A DNA stretch of 59,178 nt, counting the filler. It is 5 parts of 5 records of this genome, joined end to end, with 100 filler letters (N's around TTAATTAATTAA, not from the genome) between each part and the next. Parts side by side here need not be neighbours in the genome. Positions count along the whole stretch, not along the records: positions 17,600 to 22,895 come from SRR2962707_1708; 4 more parts are not named here. The stretch is one strand, 5' to 3'. Shown piece after piece: positions 1 through 59,178 of this stretch. Under the pieces are notes generated by a model. The model had not been told where the DNA came from. It ran no database searches and saw nothing but the letters and a program-made list of their open reading frames with translations. The first letter of the stretch is position 1. Each line of letters begins with the position of its first letter. Both the position numbers and the translations under genes were made by a program.

Positions 1-483
1 CCACTGGTCCCAGCACACCAGCACGCCCAGCTTGCCGACGCTGGTCTGAATCGGCGTGAAACCGGAGTGGCCGTCATTGAAAGTGGCATCACCGGGGGTG
101 AAGTAGAATTTCTCGTAGAACCCGGGGTCGTCGGGGATGTGCATCTTGCGATAGATGCCCGCCAGGGTTCCGTCCCGTTCCAGCACCACCGCAGTGTTGT
201 GGTAGAGGCCGGCGGCGCGTTTTTCGAACAGACTGCCGACGATGACGATGTTCAGTTCCCGGGCCAGAGCGCCGAGCCGTTCGGTGCTGGGGCCGGGGAT
301 CGGCTCGGCCAGGTCGAACACCGACGTGTCCTCGGTCTGGCAGAAATAGAGACTGCGGTGCAGTTCCTGCAGCAGCACCAGTTCGGCCCCTTCGGCGGCG
401 GCCTGACGCACCAGTTCCAGGGACCGATTCAGGTTGGCTTCCAGGTCGTTGCCGTTGCTTTGTTGAACGATAGCGATCCTCAT
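1..483 (-). CDS. aguB: Carbon-nitrogen hydrolase, N-carbamoylputrescine amidase-like (3' truncated by window edge)
   Basis: Not in ORF track. Hand translation from ATG 483: MRIAIVQQ...LVLLQELH...YRKMHIPDDPGFYEKFYF...GVLVCWDQW, giving the nitrilase Glu-Lys-Cys triad. Lies directly downstream of agmatine deiminase. Confidence 0.88.
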   Translation of the reverse strand, partial: MRIAIVQQSNGNDLEANLNRSLELVRQAAAEGAELVLLQELHRSLYFCQTEDTSVFDLAEPIPGPSTERLGALARELNIVIVGSLFEKRAAGLYHNTAVVLERDGTLAGIYRKMHIPDDPGFYEKFYFTPGDATFNDGHSGFTPIQTSVGKLGVLVCWDQW

Positions 484-484
484 G

Positions 485-1498
485 TCAGTCCTCCAGCACG
501 CCTTCCGGTAATTGCATGGTAACGCAATGCAGGCTGCCGCCCTGTTCGATCAGGGCGCGGCAGGGAATGCCGATCACCGGCCGGCTGCCCGCCGCCTGTT
601 GCAGCGCGGCCAGCGCCGCTTCATCGGTGGGGCATTGGTAGGTGGGCATCAGAATCGCCTGATTGGTGATCAGGAAGTTGGCATAGGTGGCGGGCAATCG
701 CTCGCGGTCGTCATTGTACTGCGACGACACCATTGGCAACGGTGCCAGCGTCAAACCATTCTGCTCGGCCAGTATTTGAAGTTCCCGTTCCATGGCCGCC
801 AGGGCGGGGTAGTGGCTGTCGCCGTCGTCCTGACACTGTACGTAGGCGATGGTGGTGGGATTGACGAAGCGGGCCAGTGTATCCACGTGGGCGTCGGTGT
901 CGTCGCCTTCCAGATGACCGTGTTCCAGCCACCAGATGCGGTCCACGCCAAGATGCTCGCGCAGCGCCGCTTCCAGGGCCTGGTCATCCAGATCCGGATT
1001 ACGATTGGGGTGGCCCAGGCAATGACGGGTGGTGAGCAGCGTGCCCTGGCCATCGGTGTCGATGGAGCCGCCTTCCAGAACCAGCCCGACACCCTCCACG
1101 GGAACCCGCCAGGACAGACGGCGATTGAGGGCGTTGTCGCGCTCCGCCGGGAATTTGCCGCCCCAGCCGTTGAAGCGGAAATCCAACAGGCGCAAGCCGT
1201 CGTCGTCGGCCACCGCGATGGGACCAAAATCCCGCGCCCAGGTGTCGTCATAATCGGCGTGCACTACCCGCAGCCGCGCCAGGTTGGCGCCGGCGGCGCC
1301 CAGACACTCACGGGCACGGGCCTCCACCGCCGTGTCGCGGCACAGCAGCAGTACGTTTTCATGGCCGAGAATGGCGCCGATCAGGGCGGTGAAGCTCTGT
1401 TCGGCCTCTTCCAGCAGTCGGGCCCAGTCGGTATTGGCGTCCGGCCAGGCCAGGAGTACGCCCCATTGAGGATGCCATTCGGGAAGCAGGCGGCGCAT
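485..1498 (-). CDS. aguA: Agmatine deiminase / peptidylarginine deiminase family protein
   Basis: Motifs LPEWHPQ, DTWARDFGP, FNGWGGKF, LEGGSIDTDG, DDTDAHVD, TYANF, GGSLHCVTMQ. Start placed at ATG 1498 (MRRLLPEW). Confidence 0.92.
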   Translation of the reverse strand: MRRLLPEWHPQWGVLLAWPDANTDWARLLEEAEQSFTALIGAILGHENVLLLCRDTAVEARARECLGAAGANLARLRVVHADYDDTWARDFGPIAVADDDGLRLLDFRFNGWGGKFPAERDNALNRRLSWRVPVEGVGLVLEGGSIDTDGQGTLLTTRHCLGHPNRNPDLDDQALEAALREHLGVDRIWWLEHGHLEGDDTDAHVDTLARFVNPTTIAYVQCQDDGDSHYPALAAMERELQILAEQNGLTLAPLPMVSSQYNDDRERLPATYANFLITNQAILMPTYQCPTDEAALAALQQAAGSRPVIGIPCRALIEQGGSLHCVTMQLPEGVLED

Positions 1499-1590
1499 GA
1501 TATCGGGTTCCAAAAAGGGATGGCCCGCGATTGTGGTATCGCCCGAAGGCGCCGTCAACTGGCCCGATGTCGTGGCCTCCGGTGTGGGGT

Positions 1591-1659
1591 ATTCACTTGC
1601 AGGCTGGCTCCCACAACGGTTCCGCAGGGCAGATTGTGGGAGCCAGCCTGCTGGCGAAT
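1591..1659. repeat. Inverted REP doublet (REPIN-like), GTGG-headed
   Basis: GCAGGCTGGCTCCCACAA (1599-1616) and TTGTGGGAGCCAGCCTGC (1634-1651) form a perfect 18-bp inverted repeat. The right unit has the internal palindrome GCCAGC-CT-GCTGGC. A related unit is at 17477-17499. Confidence 0.8.
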
Positions 1660-1673
1660 GTCGATCGACGGTC

Positions 1674-2183
1674 TTACTGGCGCGCCGCCCCGCCGCTCTG
1701 ATCCGTGGTCGGACGGTCGTCTATGACAATGCGCCCGGTGACCGGATCGAAGCGGAATTGGCCGTCGTCACCGCCGTCCTCCGCCTCGCTGGCGGTATCG
1801 TCGCGCGGTGCCGTCGATGGGGTGGCGCCGTCCCGCTCGGGTGCGGCAGCGGGGGGCGGGGGAGAGGGTTCCGCGTTTCCGGCGCCGTCGCCGGGATGCC
1901 TGTCTTCGGTATCGCCGGCGTCATTGGCCGGCCTGGCGTTGTCCGCGGTCTCATTCAAGGGCCGGGTGACGCTGTGCAGCACCACCTGATTCTCGAAGTA
2001 AACGGTGTAGTCCGGATAGACCCAGCGGCTGATCGGTGGCTGGCCCACCGGCCCCCTGGTGTCCACCGGGGTGCCGAACTGCGCGCGCACCTGGGCCTGG
2101 GTCATGCCACGCTGTGGCGCCTCCCCGGCCAGTACCAGGCCGCCCCCCGCCAGCGCCAGCAGCGCCACGACGATTCTTATCAT
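1674..2183 (-). CDS. Exported small protein, SmpA/BamE-like domain plus acidic/Pro-rich tail
   Basis: Signal peptide MIRIVVALLALAGGGLVLA, then PQRGMTQAQVRAQFGTP...PPISRWVYPDYTVYFE, then a low-complexity tail. Confidence 0.7.
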   Translation of the reverse strand: MIRIVVALLALAGGGLVLAGEAPQRGMTQAQVRAQFGTPVDTRGPVGQPPISRWVYPDYTVYFENQVVLHSVTRPLNETADNARPANDAGDTEDRHPGDGAGNAEPSPPPPAAAPERDGATPSTAPRDDTASEAEDGGDDGQFRFDPVTGRIVIDDRPTTDQSGGAARQ

Positions 2184-2381
2184 GGTGTGTCCCCCAACAA
2201 CATAAAAAAGGAATCCGGCCTGGCGACAGTGGCCACCGGATCAATAAAAACGCGGATCATTGAATCAATTGTGATTTGCATGGTCGAGGATACTGGTCAC
2301 AAAGCGAGTTGAGGTGATCCGACCAGGGGACGGAACCGAAAGCAGTTTCGTCATTTCGGCAATAGTGCTTAAATGCGCGCC

Positions 2382-3617
2382 ATGTTTCGACCATTCTCTC
2401 TCTATGTCGGCCTGCGTTACACCGGTGCCCGGGCCCGCAACAGTTTTATTTCCGTTATCACGCTGATTTCGGCCCTGGGGCTGATGTTGGGGGTGGCGGT
2501 ATTGATCACCGTGCTGTCGGTGATGAACGGTTTTGACCGGGAACTGCAGACCCGCATCCTTGGCATGGTGACGCACCTGTCGGTATACGGACGCGAACCG
2601 GTCAACGACTGGCAGCAGCTGGCGGATCAGATCGAAGGCTATCCCGGGGTGGAGGCCGTGGCCCCGTTCCGGCAGTTGGAAGGCATGCTGACCTTTGACG
2701 GCAACGTGGCCGGGGCGCTGATTTCCGGGATCGAGCCGGAGGCGGAACGCCAGGTGTCGATCGTCGGTGACATGATGTGGGAAGGGGATTTCGATGCCCT
2801 GCAGTCCGGTAGTTTCGGCGTCGTGCTGGGCTATGGCGTGGCCCGCAAGCTGGATGCGGAACTGGGTGACAAAGTCACTCTGGTACTGCCGGAGGCAACG
2901 GTGTCGCCGGCGGGCGTGATGCCGCGTTTCAAACGGTTCACGGTGGTGGGGATATTCCGCGCCCGCGCCGAGGTGGACTCACTCTACGCCTACGTCAACG
3001 TGGAAGACGCGGCCCGCCTGGCGCGACAGCCGGGCTCCGTGGAAGGGGTGCATCTGCGGCTCAATGATTTATTCGCCGCCCCTCAGGTGGGCTGGGAGCT
3101 GCAGCAGAGCCTTGGCTACGGTTACTACACCAGTGATTGGACCCGTACCCACGGCAACCTGTTCCAGGCCATCAAGATGGAAAAAACCATGATGACGCTG
3201 TTGCTCAGCTTTATCGTCGCGGTGGCCGCCTTCAACATCATTTCCAGCCAGGTGATGCTGGTCACCGAAAAGCGCGGCAATATCGCGGTGATGCGCACGC
3301 TGGGCGCGTCCCCCGGCGCGATCATGCGGATCTTCATGGTGCAGGGCACCGTGGTGGGCATGGTCGGCACCTTGCTTGGCACGGTGCTGGGGATCCTGCT
3401 GGCGGATAACGTCAGCACTCTGGCGCAATGGATCGAGCGCACTTTCAACACTCATCTGTTCGACGCTTATTTCGTCAACTACCTGCCGTCCGAGTTGCAG
3501 TGGAGTGATGTGGGCATCATCGTCGCCATCGCTTTGCTGATCAGTTTCTCGGCCACCTTGTATCCGTCCTGGCGCGCCAGCCGGGTCCATCCGGCGGAGG
3601 CATTGCGCTATGAATGA
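2382..3617 (+). CDS. lolE: Lipoprotein-releasing ABC transporter permease (LolC/E family)
   Basis: SFISVITLIS...[43 protein letters not shown]. Overlaps the lolD start. Confidence 0.92.
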   Translation: MFRPFSLYVGLRYTGARARNSFISVITLISALGLMLGVAVLITVLSVMNGFDRELQTRILGMVTHLSVYGREPVNDWQQLADQIEGYPGVEAVAPFRQLEGMLTFDGNVAGALISGIEPEAERQVSIVGDMMWEGDFDALQSGSFGVVLGYGVARKLDAELGDKVTLVLPEATVSPAGVMPRFKRFTVVGIFRARAEVDSLYAYVNVEDAARLARQPGSVEGVHLRLNDLFAAPQVGWELQQSLGYGYYTSDWTRTHGNLFQAIKMEKTMMTLLLSFIVAVAAFNIISSQVMLVTEKRGNIAVMRTLGASPGAIMRIFMVQGTVVGMVGTLLGTVLGILLADNVSTLAQWIERTFNTHLFDAYFVNYLPSELQWSDVGIIVAIALLISFSATLYPSWRASRVHPAEALRYE

Positions 3618-4293
3618 TACCGTTCTGCACGCCCGTGGGCTGATCAAGAGCTATCAGGAAGGGCGCGGCGAGCTGCAGGTGCTCAATGGCGTGGAGCTGC
3701 ATGTGCGGCGCGGGGATATGGCGGCCATCGTTGGTGCCTCGGGTTCCGGCAAGTCCACCTTGTTGAACCTGCTCGGCGGTCTGGATGTGCCGACCCGTGG
3801 CAGCGTCACCATTGGCGGTCAGCCGTTGGCGGGGATGAACGAACGGGCGTTGGGGCAGATACGCAACCGTTATCTTGGCTTCGTCTACCAGTTCCATCAT
3901 TTGTTACCGGAGTTCACCGCTCTGGAAAATGTGGCCATGCCGCTGCTGATTCGCGGTGAGCTGCCGAAACACGCCACCGAGCGCGCCGAGCGGGTACTGT
4001 CCCGGGTGGGGCTGGGTGAACGCCTGCAACACAAGCCTTCCATGCTCAGCGGTGGTGAGCGGCAGCGGGTGGCGATCGCCCGCGCGCTGGTGACCGATCC
4101 GGCGCTGGTGATGGCGGATGAGCCCACCGGCAACCTGGACGAGCGCACCGCAGCCCAGGTCCAGGACCTGATGCTGGAACTCAATCAGACGCTGGGCACG
4201 GCTTTCCTGCTGGTGACCCACGCGCCGGATTTCGCCAGCCGTTGTCATACCCGCCATGAGCTGCACGACGGTTTGCTCAGGCCGCTGGATTAA
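3610..4293 (+). CDS. lolD: Lipoprotein-releasing ABC transporter ATP-binding protein
   Basis: Walker A GASGSGKS, LolD motif [33 protein letters not shown]. Confidence 0.95.
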
Positions 4294-4305
4294 GGTTTCC
4301 CGAGA

Positions 4306-4359
4306 CAAAAAAAATCGCGGTCCTCTTTCTTCATACAGGAAAGGACCGCGATTTTTTTG
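4306..4359. terminator. Bidirectional intrinsic terminator between convergent lolD and betT
   Basis: CAAAAAAAATCGCGGTCCT ... AGGACCGCGATTTTTTTG stem with A- and T-tracts on both sides. Confidence 0.8.
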
Positions 4360-4365
4360 CATTGG

Positions 4366-4387
4366 AAAAGCGGGCCCGAAGGCCCGC
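4366..4387 (-). terminator. Intrinsic terminator after betT
   Basis: Minus strand reads GCGGGCC-TTCG-GGCCCGC-TTTT, 4 nt after the betT stop. Confidence 0.75.
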
Positions 4388-4391
4388 CGTC

Positions 4392-6425
4392 TCACCGCAT
4401 CATGTGCAGGAAGTGCATGTGCTTCTCGTACTGGTCGAGCACATCACCGATGACCTGCTCGCGGGTGAAGCCCATCAGATCGTAGTCCTGACCGCCTTCG
4501 CTGAGGAACACATCGGCGCGATAGTAGCGGTCGCTTTCCGCCTTGCGCTTGGAGTGTTCCAACTGACGCATGCTGATGGACGGCCGGGTGTAGCCGCGTA
4601 CCCGCACGCCGTAGACGAAGTCCATTTCCTGGCCCAGATCCACGGTCAGATAGACCCGATCCCCTTCGTCGCTCTCGTTGACCTCCACCTTGAGGCCATG
4701 GCCACGCAGTTCCTCGGCCACTGATTGCAGTGCCGGAGCGGCCACCTCTGCCACGTATTGCAGAACCCGTGCCTTGCCGGGGAAATGGACCATGCCGCGC
4801 AGTCGGGCTTTCCAGCCGCCGGCGGGAGTGCTGTGGCCCATGTGCACGGTGGGCGGTGGTGCCAGCGACGCCTGGAAGCTGAGCTTGCGAATGCCTTCCA
4901 CCTTGAGTGACCGCAGCAGGCCGACACAGGCCACCAGCAGCACTACCGAGAACGGAAGCGCCAGAGCAATGGTGGCGGACTGTAGCGCGCCGAGGCCGCC
5001 GGCGAGCATTAGCGCGATGGCCACGATCCCCTCGGAACTGGCCCAGAACACCCGCTGCCATACCGGTGTGTCGTCGTGTCCGCCGGAGGCGAGCATGTCG
5101 ACGACCATGGAACCGGAATCGGAAGAGGTAACAAAGAACACCACCACCATCAGAGTGGCGATGGAGGACACCAGGCCGGACCAGGGGAACTGTTCCAGGA
5201 AGTGGAACAACGCCACCGCTTCGTCCGCTTTCACCTGGGCGCCCAGGTTCTCGTAGACGCCGGTGAGAATCATATTGATGGCGGTATCGCCGAACACGGT
5301 CATCCAGAACAGGGTGAAGGCGGCGGGGACCAGCATCACGCCGAGCGCGAATTCGCGAATGGTGCGGCCGCGCGAGATACGGGCGATGAACATACCGACG
5401 AACGGCGACCAGGAAATCCACCAGCCCCAGTAGAACAGGGTCCAGCCACTGATCCAGCCTTGCGGTCCGCCACCGTCCTCGGCCACGGGCTGGTAGGCGT
5501 AGAGGTTGAAGGTCATATCCACCAGAGTGGACAGATAGGAACCCAGGTTCTGCACGTAGGTTTTCAGCAGGAACAGGGTCGGGCCCAGACAGAGCACGAA
5601 CATCAACAGCAGGAAGGCGAGCGCCAGATTCAGTTCCGAGAGCCGGCGTATCCCGGCGTCCAGGCCGGTGACCACCGATAAGGTGGCCAGCGCGGTGATG
5701 GAGATGATCAGCACCACCCTCATGTTCTCGGTGTCGGGCAGATCAAACAAGTAGTGGAGGCCGGCGTTGACCTGTTCCACGCCAAGGCCGAGAGACGTAG
5801 CCACGCCGAACACCGTCCCGACCACCGCGAAGATGTCCACCAGGTGCCCCCAGAACCCGTAAATGCGTTTGCCGATCAGGGGGTATAGCGCGGATCGTAG
5901 TGTCAGAGGCAAACCGTGACGGAAGCTGAAGTAACCGAGGATCATCGCCACCACGGCGTAGATGGACCAGGCATGCAACCCCCAATGGAAGAAGGTGATG
6001 CGCATGGCCTCCTTGGCGGCATCGATGGTGCCGGGTTCGGCCATTGGTGGCGACATGTAATGCAACACCGGCTCGGCCACGCCATAGAACATCAGGCCGA
6101 TACCCATGCCGGCGGAAAACAGCATGGCGAACCAGGACGCGTAACTGTAGTCCGGCTCGGAATGATCCGGCCCGAGCTTGATATCGCCGTAGCGGCTGAC
6201 GATTAAAAACACCACCAACGCGAGAATAATTGCAACGGTGAGAATGTAAAACCAACTGGCGTATTGGGTAACACCTGTCTTGAGATCACCGAAGAATTCA
6301 GCGGCGGGTTTTTTGAATAAAACCGAAAACAGCACCAGACCGACAATAATGACGACGGAGGTGATAAAAACCGGCGGATTAATTTTGAGGTTCGAGGAAA
6401 CCTCTTCAGTGGGATTGGAGTCCAT
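4392..6425 (-). CDS. betT: BCCT family choline/glycine betaine transporter with long C-terminal domain
   Basis: SWFAMLFSAGMGIGLMFYGVAEP, FFHWGLHAW, WTLFYWGWWISWSPFVGMFIARISRGRTIREF, and a BetT-type C-terminus YYRADVFLSEGGQDYDLMG. Confidence 0.93.
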   Translation of the reverse strand: MDSNPTEEVSSNLKINPPVFITSVVIIVGLVLFSVLFKKPAAEFFGDLKTGVTQYASWFYILTVAIILALVVFLIVSRYGDIKLGPDHSEPDYSYASWFAMLFSAGMGIGLMFYGVAEPVLHYMSPPMAEPGTIDAAKEAMRITFFHWGLHAWSIYAVVAMILGYFSFRHGLPLTLRSALYPLIGKRIYGFWGHLVDIFAVVGTVFGVATSLGLGVEQVNAGLHYLFDLPDTENMRVVLIISITALATLSVVTGLDAGIRRLSELNLALAFLLLMFVLCLGPTLFLLKTYVQNLGSYLSTLVDMTFNLYAYQPVAEDGGGPQGWISGWTLFYWGWWISWSPFVGMFIARISRGRTIREFALGVMLVPAAFTLFWMTVFGDTAINMILTGVYENLGAQVKADEAVALFHFLEQFPWSGLVSSIATLMVVVFFVTSSDSGSMVVDMLASGGHDDTPVWQRVFWASSEGIVAIALMLAGGLGALQSATIALALPFSVVLLVACVGLLRSLKVEGIRKLSFQASLAPPPTVHMGHSTPAGGWKARLRGMVHFPGKARVLQYVAEVAAPALQSVAEELRGHGLKVEVNESDEGDRVYLTVDLGQEMDFVYGVRVRGYTRPSISMRQLEHSKRKAESDRYYRADVFLSEGGQDYDLMGFTREQVIGDVLDQYEKHMHFLHMMR

Positions 6426-6534
6426 GCAGGTTCCTTATCCTGGAGAAAATCAGTACTGCGATTTTTTCTTAACAATCAGAAAAATAGTTCGTACCCTGGA
6501 ACAGGGTAACAATTTGAGGTGGGAGCGTCGAATG

Positions 6535-6762
6535 AAGGCAGTTAATAGGGAACAGTGAATAGTTAACAGCGAAAATCAAAAACATTGCGTAGCCGGGGGA
6601 CGATTGAGTATCGATAACGTCTGGCCGCAGCCGTGAAGCGGCTTGTTTTCTTGATGACGATAATGTCGCGCAGGGCTTTGGACGCGGCCTCTGTACTATC
6701 TGCGTGGAAGGATCTGCCACGCGAAACTATTCACTATTCATTGTTCCTTATTAACTGCTTTT
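6535..6762. repeat. Intergenic element bounded by inverted heptamer tandem arrays (MITE-like)
   Basis: Plus strand 6535-6568: AAGGCA-GTTAATA-GGGAACA-GTGAATA-GTTAACA. Minus strand 6761-6727: AAAGCA-GTTAATA-AGGAACA-ATGAATA-GTGAATA-G. Internal hairpin GCGTGG-N9-CCACGC near 6702-6722. Confidence 0.7.
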
Positions 6763-8084
6763 CACAGTCTCCCCGCCCGTTTCAAAGCCAGATAGGTCTG
6801 CCCAAGGCGTTCGGCGAGGCGTTCCGGGGTGGCGGCGACCACGTTGGCGCCGGCGCGGCGCAGGCGCACGTGCAGAGCTCTCCGGTGCTCTTGTTCCTGG
6901 GCATCCGCCGCCAGCCGCAGGGCATCGTCCAGGTCCTGGACCGGCGCCTGGTGCAGGGCTTCCTGCTCGGGCAGGCGGATGTCCGCCACCATCACCAGAT
7001 GGCGCCGGCTCAGTAGCGTCACGGCGGCAAGCAGATCGTCGCTGTCCTCCGGGTGCAGCCGGCTGACCAGCACCACCAGCGAGCGGCGTTGCCAGCGGCC
7101 GTGGAAATAGCGGGCGGCCTGGCTGAAGTCGCTGGCGTGCTCCTGGGGATGAACGTCGTAGAAGCCTTTCAGCAGGGTTTGAATGCCGCTGGGCCCGTGT
7201 ACCGGCGACAGCCAGCGCGGGGTGTCCCGGGAGAACAGCAGACTGCCCACCCGGTCGCCCTGGCGCAGTGCCGACCAGGCCAGCAGCAAGGTGGCGTTGA
7301 GCCCATGGTCGAACAGGGTCAGATCGCCCACCGGCAGCTTCATTCGCCGCCCGGCATCGAGCAGCACCCACAGGCTCTGGTTCTGTTCATCCTGGTAGTG
7401 ACGGGTGATCAGATGACGGCGGCGGGCGCTGGCTTTCCAGTCGATGCGGCGCGGGCTGTCACCGGGCTGATATTCCCGCAGTTCGTGAAATTCCAGGCCC
7501 TGGCCGCGGCGCGGTTGCTGGCGGTTGCCAAAGCGCAGCTGGCTTTTATCCACCGCCAGGGCCGCCCGGGCGATGGGGGAGAAGTCCGGATACACCGGTA
7601 CGGTGCGGGCGGCGGCTACCCGGCGGCGGCCTTGCCACAGGCGCGCCGGGGACGGCAGCCACACTTCGATGTCGCCGAACGCCACCGGGCCGCGCCGGGA
7701 GGGGCGGTAGCGGTAGCGGACCTCGGTGATGTCCGCCGCCAGGGTCACTTCCCGGGGCAGACCGGTGTGGCTGTCGTCATCGGGGTGATGATCGGCCAGG
7801 TTCCAGATCTCACCGGGCCGCCCGCCGCTCAGACGCAATGTAATGGTCTGTGGCACCCCCACTGACAGAGCGGCGGGCAGTGAGCGCTCGGCGGCCGGTG
7901 CCGGACGGGCGCTCAGGCGCCGGGCATCCAGCACCGCCCATAACGCCAGTGCCAGGCCGGCCAGCACCCAGATCAGCAGGGCGCTGTCGCGCCATCCGGA
8001 GGCGAAGGCCGCCGCCAGCACCGGCAGCAGGCTCAACGCCGCCCAGCAGAGCAGAAGCAACAGCAGGCGTGACCCGGGTCTCAT
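6762..8084 (-). CDS. DUF58 domain protein (MoxR-associated, vWA-like)
   Basis: Two N-terminal TM helices, then GLEFHELREYQPGDSPRRIDWKASARR and LLDAGRRM. Overlaps the moxR stop (ATGA). Confidence 0.9.
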   Translation of the reverse strand: MRPGSRLLLLLLCWAALSLLPVLAAAFASGWRDSALLIWVLAGLALALWAVLDARRLSARPAPAAERSLPAALSVGVPQTITLRLSGGRPGEIWNLADHHPDDDSHTGLPREVTLAADITEVRYRYRPSRRGPVAFGDIEVWLPSPARLWQGRRRVAAARTVPVYPDFSPIARAALAVDKSQLRFGNRQQPRRGQGLEFHELREYQPGDSPRRIDWKASARRRHLITRHYQDEQNQSLWVLLDAGRRMKLPVGDLTLFDHGLNATLLLAWSALRQGDRVGSLLFSRDTPRWLSPVHGPSGIQTLLKGFYDVHPQEHASDFSQAARYFHGRWQRRSLVVLVSRLHPEDSDDLLAAVTLLSRRHLVMVADIRLPEQEALHQAPVQDLDDALRLAADAQEQEHRRALHVRLRRAGANVVAATPERLAERLGQTYLALKRAGRL

Positions 8085-9052
8085 TGACGCGGGGCCTCCA
8101 CTTGCTCGAGCAAGTGGGTCAGCACCGTCTCCACGGTCTGGCCTTCCAGTTCCGCGTCCACGCCCAGGCGCAGGCGATGGCGCAGCACCGGCGGCGCCAC
8201 CGCCTTGATGTCATCGGGAATGACGAAGTCACGGCCATCGAGCAGGGCGTAGCTTTTCGCCGCCCGGGCCAGGGCAATACTGGCACGCGGACTGGCGCCC
8301 TGAACCAGGGCCGGGTGATCGCGGGTGGCGCGGGCCAGGCGCAGCAGGTAATCGAGGATGGCGTCGTCCAGCAGCACCTGTTCCGCCCAGCGGCTCAAGG
8401 AGAGCACGCCGGCACTGTCGGTGACGGCACTGAGCCCGGCGTCGTCGAGGCTGTCCGCCAGGGTGCCGTCCAGCACCATGCGCAGCATCCGCGCCTCGTC
8501 TTCCTGTTCCGGGTAGCCGATCAGGATCTTGAACAGAAAACGGTCCAGCTCCGCCTCCGGCAACGGGTAGGTCCCTTCCTGGTCCAACGGGTTCTGGGTG
8601 GCCAGGACCACGAACGGCGGCGCCAGACTGAAGCTTTCGCCCTCGATGGTGATTTGCCGTTCCTGCATCACTTCCAGCAAGGCCGCCTGGGTCTTGGCCG
8701 GGGCCCGGTTGATCTCGTCCGCCAGCAGCAGATTGGTGAAGGCCGGCCCCTTGCGGATATGGAAGGTGGCGTTGCCGGCGTCATAGATGGCGTGGCCGGT
8801 GACATCGGTGGGCATCAGGTCCGGGGTGAACTGGATGCGCTGAAAATCGAGTTTCAGCACCCGCGCCAGGCTCCGCGCCAGCAGCGTTTTTCCCAGTCCC
8901 GGCACGCCTTCGATCAGCACGTGGCCACCGGTGATCAGGGCGATCAGCACCTGACGGGTGACTTCGGGCTGCCCGATCAGCACCCGATTCAGCTGCGCCT
9001 CGATGTCGGCGGCCAGGGCGGTGGCCTGTTCCAGGGTTTCAGCGGTTTTCAT
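8081..9052 (-). CDS. moxR: MoxR family AAA+ ATPase
   Basis: GHVLIEGVPGLGKT, RIQFTPDLMPTD, LLADEINRAPAKTQAALLEVMQE, ATQNPLDQEGTYPLPEAELDRF, GASPRAS. Start at ATG 9052 overlapping the upstream stop. Confidence 0.95.
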   Translation of the reverse strand: MKTAETLEQATALAADIEAQLNRVLIGQPEVTRQVLIALITGGHVLIEGVPGLGKTLLARSLARVLKLDFQRIQFTPDLMPTDVTGHAIYDAGNATFHIRKGPAFTNLLLADEINRAPAKTQAALLEVMQERQITIEGESFSLAPPFVVLATQNPLDQEGTYPLPEAELDRFLFKILIGYPEQEDEARMLRMVLDGTLADSLDDAGLSAVTDSAGVLSLSRWAEQVLLDDAILDYLLRLARATRDHPALVQGASPRASIALARAAKSYALLDGRDFVIPDDIKAVAPPVLRHRLRLGVDAELEGQTVETVLTHLLEQVEAPRQ

Positions 9053-10374
9053 GGTTGACTCCTGATCCTCTGCCTGACCTGTTGCAACAGCGCCACCATG
9101 GCCACGCATTGAGCGCGGTCGGCGGGGGTTTGCTCCAGGACTTGGGAAAGCGTGTGTTCGGGGATGTCCAGACGCTTGGCGGTCAACGCCAGGGCCTTGA
9201 CCGGGTCCGCGTGTTGCAGGGCGATGCGGCGCTGGACCTGATGGCGCAGGGACGCCAACAGCCGGTCGCTCTGGCCGGTGCGCCAATGGAAATGGCCAAT
9301 GGCCCGCAAATGACCGAGATAATCGGTGTGCTGGCGGGCCGGATCGCGCCACAAGGGCCCGCGGCGTGGCAGCCGCCGCCACAACCAGAATGCCAGCGCC
9401 AGCACCAGCGCCAGAATGAGGGGCCAGAATCGCTCCCACAGCCATATTGGCAGCGGCGGGATATCGATTCCACGTACGAACCATACCGGTCCCCGGGCAG
9501 TCAGGTCGGCCAGCAGCCGGGCGTGGTCAAAATGGTGCAGGTGCTGGTTGTCCCACAGTCCCAGCTCGGTAAGCACGGTGACGGTGCCGCCGCCCACCCG
9601 GAAACGCAGCAGGGTTTCGCCCGCCTCGTTGCTGGCGGAGGCTTCCAGTACCTGCGCCGGCTCGCCGGTGGAATCGTCTATCGGCAGGGGGGTGTAAAGC
9701 AGCCGTATCGGCGTCTCGCTCTGCAGCAGCCGTGGCTGGTCGCCCAGATTGTGGGTCGCCGCCGGCGGCTGCCAGTGTTGCGGTGCCTGACAGGTGAGGA
9801 CCTCGCATTGATGCAGCCGCTCCTCGGAGGCATCACCACTAAGGCAATACTCCAGAAACCAGTCTTCCATCGGCCGGAAACGGTCGAACAGCAGGGCCAG
9901 CGGGTCTTCTTCATTATCCTCGCGGGGCAGGGCCTCTACCTCCACCTCGAACAGGGACAGCAGCGAGTCCGGATCGCGGCGCCGCGTCTCGTTCTCGTCC
10001 TGTTCCGTTTCCTCCTCGGCGAACCAGCCGCTTGAGGGCGGCAGGTAGCGCGCGGCAATGATCAGATTGCCGCCATCGTGGACCCAGTTGAGCAGATCCA
10101 ATTGCCGCTCGTAGCCCAGTGAGCCGCGATCGCCATCGAGGATCAGAGTGGTATCGGTGTCCGGCAACGGAAACAGGGCGCGGGTGCTGAAGATACGGCG
10201 GCTGGGCCGTCTCCAGTGGTCCAACAGCTGTTGCGCGGCGAGGTACGGATTATTACGCACGCTGGCGTCCGGTGAGGCCGGCGCGGCGTATTGCACCGGT
10301 ACCGTGGCCCAGAAGTAGCCCGCCACCAGGGCCACCAGCAGCACCAGCACAAGATAGGGCCACCAGCGCTTCAT
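9049..10374 (-). CDS. DUF4350 domain membrane-anchored protein
   Basis: N-terminal TM, NPYLAAQQLL, LLNWVHDGGNLII, GGGTVTVLTELGLWDN...DHARLL, C-terminal TM. Canonical position in the MoxR cluster. Confidence 0.8.
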   Translation of the reverse strand: MKRWWPYLVLVLLVALVAGYFWATVPVQYAAPASPDASVRNNPYLAAQQLLDHWRRPSRRIFSTRALFPLPDTDTTLILDGDRGSLGYERQLDLLNWVHDGGNLIIAARYLPPSSGWFAEEETEQDENETRRRDPDSLLSLFEVEVEALPREDNEEDPLALLFDRFRPMEDWFLEYCLSGDASEERLHQCEVLTCQAPQHWQPPAATHNLGDQPRLLQSETPIRLLYTPLPIDDSTGEPAQVLEASASNEAGETLLRFRVGGGTVTVLTELGLWDNQHLHHFDHARLLADLTARGPVWFVRGIDIPPLPIWLWERFWPLILALVLALAFWLWRRLPRRGPLWRDPARQHTDYLGHLRAIGHFHWRTGQSDRLLASLRHQVQRRIALQHADPVKALALTAKRLDIPEHTLSQVLEQTPADRAQCVAMVALLQQVRQRIRSQP

Positions 10375-11864
10375 GATGCCGCCTCCGCGCTGCTCAATTG
10401 TTGCCAGCGCCGCAGCAGTTGGCGCGCCTGTTCCGGCGTCACCGGCTGATGGGCCCAGGCGATGCGGGTCCATTGCCGTATCAGGTCGCCGAGATACGTC
10501 ACTCTGGCATCGTCACCGAGCAGACGCCGGTAGGCATTCAGACAATCCCGCTCGGTGGCGCCGGGAGTGAGCCGGGTGGGGTGGCTCTGAAACAGGGCTA
10601 CCAGGGCGTGGCGCAGCAACAGCGCCAGCGCGGCGCGCACATCGTCACCGGCCAGCGCCTGCTCCACATCGCTACCCAGGTCGTCCGGCAAGGACTCGGC
10701 GCGGGTATCCAGCCCCGCCACGCTCACCGGCATCTCCATGGGCTTGGAACGTCCGCCTTTCAGAGCGCCGCGGTTGCGGAACAGGGCCAGCAGCAGGAAC
10801 ACGATCAGGGCCACCAGCACCAGACTGGCGAGGACCGTGACCAGCCGATCCGGCAGTTGCCAGTCACCGCCAGCGCGGTCGCGATCCGTATGGTCACTGT
10901 TGAACAACTGATCAAGCAGGCGGTTCCACCAACTGTCCTTGTCATCGCTGCGCAAGGAAGGGCGCAGTTGGCGCTCCTCGCGGATTTCCACCGGCATGAA
11001 CCGCTCGCCGGCCAGTAGTTCAATGGCCGCTTGTTTGGGGTCTTCCGGTTCGGTTTGTGCCGCTGGTGCCGGATGCGGCATCACGGTAAGCATCAGCAGC
11101 AGTGCCAGGGTGGTGACGCCGAGCACCCGGCGGCGCCGGCCGATGCGGTCCAGCCCCAATTGCAGATCCCAGCCTTCCAGCCAGGTGCGCTGATTAAGAT
11201 AAAGGGAAAAAGCGGCCGCTACGTAAAGCGGCTCGGTGATGGTCAGCGTCAGATACCAGGCCAGTGCCGCCAGACTCAGATGCAAATAACTCTGTTCGCT
11301 GAACCAGACGCTGAATTCCATGTTGAAGTCCCAGGGCACCAGCGTCAGCACCAGCACCATCAGACCGGTCAGCAGCACTTGTTCGAGGGTCACCATCAAC
11401 GCCATGAGCGTGCCGGCCCGCTGCCCGGGCGGACTCAGCAGCACCTGGATGCGGGACGAGGCCTGGGCGCCGCGGCAGCCTTCCAATTGCCAGATGCCGG
11501 TCAACAGACCCCGGAACGGGCTCAGCCGGCGCCAGGTCAACTGTCCGGCCAAGCCGTTCAGGCCATAGGCGGGGAAGCGCTTGAGCAGGGTCCAGGCGCC
11601 GGGGTAGTCACCGAACAGGGCATGGCTGAAGAAGGCCAGCAGCGGTCTTTCCCACAGTGGCTTCAACCACCAGAACAGCACTATCGGCCACAGGCTGTCC
11701 AGGCCAATGGACAGGGCGCTGAGCAGGGTATAGGGCAGCGCCGTGAACAGCAGCCATACCAGCGTGACCTGACGCCACCAGCGGCGATAGAAACGGGTGC
11801 CCAGATCCATGGCCTGCCAGGGGGAACGGGGCGCCAGGCGGGCGCGCAGGTTATTCAGATCCAT
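10371..11864 (-). CDS. DUF4129 domain membrane protein
   Basis: RSPWQAMDLG, WWLKPLWERPLL, LYLNQRTWLEGWDL membrane domain. C-terminal GATERDCL...WTRIAWAH. Confidence 0.8.
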   Translation of the reverse strand: MDLNNLRARLAPRSPWQAMDLGTRFYRRWWRQVTLVWLLFTALPYTLLSALSIGLDSLWPIVLFWWLKPLWERPLLAFFSHALFGDYPGAWTLLKRFPAYGLNGLAGQLTWRRLSPFRGLLTGIWQLEGCRGAQASSRIQVLLSPPGQRAGTLMALMVTLEQVLLTGLMVLVLTLVPWDFNMEFSVWFSEQSYLHLSLAALAWYLTLTITEPLYVAAAFSLYLNQRTWLEGWDLQLGLDRIGRRRRVLGVTTLALLLMLTVMPHPAPAAQTEPEDPKQAAIELLAGERFMPVEIREERQLRPSLRSDDKDSWWNRLLDQLFNSDHTDRDRAGGDWQLPDRLVTVLASLVLVALIVFLLLALFRNRGALKGGRSKPMEMPVSVAGLDTRAESLPDDLGSDVEQALAGDDVRAALALLLRHALVALFQSHPTRLTPGATERDCLNAYRRLLGDDARVTYLGDLIRQWTRIAWAHQPVTPEQARQLLRRWQQLSSAEAAS

Positions 11865-12816
11865 GACGCCCCGCGAACAGCAAATAGACGTAAAGCAGGG
11901 CCCAGCTGATACCGCCGACGGTGTATTTGATCTGGGCGTCCAATTCCCGGGAGGACCAGAACGCCTCGATCATCGCCGCCAGCACCAGCAACAGGAACAC
12001 GCCGTACATGACCGGCAGGGTTTCCCGCGCCGCCCGGCGCAAGGCATCCACCCGTCGCCAGGAGCCCGGCGCCACCAACGACCAGCCCAGGCGCAGCCCG
12101 GCGCCGCCGGCCAGCACGATGGCGGTCAGTTCCGGCGCCCCATGGGCAATGACGAAGGTGTAGAACGGCTGCCCGGCGCCCACCAGGGTCAGGTGGGCGG
12201 CGGCGGCGCCGAGGAAACTGCCGTTGAACAGCATCACCACCAGGGAGCCGATGCCGAACAACACCCCTCCAGCGAAGGTGCGGAAAGCGATGCCGACATT
12301 GTTGTAGATGTAGTAGCCGAACATCATCAGATCGTCGGCCCGATTGCGGTCGCTGCTGTCGCGCAGATCCGGGTGGTACATGTTTTCCAGATCGCTGACA
12401 CCATTGCCGTCCACCACGGTATGCACCAGCTCCGGGTCGTGCAGGATCATCGCCGCGACCAGTCCGGCGGAGAGCAGGAAGGTGAGGGCACTGATCAGAT
12501 GCCAGCGCCACATGGCGCGCACCGCGCGCGGGAAGTCACCGCGCAGGAACGCCGCCAACCTCGGCATCAACGGTGCCCGGTGACGGTAGAGTTGGCGATG
12601 GGCACGCAGCATCAGGTCGTTCAGGTAGTCCTGCAGCACCAGGCTGTAGCCCCGTTCCCGCGACAGCGCCAACTGATGGCACAGGTCCTGGTAGTCGCCA
12701 GTGAAGCGCGACAGGTCCACGTTCTTGGGCCGCTGCTTTTTCTCCAGCGCCGTCAGGCCCTGCTCAAGGCGATGCCACTGGGGTTGATAGCGCTGCTCGA
12801 ACCGGCTTTGTCTCAT
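11851..12816 (-). CDS. Stage II sporulation protein M (DUF95) family membrane protein
   Basis: MRQSRFE, YIYNNVGIAFRTFAGG, FVIAHGAPELTAIVLAGGAGLRLG, AAMIEAFWS. Confidence 0.88.
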   Translation of the reverse strand: MRQSRFEQRYQPQWHRLEQGLTALEKKQRPKNVDLSRFTGDYQDLCHQLALSRERGYSLVLQDYLNDLMLRAHRQLYRHRAPLMPRLAAFLRGDFPRAVRAMWRWHLISALTFLLSAGLVAAMILHDPELVHTVVDGNGVSDLENMYHPDLRDSSDRNRADDLMMFGYYIYNNVGIAFRTFAGGVLFGIGSLVVMLFNGSFLGAAAAHLTLVGAGQPFYTFVIAHGAPELTAIVLAGGAGLRLGWSLVAPGSWRRVDALRRAARETLPVMYGVFLLLVLAAMIEAFWSSRELDAQIKYTVGGISWALLYVYLLFAGRHGSE

Positions 12817-13476
12817 GTCGCCCCCAGTACGTGATTGACCACCCGGCGTAACCGGGCCAGGGCGGCATCATCGGTGAGTTCCGGGTAAGCCAGTCTGGCC
12901 AGTTCCCGTTGACGGTCCTCGGACAGCCGCAAGCCCCGGTCATGAAAGGCCAGCAGCACCAACTGATCGCCACGGTCCAGCGGCCAATCCGGTGGCTCTC
13001 CGCCGCTGTCACCGGGAGCGGGGCGGGTTTGCGGCGCGGGCACGTGAATCACCAGGGTGTCGGCGGCAAGATCGCCCAGCCGTTGTTGGCGAGAGGAAAC
13101 CAGCATCACCACGAAGCCGGTCAGGTAGGCGAACGGGAACAGATCAGCGGTGCGCAGCAGATTACGCACCAGCGAGCCGCTCAAGCCCACCGGAGCGCCG
13201 TTGCCGTGCACCACCGCCAGGCCCATGGCCGCCTTGCCCGGCGTGCGCCCCTGCCGGAACACCTCGAACAGCACCGGGTAAAACCATTCCAGCAGGAACA
13301 GCAGCAATAGATAAAGACCGGAACCGCCACGGCCCAGCAACATCAGGGGCGTGGCCACCACCATCAGAATCAGGGCACGGATCATCAAATCGATACCGTA
13401 GGCCATGCCGCGCGGCAGCGGCCCGGCCAGGGACAAGGTCAGCCGCGCGCCTTCCGGCGTATCAATATGCAGACGT

Positions 13477-13496
<20 letters not shown>
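12813..13496 (-). CDS. RDD family membrane protein
   Basis: IDTPEG, AGPLPRGMAYGID, GRTPGK, RNLLRTAD, QRLGDLAADTLV. Confidence 0.88.
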
Positions 13497-14764
<1,268 letters not shown>

Positions 14765-14951
14765 GGCCTCGCTCCCCTTGCGAAATAGTGGGCGGTGCCG
14801 TCCCCGTAATCGGCGGCGCACGCGAAAGCCCTCGATTGTACGGTAGTGGGCGGCGTTTGTGGGAGATTCCATGTGCCGCGGGAAGATGGTAGGGGACTCT
14901 TGCCTCTGCTTTTTCGTGGTGACCCGGTGAACGATGGGAAAAAAGAAACCG

Positions 14952-16265
14952 ATGACGGACAAGGACGAGACACCGCTGATTCCCTTTCGTGTGCGCATGC
15001 AGTCGCTGGTGGCGTTTCTGCGTTTACTGCGGCGCCAGTTCGTCGAGGACGGCTGCCTGTCATCGGCGGCGGCGCTCACCTATACCACCTTGTTCGCCAT
15101 CGTTCCGGTGATGACGGTGATGTTCACCGTGATATCGGCGATTCCGGCGCTCAATGAACGGGGATTGGCGATTCGTCAGTGGGCGTTTCAGTATTTCGTG
15201 CCGTCCGCCGGTGACCAGATTCTTCGCCACCTGGAAGGCTTCTCCCGGCAGGCCACCAACCTCACCGTTGTGGGCGCCTTGTTCCTGGTGGTGACCTCGG
15301 TGTTGATGTTGCGCACCATAGAGCAGTCCTTGAACCGGATCTGGCGTATCGGCAAGCCGCGCAAGGGGCTGACCAGCCTGATGATGTACTGGGCGGTGTT
15401 GTCTCTGGGCCCGATCCTGCTGGGCGCCGGCCTGGGTATCAGTTCCTATCTCACTTCCGTTTCCCTGGTTACCGATACCGTGGCGTATCTGGGGGGCGAC
15501 CGTTTCTGGCTGCGCGCCTTGCCGGTGGTGATGACCACCGGTTTACTCTCGCTGCTGTATATCGTGGTGCCGAACACCTCGGTGCCGATTCGCCAGGGCA
15601 TGCTCGGTGCCTTGCTGGCGGCCTTGGCGTTTGAACTGGCCAAGGGCGGGTTCGCGTTCTTCATCCGGCAGGTGCCCAGCTATCAGGTCATCTATGGTGC
15701 CTTCGCCATGGTGCCGGTGTTTCTGTTGTGGATTTATATTTCCTGGATCATCGTTCTCGCCGGCGCCGAGCTGGTGCGCGGCCTGGTGGTGTTCGAGGAG
15801 TTTCGGCGCCGGGTGCCGCGCACCCAGTCGCTGCTGCGATTGCTGTGCGTGCTGTGGACACGGCAACGTAACGGGGAAGTGCTACGTCATAATGAGGTGC
15901 AGCGCGTACTGCGGGAAGCCGGCGTCACCCATTGGGATGAATTCCGCAATCTGCTGGAGGATCGTGGATTGATGCGCCGCACCGACGAGGGCGGTTACAT
16001 GCTGAGCGGAGATTTACGTTCGTTGACCCTGGCGGAGCTGCTCGCCATGTTACCCTGGACCAGCGAGCAGCAACTGAGCGTCAATGCCCAGGGGCTGGAG
16101 CCCTGGGAAACGGTGCTCAAGGCACGCTGCGATCAGGCGCGCGAAGGCATGCGTGAACCCTTGTCGTTTCCTCTGGAAACGCTGTTCGAGAATCAGTTGC
16201 CGGAAACCGGCCCCGATCCCGACCTCAGTGATGAGGGGGCCGGTCATCGAAAAGAGGACGAATGA
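14952..16265 (+). CDS. yihY: YihY/virulence factor BrkB family inner membrane protein with C-terminal winged-helix-like extension
   Basis: AAALTYTTLFAIVP, IEQSLNRIW, YWAVLSLGP, YQVIYGAFAMVPVFLLWIYISWIIVLAGAE. Confidence 0.9.
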   Translation: MTDKDETPLIPFRVRMQSLVAFLRLLRRQFVEDGCLSSAAALTYTTLFAIVPVMTVMFTVISAIPALNERGLAIRQWAFQYFVPSAGDQILRHLEGFSRQATNLTVVGALFLVVTSVLMLRTIEQSLNRIWRIGKPRKGLTSLMMYWAVLSLGPILLGAGLGISSYLTSVSLVTDTVAYLGGDRFWLRALPVVMTTGLLSLLYIVVPNTSVPIRQGMLGALLAALAFELAKGGFAFFIRQVPSYQVIYGAFAMVPVFLLWIYISWIIVLAGAELVRGLVVFEEFRRRVPRTQSLLRLLCVLWTRQRNGEVLRHNEVQRVLREAGVTHWDEFRNLLEDRGLMRRTDEGGYMLSGDLRSLTLAELLAMLPWTSEQQLSVNAQGLEPWETVLKARCDQAREGMREPLSFPLETLFENQLPETGPDPDLSDEGAGHRKEDE

Positions 16266-16537
16266 TCATGATTGCCCGTCAAGTGGTGGTGCGCGGCCGC
16301 GTTCAGGGCGTGTATTTTCGTGCTAGCACCTGCGATGAAGCCCGCCGCCATGGCGTGGTGGGCTGGGTTCGCAATCTCGAGGACGGTGGCGTGGAAGCCT
16401 GGCTGGAGGGCAGCGAGGAGGCGGTCAGCGCCTTACTGGCCTGGATGCGCCGTGGCCCGACCCGCGCGCGGGTCACCGATGTGACGCAAACCGAACGCAG
16501 CCCGAGGGACTACGAGGACTTCGAGGTATCCCGGTGA
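16262..16537 (+). CDS. acyP: Acylphosphatase
   Basis: VRGRVQGVYFR, GWVRNLEDGGVE, GPTRARV. Confidence 0.93.
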   Translation: MIMIARQVVVRGRVQGVYFRASTCDEARRHGVVGWVRNLEDGGVEAWLEGSEEAVSALLAWMRRGPTRARVTDVTQTERSPRDYEDFEVSR

Positions 16538-17433
16538 AACAGGTTGAACTGGTGAATGGCGATCTGCGCTTTCCGGCGCTGCTGACCGGTGACGGCGAGC
16601 CGGTATTGTTGCTGCATGGCTTTCCGGATACCCATGAGAATTGGGCCGATATCATGCAGCGGCTGGCGCGCGCCGGCTATACCGCGGTGGCCCCGGCATT
16701 GCGCGGATACGCTCCCTCCTGTCAGCCGGGCAGTGGCGACTATGCGTTGACCGCCGCGCTGGAGGATCTGATGGCCTTCACCGATCAGTTGGGCGGGCGT
16801 TTGCACCTGGTCGGCCACGATTGGGGCGCGGTGCTGGGCTACCTGGCCTGCGCGCGCTACCCGGAAACCTTCAGCACTTTTTCCGCGCTGGCGATACCGC
16901 CTTTGAAGCGTTTACCCCAGGCGCTGCTGCGGGTGCCGGAGCAATTAGGGCTGAGTGCCTATATTCCGTTTTTCCAACTGCCACTGGCGGCGGAGACCTG
17001 GCTCAACCGCAACGACCTGGACGGTGTCGCGACACTGTGGCGGCGCTGGTCGCCGGGCTGGGAAGCCGGCCGCTATCTGGAGCAGGCCAAGCACACCCTG
17101 GCCCAACCCGGCGTCTTGTCCGCCGCCCTGGGCTGGTACCGGCACTTGCCCCGGCTATGGCGCCGGGACCTGCGTCAGGCCAGCAAGACACTGTTGGGAG
17201 AAACCCGGGTTCCGACCCAGGTGTTGCTCGGCGAAAGCGACGGCTGCATGAGCCCGCGCCTGCTGGACCACACCATCTACCCCGGTGACTTCCCGGAAGG
17301 CCTCTACGTCAAAACCCTGGCCGACGCCGGCCACTTCCTGCACCTGCAACAACCGGATGCCGTGGCGGAGCTTTTGGTGGAGCACATTCGAAAAGAAGAG
17401 AAAAAGCAGTTAAGAGTGAATAGGGAACAGTGA
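16534..17433 (+). CDS. Alpha/beta fold hydrolase (epoxide hydrolase-like)
   Basis: LLHGFPD, APALRGY, LVGHDWGA nucleophile motif, AGHFLH. The last codons come from a heptamer repeat array. Confidence 0.9.
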   Translation: MKQVELVNGDLRFPALLTGDGEPVLLLHGFPDTHENWADIMQRLARAGYTAVAPALRGYAPSCQPGSGDYALTAALEDLMAFTDQLGGRLHLVGHDWGAVLGYLACARYPETFSTFSALAIPPLKRLPQALLRVPEQLGLSAYIPFFQLPLAAETWLNRNDLDGVATLWRRWSPGWEAGRYLEQAKHTLAQPGVLSAALGWYRHLPRLWRRDLRQASKTLLGETRVPTQVLLGESDGCMSPRLLDHTIYPGDFPEGLYVKTLADAGHFLHLQQPDAVAELLVEHIRKEEKKQLRVNREQ

Positions 17434-17444
17434 ATAGTTAACAG
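17403..17444 (+). repeat. Third heptamer tandem array
   Basis: AAAGCA-GTTAAGA-GTGAATA-GGGAACA-GTGAATA-GTTAACA-G. The 26 nt at 17419-17444 are identical to 6544-6569. Confidence 0.8.
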
Positions 17445-17476
17445 AAAAAAACCAAAACAGGTGACCTTTAGCCACT

Positions 17477-17499
17477 GTGGGAGCTTGCCTGCAAGCGAA
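17477..17499 (+). repeat. REP unit at contig end
   Basis: GTGGGAGCTTGCCTGCAAGCGAA with palindrome GCTTGC-CT-GCAAGC. Same family as 1591-1659. Confidence 0.75.
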
Positions 17500-17599
17500 N
17501 NNNNNNNNNNNNNNNNNNNNNNNNNNNNNNNNNNNNNNNNNNNTTAATTAATTAANNNNNNNNNNNNNNNNNNNNNNNNNNNNNNNNNNNNNNNNNNNN
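17500..17599. other. Artificial contig spacer
   Basis: 44 N + TTAATTAATTAA (stops in all six frames) + 44 N. Confidence 0.99.
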
Positions 17600-17838
17600 T
17601 TCGTGAGCGAGCGAGCGAGTGAGTGAGTGCACAACGCGCTTTCATCCTATTCACCTTTTTCTCCGTAAATCCGCGTGAAACCGCCGTTGTTGCGCGGGAG
17701 GGCACTCTTGACTCAACGGCGGTGGTCCTCGAAAACTGGCCAAAAAACTCGGACAAAAGCGGAACGAATTGGAAACTGGGAAGCTGGCTGCGTGAACCGG
17801 GGACCCCTTCGTTCGACGGGTTCTGTCGTGCTGCTGAG

Positions 17839-19459
17839 ATGAGCGGAGAGACCGTCACGCAGGTTGTGGCACAGCCAGCTTCGGGGGGCGAAATTGCCCC
17901 GCGTGCAAGGCGGCGTTTGCCGGAACGTGGACGAAGCGGTGCCTCTGTTTCAGCCGATGAAGACGTTCAAGCTTTCAACGACGTTGTCGCGCAGGCTTTT
18001 CCTACAGGCGAGCGTGTAGTGCGGATCGTCAAGTGAGTGGAGCAGAATTCCTGCGCCCGCCAAGTGTTGTCGGGTTGGAGTTGGGGTGCTTCTTATTCGT
18101 GTTGTGTGCCTCGCCGCATTTGCTTTGAGTGCTTGATGATTGTGTTCATGATGAGTGGTGCACATGTGCTTGTTGGTTGACATTTCTGGACGCTGACGGC
18201 GTATTCAACACTGCAACTTACCGGTAGATGCGTTCCAACAGATGACATCCCAACAGTTGTCGCAACTCCTTTGCCCAAGGTTCGCAAAAGTCAAATAGGA
18301 GCTGTGTGTTCGCTACAAGGCGCTACGCCCTCGCCTTTGTCTGTGTTTGAGAAATGGCAACTGCAGACTGACGCGATCTATCTGCTGTGTATGATCTCAG
18401 GTACAGAAGTTGCTCAAGATTTTGAGCGCTGTCTCGGAGCTGGAAAACGATGTTACAACGTCGAGTGGGGCTGCCATTGCAAAGATATTGGGGCTTCTGA
18501 ATCGTGTCACCGCCACTCGTATCAACCAAAAGGTGCCCTGTTGTTTGATAACATGGTGTGTCGTGCCTCAGCTGTGAGATCATCACATTGATTTCGCGCT
18601 TTCGAACTTGCTGTCTGCACGAAAATAGCTGAAGTGGGAAGTTAACCAGGACCAAGAGAAAGAAATAGACAACGTCGTGCTGGACGAAAACCAACAGAAT
18701 GCTTTTGACAAGTTAGTCCAGCTCAGCGATTCCAAACTACTTGACAAAATACGGTCGGTTTTGTGTTCAAGCGAGTGCTATTGATGAAAAGCAGCACAAT
18801 TTCAAACAGGCTCACCAATTTTAGTGAACCATACGTCGCAGGATTGCTTTGGATGACTTTGGAGTCAGACAGAGTGAGGTCGCGAACACCATTGGTGTGT
18901 CGCAAGGTCGTATTTCTCAACTCCTTACTGGGAAGGCCAATCTGCCAGAAAAGTGCAAACAAGATTTGGTCAGTTCATGCGGCATTGTTCGGCAGTATGC
19001 TTCCAAGTGCAAAATAATGGCAAGTGACGAAAAAAATGAACCTTCGAGGTCATCATTGCGTGCAGGCATTGTGGTTCGTTCGAGCAAAGGCTCGGCAAAA
19101 ATCTGAGTCGTCGCGTGGGTCTCGAAGCCTCTCGGCGAAGCGAAAGCGAGCCATCGAATGGAAGCATTACCCGTCGGCGACAGCCCTGCTTGCGGAACAT
19201 TTTGATTCAACGAGTCGGTACCCCGGCGCACAGGTTTGTTCGTCGACAACGTGTTGATACTCCAGGCCCGAAAAAAGGGTGTCTGGTGACTCATGGGTTG
19301 GTTGACCACTTGTAGGCTCTTAAGCAATTAACTGCAGAGGTGAACGATGCGATTCAGACAGAAAAGCCGGGTGCGGGATTGAAGGTAATTCCTCGTATTG
19401 TTGCAACTTGGTTTTCCAATCGGCGGAAGCGGTTGCGGCTCTTCGGGCGAGGACCGTAG
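17839..19459 (+). CDS. Spliced eukaryotic homeodomain transcription factor, HNF1/HMBOX1-like architecture (313 aa, 7 exons)
   Basis: Exons 17839-18032, 18228-18279, 18401-18532, 18629-18753, 18842-18968, 19066-19233, 19316-19459. All introns are GT-AG and in phase (942 nt total). Product contains DKIRIALDDFGVRQSEVANTIGVSQGRISQLLTGKANLPEKCKQDLALWF and KRKRAIEW...LLAEHFDSTSRYPGAQALKQLTAEVNDAIQTEKPGAGLKVIPRIVATWFSNRRKR. Exons 1-3 are less certain than exons 4-7. Confidence 0.8.
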
Positions 19460-19514
19460 GCGATTGTCTCTCTTCATTTCGCTTGCAACAAGCCAGGTGA
19501 CATTCCAACTTCAG

Positions 19515-19540
19515 TTTATAATTTATAATTTATAATAATT
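19515..19540. promoter_or_regulatory. AT-rich (TTTATAA)x3 tract between convergent genes, candidate 3'-end/polyadenylation signal
   Basis: TTTATAATTTATAATTTATAATAATT in the 155-nt gap between stops at 19459 and 19615. TTATAA is palindromic. Confidence 0.35.
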
Positions 19541-19614
19541 CCTCCACGAATGAAAGACTCGCCTTGAAAACGTGCAGGAGCTCATGGCTCGGAGAGAGGG
19601 ACTTCAGCCTCCAT

Positions 19615-22542
19615 CTATTCAGGTGCTGCCAATGCATCACTGCTTCGATCAAGAACTGCATGGCCATCTGTGCCAATGTTCACTCGAATGCCGTTGGCTG
19701 CTGCAAAGTCGTTGAGCTCTTCCTCCATTTGAGTGCGAAGTAGGTTCCTAGCAGGACAATCACGCATTGACGTCAAACCCACTTCTGACAACCCGCCACT
19801 CAAACCCATCACTTTTACCCCATCTCAACGTAACAGAACCAACTCACAAGTAGGTCGCAAGATCTCGGTATTCGGTGTCAACTTTCGTCTTTTCCTTAGG
19901 GTCAACTTCGTATAATCGTGCCACACGTCGCATCGCATTTTCGCGCTCTTGACGAAGTTCCTCGTACCTGCAGCAATGCATTGACGTCAACAAACATGGC
20001 GATGGCCATGCACACTGTGCGCCTCGTGCACTTGTTCAAATGCAAGTACGCACTGCTTCAAAATTAACTCCTCGGCTGTGCTAGAAACGACCGTACATGC
20101 AGCTGTGAAGCTGTCGATGAGTTGTGCGGCAGCACTGAACTCGAAGGACGAAAAAATTGGAAGGCTAAACGCAAGAAATTCTGAACGATCGAGAAAGCCA
20201 TTTTGATTCGTGTCCGCCCGCTCAATTTGGTGTTTTACAACCAAAGCCGTGGCGTCTGAGCCAGAAACTAGCAACAGCGCAAAAACACAGCCAGAACCAA
20301 CCAATTTTCACACGCTCCGGTTTTGATGCCGTGACCATTTTTCGAACATGCTTGCGACCACGCACCAGACTTGTACATTCGCTTCATATCAACCATGTCA
20401 AGCATACCACGCTTCTGAGTGTCGGCTGCGTCAAAAAGCCGGCATAGCTTTTGCTCAAGCTGCTTCGACTCTGCTTCGGGGTCATGCAACAGTAGTTTTC
20501 TGAAAGTTTCGTCGCTGCCTCCCCGCTGTTGAAACGGACACCTGCGCCGACATGCAAAGGGTGATTCGTAGGTAGAGGTATCAATTACAGCCAAAAATTC
20601 CAATGGCATGTTCAATAGGCAATGTAACAAACACTGAAACGCACACACGGCAATGGGCATCAAGATTTTGATGCGGCATAAAAACGCCGCAACCAAAATC
20701 GCACATCACTCGACGCATTGGACAGTCCAGTTGCTGATGCATCAGCATCATCGGTCCTACGAAGCACCAGCCGTGCTGTGGTGGGTTAGGGGGGCAAGCA
20801 AAGGATTGCGAGCGTTAAATACCTTAAATTCAGAACAGTGTCAGACGTTTGCAGCGACGAACCGGTTCGGAATAGTTTGGTGCAGCCAATGTTGGTGCAA
20901 ATCCAGGACATTAAGACACCTCGCACATTCACTGGCACGTAAAGGCACCCAATGTTGTTGGCTCCAAGTTTTCGCCTGTTTGCAGAGCGAGTGAGTCCAC
21001 AACACACCAACAGAAAACGCAACATCTGTCAATTGTTAACAATGCGTATCACTGCAAGAAAACACTGTAATGCAATTTGAGAAAAAACTTACAGATCCTC
21101 CTCCACCACAGATTTGTGTACAAGCTCTTTTTCAACCCTTTCGGCTTCACGTGCAGCCGCTTCCCTTGCCTGCGAAAAAGTCAAAGCCCATTGTTTCGTC
21201 AAGAAAAAAGGCAAAGCCACACACTCACTGGCAAGCGATACATTGCTCGATATGACGCGACGACGCACCTCCGCCCGTTCTTGCAACTCTTTTTCTAGCT
21301 TTGCCTTTTTAGCTTCTGCAGCAACGCGAATTCGGTCAGCCTCAATTCGTAAACTCTCTTTCTTGAGAGCGGATTCGATTTGCTGTTTCAATCTGATTGC
21401 AGCAGTTACTGCCTCATGATCAAAACTTATGTGGTGCAACGCCAACTCAATTTTCCGACCAAGCCACTGAACCTGTATGTTTCAAGCATTGCAAGGTTGA
21501 ATAAAACACGCTCAATTCATACGCAGCACTACCTGATGTGAGTCCGATGACAAGGTTGTCCGCGAGTGATTCATCACAATCCCAGCCCACGAACAACTCA
21601 CCGTCGCCTCTAGCTCAGGATAGTTGGCAGTATCAATTGACTTTTCAGACTCTGGTCCAGAATCAGACTCTTTTTCTTCATATGCTTCAGCATCTTCGGG
21701 CGAAACTTCTTGTGCACTTGGCTTGTACCGTATTGCTTTACCGGCCTTCGCAGTAGCTAGTTGCAAACGCTCAACTGCCTCGACACGCTCAAGGATGTTC
21801 TCGTGGCGCATTGAGGCACAGTGGTCACATACGTCGAAGTCGCACAAGCGACATCCAAACATGTAACACATGTTTCCATCGTACCTTTCCAAGAAACGAG
21901 AAGCCATCCAGACAAAAGAAAGTAAAAAAACCACAGGACACGCGTCGACGCCGAAAGCAGGGTGCTTCTTTGACAGCGCACGTTTTTTGTTCACGCCCTT
22001 CGCAGTCATCGCAGGTGAACTCGCGACGGTCACAGGAGAACTCAGAGAGAGGATGCTCGGATTTGCAGGTGGCTTTGACACGTCGAAGAAGAGCTTCTGC
22101 GCACCACCACTCGGAGACTCCGTCGTTGTGCTCAACCAAAATTGAGCGGTCTCTCTTGTCGCACTCCACCACTTTGCCAAGGCGCCCAACTAGTTTTTCG
22201 TGCTTGCTCGAAAATATCCACTTGCGTGCTTCGATTGCGCGCTGAGCCTCCTCCAGGGGCTTTATTTGAACAGTCATTGGGTCGAAACATTCCGAAAACC
22301 TGTTCGTCAAAACGAGAAGCGTCATCGCACTGTCGAAACAGTCACGAACCCACACAGCCACAAGGACCGAAACGAGAACAGAGCAGGAAGAAACACACAA
22401 GCAAGGCAAGATTCGCTTACTTGAAGTTCCGTTGCCCATACTTCGTAATATCCCCTTCCTCCGCACTTTTCAAAAGTTGTCCCATTGCAGCGAGTTTCTG
22501 CAGAAGTGCAGGAGCACTCCCCGCGAGGGCAGAGTTGCCCAT
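19615..22542 (-). CDS. Spliced eukaryotic multidomain protein: Mib-SH3-like, Cys/His Zn finger, coiled coil, TRAF-type Zn fingers, EF-hand pair (623 aa, 11 exons)
   Basis: Exons 22542-22421, 22299-21982, 21884-21602, 21472-21269, 21169-21093, 20975-20863, 20756-20645, 20541-20366, 20267-20054, 19967-19848, 19747-19615. All GT-AG and in phase (1872 nt total). Motifs: MGNS start, KLVGRLGKVVECDKRDRSILVEH...WW, CKSEHPL..CDDC..CRLCDFDVCDHC, CTNIGC..HQQLDCPMRRVMCDFGC..H...CP, DTQKRGMLDMVD, DTNQNGFLDRSE. Confidence 0.78.
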
Positions 22543-22895
22543 CGCACCCCCGCTGAGCTACTCTTCCCGCAGGTTCTGTTGACAGTGTGGGTGTGGCTCG
22601 CACATCACGACTTTGCTTTCTCGGCGTGTCACGCTACTCGCAAGTTCTCAGATCCAGCAGCACAACGTTCCGCCAAGGACGCAAACTCAACCTATCGCCA
22701 GCAACTGGCTTGCTGCAGACACAAGCAACGAAGAAGAAGGCCCACAGCGGGCACACAAAAAAATACGACTAAAAAACAAGAAAGCTCGACAGCAACTGTG
22801 CAACCGAACTCGTGAACTTTCAGCGACAACACGAGATAATATAATTGATTATAATATCCCCTTCGTAGCACACTTCATCACCCACATCCCAGACA

Positions 22896-22995
22896 NNNNN
22901 NNNNNNNNNNNNNNNNNNNNNNNNNNNNNNNNNNNNNNNTTAATTAATTAANNNNNNNNNNNNNNNNNNNNNNNNNNNNNNNNNNNNNNNNNNNN
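22896..22995. other. Artificial contig spacer
   Basis: 44 N + TTAATTAATTAA + 44 N. Confidence 0.99.
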
Positions 22996-23193
22996 GATTT
23001 CCTCGTCGGATTCCACGATCAGATCATTGTCGATGCCGATTTCACCGAATTCGTTGACAATCACTGCATATCGTTTGCCATGCGGTTCGGAGAGAATGCG
23101 GTTGAGCAGGGTGGTCTTGCCGGCACCGAGGTAGCCGGTCAGAACGGTCACGGGGATGGGGGCCACGGGGGTGGTAACTGGCGCTTCGCTCAT
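22996..23193 (-). CDS. CobW/COG0523 family GTPase, N-terminal fragment (truncated by contig end)
   Basis: [35 protein letters not shown]. Confidence 0.9.
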
Positions 23194-23256
23194 CGGATCT
23201 CTCTGTCAGGAAGGTGTGATTGATCCCATATAGGCGTTTCCCGCTGCTTATGCCAC

Positions 23257-24228
23257 TCACAAGGACATGATGTGATGGGCCACAGCCTCGCCTGATTGAT
23301 GCGCGGCCTCGGCACGGCCGCCGGTGCACCAGTCGCCACAGGCAAACAGCGTGTCTTGCTGATTGCCCAGAAAGGGTTGATCCAGCGGCTTTTCCACCAG
23401 GGCGTAGAGCCAGCGATGGACTTCGCAATGGATGGGAGCAGGCAGATGCTGACCCAGGCCAGTCTGTTGCCTCATTGCCTGGAGCATCGAAGTCTTGACT
23501 GAATTGCGATCACTTTCGATGTGGGAGCGGCTCCATTGCGGCGTCGCGTGCATGACAAAGGTCTCGCCGGTCCGGCCCGGTTTTGAGCCGTTGCGCGCAA
23601 TCAGGGCGAGGACCTCCCCATCCTGTCCACGGATCAGATCCGGGACATCTGCCAGGGGACGATCAAACGCCAGCATGGCAGACCAGCAGGGCGCCATGCT
23701 GACAGTGCGCAATTGGTTGAATACCGGAGCGAGCGGTTCAAGCAGCGCAAGCGCTTGTGGTGCAGGAATGGCTGCGACCACTCGGGAAGCCCGGTAAACC
23801 TGCCCGTCACTATCGGCGCCCTGTGTGTGAACCAGGAATGCCTGATCCTGTTTGGCAATGTGCGTTGCCCTTGTCTGGTAGGTGATGTCCAGCCCCTTGG
23901 CCAAGGCTTTGCCAATGGCCGACATTCCGGGGTGGCCGACCCACCATGTGTGGGCACTGTCCTTGCCATCGGGATTCCATGCCGCCAGATCGCCGCTTTG
24001 AGACAATTGGTCGATGAGTTTGGAAAAACCTGCTGTTCTGTTGGTCAGGTATTGCGCGCCGTGGTCGAAATTTCCAGCCTCGCTGCGGCGGGTCGACAGC
24101 CTGCCGCCGGCGGATCTGGATTTCTCGATTACCACGACCTTGCCCGGCCGGCCGAACAATTCCCGCGCCAGTGTCAAACCCGCCAGTCCGGCACCTATGA
24201 TCAGGGTATCGATTTCAATCATGCTCAA
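23257..24228 (-). CDS. NAD(P)/FAD-dependent oxidoreductase (renalase-like)
   Basis: IIGAGLAG, EKSRSAGGRLSTRR, FDHGAQY, HRWLYA, CGDWC.GGRAEAAHQSG. Confidence 0.88.
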   Translation of the reverse strand: MSMIEIDTLIIGAGLAGLTLARELFGRPGKVVVIEKSRSAGGRLSTRRSEAGNFDHGAQYLTNRTAGFSKLIDQLSQSGDLAAWNPDGKDSAHTWWVGHPGMSAIGKALAKGLDITYQTRATHIAKQDQAFLVHTQGADSDGQVYRASRVVAAIPAPQALALLEPLAPVFNQLRTVSMAPCWSAMLAFDRPLADVPDLIRGQDGEVLALIARNGSKPGRTGETFVMHATPQWSRSHIESDRNSVKTSMLQAMRQQTGLGQHLPAPIHCEVHRWLYALVEKPLDQPFLGNQQDTLFACGDWCTGGRAEAAHQSGEAVAHHIMSL

Positions 24229-24356
24229 ATGTCCTGAAGGCCTGTGTTTGCGATGGGCTTGGTTCAGAAACTAGAAACATCCTCAGCAATTCAAGCGCCA
24301 GGCTCAGACTGTTGGCTGCGGGAGGGTGATCTGTCGCTGCCTTGATGGCCCGCTGA

Positions 24357-25100
24357 TCAGGTCAGTTCGTCGACATCGAAGGCCGCCATGTCGACGAGCA
24401 GCTCGGTCAGCCCTCGCAGGGAGTGGGCCAGGATTGCCTCACCCTTGCTGGCGGAGGCCTGGCTTGCCTTGCCGGCGGCGCCGTTCGAATTGAGGTCCGA
24501 CATCTTCCAGCCGAAGGCATGCGGGCCGTAGGCGCGCAAATGGGTGAAGCGCCGGGCGTATTCTTCCTGCCGGGAGGGAAAGTCCTGAAGCGCGTCCGGA
24601 CGAACCAGATCAGGGCGTATCGCCAGCATCACCGAGGTTTCGATGTCGCCAGCATGAATGTCGAACGCCTTGTCCGCGGGCGCGACCAGATCAGTGGGGA
24701 CGCCGAAGCGGGTCCAGCTTGTTGCAACGACAAGCATGTTGAAGCGAACTCTGGCCTCGGTTGCGACAATCGTCAGCAATGGCGAATTTCCACCATGCGC
24801 GTTGAGCAGCATAAGGCGGGGTATTCCGCGATCGGCACAGCCAGCCGCGATATCAATCCAGCGATTGACGGCTTCCTCAAAGCGAAGCGTTCGCGTACCT
24901 GACACATCCATGTGCTCGATAGAATAACCGGTCGATTCGACGGGCAGCAATTCGGTTCGAATGCCATCGGGAGCAGCGCGGCAAAGCCGTTGTGCCACCT
25001 CCTGAGCGATCAGAGCATCGGTCTCGAACGGCAGATGCGGGCCGTGCTGCTCGTGCGCGCCCAATGGGAGAATGGCTATGGGGACAGGTTGTGTGGGCAT
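24357..25100 (-). CDS. Creatininase family amidohydrolase
   Basis: LPLGAHEQHGPHLPFETD, YSIEH, NAHGGN, HAGDIETS. Start placed at ATG 25100. Confidence 0.9.
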   Translation of the reverse strand: MPTQPVPIAILPLGAHEQHGPHLPFETDALIAQEVAQRLCRAAPDGIRTELLPVESTGYSIEHMDVSGTRTLRFEEAVNRWIDIAAGCADRGIPRLMLLNAHGGNSPLLTIVATEARVRFNMLVVATSWTRFGVPTDLVAPADKAFDIHAGDIETSVMLAIRPDLVRPDALQDFPSRQEEYARRFTHLRAYGPHAFGWKMSDLNSNGAAGKASQASASKGEAILAHSLRGLTELLVDMAAFDVDELT

Positions 25101-25179
25101 AGGGTGGTTATTCCGCTCGGGCCAAATTAGAGTCCGAACCCTAGGGTGAGGGAACAAAGGCCGCAAGAAGGAGCTGTCC

Positions 25180-25752
25180 GTGTCCGCCAAAAAGAAGACC
25201 AAGACAAAAAAGTCCAGGAAGGGTGATCATGCAGAAACGCTCTTGATGATCACTCAGGTGGCGCGAAATGCGAGAACGGCACTGTCGCGGCATTTGCTGG
25301 ATCTGGGGCTTTACGCTGGCCAGGATGGTGTCATGCTGGCTCTGGACGCTGATGACGGGCAAACGCCCGGCGCGATCGCGGCGTCGCTCGGCGTGAAGGC
25401 TCCGACTGTCACCAAGACCATCGGGCGGCTTGCGGCGCAAGGGTTCCTGCGGCGGGAAGGGTCGCCGGATGACGGGCGGATGATGCTGGTGTTTCTGACC
25501 GAGGCTGGGCGGGACCAGATCAAGTCAATCCGCAAATCGCAACGCAAGACCGGGAAGGCAGCTTTTGCCGGTTTGAAGAAAAAGGAGGTGGCTGAGCTTC
25601 TGGCGCTTCTTTCGACGGTGGATGCGAATATTTCCGCGAGCCTTCGTGTCGAAGGAGGGGCCGTGACTGCCAAGGGTGCTGCAACGGACAGTCCCGAGCC
25701 GCCGGAAGAGCTGTCTGCTGTCGCAGACGATACAGCAATCGGCGCTGACTGA
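25180..25752 (+). CDS. MarR family transcriptional regulator
   Basis: GLYAGQDGVML, LGVKAPTVTKTIGRLAAQGFLRR, DDGR...VFLTEAG. Confidence 0.88.
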   Translation: MSAKKKTKTKKSRKGDHAETLLMITQVARNARTALSRHLLDLGLYAGQDGVMLALDADDGQTPGAIAASLGVKAPTVTKTIGRLAAQGFLRREGSPDDGRMMLVFLTEAGRDQIKSIRKSQRKTGKAAFAGLKKKEVAELLALLSTVDANISASLRVEGGAVTAKGAATDSPEPPEELSAVADDTAIGAD

Positions 25753-25756
25753 TTGC

Positions 25757-25779
25757 TAGTTCGGTTTAAACCTTTTAGA
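25757..25779. promoter_or_regulatory. Candidate operator upstream of LacI-family gene
   Basis: Palindrome GGTTTAAACC (25763-25772) in an AT-rich intergenic gap about 60 nt before the lacI-family start. Confidence 0.3.
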
Positions 25780-25831
25780 TTTGTTGAATTGTTGAATCGG
25801 GGCTCAGGGCCCCGTTATAGGGAACCGCAAT

Positions 25832-26860
25832 TTGGCGCAGAAGATAAAGCTTTCGACTATTGCCGAGGCATTGGGCCTTTCAACAGCAACAGTTTCCCTT
25901 GCATTGCGTGACAGCCCGTTGGTGGCGGATGTAACCCGCGACCGCATCAAGGAAAAAGCCATCGAACTTGGCTATATCTACAACCGGCGCGCAGCTTCGC
26001 TCAGGACATCGCGGTCAGGCATCATCGGGGTGGTCGTGCATGACATCATGAACCCGTTCTATGCCGAAATCCTCAAGTCGATCGAGACCGAACTCGATCG
26101 CAGCCGGCAGACCTTCATTCTCTCCAATCATTACGACTCGGTCGACAAGCAGCGCAACTTCATCGAGACGTTGCTGCAGCTGGGCGGAGACGGGGTGATC
26201 ATGTCGCCGGCCATCGGAACGCCTGCGTCCGACATCCGCTTGGCCGAAGACAATGGCATGCCTGCGATCCTGATTGCCCGGTCCGTGCCGGAGATTGATG
26301 TGCCGACTTTCCGTGGCGATGATGCCTATGGGACCGCACTGGCGACCAATCATCTGATTAGCCTCGGGCACACCCGTATCGCCATGATCGGCGGCACTGA
26401 CCATACCTCAACGGGACGGGATCGATATGCCGGTTACGCGGAAGCGCTCAAGAAGGCCGGTATTGCTGTTGATCCGGCGTTGAGAATTCCGGGGCCGCGG
26501 ACCAAGCAAAGCGGCTTTGAAGCGGCGGTGAATTTTCTCGCCAATCCGCTCAAGCCGACTGCAGCGGTATGTTGGAACGATCTGGTGGCCATTGGCCTGA
26601 TGAGTGGCATCGCGCGAGCGGGTCTTGTACCCGGAAAGGATATTTCAGTGACTGGTTATGACGATCTTGAGGAAGCGGCAATTGCAACGCCAGCCTTGAC
26701 CACAGTCTGGAACGGGCAATCCGAGGTCGGACGTTTGGCGGCACGGGCGCTGCTCGACAAGCTCAATGGCTCGAGTGAAGCTGACGGGCTGCATCTGATC
26801 AAACCTGAAATGCGGATCAGGCAGTCGACCATGCCACTTAACCCGGGAGCAGGCCGATGA
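25832..26860 (+). CDS. LacI family transcriptional regulator
   Basis: HTH LSTIAEALGLSTATVSLAL, hinge YNRRAASLRT, NPFY, CWNDLVAIG, DISVTGYDD, PALTTV. TTG start. Confidence 0.93.
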   Translation: MAQKIKLSTIAEALGLSTATVSLALRDSPLVADVTRDRIKEKAIELGYIYNRRAASLRTSRSGIIGVVVHDIMNPFYAEILKSIETELDRSRQTFILSNHYDSVDKQRNFIETLLQLGGDGVIMSPAIGTPASDIRLAEDNGMPAILIARSVPEIDVPTFRGDDAYGTALATNHLISLGHTRIAMIGGTDHTSTGRDRYAGYAEALKKAGIAVDPALRIPGPRTKQSGFEAAVNFLANPLKPTAAVCWNDLVAIGLMSGIARAGLVPGKDISVTGYDDLEEAAIATPALTTVWNGQSEVGRLAARALLDKLNGSSEADGLHLIKPEMRIRQSTMPLNPGAGR

Positions 26861-27831
26861 GTGCTCAACGCGCCGCCGTGCTTATTGCCGGCAAGGTTCA
26901 CGCCCGGGTCCGGGAACGGGTCGACGCGGAATTCGAGGCTGTCTCCATCGAGGCTGCCGATGCCGGGCTGATGAGTGAAGAGACCCGCAACCGGATCAGG
27001 GGCATGGCCTCGGGGACACGGATTTCGGCGGAATTCATCGATTCCCTGCCAAACCTCGAAGTGATTGCCAATTTTGGCGTCGGCTATGACGCCGTTGATG
27101 CAGCCCATGCGGCAACGCGCAAAGTCATGGTCACCAACACGCCGGACGTCCTGTCTGATGAAGTTGCGGACACAACCGTCGGGCTGTTGCTCAACACGTT
27201 GCGTGAACTGCCGAAAGCCGAAGCCTATCTTCGTGCGGGACGTTGGGCGGCCGAGGGGGCTTACCCGCTGACATCTCTTTCACTCAGGGGACGGACGATC
27301 GGCATTTTCGGTCTCGGGCGCATCGGCCTGGCCATTGCCCGGCGTCTGGAAGCATTCGGCTTGCCCATTCATTATCACACCAGAACCAAACGGTCTGACG
27401 TCGTCTACACCTGGCACCCACGTCTGATTGATATGGCTTCAGCAGTCGACACTCTGATTGTGATCGTGCCTGGTGGTGCGGCGACGGAGAAGGCCGTCAA
27501 CGCAGACATTCTGAATGCGCTTGGATCGCAGGGCGTCTTGATCAATGTCGGGCGTGGATCAACGGTTGATGAGCCAGCACTGATCGCCGCACTCGCAGAC
27601 CATACAATTGCTGCTGCCGGGCTTGATGTCTTTGCGGATGAACCGAATGTGCCGCAAGCGCTGATGGATTTGCCCAACGCCTGCCTGCTGCCACATGTGG
27701 CTTCGGCGTCGGTCTCCACACGTAACGCCATGGCTGATCTGGTGGTGGACAATCTGATCGAATGGCTGGCAGGCCGTCCGGCGGTGACCGCGGTTCCGGA
27801 ATGCGCGGGCTTTGACCGGAAGCCGAGCTAG
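26857..27831 (+). CDS. D-2-hydroxyacid dehydrogenase (glyoxylate/hydroxypyruvate reductase-like)
   Basis: FGVGYDAVD, VTNTPDVL, GIFGLGRIG, INVGRGSTVDE, AGLDVFADEP, LLPHVAS. Confidence 0.92.
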   Translation: MSAQRAAVLIAGKVHARVRERVDAEFEAVSIEAADAGLMSEETRNRIRGMASGTRISAEFIDSLPNLEVIANFGVGYDAVDAAHAATRKVMVTNTPDVLSDEVADTTVGLLLNTLRELPKAEAYLRAGRWAAEGAYPLTSLSLRGRTIGIFGLGRIGLAIARRLEAFGLPIHYHTRTKRSDVVYTWHPRLIDMASAVDTLIVIVPGGAATEKAVNADILNALGSQGVLINVGRGSTVDEPALIAALADHTIAAAGLDVFADEPNVPQALMDLPNACLLPHVASASVSTRNAMADLVVDNLIEWLAGRPAVTAVPECAGFDRKPS

Positions 27832-27860
27832 AGGCTGCGCACCCCGGAGCCATGGAGTTT

Positions 27861-28247
27861 TTAATTGATCTCGCCGGTGAGTGGATTGGTGGACAAATCA
27901 GCGATACGGCGTTCCGTCAATTTCATCAAACATCCCAGTTTGAGTATAGGAGCCATTGTGCCGCCGCTGGCGTAGTCCGCGATACGAGCACATTCGGCAT
28001 CACGGAACTTGATCCATCCGCGCTGGGCTTTGAGTAGCTTGGCATAGTCCGTCTTGTTCAAGCCGGCCCGCAGTTCTTGATAGGTTCGATTAAGATCGCC
28101 ATCCATGAGGTTGAGATGCGACGCCAGGCATTCAATAATGTCCGGCGTTGTTACTGAGTCCTGGCACAGCTGGCTCTGAGAAAAAGCTGCCGGCGTTGCT
28201 AAAAAGCCCCCGACGCAAAATGTGAGAGAGAATATAAAATATTTCAA
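27861..28247 (-). CDS. Lysozyme inhibitor LprI (DUF1311) family exported protein
   Basis: Signal peptide, C...DIIEC...LNRTY...LLKAQRGWIKFRDAEC...C..KLTERRI. TTG start at 28247 chosen from an upstream AAGGGG RBS (ORF extends to 28286). Confidence 0.85.
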   Translation of the reverse strand: MKYFIFSLTFCVGGFLATPAAFSQSQLCQDSVTTPDIIECLASHLNLMDGDLNRTYQELRAGLNKTDYAKLLKAQRGWIKFRDAECARIADYASGGTMAPILKLGCLMKLTERRIADLSTNPLTGEIN

Positions 28248-28368
28248 AGCGTTAACCCCTTTATCCTTCGCCGGGCATAAGACCACGAGGTGTCAGGGAT
28301 TGTCCAGCCAATGTCTGTGCAGCGCCGCCCATTCAAATGAATGAGTTTGAACGCGACATGTATTGGGC

Positions 28369-29133
28369 TTATTCAGCGGCTGCGGCAGGCCGGGCGTGGC
28401 GGGCGCGAACCGCATCTCCGAAGGCTGCAAAAATCTTGTCTGAAATGACGTCGTTGCCGACCCAGTATTCGGGATGCCACTGAACCCCGAGCGCAAAGCC
28501 CGGCGCGTCTATCACGCTGACGGCTTCGACGGTGCCGTCGTCAGCAACAGCTTCGACAGCCAACCGGGGCGCCAGTGTTGAAATGGCCTGGCGATGCAGC
28601 GAATTGACGCTGACTTCGCCGTTGCCGACAATGGATGCAAGGCAACTGCCTTCCTTGACCTTTATCGTATGGCGGATGGCGAATGCCTGATCCCGGTCCT
28701 CGGTGTCAGGCTTGCGGTGATCCATGCGTCCCGGAAGGTCCTGGATTTCGGTGGCGAGTGCACCGCCGAGCGCGACATTGAGTTCCTGAATGCCCCGGCA
28801 TATGGCCAGCAACGGAATGCCGCGTTCAATCGTACGGCGGATGAGCGCCATGCTCAGCATGTCACGGGCGGGGTCAAACGGACCGTGGTGTTCGGTTTCA
28901 TCCTCTCCATAGTTGGATGGATGAACATTGGTGCGCGAGCCACTGATCAGAACCCCGTCGACCCGGTCGAGCACCATGTCGACGTCGGTTCCCTCGCTCA
29001 GAGCCGGCACGATCAGTGGCAGGACATTCGATCCGGTGACCGCAGCCATGATGTATTGATCGGGGGCGGCATGCCAGGTGTATCCATCGAATTCACGAAT
29101 ATCCGCCGGTATTGCGACAAGTCCACTGTGCAT
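28369..29133 (-). CDS. Gamma-glutamyl-gamma-aminobutyrate hydrolase family (peptidase C26, PuuD-like)
   Basis: SGSRTNVHP, DPARD, PLLAICRGIQELNVALGG, VNSLHRQ, GVQWHPE. Confidence 0.9.
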   Translation of the reverse strand: MHSGLVAIPADIREFDGYTWHAAPDQYIMAAVTGSNVLPLIVPALSEGTDVDMVLDRVDGVLISGSRTNVHPSNYGEDETEHHGPFDPARDMLSMALIRRTIERGIPLLAICRGIQELNVALGGALATEIQDLPGRMDHRKPDTEDRDQAFAIRHTIKVKEGSCLASIVGNGEVSVNSLHRQAISTLAPRLAVEAVADDGTVEAVSVIDAPGFALGVQWHPEYWVGNDVISDKIFAAFGDAVRARHARPAAAAE

Positions 29134-29413
29134 CGCCCGATTCCCTTGATCTGCCCCGCCGAAATATCGCGGCATGGGGTCTTTGGTTCTTGCGTTTCAG
29201 CGACGTTTTGTCAATTCCATCGTCGCTCGATCGGCTTGCGAAAATTAGGATTGCTTTTACCCAAATTTGCCTGGTTTGAAACTGGCAAGAAAAATTGACC
29301 AATGCGGCTGAAATTGCCGTCTTCCGCTTGAAAGGCCTGTCGCAACATGGTTAGGTCACCCTCATGTCGTTGGGGTGTTTTTGGTGAGCGAATCCCTTGC
29401 CTCGCGGCGCTAA

Positions 29414-30538
<1,125 letters not shown>

Positions 30539-30563
30539 GCTTAGCTTCTACGCCTGACATTCG

Positions 30564-30597
30564 AAGCCCCGGTGCCGCAAGGTGCCGGGGCTTTTTT
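30564..30597 (+). terminator. Intrinsic terminator after dctP
   Basis: AAGCCCCGG-TGCC-GCAA-GGTG-CCGGGGCTTTTTT. Confidence 0.8.
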
Positions 30598-30729
30598 GTG
30601 TCCGGATTGCAGGGGCAGGGCCTCCTGCGTGGGGATTTCTGGTGAAAGGAAGCTAGAAATCACTGAGGTAAGGCAGCCCACCGGTAGCCATGAGCCTGGC
30701 GGGTTCCGAATGGCTTTCCACTGGGAACG

Positions 30730-30763
30730 AAAAAGCCCGGCGGTTGGATGCCGCCGGGCTTTT
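30730..30763 (-). terminator. Intrinsic terminator after dctM (potentially bidirectional)
   Basis: AAAAAGCCCGGCGG-TTGGATG-CCGCCGGGCTTTT. Confidence 0.8.
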
Positions 30764-30788
30764 GATTTCAACCAGAAGCGATGTCCGG

Positions 30789-32618
30789 TCAGTTGAAGTT
30801 GGGCAACCCGGTCGCACCGCCCGGGGCAGGGAGACCACCCGGAGCGGGCAAGGCACCGCCATTGGCTGGTTCCGCTGGCTCACCAAAGCTCGGCATAGCC
30901 GGCATGCCGTTGTCCGGCTCACCACCAAGGTTGGGTGCCCCCGGAAGGCTCAGGCCGCCGCCGAGGCTGAGCCCCGACCCGGGCAGACCGAATCCGCCAC
31001 CGCCGATGTTGTTGATTTCCTGGTCGATGTCACTCTGATCCATCATGATCGGATCAGTCTTGTAGTGCGTGACCAGCCCGGGGAAGGCAATCAGAATGCC
31101 CAGCATCACGATCTGAATGATGATGAAGGGCAAGGTCCCGGTATAGATCGCCTTGGTCGAAATCGGTTCAATCATCCGGTCCGTGGTTTCGTCATGCCAG
31201 GCTTTGATTGGGGCGACAGATCTCAGGTAGAAAAGCGCGAACCCGAAGGGCGGCGTCAGAAAGCTGGCCTGCAGGTTGAAGCCCAACAGAACGCCGAACC
31301 AGATCAGGTCAATGCCGAGTTTTTCAGCCACCGGCGCCAGCAGCGGAACCATGATGAAGGCGATCTCGAAGAAGTCGAGAAAGCAGCCCAGTATGAAGAT
31401 CACGATGGAGACGGTGATCAGAAAGCCGATCTCTCCGCCCGGCAGTGCCAGCAGAAGCTCTTCCACCCAACGGTCGCCGGAGATGCCGTAGAATGTGAGG
31501 GCGAACACACGTGCGCCAATCAGGATGAACATCACGAAAGTTGCCAGTTTCGCGGTGGAATCCAACGCCTGCAGGAGCGTTCTCTTGTCCAGCCGGCCCT
31601 TCATGATCGACATGATCAGCGCGCCGGTCGCACCCATCGCGCCGCCTTCCGTGGGCGTTGCGATGCCCAGGAAGATGGTGCCGAGAACGAGGAAGATCAG
31701 TGCCAGTGGCGGGATCAGGACGATAACGACCTGCTCCGCCATTTTTGACAGATAGCCGAGCTGCATCTTGCGGTTGAGAAGAGCAAACCCATAAGGAACA
31801 AGCGTGGCAACCAGGGCGGACCAGACCACCCGTGTTTCATAGCGCAGATGATCGAACACAAAGTAGTCGCAGACGAAGAACAGCGCGATTGCCAGGCCGA
31901 TGATGATGACCAGCGAACGACCGCCGCTGCCCAGTGGGCGGGCTTCCGGCGGGAGAGCAGGTACCCATTGCGGCTTGATCAGTGTAATGGCGAAGATGTA
32001 GGCGCAATACATACCGACGATAATCAAAGCCGGGAAAAACGCGCCGACATACATGTCACCGACGGAGCGGCCGAGCTGGTCGGCCATGACGATGAGGACA
32101 AGCGACGGGGGAATGATCTGCGCCAGCGTTCCGGAGGCGGCGATGGTGCCCGCTGCAAGGCCGGGATGGTAGTTGTAGCGCATCATGATCGGCAATGAGA
32201 TCAAGCCCATTGCGATGACAGAGGCTGCAACAACGCCCGTGGTGGCAGCAAGCAGCGCCCCGACGATGATAACGGCAAACGCCAGACCACCACGCATGGT
32301 GCCAAACAACTGGCCGATAGTGTCGAGCAGATCTTCGGCCATGCGAGAGCGCTCGAGAATCAGCCCCATGAAGGTAAAGAAAGGAATCGCCAGCAGCGTG
32401 TCGTTGCGCATGACATCGAAGACGCGGTTCATGTTGGCCTGTGCCAGCGGCCAGAAAAGCCTGATCTCCGGTGAGATATGGCTCAGTTCAACGCCCGCGA
32501 CAAAGAAGTACATGCCGCCGGCGGCCAGTGTGAAGGCGACCGGATAACCGAGCAGAAGCATCGCCATGACGGTGATGAACATGATCGGCGCAAGATTGTG
32601 GGCAAGGAAATCAAGCAT
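30789..32618 (-). CDS. dctM: TRAP transporter large permease
   Basis: GYPVAFTL, LLAIPFFTFMG, AATTGVVAASV, GTLAQIIPPS, GIATPTEGG, SFLTPPFGFALFYL. Ends in a Gly/Pro-rich tail. Confidence 0.93.
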   Translation of the reverse strand: MLDFLAHNLAPIMFITVMAMLLLGYPVAFTLAAGGMYFFVAGVELSHISPEIRLFWPLAQANMNRVFDVMRNDTLLAIPFFTFMGLILERSRMAEDLLDTIGQLFGTMRGGLAFAVIIVGALLAATTGVVAASVIAMGLISLPIMMRYNYHPGLAAGTIAASGTLAQIIPPSLVLIVMADQLGRSVGDMYVGAFFPALIIVGMYCAYIFAITLIKPQWVPALPPEARPLGSGGRSLVIIIGLAIALFFVCDYFVFDHLRYETRVVWSALVATLVPYGFALLNRKMQLGYLSKMAEQVVIVLIPPLALIFLVLGTIFLGIATPTEGGAMGATGALIMSIMKGRLDKRTLLQALDSTAKLATFVMFILIGARVFALTFYGISGDRWVEELLLALPGGEIGFLITVSIVIFILGCFLDFFEIAFIMVPLLAPVAEKLGIDLIWFGVLLGFNLQASFLTPPFGFALFYLRSVAPIKAWHDETTDRMIEPISTKAIYTGTLPFIIIQIVMLGILIAFPGLVTHYKTDPIMMDQSDIDQEINNIGGGGFGLPGSGLSLGGGLSLPGAPNLGGEPDNGMPAMPSFGEPAEPANGGALPAPGGLPAPGGATGLPNFN

Positions 32619-33195
32619 CGGCGCGACCCTTCATGTCAGAGGCTGCCTCGACTTGCGGCGGCATGGAATGATCATGGCCGACTTCCTCTTCCATCAGACC
32701 CCGAATGATGGCGATGCGCTTGATAATCTCGGAAACAGCCTGGGCTGTGAGCAGAATGAAACCCAGAAGGATGCTTGCCTTGGCTGGCCAGATAATCAGA
32801 CCGCCGGCGTTGCTGGACATTTCTCCGGAATTGAAGGAGCGCCAGAAGAACGGCCAGGCGAGGTAGGTCATCATCAGGCAGAAGGGCATCAGAAACAGCA
32901 AGTGACCACACAGGTCGATCCAGTCGCGTGTGCGCTTGGAAAGGTTGCCGGCGATGACGTCGATGCGAACATGCTCGTTCTTGCGCAGTGTGTAACCGGC
33001 AGCAAGCATGAAAACGGCACCAAACAAATACCACTGAACTTCCAGCCAGGCATTCGACGACATATCAAACATTTTGCGGATGACCGCATTGCCGGCACTG
33101 ATCAGCACAGCCGCCAGCACGAGCCAGGATACATTGCGTCCGACAAACTCATTGATCCGGTCGATGACACGGCTCAATGCCAAAAGACTTCCCAT
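32611..33195 (-). CDS. dctQ: TRAP transporter small permease
   Basis: SNAWLEVQWYLF, YTLRKNEHVRID, GEMSSNAGGL..WPAK. Confidence 0.92.
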   Translation of the reverse strand: MGSLLALSRVIDRINEFVGRNVSWLVLAAVLISAGNAVIRKMFDMSSNAWLEVQWYLFGAVFMLAAGYTLRKNEHVRIDVIAGNLSKRTRDWIDLCGHLLFLMPFCLMMTYLAWPFFWRSFNSGEMSSNAGGLIIWPAKASILLGFILLTAQAVSEIIKRIAIIRGLMEEEVGHDHSMPPQVEAASDMKGRADA

Positions 33196-33426
33196 ATTGA
33201 CCTCCTGGTTATTTCACCTCCCTTTCAAAGGAGTGTGATCAACCACCGTTCCCATTTTGCATCATCCATACCATCTGCATGATGCTGCGCCAGCCCATAT
33301 CAGGAAAAACCCATGAAACGCAACGAGTGGTGCATTTGTTTTACCAGTTAGCTGATCGGCCGGCTGTGGCGTCGGTCGATGAGTGCGGCTATACCCCCTG
33401 CAACGGACAGGAAAAAGAGGTCAAAG

Positions 33427-34197
33427 GTGCAAACGAGCGAGTTATTTGACGTTTCTAACGAGATTGTGCTGGTAACCGGCGGAGGCACCGGGCTGGGGTT
33501 CGCAATGGCGCAGGCATTGGCTTTGAATGGCGCTAAAGTGGCAATTGCGGGCAACGAACCCGCAAGTCTGGAGGCCGCGGCCGCCACGATTTCCGGGCTT
33601 GGCGGCAAAGTGATGGCCGTTGAGTTGGATGTACGTAGCGACGAGGCCATTTTCGCTGTTTTTGACCAGGTCGAGGCGGCGCTCGGGCCGGTCAGCGTGC
33701 TGATCAACAATGCGGGCATTGCCCATCGCGACAAAGCGACCCACCTTGAGCGCGAAACGCTCCGTGAAGTCCTGGCGGTCAACGTCGACAGTGTGTTCAT
33801 GGTCGCGCAGGAGGCTGCTCGCCGCATGATACGCGACGGCCGTGGCGGGTCGATCATTAATATGTCCAGCGTGTTGTCTGAAATTCCAATGCGCCAGGTG
33901 TCGGCCTATGGTGCATCCAAGGCGGCTGTCAGCCAGATTACACGAAGCCTGGCGCTGGAGTGGGCGAAGCACGGAATAAGGGTCAACGAGATCAGGCCGG
34001 GCTGGTTTGAAACCGGTTTGACGGCGCCGTTTCTCAAGGGTCCCGGCGCCGCGGTCATGGCGGGGCAAAACCCGACCGGGCGGCTGGGGGAAGCGCACGA
34101 TCTGGATGGGGTTGTGCTGTTGCTCGCTTCAAAGGCGAGCGCCTTCATGACCGGAAGCTCGATTGTGGTCGACGGTGGCCACTCCGTCGGCCGCTAA
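33427..34197 (+). CDS. Short-chain dehydrogenase/reductase (SDR)
   Basis: VTGGGTGLG, LINNAG, YGASK, IRVNEIRPG, TGSSIVVDGG. GTG start at 33427. Confidence 0.92.
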   Translation: MQTSELFDVSNEIVLVTGGGTGLGFAMAQALALNGAKVAIAGNEPASLEAAAATISGLGGKVMAVELDVRSDEAIFAVFDQVEAALGPVSVLINNAGIAHRDKATHLERETLREVLAVNVDSVFMVAQEAARRMIRDGRGGSIINMSSVLSEIPMRQVSAYGASKAAVSQITRSLALEWAKHGIRVNEIRPGWFETGLTAPFLKGPGAAVMAGQNPTGRLGEAHDLDGVVLLLASKASAFMTGSSIVVDGGHSVGR

Positions 34198-34410
34198 ATC
34201 GGTCGCCGGATATATCGTTGACGACAGATAGTTTCGTTTGCCGAGGGTTGCCAATCATCTGATTGCGCAGTCAGCTGATGCGTATGAATTCGATTGACCG
34301 CAGAGGCGACTGCCCCAAATATCATTGCAAAGGTCACGGATCGGGAGAATGTCCGTGGCTGGATCGGCATCAGCCTCGGGCTCAGCCGAAACAGTTTGAG
34401 GAGACTGTAA

Positions 34411-35983
34411 ATGACAGTGCATGATGTTTCGCTCGACGACAAATTCAACCTGAGCAAGGATCGGATCTTTGTAACCGGGTCACAGGCTGTTGTCCGGATG
34501 CTGATGATGCAGCATGAGCGAGACCGTCTGGCCGGCCTGAACACAGCCGGGTTTGTTTCCGGATATCGGGGGTCGCCGCTCGGTGGTCTGGACCAGCAGA
34601 TCATGCGCGCGCAACGATCCTTGACCGAGCACAACATTGTGTTTCAGCCCGGATTGAATGAGGAGCTTGCTGCGACTGCCTGTTGGGGGACGCAGCAATC
34701 CGGTCTGGACGGAACCGGCAAGTATGATGGCGTTTTTTCGCTGTGGTACGGCAAGGGGCCGGGCGTCGACCGCTCAGGCGACGTGTTTCGCCACGCAAAC
34801 CTCGCGGGATCATCCAAACATGGTGGTGTTCTTGCATTGATGGGGGACGACCATACGGCTGAAAGCTCGACCAACGCGCATCAGACCGAATTCAATTTCA
34901 TCGACACCATGATCCCGATTCTCAATCCGGCCGGTGTGCAGGAGATGATTGATTACGGACTGCATGGTTTTGCAATGTCCCGGTTCGCAGGCACATGGGC
35001 GGCGCTCAAATGCGTCAAGGACAACGTGGAGTCAACGGCGTCGGTGGACGCCGGCCTTGATCGGCTGAAGATCATTCTGCCGGACTTCACCATGCCGCCA
35101 GGCGGGCTCAATATTCGTGCCAATGACCTCGATTTCCTTGGCCAGGAAATGCGTCTGCATGAATTCAAGCGCGATGCGGCCAGCGCCTATATCCGTGCCA
35201 ATGGTCTCAACAGGATCATCTATTCGGGTGGTGCAAATGCCAAGCTCGGCATCCTGACCGTTGGCAAGAATTATCTGGATGTGCGCCAGGCACTCGACGA
35301 TCTGGGTATCGACGAGGCCCGCGCCAACCAGATTGGTGTTAGGCTCTATAAGGTTGCCTGCCCGTGGCCGTTCGATCTTGCTGACATGACCGAGTTTGTC
35401 GATGGCCTCGACATGGTGATCGTCGTTGAAGAGAAACGATCGTTGCTGGAAAGCCAGTTGCGTGAAGCGCTCTATGGAACGGCGCGTCAGCCGGTGGTGG
35501 TCGGCAAGCGCGACGAGCGCGGCGACTGGCTGTTCCCGGTGAAGGGCGCGCTTGATCCCAATGACATTGCCGTTGCGGTGGGCGAGCGTGTGCTCAAGGT
35601 GGTCGGCTATTCGGAAGGTATCGACGCCAAGGTCAAGCGGATCCGCCAGTTCCAGAGCATGTTGGCGAGCGTGTCGGATGTGGCTTCGCGCACGCCTTAT
35701 TTCTGCTCAGGCTGCCCGCACAACTCCTCGACCAAGGTGCCGGAAGGCTCGGTGGCCGCGGCAGGCATAGGATGCCATTTCATGGCGCTGTGGATGGACC
35801 GGGATACCTCCGGTTTCACCCAGATGGGCGGCGAGGGCGCGCAATGGGTGGGGCAGGCACCATTCACCACACGCAAGCATATTTTCCAGAATCTGGGTGA
35901 CGGGACCTATAATCATTCGGGTGTGCTGGCCTTGCGCTTCGCCATCGCATCAGGCGCCAACATCACCTACAAGATCCTCTACA
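34411..35983 (+). CDS. Indolepyruvate ferredoxin oxidoreductase family (fused alpha/beta type), truncated by contig end
   Basis: GFVSGYRGSPLGG, GLNEELAATA, WYGKGPGVDR, RTPYFCSGCPHN, GIGCH, TQMGGEG, NLGDGTYNHSG. Confidence 0.92.
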
Positions 35984-36083
35984 NNNNNNNNNNNNNNNNN
36001 NNNNNNNNNNNNNNNNNNNNNNNNNNNTTAATTAATTAANNNNNNNNNNNNNNNNNNNNNNNNNNNNNNNNNNNNNNNNNNNN
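35984..36083. other. Artificial contig spacer
   Basis: 44 N + TTAATTAATTAA + 44 N. Confidence 0.99.
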
Positions 36084-37825
36084 ACCTATTTGACTATGGT
36101 GTAAATAGAGATTTTAAAAGGCACTTATTATTTGTGTTGTTGTGCTTGGTGCTTTTGGCTTTTGTACTTTTGTTGATGATTTCTTTATTTCAGTATTTAT
36201 TTCAGTATTTCTAAAAAATGTAAAAATAACAAATAAAAATCTAAATCAAAACTGTGTGATTCTACGTACTGTACGTCCCTGCTCCCCGCTTGGTTGCGAA
36301 ACGTTCAAAATCGCAAAAGATGTGTTCATCCCGTACGTTGCGCCTGCATTCTCCGCAGTTTTTCCAAACCCGTCCGGCACCTGAAGGCGCTTTCTCGAGA
36401 GTTTGATTTTCGCAGGTCTCCACGTCTGACTGCCACCTTGATGTCTACAAATGGAAGTTCTCATTTGTGTCGAGTGGTTTACGATATTACCATTCAATGC
36501 CTTTGCCAACGCCAGCGGACACAGAAACAAATCATGTCGTATTCGGGAGCGTACTGAGCCTATTGTTTTTCCTCTTTGTGGGTTAATATTAACTCGAGTA
36601 TTTAGCGATTTGTTGTCGCCGTCAGCCGTTGCTCGTTCAGGGTTGAAGATCTCAGGCGAGTCGGTTGCACTGGCATGCTAAGCCACGTGGCTTACGCCCA
36701 GTTCAAAGGGAGCAAAGCTTCGGCTTGGCACTCAGCTTAATTCATGTTCCTGACCACTCCAGTGCCCCCTCACAACAAGGTTTTCCACACGCAGTCCACA
36801 CGCCGTCCACTGGTCGCTGACTGCTCGATAGACAGACGCACTCTCACCACTGAAGCTGCTGGATGAGCATGATCGTCCTCATTGTTTGGCTGTGCCTCCT
36901 TTTCTCCACAAAGCCAGCGCAAGTTATTCTTCTGCTGGCGCATTGTTGTTGCCTTTGGTGACAATTATTCCCAGAAATAGATTTTTTGGTGTGGTCTATC
37001 TTGATATCGTTATTCGCTCATGAATAACACCTCCGACATACGTGTAGTAATAACTAACAAAATTTTCAATTTGACCATCAACCAACTCCATCACGTCCTG
37101 TAATAGAAGTGAATTTCCTTGCGAGATCCAAATTCTTCCCCCAAAGTAGCACTTCCAGCCCTTCCATCGCCGCTCGAGCCTTGCCCTTCCTCGCTTCGTG
37201 ACTTCACTGCACTGCCCACGCTTTTGGCCCTGGTTGTTGTTGCTTTGCGTTCCACAACGAGACGGCGGAGTCAGCAGAAAGTGCCCATCAAGGAGCAACA
37301 ACGTGCGAGTCATCGAACAAGACGACGACGACACGCAGCCCCGAAAGCCCACATCGAACTGAGCACCTTGGTCGGCGCCACCGATCCACACCCCTCTTCG
37401 GCCGAAAACGACAACCATGACATGACGCGCAGCAGAGCATGGCCACCCTGAAGAGCACTCGTGAAGAGCAACTTTGAGAGGTGGTCTCGCACGATGTTGT
37501 GGGGAGATCGCTCACTTCTGGGGCGTTGCCCACTACAAATTACCAACGCGAACAGCATTGCCAGTGGCGGGTCCAAGAAGCTGCGCTTTGCACCAGGCGC
37601 CCCATGTTACCCATGCTACTTTCACCGCCACCTGCCATTCCATCAACATTATGTGAGTTCATGAAAGAAGCTAAAGTTTCTTTGAGCAGTTTTTAGAGGC
37701 ATCTCTCGTAATCGTGCTTACTTACAGGACCAGCGAACAGGCGTCGACGCGCCGTCCAACGAATTCCTCGGCGTGGTTTAAGCCCTTGGCATGCGCGTCT
37801 GAGCTTCAGTGCAAGTGACACAGAG

Positions 37826-40800
37826 ATGGCGATGGTGCGGTCCACCGCTTTGTGCGCCGTCCTGCTGACCTTGTGGGCACCGCACGTGGAGGCTGGATGC
37901 ACAACTTGTAACTATGGTTACGCAAGTGGGGCGTACTACCCGTTCAGTTTTATCGGGGGCGGGTACGCCAATCTTGCGTACGGTTACGCCAGTACAATTT
38001 CCGGAGGACTCAGCAACTCCATCAGCGCTGCTGGATCATACTCGAATATTTTGGGTGGGAATGACAATTTGATGTACTACTCTGCGCAGAGTTCCATCAA
38101 TGGAGGTAAAATCAACACAATTTACTCCGTCAATTACGGTGGCAAAATCGGCGGCGGCTACTACAACCGCATTTACAACGCTGACTATGCGGCCAGCATT
38201 GGCGGCGGCACGTACAATTACGTTGGTGGCTCGTGGTCGAGCGTCTCTGGTGGCTACAACAACATCATTTACGCTGTATCTTACTCAGGCATCAATGGTG
38301 GGTACGCAAACAGAATTTATGGCTCGTACTCGACGATCGGCGGAGGCCGTTCAAACACTGCGTATGGAACTTGGGGCACCGTTTCTGGCGGCGGATGGAA
38401 CAAGGTGTACACGGCTTCCACTGTGGTTGGCGGAATGTACAATTGGTGTGCCAGCTACAGTTTCATCGGTGGTGGACACAACAATCGCGCCGCGGGCTCG
38501 TGGACGACGATCGGTGGAGGATCCCAAAACACCGCGATTGGATCGTCAGTCTACATTGGTGGGGGATTGTATAACCTTGTGTACTACAGCTCTTACTCGA
38601 CCATTGGTGGAGGCACGTACAACTGGCTGAGCGGGACTTGGGGCACAATTGTCGGTGGATCATATCACTCTGCTGCTGCGCCAGCAACGACGATTTCTGG
38701 AGGATGGACCAACGTTGTGTCCGCCTACGGAGCGACTGTAGTTGGCGGAATGTGGTGCAGTGGTCTTGGAACGTGGTCGTATGTTGGCGGTGGAAGGTAT
38801 AACACTGCTAAAGGAGTTTACAGCACCGTTGGAGGCGGTCAAGACAAGTAAGTTCTGCTCGCCAGCCGGCATGTTTTTTTTCTCTCGGGTTTTTACGCTG
38901 GAATCAATCAGTAGTTTCACACTGCAACCTTCTGCTTGTCGGTTTTGCGTTTGCCTTCCAGCTTCGCTACAAGCTACGCTTCCTCCGTTGCTGGTGGGGA
39001 CTCCAACACAGCCATTGGGAGCTACTCACACATTGGTGGAGGCTATGCTTGCCGAACGTATGCCGATGGTGCCAACGTTCAAGGAGGACACCAAAACACC
39101 GCCCGAAGCTCGTTTGCTACTGTTATGGGTGGACAGTGGAACCGTGCATGGGGGTCGTACGCAACAATTGCTGGCGGTGCCTACGGATTTACATACGGCA
39201 CCGCAGCCACCATCGGTGGTGGCATGTACAACAGTGCATACTCTGCTTACTCAACTGTTGGTGGCGGGGCGTCTAACAAAGTGTTTGCCTCAAGCACATG
39301 GTCAACTATTGCGGGTGGCAATGCCAACAGAATCACCGGAATCGGAAGCACCATTCAGGGTGGCCAGAGCGGCTCTATCCTGGCTACCTATGCAACCATT
39401 GGTGGTGGAAACGACAACACGATCTACGGAGACTTCGGCGTCTTGACTGGCGGATCTTACAACTACGTCATGGGCGATTGGGGCACCATGACGGGAGGTG
39501 GCTACAGCTATCAGTCCGGTGTGGCTGCCACCAACACGGGTGGTGCGTACGTCACAAACACTGGTGACTACGCAACTGTTCAAGGCGGTGAGAGTCACGG
39601 AGTGTACGGCGACTACGCCACGCTTGGAGGGGGTCAGACAAATTACGTCTATGGCTTTGCTGGGGCTGTTGCGGGTGGCGTGTACAACTCTGCCAATGGT
39701 GCGTACAATTCTGTAGGCGCTGGGTGGTACAACAAGGCCTCCGGTGGCTCGTTCAATTCCATCGGAGGTGGTCACAGCCACTACATTGCCGGTGTGTCGT
39801 GGGGCACAATCGTTGGAGGTCAAAGTGGGCGTGTTTACGCGCCCTACGCCACCACTGTAGGTGGTGAAGGAAGCTACGCTGGAGGGTACGGCTCTGTTGT
39901 TGCAGGCGGAATGTACAGCCGAGCCTATGCTTCGTACTCGGCTGTGGGTGGTGGCCAATACAACGTCGCAAGTGGCGCGTACTCCACTGTCGGTGGCGGT
40001 TACTACAACACGGCTGCTGGCACCGCCGGGATCGTTGCCGGCGGTACATACAACCACGCGTACAAATCATTCTCCTTCATTGGGGGAGGGACCAGCACGT
40101 GGGTCTACGGTGCGCTTTCCACCGTTGCAGGAGGTCACAATCACTATCTGTACGCGTACGGTGCCACTGTAGGCGGCGGAATGTACAACACTATTGCAGG
40201 CACCCTGACCGTGATTGATGGAGGATACTACAATACTGCCACTGGCACCTGGGGTGTGATCGGCGGTGGTCAGTACTCTCGTTCAACCGCGAATTTTACA
40301 ACCATTACAGGGGGCAGTTACCATTGGTGCGAGGGAGATTTCTGCACAGTTGCCGGCGGCACATACAATTTCATCTACGGCGACTACTCCACGGTTGCTG
40401 GAGGTCAATCCCACCGCATTTACACAGCATACGGGTCTATTCCTGGTGGGCACAACAGCTATGTCACCGGCTATGCTGGAACTTGTGCCGGAGGAATGTA
40501 CAACACTGCGCGAGGCAGCTACGCAACCACCGGTGGTGGACGTGGAAACCGGGCAAGTGGTGCACATGGAACCACTGTTGGCGGGTGGAACAACTACATC
40601 GCGGGGGACTACAGTACAACCGGTGGCGGTCAAGACCACAGAGTGTACGTCGGCCTAACGACAATCAGTACCGGCCACAATCACTACGTCTATGGATACG
40701 GTGCGAGTATTGTTGGAGGACAGTACAATTCAGCAGACGGCGAGTACTCCACCGTTGCTGGTGGATGGTATGCTCGGGCCATGGGAGCGCTATCAACAGT

Positions 40801-43546
40801 CGGTGGTGGCTACGACACATGGGCGGGCGGCTATGCCTCAACCGTTGCAGGGGGAGGCTACAACTCTGCTACGGGACTCGGTTCAACAATTGGCGGCGGG
40901 GCCTACAATGGTGCGTATGGTGAGTACTCCTCAGTCGGGGGTGGACAGTCGAGCTATGTCTCAGCTCACTACGGAACAGTGCAGGGTGGCCACAACCACT
41001 ACGTCTACGGGTACGGAGGAACTGTCGGTGGGGGAATGTACAATTCTGCGTATGGTTCTTGGTCAAGCTCCGGCCATGGACAGTACAACAAAGCTTTTAA
41101 CACGTGGAGCACGATTGGTGGGGGCTACTACAACTGGAACTATTCCGTCGGTGGAACCGTTGTTGGTGGCTCTGCGAACTGGGTTTACGGAAACAAGTAC
41201 GCCACCTTCGTTGCAGGACACAACCACTACATGTACGCCTACGCTGGCACTGTTGGTGGCGGTATGTACAACTCTGTCTACAGCTCTTATGGAACCGTTG
41301 GCAGTGGTTGGTACGTTCACAATCACGGAACGTATGCCTCAATGGCTGGTGGGCATTCCACGTTTGTGTATGCAACTGGTGGTTCTATTGGAGGTGGAAT
41401 CAGCAACTACGTGTACGCCACTTACGCCACGATTGGTGGAGGAACGTCGACTTACGTGTATGCAGCCTATTCCACGTTTACTTCAGGCCACAACTCGTAC
41501 ATGTATGGGTATGCTAGTTCTATTGCGGGCGGCCAGTATGGGTCCACGTACGGTGCCAACTCGGCATTGGGGGGAGGCTGGTACGCCCGAGCCATGGGTG
41601 ATGCAGCAACGGTCGGTGGAGGCCGATGGAACTATGGAACTGGTGACTATGGAGTTATCGGCGGTGGAGCTTACAATTGGGCGGCTGGCTACGGCGCGGC
41701 AGTGGTTGGTGGAAATTACAACGGTGCATACGCTGTTCATTCCGTGATTGGCGGTGGTCAGTCGCAGTACGTGTATGATGGAACGGCCACCATTGCCGGA
41801 GGCCACAACAACTACATTTACGCCTATGGTGGTACCGTCGGTGGAGGAATGTACAACAGCATCTACGGTGAATTGGCTACTGTGGGCGGTGGGTACTGGA
41901 ATAGAGTGTACGGGACTGGCAACACAATAGTTGGAGGGTACTGGAACTCGGGTTACGGCTCAAAGCCAACCATCATCGCTGGCGGGCGCCAAAATTACGT
42001 CAAGGGGCCGTTTGGTTCCATCAACGGCGGCTACACCAACTACGTGTACGCATACGCTGCGACAGTGGCAGGCGGCCAGTCCAATTCCGGGTACGGTTTC
42101 GCGGCGTACGTTGGCGGCGGCTTCTCAGCCGATGCCATGAGCGCGTACGCTACCAACACTGGAGGTTATCAGACTGGCGCAAGCAAACAAGGTTCTGTCA
42201 GTGCTGGTGGATGGTACAACTTTGCGTCAGGCTACCGTTCCACGGTGGCCGGTGGTGCAAACAATGCAGCTGCGGCAACGCATTCATTCATTGGCGGTGG
42301 CTACAACAATGCAGCGTACTACTCGTTTACCAGCATTGGAGGTGGAGCATCCAACCTCATCTACGGATACTACAGTACCATTGCAGGTGGCCAGGGCAAC
42401 AGCGTCTACTACGGTGATTTTGGTAGCATTGGCGGAGGCTCTTCGAACAAACTTTTCGGTGACTGGTCTGTCGTTGCTGGTGGAATTTCGAACCTCATCT
42501 ATGGTCATGCCTCGTCAATCGGTGGAGGAGCAAGCAACTACATTAACAGTGTGTGGCGCAGCTACATTGGTGGTGGGACTGCCAACTACGTCTACGCCTA
42601 CGCTGGAACCATTGCTGGCGGGAAAGCCAATTATGTGTACGGAAGCTACGGGTCAGTGAGCGGTGGATTGGGCAATCAAGCCAAAGCGTCATGGAGCAGT
42701 GTGCTTGGTGGATACTACAACTCTGCTGTGGGAACTTCAAGCACAGTTGCTGGCGGGTCTTCGAATACCGCCTACGGTGCTTATTCTTTTGCGTCCGGCG
42801 CCAATGGACGTGCTTATAGCAGTCACAGCGCGACCTTTGCCTTTTCCGGAGATTCGTGTGAGAGTCAAGGTGAAAAGACGCTCAACGTGTGCACGGCAAA
42901 TGGGTTTTTCCATAACGGTGCATTGGTTGATGAGACGCGACTGGATCTGTCGAACACAATTGACGACGCAACGTCCGTGATAGTCGGCGGAAAATCCAAC
43001 ACAGTACTTGGAGTTTATGATGGGTTGGTGGGCGGAAGGCAGAATAAAGTCCAGGCCGACTACGCAGCTGTTGGTGGTGGATTCCGTTCGAAAGTATTTT
43101 CCAACTATGCAGTTGTCGCTGGCGGCTACAACAATGCTGCTCTCGGACGATTCTCGTCCGTACTTGGCGGTGCAAAAAACAAGGCTCGGGGTCGATACTC
43201 GCTCGCCTTCGGCTATGACGCCGAAGCCAAGGGCGACAGATCACTCGCAATGAGTTTTGCCAGCAACGGGTGCACTGCAAAGACTGATGACACAATCAAC
43301 ATCTGCTCCAAGAGCGTGTTTGTTAATGACTTTGATGTGTCGCGTGTTGCCGGTTTCCGGCGAAACCTCGATGAGAACCGCCAAAACCTCGATGAGGTGA
43401 TGGGGATGAACTTGAAGAAAATGTCGCAGAACGCTGTTTTTATTGATGAGAACGAAAAGAGCCTTGCAGAATTGAAGAAATTGCTTGATGGGCAAATGAA
43501 ACTTCTTGCGGAGCTTCAGACTTTGGCACAAGTGAGCCAAGTGTGA
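37826..43546 (+). CDS. Secreted giant Gly/Tyr-rich 15-residue repeat protein, predicted beta-solenoid fibre (1868 aa, 2 exons)
   Basis: Exon 1 is 37826-38847, intron 38848-38961 (GTAAGT...TTCCAG, 114 nt), exon 2 is 38962-43546. The splice restores the repeat register (GGGQD-N-FATSYASSVAGG). Signal peptide MAMVRSTALCAVLLTLWAPHVEA. Repeat xGG-xYN-xAxG-xYSTV. C-terminal heptad region. Confidence 0.88.
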
Positions 43547-43662
43547 TGCTTGAAAAAAACCTTTCAACTAGCAGAGGACCCCGCGTGTGCCCGGCGTTTG
43601 TTTGCATGTTTGCGCAATGTCGAATTAAAAATTAAATTGAAACCTAATGTATGTGGCGAATA

Positions 43663-46600
43663 CTATCGAGAGTGGGGTCTTTCGAAGGTGTGATTCAAGA
43701 TGGTCGGGATGAATTCCTCGCCTTGCAGACACCACCTAACAGGATGCACGTTGCCACCTCCAATGTTTGATTCAAGGCCTGACCTGCAACAAACAAACAA
43801 ATCTCAGCACGAAATAATAGGGCGCAACGTACCCGTGGTCCATCCCCTTCAGCAAAAGAGCTTTACACCACTTGCTCTTGTATAATACAACTTCACCGGG
43901 CTTGTTGAAAACCTCGTTGGCATTGTCGCTGTACACACCGCTTTTCAGCAAAACGGGAAGTGGCGCTGACACCGTATCTTCGTTGACATCGCCGTGTGTA
44001 TCCAAGTCGAACCTGACAGGAACGCACAAAAAGTCCAGAGACATCAATCTTCAACACCGACAATACGCTTCCCCACAAACTTCGTATCTGGCAAGCATAC
44101 CAGTGTTTAAGATAATGGAGCACTCCGCGCGTGGGAACTATGTAGTCAAACTCCGAAAGTACCTGAAGCGGAAGAAATGCAATTTAGTGATCAAGACAGC
44201 ACTTAACTTTGCCTGTCATTTCGACAAGACAACGCAGACGTAGTTCCTCGCTACTAACCAAGAGTACTGGAGCCTGTGGCAAAGAGGCTGCATCGTCACA
44301 ACAAGTTGCCTGTGCAAAAAAACACCAAGTCAATTCCGACGTAAAAAAGTCAACGTTCAAGGTCGCCCTTGCCGTAGCAAACCTCGACCAGACGATGAAG
44401 ATCTTCCGCCCATAAAGTGTTTTCAAACCACCAAAAGTTACGAGTCAGTGAGTATGCGAGATGAGGTTCGCGGTTTAACAGGTAGGAGGCGATTGCTGAG
44501 TATCCTGGATGGTCTTTGTCAATTCGGTATCTAGACACCACAAACATACAAGCAAAGTGTGAAGACCTTGCTGCATCCCTAAAGTCTGACGATGAACTCA
44601 ACAAGCAAAAGCAGTTCCAGATAGGACGCCGATTCCAACGTACACAAAGTTGGCCGCGACGTTGGACCAATACATGAGAACGCAGATGGGATCTACAAGG
44701 GTTGCTCGATACACCCACTCGGGATGCCATCGAATCATCCATGCCACAGGCAAAGTTCCGAAGCTATGACCTATGATGCGAAAACCGGTAGTAGGCAGAG
44801 TTAGCTTTTGGCACGGCAAAATGCCATGTGGCAGGAAACAAACGCCACGATTTGGCAGACACGGCACACACCAATAAAAATAGCCCCTTGCTGCTCGTTG
44901 GCGGCGAGGGTGGCTGGCACCACATCGCTGCTGCAGGTCTCAGGGCACACATGGCAAACTTTTTGTGCGGCACAAGTCGGACAACGCGCCACATGGCCAT
45001 GTTTGCTCAGCATTGTGGCAATGCCGTCTGCAAAGTACCGCGCTGGGATTTGGTTCACTACAGCGTCTTCATCGAGCTGCATGGTAATGTGCGGCTGCTC
45101 CACGAGAAAAATTCCCGAACTCGGAAGCGACACACGACTACAGTCGGGTCTCTCCAGCTCCTCATTTTGAATGTTTGATGTGCCAACGCTTCGTCTGTTG
45201 GCCACCTGCAGAGCCCCAAGAAGTTGCTTCACAAAGCGGATATACCTGGTTTAAGGCCAAATTTGGTGGTCAACGTGGACGGCCAGACATCCACGCTGGC
45301 GATTTCATTTTATTTCGTGCGGATGAGATGCATGCATTGAACGAACATGACAATACCACCGCCAACACCATGGAAAAATACTGTTGGGGGTGCTCCTTGC
45401 AGCGAACACATTTGGTCAGGAGCAGCTTGGGCATTGTTCGCTACTGACGCCGCAAACTCTGCGGCAAGGTCCCGGTGCCAATAGGTGATGGAGTGTCCTG
45501 TCCAGAGCAGCAACAATAGGTGATGGGCCTAATAGGGGCACGCTTCGCCCCGCCCATGGATCGTTTCTACTCCTGACCCAGCGTACCGTCTTTGCACTGC
45601 ACCTCGTACCGGGAAAATCCTAAACGACCTGCAGCCAAGTATTGTGATCGTTTGCCAAGAAAAGTTCATCACGATGGTCGATACCGACCAATGCACGCAC
45701 AGTCCCACAATCGAGAAAATAATCAAAAACACGAACGGAGGGCAAGCGGCTGAATGACGTTTGCCACAATGTGCGTGAGAGCATAAAATACAAGCGGGTG
45801 ATGAACTATCACAAGTGGGTCGATCGCAGGTCTAGATACGTGGAGCGGCCCACAGAACCATATTTTACAGTGGGGACGTGCGAGGAATAACGAGTCTCAA
45901 GATACAGTGAAGATACAATGCTGCTGAACAAACCGAAAGCACACGAGCTCTGGATCATATTCTCCAGCAGCTGCATGAAGAAACGAACACAATGAAATCC
46001 AAAGGCATCCAGCGCACAAGCTTGCATCTATCAAGCAAGGTCTATTCCACAAACTGGCCCAGCCCAATGCGCAACCAAGTACAGCAGTGTGCCCAGGTGC
46101 TGAGAAACACCAATGGAAAAACGAACCAAGTGAACCGAGTTTCTGCTCAATGAGATGGATGACTTCGTCAACCTTGTCAGAAAAGCGGGCGTTTGCGCTT
46201 GCATGAAAATAAATGAACAACGACAGGCGACAAGCGTCAGGAGAACCACCAAACCGACCAACCTCGTCCTTTTCCTCGCGTGTTTCAGCCGCTGGCTTGC
46301 AGAAAAGCGTGAAAGCAATGAACGCCCGCACATTCTCACGCCTCAACGCCTGAAAAGGTTCAAAAAGAACAGACAACAGACAGAAAGCCGCCAATGGCAA
46401 CGGAATTGAATTGAACCATGCAGACCAAAGCTTCGGCACCCCCACAGGAGATTGCATTGCGAATGCCTTGGCCCAACGCACCGAGTACTTCGCGCCGTCG
46501 AACCACTTGCAAAGCCAATGTCGCCCACGTTCCACGGATCCACCAATACTGGGATCAGTTTCCGTATCCAACAATCGGTGAAACAACGTCCGGCTGATCC

Positions 46601-47273
46601 GGACGCAGAAAGCGGCAGCACAACCCCAACAACACACAGCAGCAAAAAAAAATCCACATCAACGAACTCATTTTTCGATTGCAAAGTCGTCTTTTCGAGG
46701 CGAAAGACTTGGCTGCAGAGTCGCCCCACATATGCGCTGCGGCAGTTTCTGAACAGACTCACCGCTCGTCGCGCTGAAACTGTGAAAGTTGGGGCTCGGC
46801 AACACCTATTTGTGGCGCCTAGCGCGCAGCAGCCAAACAGAAATTATCAAAAGCAGCAATGGGCAGTTCTCGGCAAGCGTGAAATAATCACGAAATTTCG
46901 ACAATGATCACGTGACAAAGTCATTCAAAAACATAAACGAGATGTTGAACTGCAGGGAACTTCCTGGACAAACCTCTAAAACAGCTCGGCGTTGGCTCTG
47001 AAAGTAAGCGTAGAAGGCGGCCTCCGCTCCAAACCAGCTTGCGAGTATCCCCACAAACACATTCCTGAAACGGCGAGTCCATTTTTGTTTATTTTGCTTC
47101 CTCTGCTTGGGCGAAACATCTGCAGCGCCATGAGTGTTGCAGCGAGTTCCAGCTTTTCGCCGATGATTTTCCAAAAGTGCTGATCGTCCCACGAATGGCC
47201 CCCGGGTCGGTGCACGTGCGGCAATGCGGTTCCGCACACACCGAGTGCAAAGCCCGATCCCGGCTCTCAGCAT
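43663..47273 (-). CDS. Multi-exon eukaryotic alpha/beta hydrolase fold protein (about 14 exons; internal boundaries partly tentative)
   Basis: Spliced segments WLCKWFDG, LRRENVRAF, DPLVIVHHPLVFY, ITYWHR, PTVFFHGVGGG, VEQPHITM, GHSFG (near 44757-44770), LVDPICVL..NVAANFVY, RNFWWFENTLWAEDL, LSEFDYIV, GMDHG give a Ser-Asp-His triad. Arg-rich N-terminus resembles an organellar transit peptide. Confidence 0.75.
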
Positions 47274-47440
47274 ACTCCTTGTGCCAAAAAAGACAACAAA
47301 TATCCAGACAAAGGGTACACGAAAGGAAAGCCCAAACTCACGTATCGCCGCGCTACCAATGCAGCATCCCCAGATGCGCTCGCAACAGCAGCCAAAAAGC
47401 TAGTAAGTACGAACCACGAGCACGAATCTTCCCAAAAAAA

Positions 47441-47465
47441 AGATCGGAAGAGCGTCGTGTAGGGA
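47441..47465 (+). other. Illumina TruSeq adapter sequence (artefact)
   Basis: AGATCGGAAGAGCGTCGTGTAGGGA at the contig end. Confidence 0.97.
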
Positions 47466-47565
47466 NNNNNNNNNNNNNNNNNNNNNNNNNNNNNNNNNNN
47501 NNNNNNNNNTTAATTAATTAANNNNNNNNNNNNNNNNNNNNNNNNNNNNNNNNNNNNNNNNNNNN
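47466..47565. other. Artificial contig spacer
   Basis: 44 N + TTAATTAATTAA + 44 N. Confidence 0.99.
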
Positions 47566-48033
47566 CTGGATCACGAACATCACGTCCGGGCGGCCGGCAT
47601 CATACTCGTCAAACACCAGCGCCACATTGTGCTGATAGGCCCACGGCAGGATTCCATCCTTGAATTCGGTAATCTGCATGCCATCGCGGACAACGATGGC
47701 GTCCTTGCCGACCAGATCGATACGGCTGACATGGCTATCGAGGTTGACACGCACGCAAGGCCAGTTGAGCCGTGCCGCAACCTGCTCGATATGGGTCGAT
47801 TTGCCGGTTCCGTGGTATCCTGACACCATCACCCGGCGGTTGTGGGCGAACCCGGCCAGGATGGCGAGCGTGGTATCACGGTCGAACAGATAATCCGGAT
47901 CAAGGTCAGGAACATAGGAATCCCGCTCCTTGTAGGCCGGGACAGAGATGTCCGAATCGATGCCGAACACGTCACGTACCTTGACGGTGGTGTCGGGAAG
48001 GTTGGTGATATCGAGGTCGATCTTGCTCATCAT
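47566..48033 (-). CDS. cobS: Cobaltochelatase subunit CobS, N-terminal part (truncated by contig end)
   Basis: PDTTVKVRDVFGID, YLFDRDTTLAILAGFAHNRRVMVSGYHGTGKSTHIEQVAARLNWP, FDEYDAGRPDVMFVIQ. Confidence 0.95.
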
Positions 48034-48100
48034 GTCTCCAAGGCCTGGCTAATATGCCTGCGGGCCGTCTCTCATGTCCGGTTCTGCTTAGACTGTTCGC

Positions 48101-48718
48101 TTAGCAGAAACCAGACTGCTTTAACAATTGGTAGGCCTGGATAACGGCACGAAAACGGTCCTCGGAACCGCGGTCGCCGCCATTGGCGTCGGGGTGGTGT
48201 TGTTTGACCAGCTCCTTGTAGCGGGTCTTGATCTCTGTCGATGTCGCATTTCCGGCAAGACCAAGCGTATCGAAGGCCTTTCCTTCCAGCGGCTTGAGCT
48301 TGCGGGCACGAACCGGACGGTTGGGACGGCGGGTTTCGAAAAAGCCATGCGGATCGCGCATCTGCGCCTGGGCCCCGGCCGAGCCGGACTTCGCCGTCGA
48401 TTGGTTTGGTCCGCTGGCCGCCGCCCGGTCCACACCCATTTTCCATGTCGGACGGTTCCCCGTCAGCGCTTCTTTCTGATAGCGCGCGATCTCGCCATCG
48501 GAAAGGCCGGAAAAATAGTTGTAGCCCTTGTTGTACTCCCGCGCATGGTCGACGCAGAACATGAAATACTGCCCTTCGGCATCACGGCCGACGGGTGCGC
48601 GGTGCGTCCCGGGCTTGTTGCAGCCGTCCCACTGACATTCGGGTGCTATAGTTTCAGCCGGCTTTGCGCCTTTGCGGCGGACCCGAATGCGGTCAAAATA
48701 TTTGGAATCCAGTTTCAT
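48101..48718 (-). CDS. J-domain (DnaJ-like) protein
   Basis: CQWDGC...HRAP...FCVDHAREYNKGYNYF and C-terminal J domain YKELVKQHHPDANGGDRGSE. Conserved position next to cobS. Confidence 0.92.
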   Translation of the reverse strand: MKLDSKYFDRIRVRRKGAKPAETIAPECQWDGCNKPGTHRAPVGRDAEGQYFMFCVDHAREYNKGYNYFSGLSDGEIARYQKEALTGNRPTWKMGVDRAAASGPNQSTAKSGSAGAQAQMRDPHGFFETRRPNRPVRARKLKPLEGKAFDTLGLAGNATSTEIKTRYKELVKQHHPDANGGDRGSEDRFRAVIQAYQLLKQSGFC

Positions 48719-48865
48719 AGCGACAGTTATGGTGCTCTACAGGTTAGCGAACAAGGATTGACAAGGGTGATTCAAGCTGCGTACCCCGTCTCGACTTCGA
48801 ATGCCACCATGCAAATCGCAACAGTCGAATTTTGTGACCGCGCATCATACACCAGGAGCATCTTC

Positions 48866-49168
48866 ATGTCCCGCCAGAACCGCATTGAAACAGCGCTGAC
48901 TGAAAAATTCGGGCCCGAACGGCTGATCGTGATCAATGAAAGTCACCTCCACGCCGGCCACAACCATTCCGGCAGCGAGCATCACGAGGCCTTCGACGGA
49001 ACCGGCGAAACCCATTTTCGCATCCGCATCGTGGCGCCCGCATTTGCCGGCATGAGCCGTATCCAGCGCCACCGCGCCGTCAACGAACTCCTCAAGGATG
49101 AACTCGACGGCGGCCTGCACGCGATGGCCGTCGAGGCATCAGCACCCGGCGAACCGACACGCTGGTAA
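48866..49168 (+). CDS. bolA: BolA family protein
   Basis: NESHLHAGH, GETHFRIRIV, FAGMSRIQRHR, GLHAMA. Start at ATG 48866. Confidence 0.92.
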   Translation: MSRQNRIETALTEKFGPERLIVINESHLHAGHNHSGSEHHEAFDGTGETHFRIRIVAPAFAGMSRIQRHRAVNELLKDELDGGLHAMAVEASAPGEPTRW

Positions 49169-49191
49169 GCCCCGTCAGCTGATCCGCGCCA

Positions 49192-50487
49192 TCAGGCCTT
49201 GTCCATAGGCCGGATTCGCAGCCGTGTGATCCTGTTGCGGTCCCGCTTCATCACGATAAAGCGCTTGCCGTGGAAGGTGAACGCCTGCTTTTCCTCGGGA
49301 ATCGTCTGTGATTCGTGAATCACCAGCCCGGCCACGGTTGTCGCTTCATCATCGGGCAGCGACCAGTCGAGCGCCCGGTTGAGGTCGCGAATCGGAACTG
49401 AACCATCAACCACGATAGAGCCGTCGGCTTCCTGCCTGACCCCTTGAACCTCGGTATCATGCTCGTCCGCAATGTCGCCGACGATCTCCTCTAGAATATC
49501 CTCCAGCGTCACCAGACCTTCCACCTCGCCGTACTCGTCAACAACGATGGCGATGTGGGCCTTGCGCCTCAAAAAGGCATTGAGCTGGTCGGGCACACTG
49601 GTCGTATCGGGCACGAACCAGGGTTTCTGGGCAATCTTGACCACATCCATCCGGTGCGGCTCGGTGGGATTATCAGCCAGAACCCGCAACACATCCTTGG
49701 CATGAACAATACCGATGATGTTGTCGGTCGACCCGCGCCAGATCGGCATTCTTGTGTAGGGGCTTTCGAGAACCGCACGGACATTGCCTTCAGGCGTCTC
49801 GTCGGCATTGAGCATGCGCATTGAGGTGCGGTGGATCATCACGTCCGAAACTTCCAGATCGCCCAGATCCAGCACGCCGCCCAGCCGGTCACGGTCCGCC
49901 TTGATCACCGACCCTTCCCGGTGCAGCAGGTCCACCGCGCCGCGGATTTCCTCATGCGCAGAAAACATCGAGGTCTCGGACGAGAAAGTGACACCGAACA
50001 GCGCCATGATGTGGCGCACGATCCAGTTGACGAAGCTCGACAACGGACCAACGACGACGACAAAGGCCTTGACGATCGGCGCCACGGTCATCGCAAACCG
50101 ATCAGGCGTCGAGATCGCCCAGCTCTTGGGCAGAACTTCGGCAAAAATCACCAGCAGCAGGGTCATGGTCAGGGTCGCCACAGCAACGCCGGAATCACCA
50201 AAAATCGACAACAGCACGGTGGTGGCCAGCGCTGAGGCCAGAATATTGACCAGGTTGTTGCCGATCAGCAGTGCTCCGATCAGCCTGTCCTTGCGTTCGG
50301 TCAGCGCGTTGACCGTGGCCGCCCGCTCATCTCCACTGGTCTCCAGCGAATGCATGCGGGCCCGCGATGCAGCAGTCAGGGCCGTCTCTGATCCTGAAAA
50401 GAAACCCGACAAAGCGATCAAAACCAGGATCGCCAGAATGGTCAGGCCGTGCTCGACCAGGGTCGCGATAATTGTTTCTATGATCAT
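49192..50487 (-). CDS. HlyC/CorC (CNNM/DUF21-CBS-CorC) family transporter
   Basis: [58 protein letters not shown]. Confidence 0.93.
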
Positions 50488-51608
50488 GATGCCCGCTTGT
50501 CCTCCAGGAACCGAAACACTTCATCCACCGGCACATCGTCGGCAACAAAGCTCTGCCCGATGCCGCGCGTCAGAATGAATGTCAACGCACCGCGCCGGAC
50601 CTTCTTGTCCTGCCCGATGTGCTTCATCAGTATATCGGTCGGCGGCAGCTCGCCTTCAATATCAGACATTCGGGTCGGCAGGCCAACCTCGTTGAGGTGG
50701 TGCCTGACCCGGGCCGCATCGTCGGGGCTTGCAAGGTTCATCCGGGCTGAGAACTCATGCGCCAGCACCATGCCGATGGCCACACCCTCGCCATGCACCA
50801 GCCGCCGCCCATCGTAGTCCGTGGCAGCCTCCAGCGCGTGACCGAATGTATGGCCGAGATTGAGAAGGGCCCGCGCGCCATGCTCGCGTTCATCCGCAGC
50901 CACCACATCGGCTTTCGCCTGACATCCAGTGGCAATCGCCTTGATCCGCGCTTCGCCTCCGGAAAACACCTCGCGCCAGTTTTTCTCAAGCCAGTCAAAA
51001 AACTCAGGCCGGTCAATCAGCCCGTATTTCGCCACCTCGGCATAACCGGCCCGGAATTCCCGGATCGGCAGGGTATCCAGCACATCGGTATCAGCCAGCA
51101 CCAGCTCCGGCTGATGAAACACGCCGATCAGATTTTTGCCATGCGACGAGTTGATCCCGGTCTTGCCGCCAACCGAAGAATCCACCTGCGCCAGCAGGCT
51201 GGTGGGAACCTGGATGAAGCCCATGCCGCGCCGCACGATACCGGCGGCAAATCCGGACAGATCGCCGATCACGCCGCCGCCCAGGGCCAGCACTGCGTCA
51301 CCGCGCTCGAGCCGGGCAGCGAGCACGTGATCACAGACATGCACCAGCTCATCAAATCTCTTGGTCTTCTCGCCCGGCTCAAGCACCAGCGGCGCCGCCT
51401 CTATTCCGGCAGCTGCCAGGCTCTCAAGCAACGCGTCGAGATGCGCAGCAGCCACATTGCGGTCGGTCACAACCGCGCACCGGATGCCCGGGTTGCGGGC
51501 CGCAATCTGAGTTCCGGCCTCGGCGATCAGGCCCGGTCCGATGACAATGTCATAGCTGCGCTCGCCGAGATCGACGCGAACAGTTTCACGGGGAGAGGTC
51601 TGGGTCAT
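50484..51608 (-). CDS. aroB: 3-dehydroquinate synthase
   Basis: [60 protein letters not shown]. Confidence 0.96.
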
Positions 51609-52204
51609 GAATTGGGCACCCTATCCTGGCCACTGTCCAGCCGCGCGAGCGCCATGACTGTTTCAGAGGCGATAATTTCCTTGTCGTCATCCCGTGACGT
51701 CACTGTCACATCGGCCTTGGCATAGACCGGATAGCGCTGATCAAGAAGATCAGACAGCGTTTGCCTGGGATTGGCGGTCTTCAGCAACGGCCGCGAATCA
51801 CGCTTCGACACCCGCGCCCACAACACATCCAGATCGGCTTTCAGCCACACCGACAGGCCATTGTTGAGCACCATTGTCCGGGTGGTGTCATTCATGAACG
51901 CCCCGCCGCCGGTCGACAGCACGCGAGGTCCGGTCTTCAACAGCCGCTTGATCACGCGCGCTTCCAGAGCCCTGAATTCCGGTTCACCATAGGCTTCGAA
52001 CAATTCCGGGATGCTCATGCGCGAGACCCGTTCAATTTCGTGATCGGAATCGACAAACGGAATCTCGAGCATCTGCGACACCAACCGGCCAATGGCCGAT
52101 TTTCCAGCGCCCATCAGACCGACAAACACCAGATTGCGTTGGCCGAGCACACGTCGCGCCTTCTCGATATCCTGTTCCGGCGCAATAGCCTGCGGTTCAG
52201 TCAA
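51605..52204 (-). CDS. aroK: Shikimate kinase
   Basis: [44 protein letters not shown] start at 52204 after GGAG. Confidence 0.94.
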
Positions 52205-52351
52205 CTGTCTCCCCCGCCCTCGGGCCAATGATCCGCGCCCTCTATTGGCCATGTCCGGCGGCGCGTCAAGCATACCCCGGTTTCCGTACCGGTCTTGAAA
52301 CGCCGCGCTGGCTGCCGCATAACACCTCAACACCAGTTCGCCGGAGTGCCC

Positions 52352-52495
52352 ATGCCATCACTGTTTCGGTTCCTTTTTCTCTGCGCAGTGCTTGCCGGCA
52401 TCGTTTACGGCGCAATGTTCGCATTGATTATCTATGTTGAACCCGTCGACCGCGAAGTCACCGTGCGCGTCCCCACAGAAAAACTCAACAACTGA
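52352..52495 (+). CDS. Small single-TM conserved alphaproteobacterial protein upstream of xerD
   Basis: [41 protein letters not shown], with GGAG RBS. Confidence 0.75.
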
Positions 52496-52512
52496 CAGGA
52501 CCCGGTGATCAC

Positions 52513-53454
52513 ATGCGCGACCTCAGCGCTGCCAACGCCGAAGCATTCCTCGAAATGATGAGCGCCGAGCGTGGTGCTGCCGACAACACGCTTGAGGCCT
52601 ATCGCCGCGATCTTGATGACGCATCCGATGTTCTCAAATCACTTGGAACCACGCTGGTCAAAGCTCAGGCCGATGACATTCGTGGCGTGATCGGTGATCT
52701 GGCTGCCCGCGGCTTTTCCCCTGCGTCACAGGCCCGGCGGCTCTCGGCACTGCGCCAGTTCTACAAATTCCTGCACGCAGAGGGATTGCGCGGCGACGAC
52801 CCGACCGGTGTCATCGATTCCCCGCGAAAAACCCGCTCCCTGCCCAAAATCCTCAGCATCGACGATGTGTCGCGGCTGCTGGCGCAGGCGGAAGCCGACA
52901 TTGCAATGGCCCAGGACCATGAAGAAGCCCTGCGACGCATCCGCTTTCGTGCGCTTCTCGAACTCTTGTACGCCACGGGCATGCGGGTCAGCGAACTGGT
53001 CAGCCTGCCCTACCGGGTGCTTGCCGATGACGGCCGTTTCCTGATCATTCGCGGCAAGGGCGCCAAGGAGCGCATGGTCCCGATGTCACGCCCCTCCCGC
53101 GCAGCCCTTGATGCCTGGCTGGCGACGATCGGTGAGGTAGCCGAGGAGGCCGGTTTTCTGTTCCCGGCGAATTCGACCGAGGGGCATCTTTCGCGTCAGG
53201 TGTTCGCCCGTGAACTCAAGGAGGTGGCGAGCCGCGCCGGCATACCCGCCGCAAAGGTTTCTCCGCATGTGCTGCGGCATGCTTTCGCCAGCCATTTGCT
53301 GGCAGGTGGCGCCGATCTTCGTGCGGTTCAGGAATTGCTGGGCCATGCCGACATTTCGACCACTCAAATCTACACGCACGTGCTCGACGAGCGCCTGCGA
53401 CAATTGGTCAATGATCATCACCCCCTTGCAAAAGCCACAAAAAGTCGCGATTAA
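52513..53454 (+). CDS. xerD: Site-specific tyrosine recombinase XerD
   Basis: [69 protein letters not shown]. Housekeeping context aroK-xerD-accA. Confidence 0.93.
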
Positions 53455-53555
53455 GCCCGCTCGCAACACGCCAAATGAATGCGTGACAGACATGTCAGAC
53501 TAGGCTTGACTGGTTCTGGCGACGAAAAATGCGATGGCCCGCGTGGAAAAGCTCG

Positions 53556-54512
53556 ATGCACAATTATCTTGATTTCGAAAAACCGATCTCCGACCTGGAA
53601 GGCAAGATCCTCGAATTGAGGAAGCTAGCTGGTGAGGACGAGAGCATCGACACAGGCGATGAAATCGCCCGGCTCGAAACCAGGGCTCGCGACGCCATGG
53701 CCGAAATCTATGGCAAGCTCAATCCATGGCAGAAGACCCAGGTTGCGCGCCATCCTGACCGTCCGCATTTCAATGACTATGCCAGGACCCTGTTCGACGA
53801 ATTCACACCGCTTGCCGGTGATCGCAAATTCGCCGAGGATGCAGCGATTCAAGCAGGTTTCGCCCGCTTTCGTGGTCAACCGGTCGTCGTCATCGGCCAG
53901 GAAAAGGGTCACGACACCAAGACCCGCATCAAGCACAATTTCGGCTCGGCGCGGCCCGAGGGCTACCGCAAGGCCATCCGCATCATGGAACTGGCCGACC
54001 GCTTCCGGATTCCGGTCATTACGCTTGTCGACACCGCCGGTGCCTATCCCGGTGTCGGCGCGGAAGAACGCGGCCAGGCTGAAGCCATCGCCCGCTCGAC
54101 CGAGACCTGCCTCAATCTCCGCTCACCGCTGATTTCGATCATCATCGGCGAAGGCGGCTCCGGTGGAGCCATTGCGATTGCCACAGGCAACAAGGTGTAC
54201 ATGCTCGAGCACTCGATCTACTCTGTCATTTCTCCCGAAGGCGCTGCCTCGATCCTCTGGCGCGATGCCACGAGGGCACGTGATGCAGCCACTTCGATGA
54301 AGATCACAGCAGAAGATCTGCTCGGTCTGCACATCATTGATGGCATCATTCCAGAACCAGTCGGTGGCGCCCATCGCGATCCTGAAAGTGTGATTGCGCG
54401 GGCCGGCGACACGATTTCATCCGCCCTGAAGGAGATGTCGGGCCGCTCCGGAGACGAATTGCGCGCCGATCGCCGCAAGAAATTCCTGGAGATCGGCCGG
54501 CACATCGGTTGA
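53556..54512 (+). CDS. accA: Acetyl-CoA carboxylase carboxyltransferase alpha
   Basis: [53 protein letters not shown]. Confidence 0.96.
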
Positions 54513-54818
54513 TCATCGCCCCATTCGGGCCACATTTTCCACGCCAATAAAGAAATCCGCTCGGCACATTGTGAAGTCCCAAGGACTTCCAGTGCCTGTG
54601 GGCGCAAAATAACGGGTCGCATTTCGGTGACGGGCACTCTTCATGCAGGGGTCCGCACCATCCGGCCAGAAAGCTTGCATGAAGCATGCACCAGCAGTTT
54701 GGTAATGCTTCATGAACCATGTTGGTAGTATTATTGCGTTGAAATGCCCGGCCCGAGGTCGCGTCGAATGCGATCCACGAGGCCTTAGAACTTGCAACTG
54801 CAAAGTCCAAGAGACCCC

Positions 54819-56051
54819 ATGACTCCGATCCGAACGCTGCGTTTCCTGCCTATTTTGCTCCTTGGCCTGACCGGCTGTCAGGATGCGCTGGATTCCGTTT
54901 CCAACAAGGTCGAACATCCGCTGCCTGCCAAGCTCGTCAACAAGATGAAAGCGCAGGACATGAGCACGCGGTCGCCGATCATGATGCGTATTTTCAAGGA
55001 AGAGGGTGTTCTCGAGGTCTGGAAGCAGAAGGGCAACGGCCGCTACGACATCATTGCCTCCTACGAAATCTGCAAATGGTCCGGAAAACTTGGCCCCAAA
55101 TTCAAGGAAGGCGACCGTCAGGCGCCTGAAGGCTATTATCGGATTTACCCCTACCAGATGAATCCGAATTCGAGCTACTACCTGTCTTTCAACATTGGCT
55201 ACCCCAATAGCTACGACCGGTCTTACGGTCGCACCGGAACCAATTTGATGGTTCACGGCGCCTGTTCGTCGGCAGGCTGTTACTCGATGACCGACGAGCA
55301 GGTCCTGGAGATTTACGGTTTTGCCCGTGACGCCTTCAAGGGCGGGCAGGAATTTTTCATGGTCGAGGCGCTTCCATTCCGCATGACGCCGGAGAACATG
55401 GCAAAGCACCGCGACAACGAGCATTTCGAATTCTGGAAAATGCTGAAGGTCGGCTACGATCATTTCGAATTGACCAAGCGGCCGCCGAAGGTTGATGTCT
55501 GCAGCCGGCAGTATGTTTTCAACCAGATCCCGCAGGTCGAGAGCGCCAGTTTCCAGGCAAACGCGGCCTGCCCCCCGGCGAGTGTGCCCACCACGCTGGC
55601 GTCGGCCTATTACGCCTATGAGAAAACCTGGAACCAGGACTTCGTCAAAGCGGTCGCCAAATTTGACCGCCAGGAAGCCAACCAGATAGCAGCCAACGAA
55701 GCCCGCGCAGAAGCCGAGGCGAAGCGTGCCGAGCGCGAAGCCGAGAAGGCGGCACGCATCGCCGCCAATGGCGGGCAATCCGCAACGGTTCCCGTTCTCA
55801 GCCTGTTTTCGACCGGAAACCCGCTCAAGGCGCTGACCCCGGCTACAGCGCCAGCTGCCCAGCAGACCATTATTCCTGCCGCCACTGCGACTGCGGATGA
55901 GGCCGGACAAACTGTCCCGGCACCTGCCACTGCGGGCGTCCCGGTGCCGACGCCAAACCCCGTAGCCCAATCGCAGCTCGCCACTGCAGGGCAAGCGCCT
56001 CAATCCGGCCAGTCTGGCAAACCGTTCTGGAAAATATGGAGCAGCAATTGA
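54819..56051 (+). CDS. Murein L,D-transpeptidase family lipoprotein (YafK/DpaA-like)
   Basis: Lipobox LTGC, RIFKEE, GPKFKEGDRQAPEG.Y, YLSFNIGYPN, MVHGACSSAGCYSM. Confidence 0.9.
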   Translation: MTPIRTLRFLPILLLGLTGCQDALDSVSNKVEHPLPAKLVNKMKAQDMSTRSPIMMRIFKEEGVLEVWKQKGNGRYDIIASYEICKWSGKLGPKFKEGDRQAPEGYYRIYPYQMNPNSSYYLSFNIGYPNSYDRSYGRTGTNLMVHGACSSAGCYSMTDEQVLEIYGFARDAFKGGQEFFMVEALPFRMTPENMAKHRDNEHFEFWKMLKVGYDHFELTKRPPKVDVCSRQYVFNQIPQVESASFQANAACPPASVPTTLASAYYAYEKTWNQDFVKAVAKFDRQEANQIAANEARAEAEAKRAEREAEKAARIAANGGQSATVPVLSLFSTGNPLKALTPATAPAAQQTIIPAATATADEAGQTVPAPATAGVPVPTPNPVAQSQLATAGQAPQSGQSGKPFWKIWSSN

Positions 56052-56281
56052 GTGACGGCAGTGAAAGCGCGCTTGACCTTCGTGGGCTGAAGTGCCCGCT
56101 TCCTGTGCTCAAGGCCCGCAAGCACATGCGTGATCTGGCCATCGGCACCCGTATCCGGGTCGAAACCACCGATCCGCTGGCAGTGATCGACGTGCCGCAT
56201 TTCTGCCGTGAGGACGGGCATCAATTGCTCGACAGCGCCCAGATCGAAGGTGGCCATGTCTTTGTCATTGAAAAAGGCTGA
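56048..56281 (+). CDS. tusA: Sulfurtransferase TusA/SirA family protein
   Basis: LDLRGLKCPLPVLK, TDPLAVIDVPHFC. TTG start overlapping the upstream stop. Confidence 0.88.
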   Translation: MSDGSESALDLRGLKCPLPVLKARKHMRDLAIGTRIRVETTDPLAVIDVPHFCREDGHQLLDSAQIEGGHVFVIEKG

Positions 56282-56287
56282 CCGGGT

Positions 56288-57439
56288 TTATCGCCGGACC
56301 GGCATTCCAGGAATGGCCAGTGGATTGGCCGTCAGCGCATCACGGTCCGGACGGCCGATACCCGGCTCACCGGCAAACGATGAAAACAGCTCCGCGACAA
56401 AACCTTCAGGCATGTCGCGCGTGATCAACACCAGTCTGGTTTCCTCCTTGGCCCCTTCCGGCCAGGCCCTCAGCCGCACCGGCTCCGACATCAGCGCCTG
56501 GACAGCGTGCAGCACAAGCGGCCGCGACGGATCATCGGCAAGCTTGATGATGCCCTTCATCCGCAAAAGGTTCGGCCCGTGCGCCGAGCGCAGCAGATCG
56601 AGAAACATCGCAAGCGCCTCGGGCGAGATCGCCCTATCGAACACCAGAGAATCTGCCCTTATGTGCTGGTCGTGCCGGTTCACATCATGCCCGTGACCAT
56701 GTCCGTGGTGATGATGCCCCTCATGGCTGTGGGCATGTTCGTCCTCAGCAGAACTCAGCCACCGGTCCACATCGAGACTGCGCGCGACAGGGTCATAAGC
56801 ACCGGTGTTAAACAAGCTTTGCGCGCTCAAGCCCGGATCATTGGAATTGACCACCCGCGCCAGCGGATTAAGGGCCTCGAGCCTTGAGCGCAGAGCCGTG
56901 CCATCACCGGCCAGCGCGGTCTTGGACAGCACCAGCGTATCAGCCACCGCCACCTGTCTGCGCGCTTCGTCGTGATTTTCAAGCGTGGCGAGACCATTGA
57001 CGGCGTCGACAACGGTTACCAGCCCCTCGAGCCGGTAGGATTGTCCAAGGGCGGGATGCCCGATCACAGACTGCATCACCGGCACCGGATCAGCCAGTCC
57101 GGTGGTCTCGATCACCACCCGCGAGAATGGCCGGATACGTCCCGTCTGCATCCGGTCCATCAGATCCGCCAGCGTATCCACCAGTTCTCCCCGCACCGTG
57201 CAGCACAGACATCCGTCGGACAGCTCGATCACCCCGTCGCTTGAGCTCTCGACCAGCAGATGATCGATACCGACATCGCCGAACTCGTTGATGATCAGCG
57301 CAGCATCGCTGAGCCACGGATCACCGATCAGCCGATTGAGCAGCGTTGTCTTGCCAGCACCGAGAAAGCCGGTGAGGATCGAGACGGGAACGCCGCTCGG
57401 GGCGCTCCAGGCGCGCGCTGGTTGGGTTTCCACGGCCAT
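56288..57439 (-). CDS. CobW/COG0523 family metallochaperone GTPase
   Basis: LTGFLGAGKTT, NEFGDVGID, GCLCCT, IETTGLADP, His-rich HAHSHEGHHHHGHGHGH, LLRMKG. Confidence 0.93.
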   Translation of the reverse strand: MAVETQPARAWSAPSGVPVSILTGFLGAGKTTLLNRLIGDPWLSDAALIINEFGDVGIDHLLVESSSDGVIELSDGCLCCTVRGELVDTLADLMDRMQTGRIRPFSRVVIETTGLADPVPVMQSVIGHPALGQSYRLEGLVTVVDAVNGLATLENHDEARRQVAVADTLVLSKTALAGDGTALRSRLEALNPLARVVNSNDPGLSAQSLFNTGAYDPVARSLDVDRWLSSAEDEHAHSHEGHHHHGHGHGHDVNRHDQHIRADSLVFDRAISPEALAMFLDLLRSAHGPNLLRMKGIIKLADDPSRPLVLHAVQALMSEPVRLRAWPEGAKEETRLVLITRDMPEGFVAELFSSFAGEPGIGRPDRDALTANPLAIPGMPVRR

Positions 57440-57459
57440 GGTGTGAGGCTCTCTTGGAA

Positions 57460-58653
57460 TCAGATTTCTGGACGCGGAACCGGGATCGGCACGCCAGGCC
57501 GCACCGGAAGCATCTCGGCAGCATTGGCCGGAGCTGTGAAAGCCGATGCTGCAAACGGCTCGACTTGCCCCGAAAGCGTTCCCCCCGGCCGCGGCACGGG
57601 AATGGGGATCCGGGACAGGGCAACATCCACACTCGAACGCGGCATCCCGTAAGGTGCCTGAACCAGACGTGGTTTGCGCGTCATCGGCACCAGATACGGA
57701 GAGTTGAGAACCATCTTGCCTTCGACATCGCGGCCTTCATAACGCTCCGCGCGCGCCTTCGCCGTGCAGATGTCGCCGGAAATATCCGCCACCTGGTCAC
57801 GACCGTCACCGTAAGGCGCAAGTGTCTGCAAGCTGGCGCCGCCCCAGGCTGTTGTCGTCAGGGCCTTGTGCAGAAGCCGTGCAGATTCTTCTGCCCGTGC
57901 TTCCTGCGATGGGGCCCCGAACACGACGCTGACCACGGTCTTGCCGTTGCGGGTAGCCGAGGAAACCTGATTGAAGCCGGAGGCGCAGATAAACCCGGTT
58001 TTCATGCCGTCCGCATCGGGAAAGCGGCCGACCAGCAGATTGTAATTGGTGTAGCTCTTCTTGCCGGTGGTAAAGCCCTCATAGGCGAAATAATGCGCAA
58101 ACTCGGGAAACTCGCGTCGCAGCGCGACCGCCAGCAATGCCATGTCGCGGACAGTGGTGTACTGCCCGTCGCCGGGCAAACCGTTGGGATTGACGAACCG
58201 CGAGGAACTCATGCCCAGCTGCCGGGCAGCCGCATTCATTTCGGCGACAAAGGCTTCCTCTGTCCCCGACACGGCTTCGCCAATGGCAACAGCCACGTCA
58301 TTGGCGGATTTGACCATCAGATATTTCAGCGCCGAATCGAGCGGGAACCGTTCTCCGGGCTTGAAATACATCTTGCTCGCTGGCTCCTTGGCGGCATGAA
58401 CCGACATGGTCACCGGCGTTTGCATCGTCAGCTGGCCCGATTTGACCGCCTTGAAAACGACGTAGATGGTCATGAGTTTGGTCAGCGAAGCCGGGTACCA
58501 GCGCTGGAACGCCTGCTCGTGCTCCACCACGCGGCCTGAGCCGACGTCGACAGCAATCATCGGATTGGCCACTGCGCCATTCGAGGACACTGCCGCAAAC
58601 ACCGTAATCGCCAATGCAGCGACCATGCGACGCGATTGTAACATTAAGCTCAT
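57460..58653 (-). CDS. D-alanyl-D-alanine carboxypeptidase (peptidase S11)
   Basis: YPASLTKLMT (SxxK), KSAND (SxN), FVNPNGL, DGMKTGF (KTG), plus signal peptide. Start uncertain (58653 chosen). Confidence 0.92.
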   Translation of the reverse strand: MSLMLQSRRMVAALAITVFAAVSSNGAVANPMIAVDVGSGRVVEHEQAFQRWYPASLTKLMTIYVVFKAVKSGQLTMQTPVTMSVHAAKEPASKMYFKPGERFPLDSALKYLMVKSANDVAVAIGEAVSGTEEAFVAEMNAAARQLGMSSSRFVNPNGLPGDGQYTTVRDMALLAVALRREFPEFAHYFAYEGFTTGKKSYTNYNLLVGRFPDADGMKTGFICASGFNQVSSATRNGKTVVSVVFGAPSQEARAEESARLLHKALTTTAWGGASLQTLAPYGDGRDQVADISGDICTAKARAERYEGRDVEGKMVLNSPYLVPMTRKPRLVQAPYGMPRSSVDVALSRIPIPVPRPGGTLSGQVEPFAASAFTAPANAAEMLPVRPGVPIPVPRPEI

Positions 58654-58854
58654 TCCAGGCTTCCGATTTTCCAGTGTTTCAAACGGCGTCTCGATGCGAT
58701 TTGGACTGTCGACGCTATGTTCGCAGTCGCTAATGCGCCGCTTTTCACTCGTCATGGTCCCTTACTTAGCCTATATGGCAGTCAGATGGCAAAAGGCGAC
58801 AACAAGTTTTCCCGTTTGCCGGACATCACAATCACAAAGCCACAGAGGTGTAAA

Positions 58855-59178
58855 ATGCAGCTTGTCGATGAAGTTGTCTCCACAAAAGACGAAGTCGCGG
58901 AATGGCGCCGCACGCTTCACGCCGACCCGGAATTGCTCTTTGACGTGCACAACACGGCAGCCTTCGTTGCCGACAAGCTCAAATCTTTCGGATGTGACGA
59001 AGTCGTCACCGGCATCGGCCGCACCGGCGTTGTCGGCATCATCCACGGCCGCCCCGGCGGCAACGGCCCTGCCATCGGCCTGCGCGCCGACATGGACGCA
59101 CTGCCGATCAACGAGATCACCGGTGCTCCCTGGGCATCGCGCACCCCCGGCAAGATGCATGCCTGCGGTCATGACGGC
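58855..59178 (+). CDS. M20 aminoacylase/hippurate hydrolase family amidohydrolase (truncated by window edge)
   Basis: Not in ORF track. Hand translation MQLVDEV...WRRTLHADPEL...GIGRTGVVG...LRADMDALP...GKMHACGHDG. Confidence 0.92.
   Translation, partial: MQLVDEVVSTKDEVAEWRRTLHADPELLFDVHNTAAFVADKLKSFGCDEVVTGIGRTGVVGIIHGRPGGNGPAIGLRADMDALPINEITGAPWASRTPGKMHACGHDG

What the first reader, a model, noticed from the sequence alone, without database searches (positions are those of the whole stretch)
17839..19459. Hidden HNF1/HMBOX1-class homeobox gene (POU-specific-like domain + insertion homeodomain) in an apparently unicellular eukaryote
Seen in sequence: seven GT-AG exons join in phase to a 313-aa protein. 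Exons 4-6 give a lambda-repressor-fold segment, AFDKLVQLSDSKLLDKIRIALDDFGVRQSEVANTIGVSQGRISQLLTGKANLPEKCKQDLALWFVRAK. A Ser/Arg linker follows, then a homeodomain, KRKRAIEW...LLAEHFDSTSRYP...LKQLTAEVN[DAIQTEKPGAGLK]VIPRIVATWFSNRRKR (W at 19409). By my alignment it has a 13-residue helix2-helix3 insertion, one extra residue before the YP, and Ser at position 50. Established knowledge: a POU-specific-like domain (Q..V...G.SQ..IS..L ... K......W[YF]) plus a homeodomain with a helix2-3 insertion ending WF.NRRK defines the HNF class (HNF1A/B, HMBOX1; Ala50), which is usually described as an animal class. From memory HMBOX1 has QAVVAQVTGISQSRISHWL and NAVIQKPG, closely paralleled here. Inference: short introns (about 80-200 nt), tight gene packing and the neighbouring gene types suggest a protist. 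This could then be a pre-metazoan or non-holozoan HNF-class factor with altered DNA specificity. The ORF track shows only an 85-aa HTH fragment and misses the homeobox entirely.
Basis: partly seen in the sequence, partly recalled or inferred. Interest (0 to 1): 0.9.

Follow-up and report, generated by a model that had tools for sequence, protein, structure and literature searches.

The report
Spliced HNF-like homeobox gene, unplaced eukaryote
A small eukaryotic contig sitting among bacterial contigs carries a real, spliced gene for a DNA-binding protein that joins a POU-like helix-turn-helix domain to an unusual homeodomain, the layout of the animal HNF1/HMBOX1 factors, but neither its kinship with them nor its host organism could be settled.

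Summary
Seven GT-AG exons (17839-19459) join in frame to 313 aa. One 1161-nt contig of an independent public run skips exactly all six predicted introns; the DNA run does not.

The product has a lambda-repressor/POU-like helix-turn-helix domain, a basic Ser/Arg linker, and an atypical homeodomain with 13 extra residues between helices 2 and 3 and Ser at position 50.

Kinship with the HNF class is suggested but not shown:
- Pfam HNF-1_N matches are below threshold, yet they occur in 5 of 5 family members and 0 of 10 bacterial look-alikes.
- HMBOX1 is among the six PDB matches of the helix-3 exon, none of them significant.
- A relative's domain folds like POU-specific, HNF1 and CUT domains.

No full-length homologue was found. 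The only relatives are three clusters of unnamed metagenome fragments, two with the same exon ends.

The window is five concatenated contigs, at least three of them bacterial, so the "neighbouring genes" argument for a protist fails. The host is an intron-rich, gene-dense eukaryote of unknown lineage. The spliced protein could not be given to the profile, structure or tree tools.

The parts
17600..22895 (.). The contig that holds the gene: 5296 bases, 49.8% G+C, flanked by N44-TTAATTAATTAA-N44 spacers. It is separate from the bacterial contigs of the window.
   Evidence: No match in bacterial genome G001.
17670..17838 (+). 5' untranslated part covered by the spliced contig. The true transcript start may lie further upstream.
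   Evidence: record 9 starts at 17670. No in-frame ATG between the stop that ends at 17622 and 17839.
17839..18032 (+). Exon 1 coding part (aa 1-65), no recognised domain.
18228..18279 (+). Exon 2 (aa 65-82).
18401..18532 (+). Exon 3 (aa 83-126). Hydrophobic-periodic stretch with no family match. A role in dimerisation is only a guess.
18629..18753 (+). Exon 4 (aa 127-168). Its end encodes helix 1 of the POU-like domain. The exon end is shared with relative P0008.
18842..18968 (+). Exon 5 (aa 168-210). Helix-turn-helix core of the POU-like domain, with the recognition helix SQGRISQ. The exon end is shared with relatives P0003 and P0008.
19066..19233 (+). Exon 6 (aa 211-266). Last helix of the POU-like domain (to about 19089), basic Ser/Arg linker with KRKR (about 19090-19149), then homeodomain N-arm, helix 1 and loop 1.
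   Evidence: No Pfam or PDB match when scanned alone.
19316..19459 (+). Exon 7 (aa 267-313 plus stop). Homeodomain helix 2, the extra loop, helix 3 with WFSNRRKR, and the stop at 19457-19459.
19340..19378 (+). The 13 extra residues between homeodomain helices 2 and 3 (aa 275-287 by Pfam-anchored numbering). They contain the KPG that HMMER aligns with the KPG of HMBOX1.
   Evidence: Folded alone, exon 7 gives helix 2-15, an 11-residue loop and helix 27-42.
19460..19510 (+). 3' untranslated part as far as the spliced contig reaches.
   Evidence: record length 1161 against the exon sum.
19543..22823 (-). Neighbouring gene, tail to tail. 11 exons and 623 aa by my model, with a TRAF-type zinc finger and an EF-hand. 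Not part of the finding, but it shows the contig's gene density.

Best explanation
This is a real, spliced and most likely expressed eukaryotic gene for a sequence-specific DNA-binding protein of 313 aa. It has a bipartite DNA-binding region. A four-helix lambda-repressor/POU-specific-like domain (about aa 150-218) is tied by a roughly 16-20-residue basic Ser/Arg linker, with KRKR as a likely nuclear-import signal, to a 74-residue atypical homeodomain (about aa 235-310). The homeodomain has one extra residue in loop 1, 13 in loop 2, and Ser at position 50.

Inferred mechanism: the recognition helix of the first domain and helix 3 of the homeodomain (WFSNRRKR) each read a half-site on the same DNA, as in HNF1 and POU factors. 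That recognition helix (Q-G-R-[IV]-S-Q) is invariant in all six family sequences. The N-terminal 125 aa have no known family and may carry dimerisation or regulatory contacts.

[quoted passage not shown] I read the gene as a divergent relative of that class, nearer HMBOX1 than HNF1. It belongs to a small family also seen as gene fragments in environmental eukaryotes. It lies in a gene-dense, intron-rich eukaryote that is probably not an animal.

Shown: the gene model, the splicing, the two DNA-binding folds and the existence of a family. Inferred: DNA-binding mode, nuclear role, homology with the HNF class, non-animal host.
For: - **Gene and splicing.** The seven-exon model is. One contig of run X2 skips 6 of 6 predicted introns at GT..AG, and DNA run X1 has none of these joints.
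- **Homeodomain.** Pfam Homeodomain matches exon 7 at E 0.01 over profile positions 37-56. All 6 of 6 PDB sequences matched by exon 7 at E<=10 are homeodomains. HMBOX1 (2cuf, 4j19) aligns its loop KPG with the KPG of the extra loop. Exon 7 alone folds as helix, 11-residue loop, helix (pLDDT 68).
- **First domain, sequence.** Pfam HTH_3 scores E 0.001 and HNF-1_N E 0.12 on exon 5. HNF-1_N also matches 4 of 4 relatives scanned, at E 0.003-0.024 over profile positions 118-172 of 175.
- **Control.** 0 of 10 bacterial or phage HTH proteins sharing the IG..QGR.SQ core list HNF-1_N at E<=10. Six of them score 39-49.5 bits on HTH_3, against 14.9-25.7 for the eukaryotic set.
- **First domain, profile against PDB.** The family profile lists HNF1B at E 0.22 and HNF1A at E 0.36-0.38 among 27 matches. 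No POU chain is listed.
- **First domain, structure.** The AlphaFold model of relative P0016 has pLDDT 84.3, about 95 over the domain. In the second look, 20 of the top 21 entries are POU-specific, HNF1 or ONECUT domains (Z 8.7-9.8). HNF1A aligns 67-68 residues at 19% identity. The Foldseek-independent search puts OCT4, HNF-6 and HNF-1A at ranks 2-4 (Z 8.8-8.9).
- **Family.** An exhaustive phmmer search of 1.84 billion representatives with exon 5 gave 15 hits at E<=0.001. Three of them are fragment clusters at 51-58% identity: P0003, P0008 and P0011 (the last with members P0016 and P0017). P0003 and P0008 end the exon at the same residue, and P0008 also shares the end of exon 4. Over the whole spliced domain these score 40-54 bits per domain. 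Bacterial or phage ORFs score 14-30.
- **Class definition and insert lengths.** HMBOX1 has 15 extra residues and HNF1A/B have 21 (PMC2211742, passages read).
Against: - No HNF-1_N match reaches Pfam's cut-off (best 18.5 bits against 29.7). This holds even for P0017, whose domain is in one piece.
- Generic bacterial-type HTH models score higher than HNF-1_N on exon 5 and on three of the four relatives. The best PDB sequence matches of exon 5 and of the family profile are 434 repressor, HigA and similar.
- The structural scores of POU, HNF1, CUT and the best bacterial regulators differ by about 1 Z, which the tool counts as tied. Foldseek itself gave no match at E<=0.001.
- The HMBOX1 matches of exon 7 are not significant (E 0.66-0.84), and an unrelated homeodomain ranks first (2da4, E 0.096).
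- Exon 6, which holds homeodomain helix 1, matches nothing alone.
- Position 50 is Ser. HMBOX1 shows Ala there in the alignment.
- No relative with both domains was recovered, so conservation of the fusion is unshown.
- The host lineage is unknown. The tool only guesses that X2 is an RNA run.
Confidence: 0.55

Rival explanations
1. Convergent fusion. A protist lineage joined a Cro/C1-type (XRE-like) helix-turn-helix domain, perhaps of bacterial origin, to an already atypical homeodomain on its own. The gene works like an HNF or POU factor but shares no specific ancestry with the HNF class.
For: - On exon 5 the best Pfam matches are HTH_3, Sigma70_r4 and HTH_31, with HNF-1_N only ninth.
- The Atlas neighbours of exon 5 are phage and bacterial HTH_3 clusters at 0.89-0.91.
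- All 13 PDB matches of exon 5 at E<=10 are HTH proteins of bacteria or phages or their engineered variants, plus one designed protein. None is eukaryotic.
- Bacterial genomes hold HTH segments 50-68% identical over 19-30 residues.
- Loop insertions in homeodomains arose many times independently (PMC4901127, passage read).
Against: - 0 of 10 bacterial or phage look-alikes hit HNF-1_N, against 5 of 5 of the eukaryotic set.
- The bacterial similarity stops at about residue 32 of the exon, and those ORFs score only 14-30 bits over the whole domain, against 40-54 for the relatives.
- The eukaryotic partners of homeodomains (POU, HNF1, ONECUT) fill 20 of the top 21 structural rows.
- The extra loop carries the KPG also aligned in HMBOX1.
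Confidence: 0.3
2. A divergent POU-class factor, like the atypical POU genes described from two choanoflagellates.
For: - POU-specific domains top the structural second look (9pfp Z 9.8, and OCT4, Brn2, Oct-1).
- POU genes are known outside animals (PMC11564870 and PMC6792448, passages read).
Against: - Pfam Pou is not listed at E<=10 for exon 5 or any of the four relatives, though HMMER's filters drop many weak matches.
- No POU chain is among the 27 PDB profile matches.
- Sequence identity to POU chains in the structural alignments is 6-12%, against 19-20% for HNF1.
- From my own knowledge, POU homeodomains are typical 60-residue domains. This one has 14 extra residues.
Confidence: 0.05
3. 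An ordinary HMBOX1 or HNF1 orthologue of a small animal whose DNA is in the sample.
For: The HNF class is known from animals only in the papers I read: Nematostella, Placozoa and Amphimedon (PMC6125248). It is listed among novel animal TF architectures in PMC5560861. The host was not placed.
Against: - An ordinary orthologue should find animal HMBOX1 or HNF1 proteins. The exhaustive search with the HTH exon found none among 15 hits.
- Three word-based searches found nothing.
- HNF-1_N stays far below its cut-off.
- The contig is very gene-dense, with 32 nt between the ends of the two convergent transcript contigs and introns of 82-195 nt. From my own knowledge this is rare in animals.
- The assembly also holds bacterial contigs, as a non-axenic microbial culture would.
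Confidence: 0.05

Closest known systems
HMBOX1 / HOT1 (Hmbox family, HNF homeobox class)
   Same: A POU-like domain sits N-terminal to an atypical homeodomain with a long insert between helices 2 and 3: 15 residues in HMBOX1 (PMC2211742) and 13 here. A KPG in the insert and the WF.NRRK of helix 3 align.
   Different: Ser instead of Ala at position 50, and the insert is gapped by 4 residues in HMMER's alignment. The PDB match is not significant (E 0.66-0.84). HNF-1_N is below the Pfam cut-off. The N-terminal 125 aa are unrelated to anything known. The host is probably not an animal.
HNF1A / HNF1B (Hnf1 family)
   Same: The same bipartite layout. The POU-like domain of relative P0016 superposes on HNF1A over 67-68 residues at Z 9.6, rmsd 2.1-2.6 and 19% identity. 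Pfam HNF-1_N positions 118-172 are weakly matched.
   Different: The homeodomain insert is 21 residues in HNF1. Nothing matches positions 1-117 of the HNF-1_N profile, which from my own knowledge hold the dimerisation domain. The protein is much shorter and has no C-terminal activation region.
POU class, including the atypical choanoflagellate POU factors
   Same: A lambda-repressor-fold domain plus a homeodomain on a flexible linker. The structural Z scores tie with those for HNF1. They set a precedent for an 'animal' bipartite homeobox class in unicellular relatives (PMC11564870, PMC6792448).
   Different: No Pfam Pou match. The homeodomain is atypical in length. Identity in the structural alignments is only 6-12%.
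ONECUT / CUT class
   Same: A CUT domain of the same fold, with Z 8.9-9.2 and 17-19% identity. Pfam CUT scores E 0.003-0.03 on P0011 and P0017.
   Different: Pfam CUT is not listed for the window's own exon 5. Three of the 10 bacterial controls also reach CUT at E 0.11-0.3, so that signal is less specific.
Bacterial and phage Cro/C1 (XRE) repressors
   Same: The helix-turn-helix core. HTH_3 scores 19.6 bits on exon 5 and 25.4-25.7 bits on two relatives. Bacterial segments share 50-68% identity over 19-30 residues.
   Different: True XRE proteins score 39-49.5 bits on HTH_3 and do not touch HNF-1_N. They lack introns and a homeodomain: 0 of 25 fetched loci carry a WF.NRR-type motif.

Membership tests
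HNF homeobox class (HNF1 + HMBOX) | POU-like (lambda-repressor-fold) domain N-terminal to the homeodomain | tested here: met
   HTH exon: Pfam HTH_3 at E 0.001. Relative P0016 folds as four helices with pLDDT about 95 over the domain. 20 of the top 21 structural rows are POU-specific, HNF1 or ONECUT domains. The domain lies upstream of the homeodomain in the spliced product.
HNF homeobox class (HNF1 + HMBOX) | Highly atypical homeodomain with a long insert between helices 2 and 3 (15 in HMBOX1, 21 in HNF1A/B) | tested here: met
   13 extra residues by numbering anchored on the Pfam match of exon 7. The helix-loop-helix of exon 7 has an 11-residue loop. Reference lengths come from PMC2211742. 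Such inserts also arise independently.
HNF homeobox class (HNF1 + HMBOX) | Sequence match to the HNF-1_N profile (Pfam PF04814) at its gathering score of 29.7 bits | tested here: inconclusive
   13.3 bits on exon 5 and 15.5-18.5 bits on four relatives, all over profile positions 118-172 of 175. 0 of 10 bacterial controls match. The full spliced product could not be scanned, and two thirds of the profile cover regions this protein lacks.
HNF homeobox class (HNF1 + HMBOX) | Homeodomain groups with HNF1/HMBOX in a class-wide tree | not testable with these tools
   No reference homeodomains could be obtained, and the spliced protein is not accepted by the search tools. The only indirect hint is that HMBOX1 ranks 2nd and 4th of 6 PDB matches, at E 0.66-0.84.
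HNF homeobox class (HNF1 + HMBOX) | Ala at homeodomain position 50 | tested here: not met
Ser here (WFSNRRK). HMBOX1 shows WFANRRK in the alignment.
Hnf1 family proper | N-terminal dimerisation domain (first part of the HNF-1_N profile) | tested here: not met
   No match to profile positions 1-117 in exons 1-4 or in the relatives. That these positions hold the dimerisation domain is from my own knowledge.
POU class | POU-specific domain recognised by Pfam Pou (PF00157) | tested here: not met
   Not listed at E<=10 for exon 5 or for 4 of 4 relatives. No POU chain is among the 27 PDB profile matches. Weak matches can be lost to HMMER's filters.
Homeodomain superfamily | Helix 3 with W48-F49-x-N51-R-R53 and a match to Pfam Homeodomain | tested here: met
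   WFSNRRKR is read directly from the sequence. PF00046 scores E 0.01 and 16 bits on exon 7 alone, which holds only profile positions 37-56, so the 22.9-bit cut-off cannot be reached by this piece. 6 of 6 PDB matches are homeodomains. Helix 1 (exon 6) has the L..HF and Y-P pattern but no profile match alone.
Cro/C1-type HTH (Pfam HTH_3, lambda repressor-like fold) | Match to HTH_3 at its 23-bit cut-off | tested here: inconclusive
   Exon 5 scores 19.6 bits, below the cut-off. Relatives P0008 and P0011 score 25.7 and 25.4 bits, above it. P0003 and P0017 score 14.9 and 22.6 bits, below it. Fold-level membership is clear.

The most novel reading that the evidence does not exclude
The HNF homeobox class, so far reported only from animals in the papers I could read, has a true sister in a unicellular, intron-rich eukaryote and in several environmental eukaryotes. 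The POU-like-domain plus insert-homeodomain factor would then predate animals, and might lie outside Holozoa. After Sox and POU, this would be a further 'animal-only' transcription-factor class with a protist root, here with Ser50 and so probably a different DNA target.
Probability: 0.35. Interest if true: 0.8.

Novelty: new variant of a known kind. Interest (0 to 1): 0.6.

Why it matters
Homeobox classes with a second DNA-binding domain (POU, HNF, CUT, SIX, LIM) are used as markers of the animal regulatory toolkit. LIM-homeobox and POU genes have already been moved back to unicellular relatives (PMC5560861, PMC6792448, PMC11564870). HNF is still listed among animal novelties (PMC5560861).

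An expressed HNF-like gene in a non-animal would bear on two questions. One is when the POU-like-plus-homeodomain arrangement arose. The other is whether HNF derived from POU, as suggested in PMC4901127, or whether both derive from an older protist gene. It would also provide a small 313-aa protein on which the DNA specificity of such an early form can be measured.

If the fusion is convergent instead, it is a clean example of the same bipartite DNA reader being built twice.

A practical lesson: the window is a chain of contigs from several organisms, so context arguments across the spacers are invalid.

Tried and rejected
**Searches for homologues**
- Word-based protein searches found nothing: exon 6 against longer proteins, and exon 7 against longer and near-length proteins.
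The longer ORFs gave no relative in metagenome or genome contigs.
- The same scans with family alignment A1 returned 4 metagenome loci and 19 named bacterial loci. A scan of viral contigs with alignment A2 returned 2 loci. All are bacterial or phage HTH genes, and 0 of 25 loci hold a WF.NRR-type motif.
Their homeodomain halves, if any, remain unseen.
- The scan's earlier findings gave nothing in 5 look-ups.

**Structure and family look-ups**
- ESM Atlas: exon 7 got nothing above 0.77. Exon 5 got generic HTH clusters.
- PDB with exon 6: no match at E<=10.
- Complex prediction of the exon 6 and exon 7 peptides as two chains: no answer (score 0.01 against a mark of 0.34).
- The exon 7 model (pLDDT 68) was judged too weak for a fold search.
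- The genome search with PF00046 found nothing in G001 or in the 14 control genomes, so it gave no reference homeodomains.
- Rfam and tRNA scans of the window: none.

**Expression and host**
- The look-up of sequencing runs: no RNA holder listed. X2 is RNA only by the tool's guess.
- Host lineage: no marker gene lies on the two eukaryote-like contigs. Pfam on 12 further open frames and exon pieces of them gave only sub-threshold zf-TRAF and EF-hand matches.

**Literature**
- I searched for HNF class, HMBOX, HNF1 with Capsaspora, PF04814, and HTH_3 with Homeobox. I read passages only.
- No paper in the held library reports an HNF-class gene outside animals.
- Supplementary tables and trees, for example the all-holozoan homeodomain tree of PMC11564870, could not be seen and may bear on this.
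Full report
**What the window is.** The 59,178-base window is not one piece of genome. It is five contigs joined by N44-TTAATTAATTAA-N44 spacers:

| Contig | Coordinates | G+C |
|---|---|---|
| 1 | 1-17499 | 63.5% |
| 2 (holds the finding) | 17600-22895 | 49.8% |
| 3 | 22996-35983 | 58.1% |
| 4 | 36084-47465 | 52.1% |
| 5 | 47566-59178 | 59.7% |

- Contig 1 is 97-98% identical to a complete 4.4-Mb bacterial genome, G001.
- Contigs 3 and 5 carry long ORFs for a TRAP-transporter DctM subunit and a CNNM/CorC protein.
- Contig 2 has no match in G001 and no long ORFs.
- The window's own assembly is not held.

Only the 5.3-kb contig counts as context.

**The observation.** Joining 17839-18032, 18228-18279, 18401-18532, 18629-18753, 18842-18968, 19066-19233 and 19316-19459 gives 942 nt, or 313 codons plus a stop. 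All six introns are GT..AG and measure 195, 121, 96, 88, 97 and 82 nt.

Public runs were laid on the contig.
- Run X2 has the same coded organism label as the likely source run X1, but another study and year. It holds one 1161-nt contig from 17670 to about 19510 that skips 6 of 6 predicted introns at the predicted borders.
- The DNA run X1 shows none of these joints and has a colinear 1490-nt contig across 17772-19262.
- A second X2 contig of 2225 nt skips ten introns (CT..AC) of the convergent neighbour gene. Nine are listed; the tenth I placed at 22300-22420.
- X2 holds 53% of the contig's sampled words. The two spliced contigs sum to 64% of its length.

The tool only guesses that X2 is RNA, and no holder is on record as RNA. 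The simplest reading of intron-less contigs for two adjacent genes in X2, and intron-bearing ones in X1, is a transcriptome.

The ORF list shows only an 85-aa TTG-start fragment over the HTH exon.

**Anatomy of the product.**
- Residues 1-125 (exons 1-3) match no family.
- Exons 4-6 encode a helix-turn-helix domain.
- A Ser/Arg/Lys-rich linker follows, ending in KRKR.
- Exons 6-7 encode a homeodomain split by intron 6.

Pfam Homeodomain aligns exon 7 residues 22-41 to profile positions 37-56 (E 0.01). That alignment fixes W48-F49-S50-N51-R52-R53. Counting back from it, 13 residues are extra between helices 2 and 3, and one is extra before the Y-P of loop 1.

All 6 of 6 PDB sequences that exon 7 matches at E<=10 are homeodomains. 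Folded alone, exon 7 gives helix 2-15, an 11-residue loop and helix 27-42 (pLDDT 68). Exon 6 alone matches nothing, so helix 1 rests on the pattern read from the sequence.

**Is the first domain HNF-like, POU-like or simply XRE-like?**

*By sequence, the exon 5 piece looks generic.* Pfam gives HTH_3 at E 0.001, with HNF-1_N only at E 0.12. PDB gives 434 repressor and HigA. The Atlas gives phage and bacterial HTH clusters.

*An exhaustive phmmer search found a small family.* The search of 1.84 billion representatives with exon 5 gave 15 hits at E<=0.001.
- Twelve are multi-stretch hits to long bacterial-looking proteins, most of them with tandem HTH repeats. I set these aside.
- Three are single-stretch fragment clusters from unnamed metagenome assemblies: P0003 (58% identity), P0008 (55%), and P0011 with members P0016 and P0017 (51%).
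- P0003 and P0008 stop matching exactly where exon 5 ends, and P0008 also shares the end of exon 4. They are exons of intron-bearing relatives.
- The P0011 group is open through the last helix, including the conserved Trp.
- Fifteen positions are invariant in the six sequences, concentrated in the recognition helix Q-G-R-x-S-Q.

*All four relatives scanned hit Pfam HNF-1_N over the same part.* The match covers profile positions 118-172 of 175, at E 0.003-0.024 and 15.5-18.5 bits. This is below the 29.7-bit cut-off. Pou is never listed.

*A control separates the eukaryotic set from bacterial look-alikes.* I scanned ten bacterial or phage HTH ORFs that share the IG..QGR.SQ core, taken from the loci.

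| Set | List HNF-1_N at E<=10 | HTH_3 score |
|---|---|---|
| Bacterial/phage look-alikes | 0 of 10 | 39-49.5 bits in six of them |
| Eukaryotic set | 5 of 5 | 14.9-25.7 bits |

The five eukaryotic sequences are related, so this is one signal, not five. But it is not a by-product of the shared motif.

*Profile against PDB.* The family profile lists HNF1B (E 0.22) and HNF1A (E 0.36-0.38) among 27 matches and no POU chain. Bacterial HTH proteins rank higher.

*Structure.* An AlphaFold model of P0016 with the family alignment is confident (pLDDT 84.3, about 95 over the domain).
- Foldseek finds only lambda-repressor-fold proteins, none at E<=0.001. HNF-1A has the highest query-normalised TM-score of the listed rows (0.68, rmsd 1.5).
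- In the VIA second look, 20 of the top 21 entries are POU-specific, HNF1 or ONECUT domains (Z 8.7-9.8). HNF1A aligns 67-68 residues at 19% identity, against 6-12% for POU.
- The Foldseek-independent search gives phage Mu MuB N-domain at Z 9.5, then OCT4 8.9, HNF-6 8.9 and HNF-1A 8.8.
- These scores are tied within the tool's stated error.

The result is [quoted passage not shown]. HNF1 is the nearest by sequence, and nothing is significant on its own.

[quoted passage not shown] HMBOX1 has 15 extra residues between helices 2 and 3, and HNF1A/B have 21 (PMC2211742, passages). The 13-residue insert here fits that pattern.

HMMER aligns the insert's KPG and the following hydrophobic positions with those of HMBOX1 (2cuf, 4j19). 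The E-values are only 0.66-0.84, and another homeodomain (2da4) ranks first. Position 50 is Ser here and Ala in HMBOX1 in that alignment.

Inserts in loop 2 have arisen repeatedly (PMC4901127), so the insert alone proves little. No class-wide tree could be built. No reference homeodomains could be obtained, and the spliced protein is not accepted by the search, family, structure or tree-feeding tools.

**Host.**
- The contig carries two convergent genes whose transcript contigs end 32 nt apart (19510 and 19543).
- There are 6 introns in 942 coding nt and 10 in about 1.9 kb, all 82-195 nt.
- It shares an assembly with contigs of at least one bacterium.
- Its only relatives are environmental fragments.

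This fits a microbial eukaryote from a non-axenic culture, but no marker gene is available. An ordinary animal orthologue is unlikely, because the exhaustive search found no animal HNF-class protein.

**How it most likely works.** This part is inference. The protein is a nuclear, sequence-specific DNA-binding factor. Its POU-like domain and homeodomain, held by a short basic linker, read adjacent half-sites as in HNF1 and POU factors. The invariant recognition helix across relatives argues for a conserved half-site. Ser50 argues for a homeodomain specificity different from that of Ala50 HNF-class proteins. The N-terminal 125 residues may mediate dimerisation or partner binding; there is no evidence for this.

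**Known or new.** In the passages I read, the HNF class is treated as animal-only:
- It is reported from Nematostella, Placozoa and Amphimedon (PMC6125248).
- It is listed among novel animal TF architectures (PMC5560861).
- HNF is not mentioned in three surveys of unicellular relatives (PMC6792448, PMC7147346, PMC6040629).

POU has been moved back to choanoflagellates (PMC6792448, PMC11564870). Searches pairing HMBOX or HNF1 with unicellular lineages found no report. Supplements were closed and may hold relevant trees.

**Verdict.** The gene and its layout are real. HNF-class kinship is the best-supported reading (0.55). Convergent fusion is a serious rival (0.3). POU (0.05) and an ordinary animal orthologue (0.05) are unlikely. 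The finding is worth following up, mainly by the full-length profile scan, the two trees and placement of the host.

Noticed in passing
window 1-59178 (spacers at 17500-17599, 22896-22995, 35984-36083, 47466-47565): The window is a chain of five contigs from more than one organism. Contig 1 is 97-98% identical to bacterial genome G001. Contigs 3 and 5 carry bacterial transporter genes. Contigs 2 and 4 look eukaryotic. Context arguments across the spacers are invalid.
   Followed up: partly
window 19543-22823, minus strand: Convergent neighbour gene with 11 exons and 623 aa by my model. It starts with Met-Gly. Pfam gives zf-TRAF at E 1e-4 and EF-hand at E 8e-4 on single exons. A 2225-nt spliced contig covers it in run X2. 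Its transcript contig ends 32 nt from that of the homeobox gene.
   Followed up: partly
window 38915-43546, plus strand (contig 4): An open frame of 1543 aa made of short Gly/Tyr/Asn-rich repeats with a coiled-coil-like tail. It is preceded by a 379-aa frame with a signal-peptide-like start and the same repeats. No Pfam family matches. The rest of contig 4 has broken ORFs like an intron-bearing genome.
   Followed up: no
L005-L013, L015, L016 (named alphaproteobacterial records), match at about 8001-8090 in most: The bacterial HTH segments most like exon 5 are the N-termini of single ORFs of 428-496 aa, each with a large conserved C-terminal part. From recall it resembles riboflavin-synthesis enzymes; I did not scan it. 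This appears to be an HTH-enzyme fusion conserved across several Hyphomicrobiales-type genomes.
   Followed up: no
window 17600-17776: The contig starts with a GAGC/GAGT microsatellite. Summed contig depth there is 2212 in run X1 against about 37 for the rest, so the repeat is common in that sample and probably ended the assembly.
   Followed up: no
P0001, P0002, P0004-P0007, P0009, P0010, P0012-P0015: Twelve of the 15 exhaustive-search hits are long bacterial-looking proteins that match the HTH exon in 2-7 stretches each; most carry tandem HTH repeats. They score through summed repeats rather than kinship, which is a trap for short HTH queries.
   Followed up: partly
window 19032-19182 and other short stretches, run X3: A third run with another coded organism label holds low-depth contigs of 151-232 nt that are 96-100% identical to parts of this contig. 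One has a C>T change at 19067, the second base of exon 6. The same or a very close eukaryote therefore occurs in another sample.
   Followed up: no
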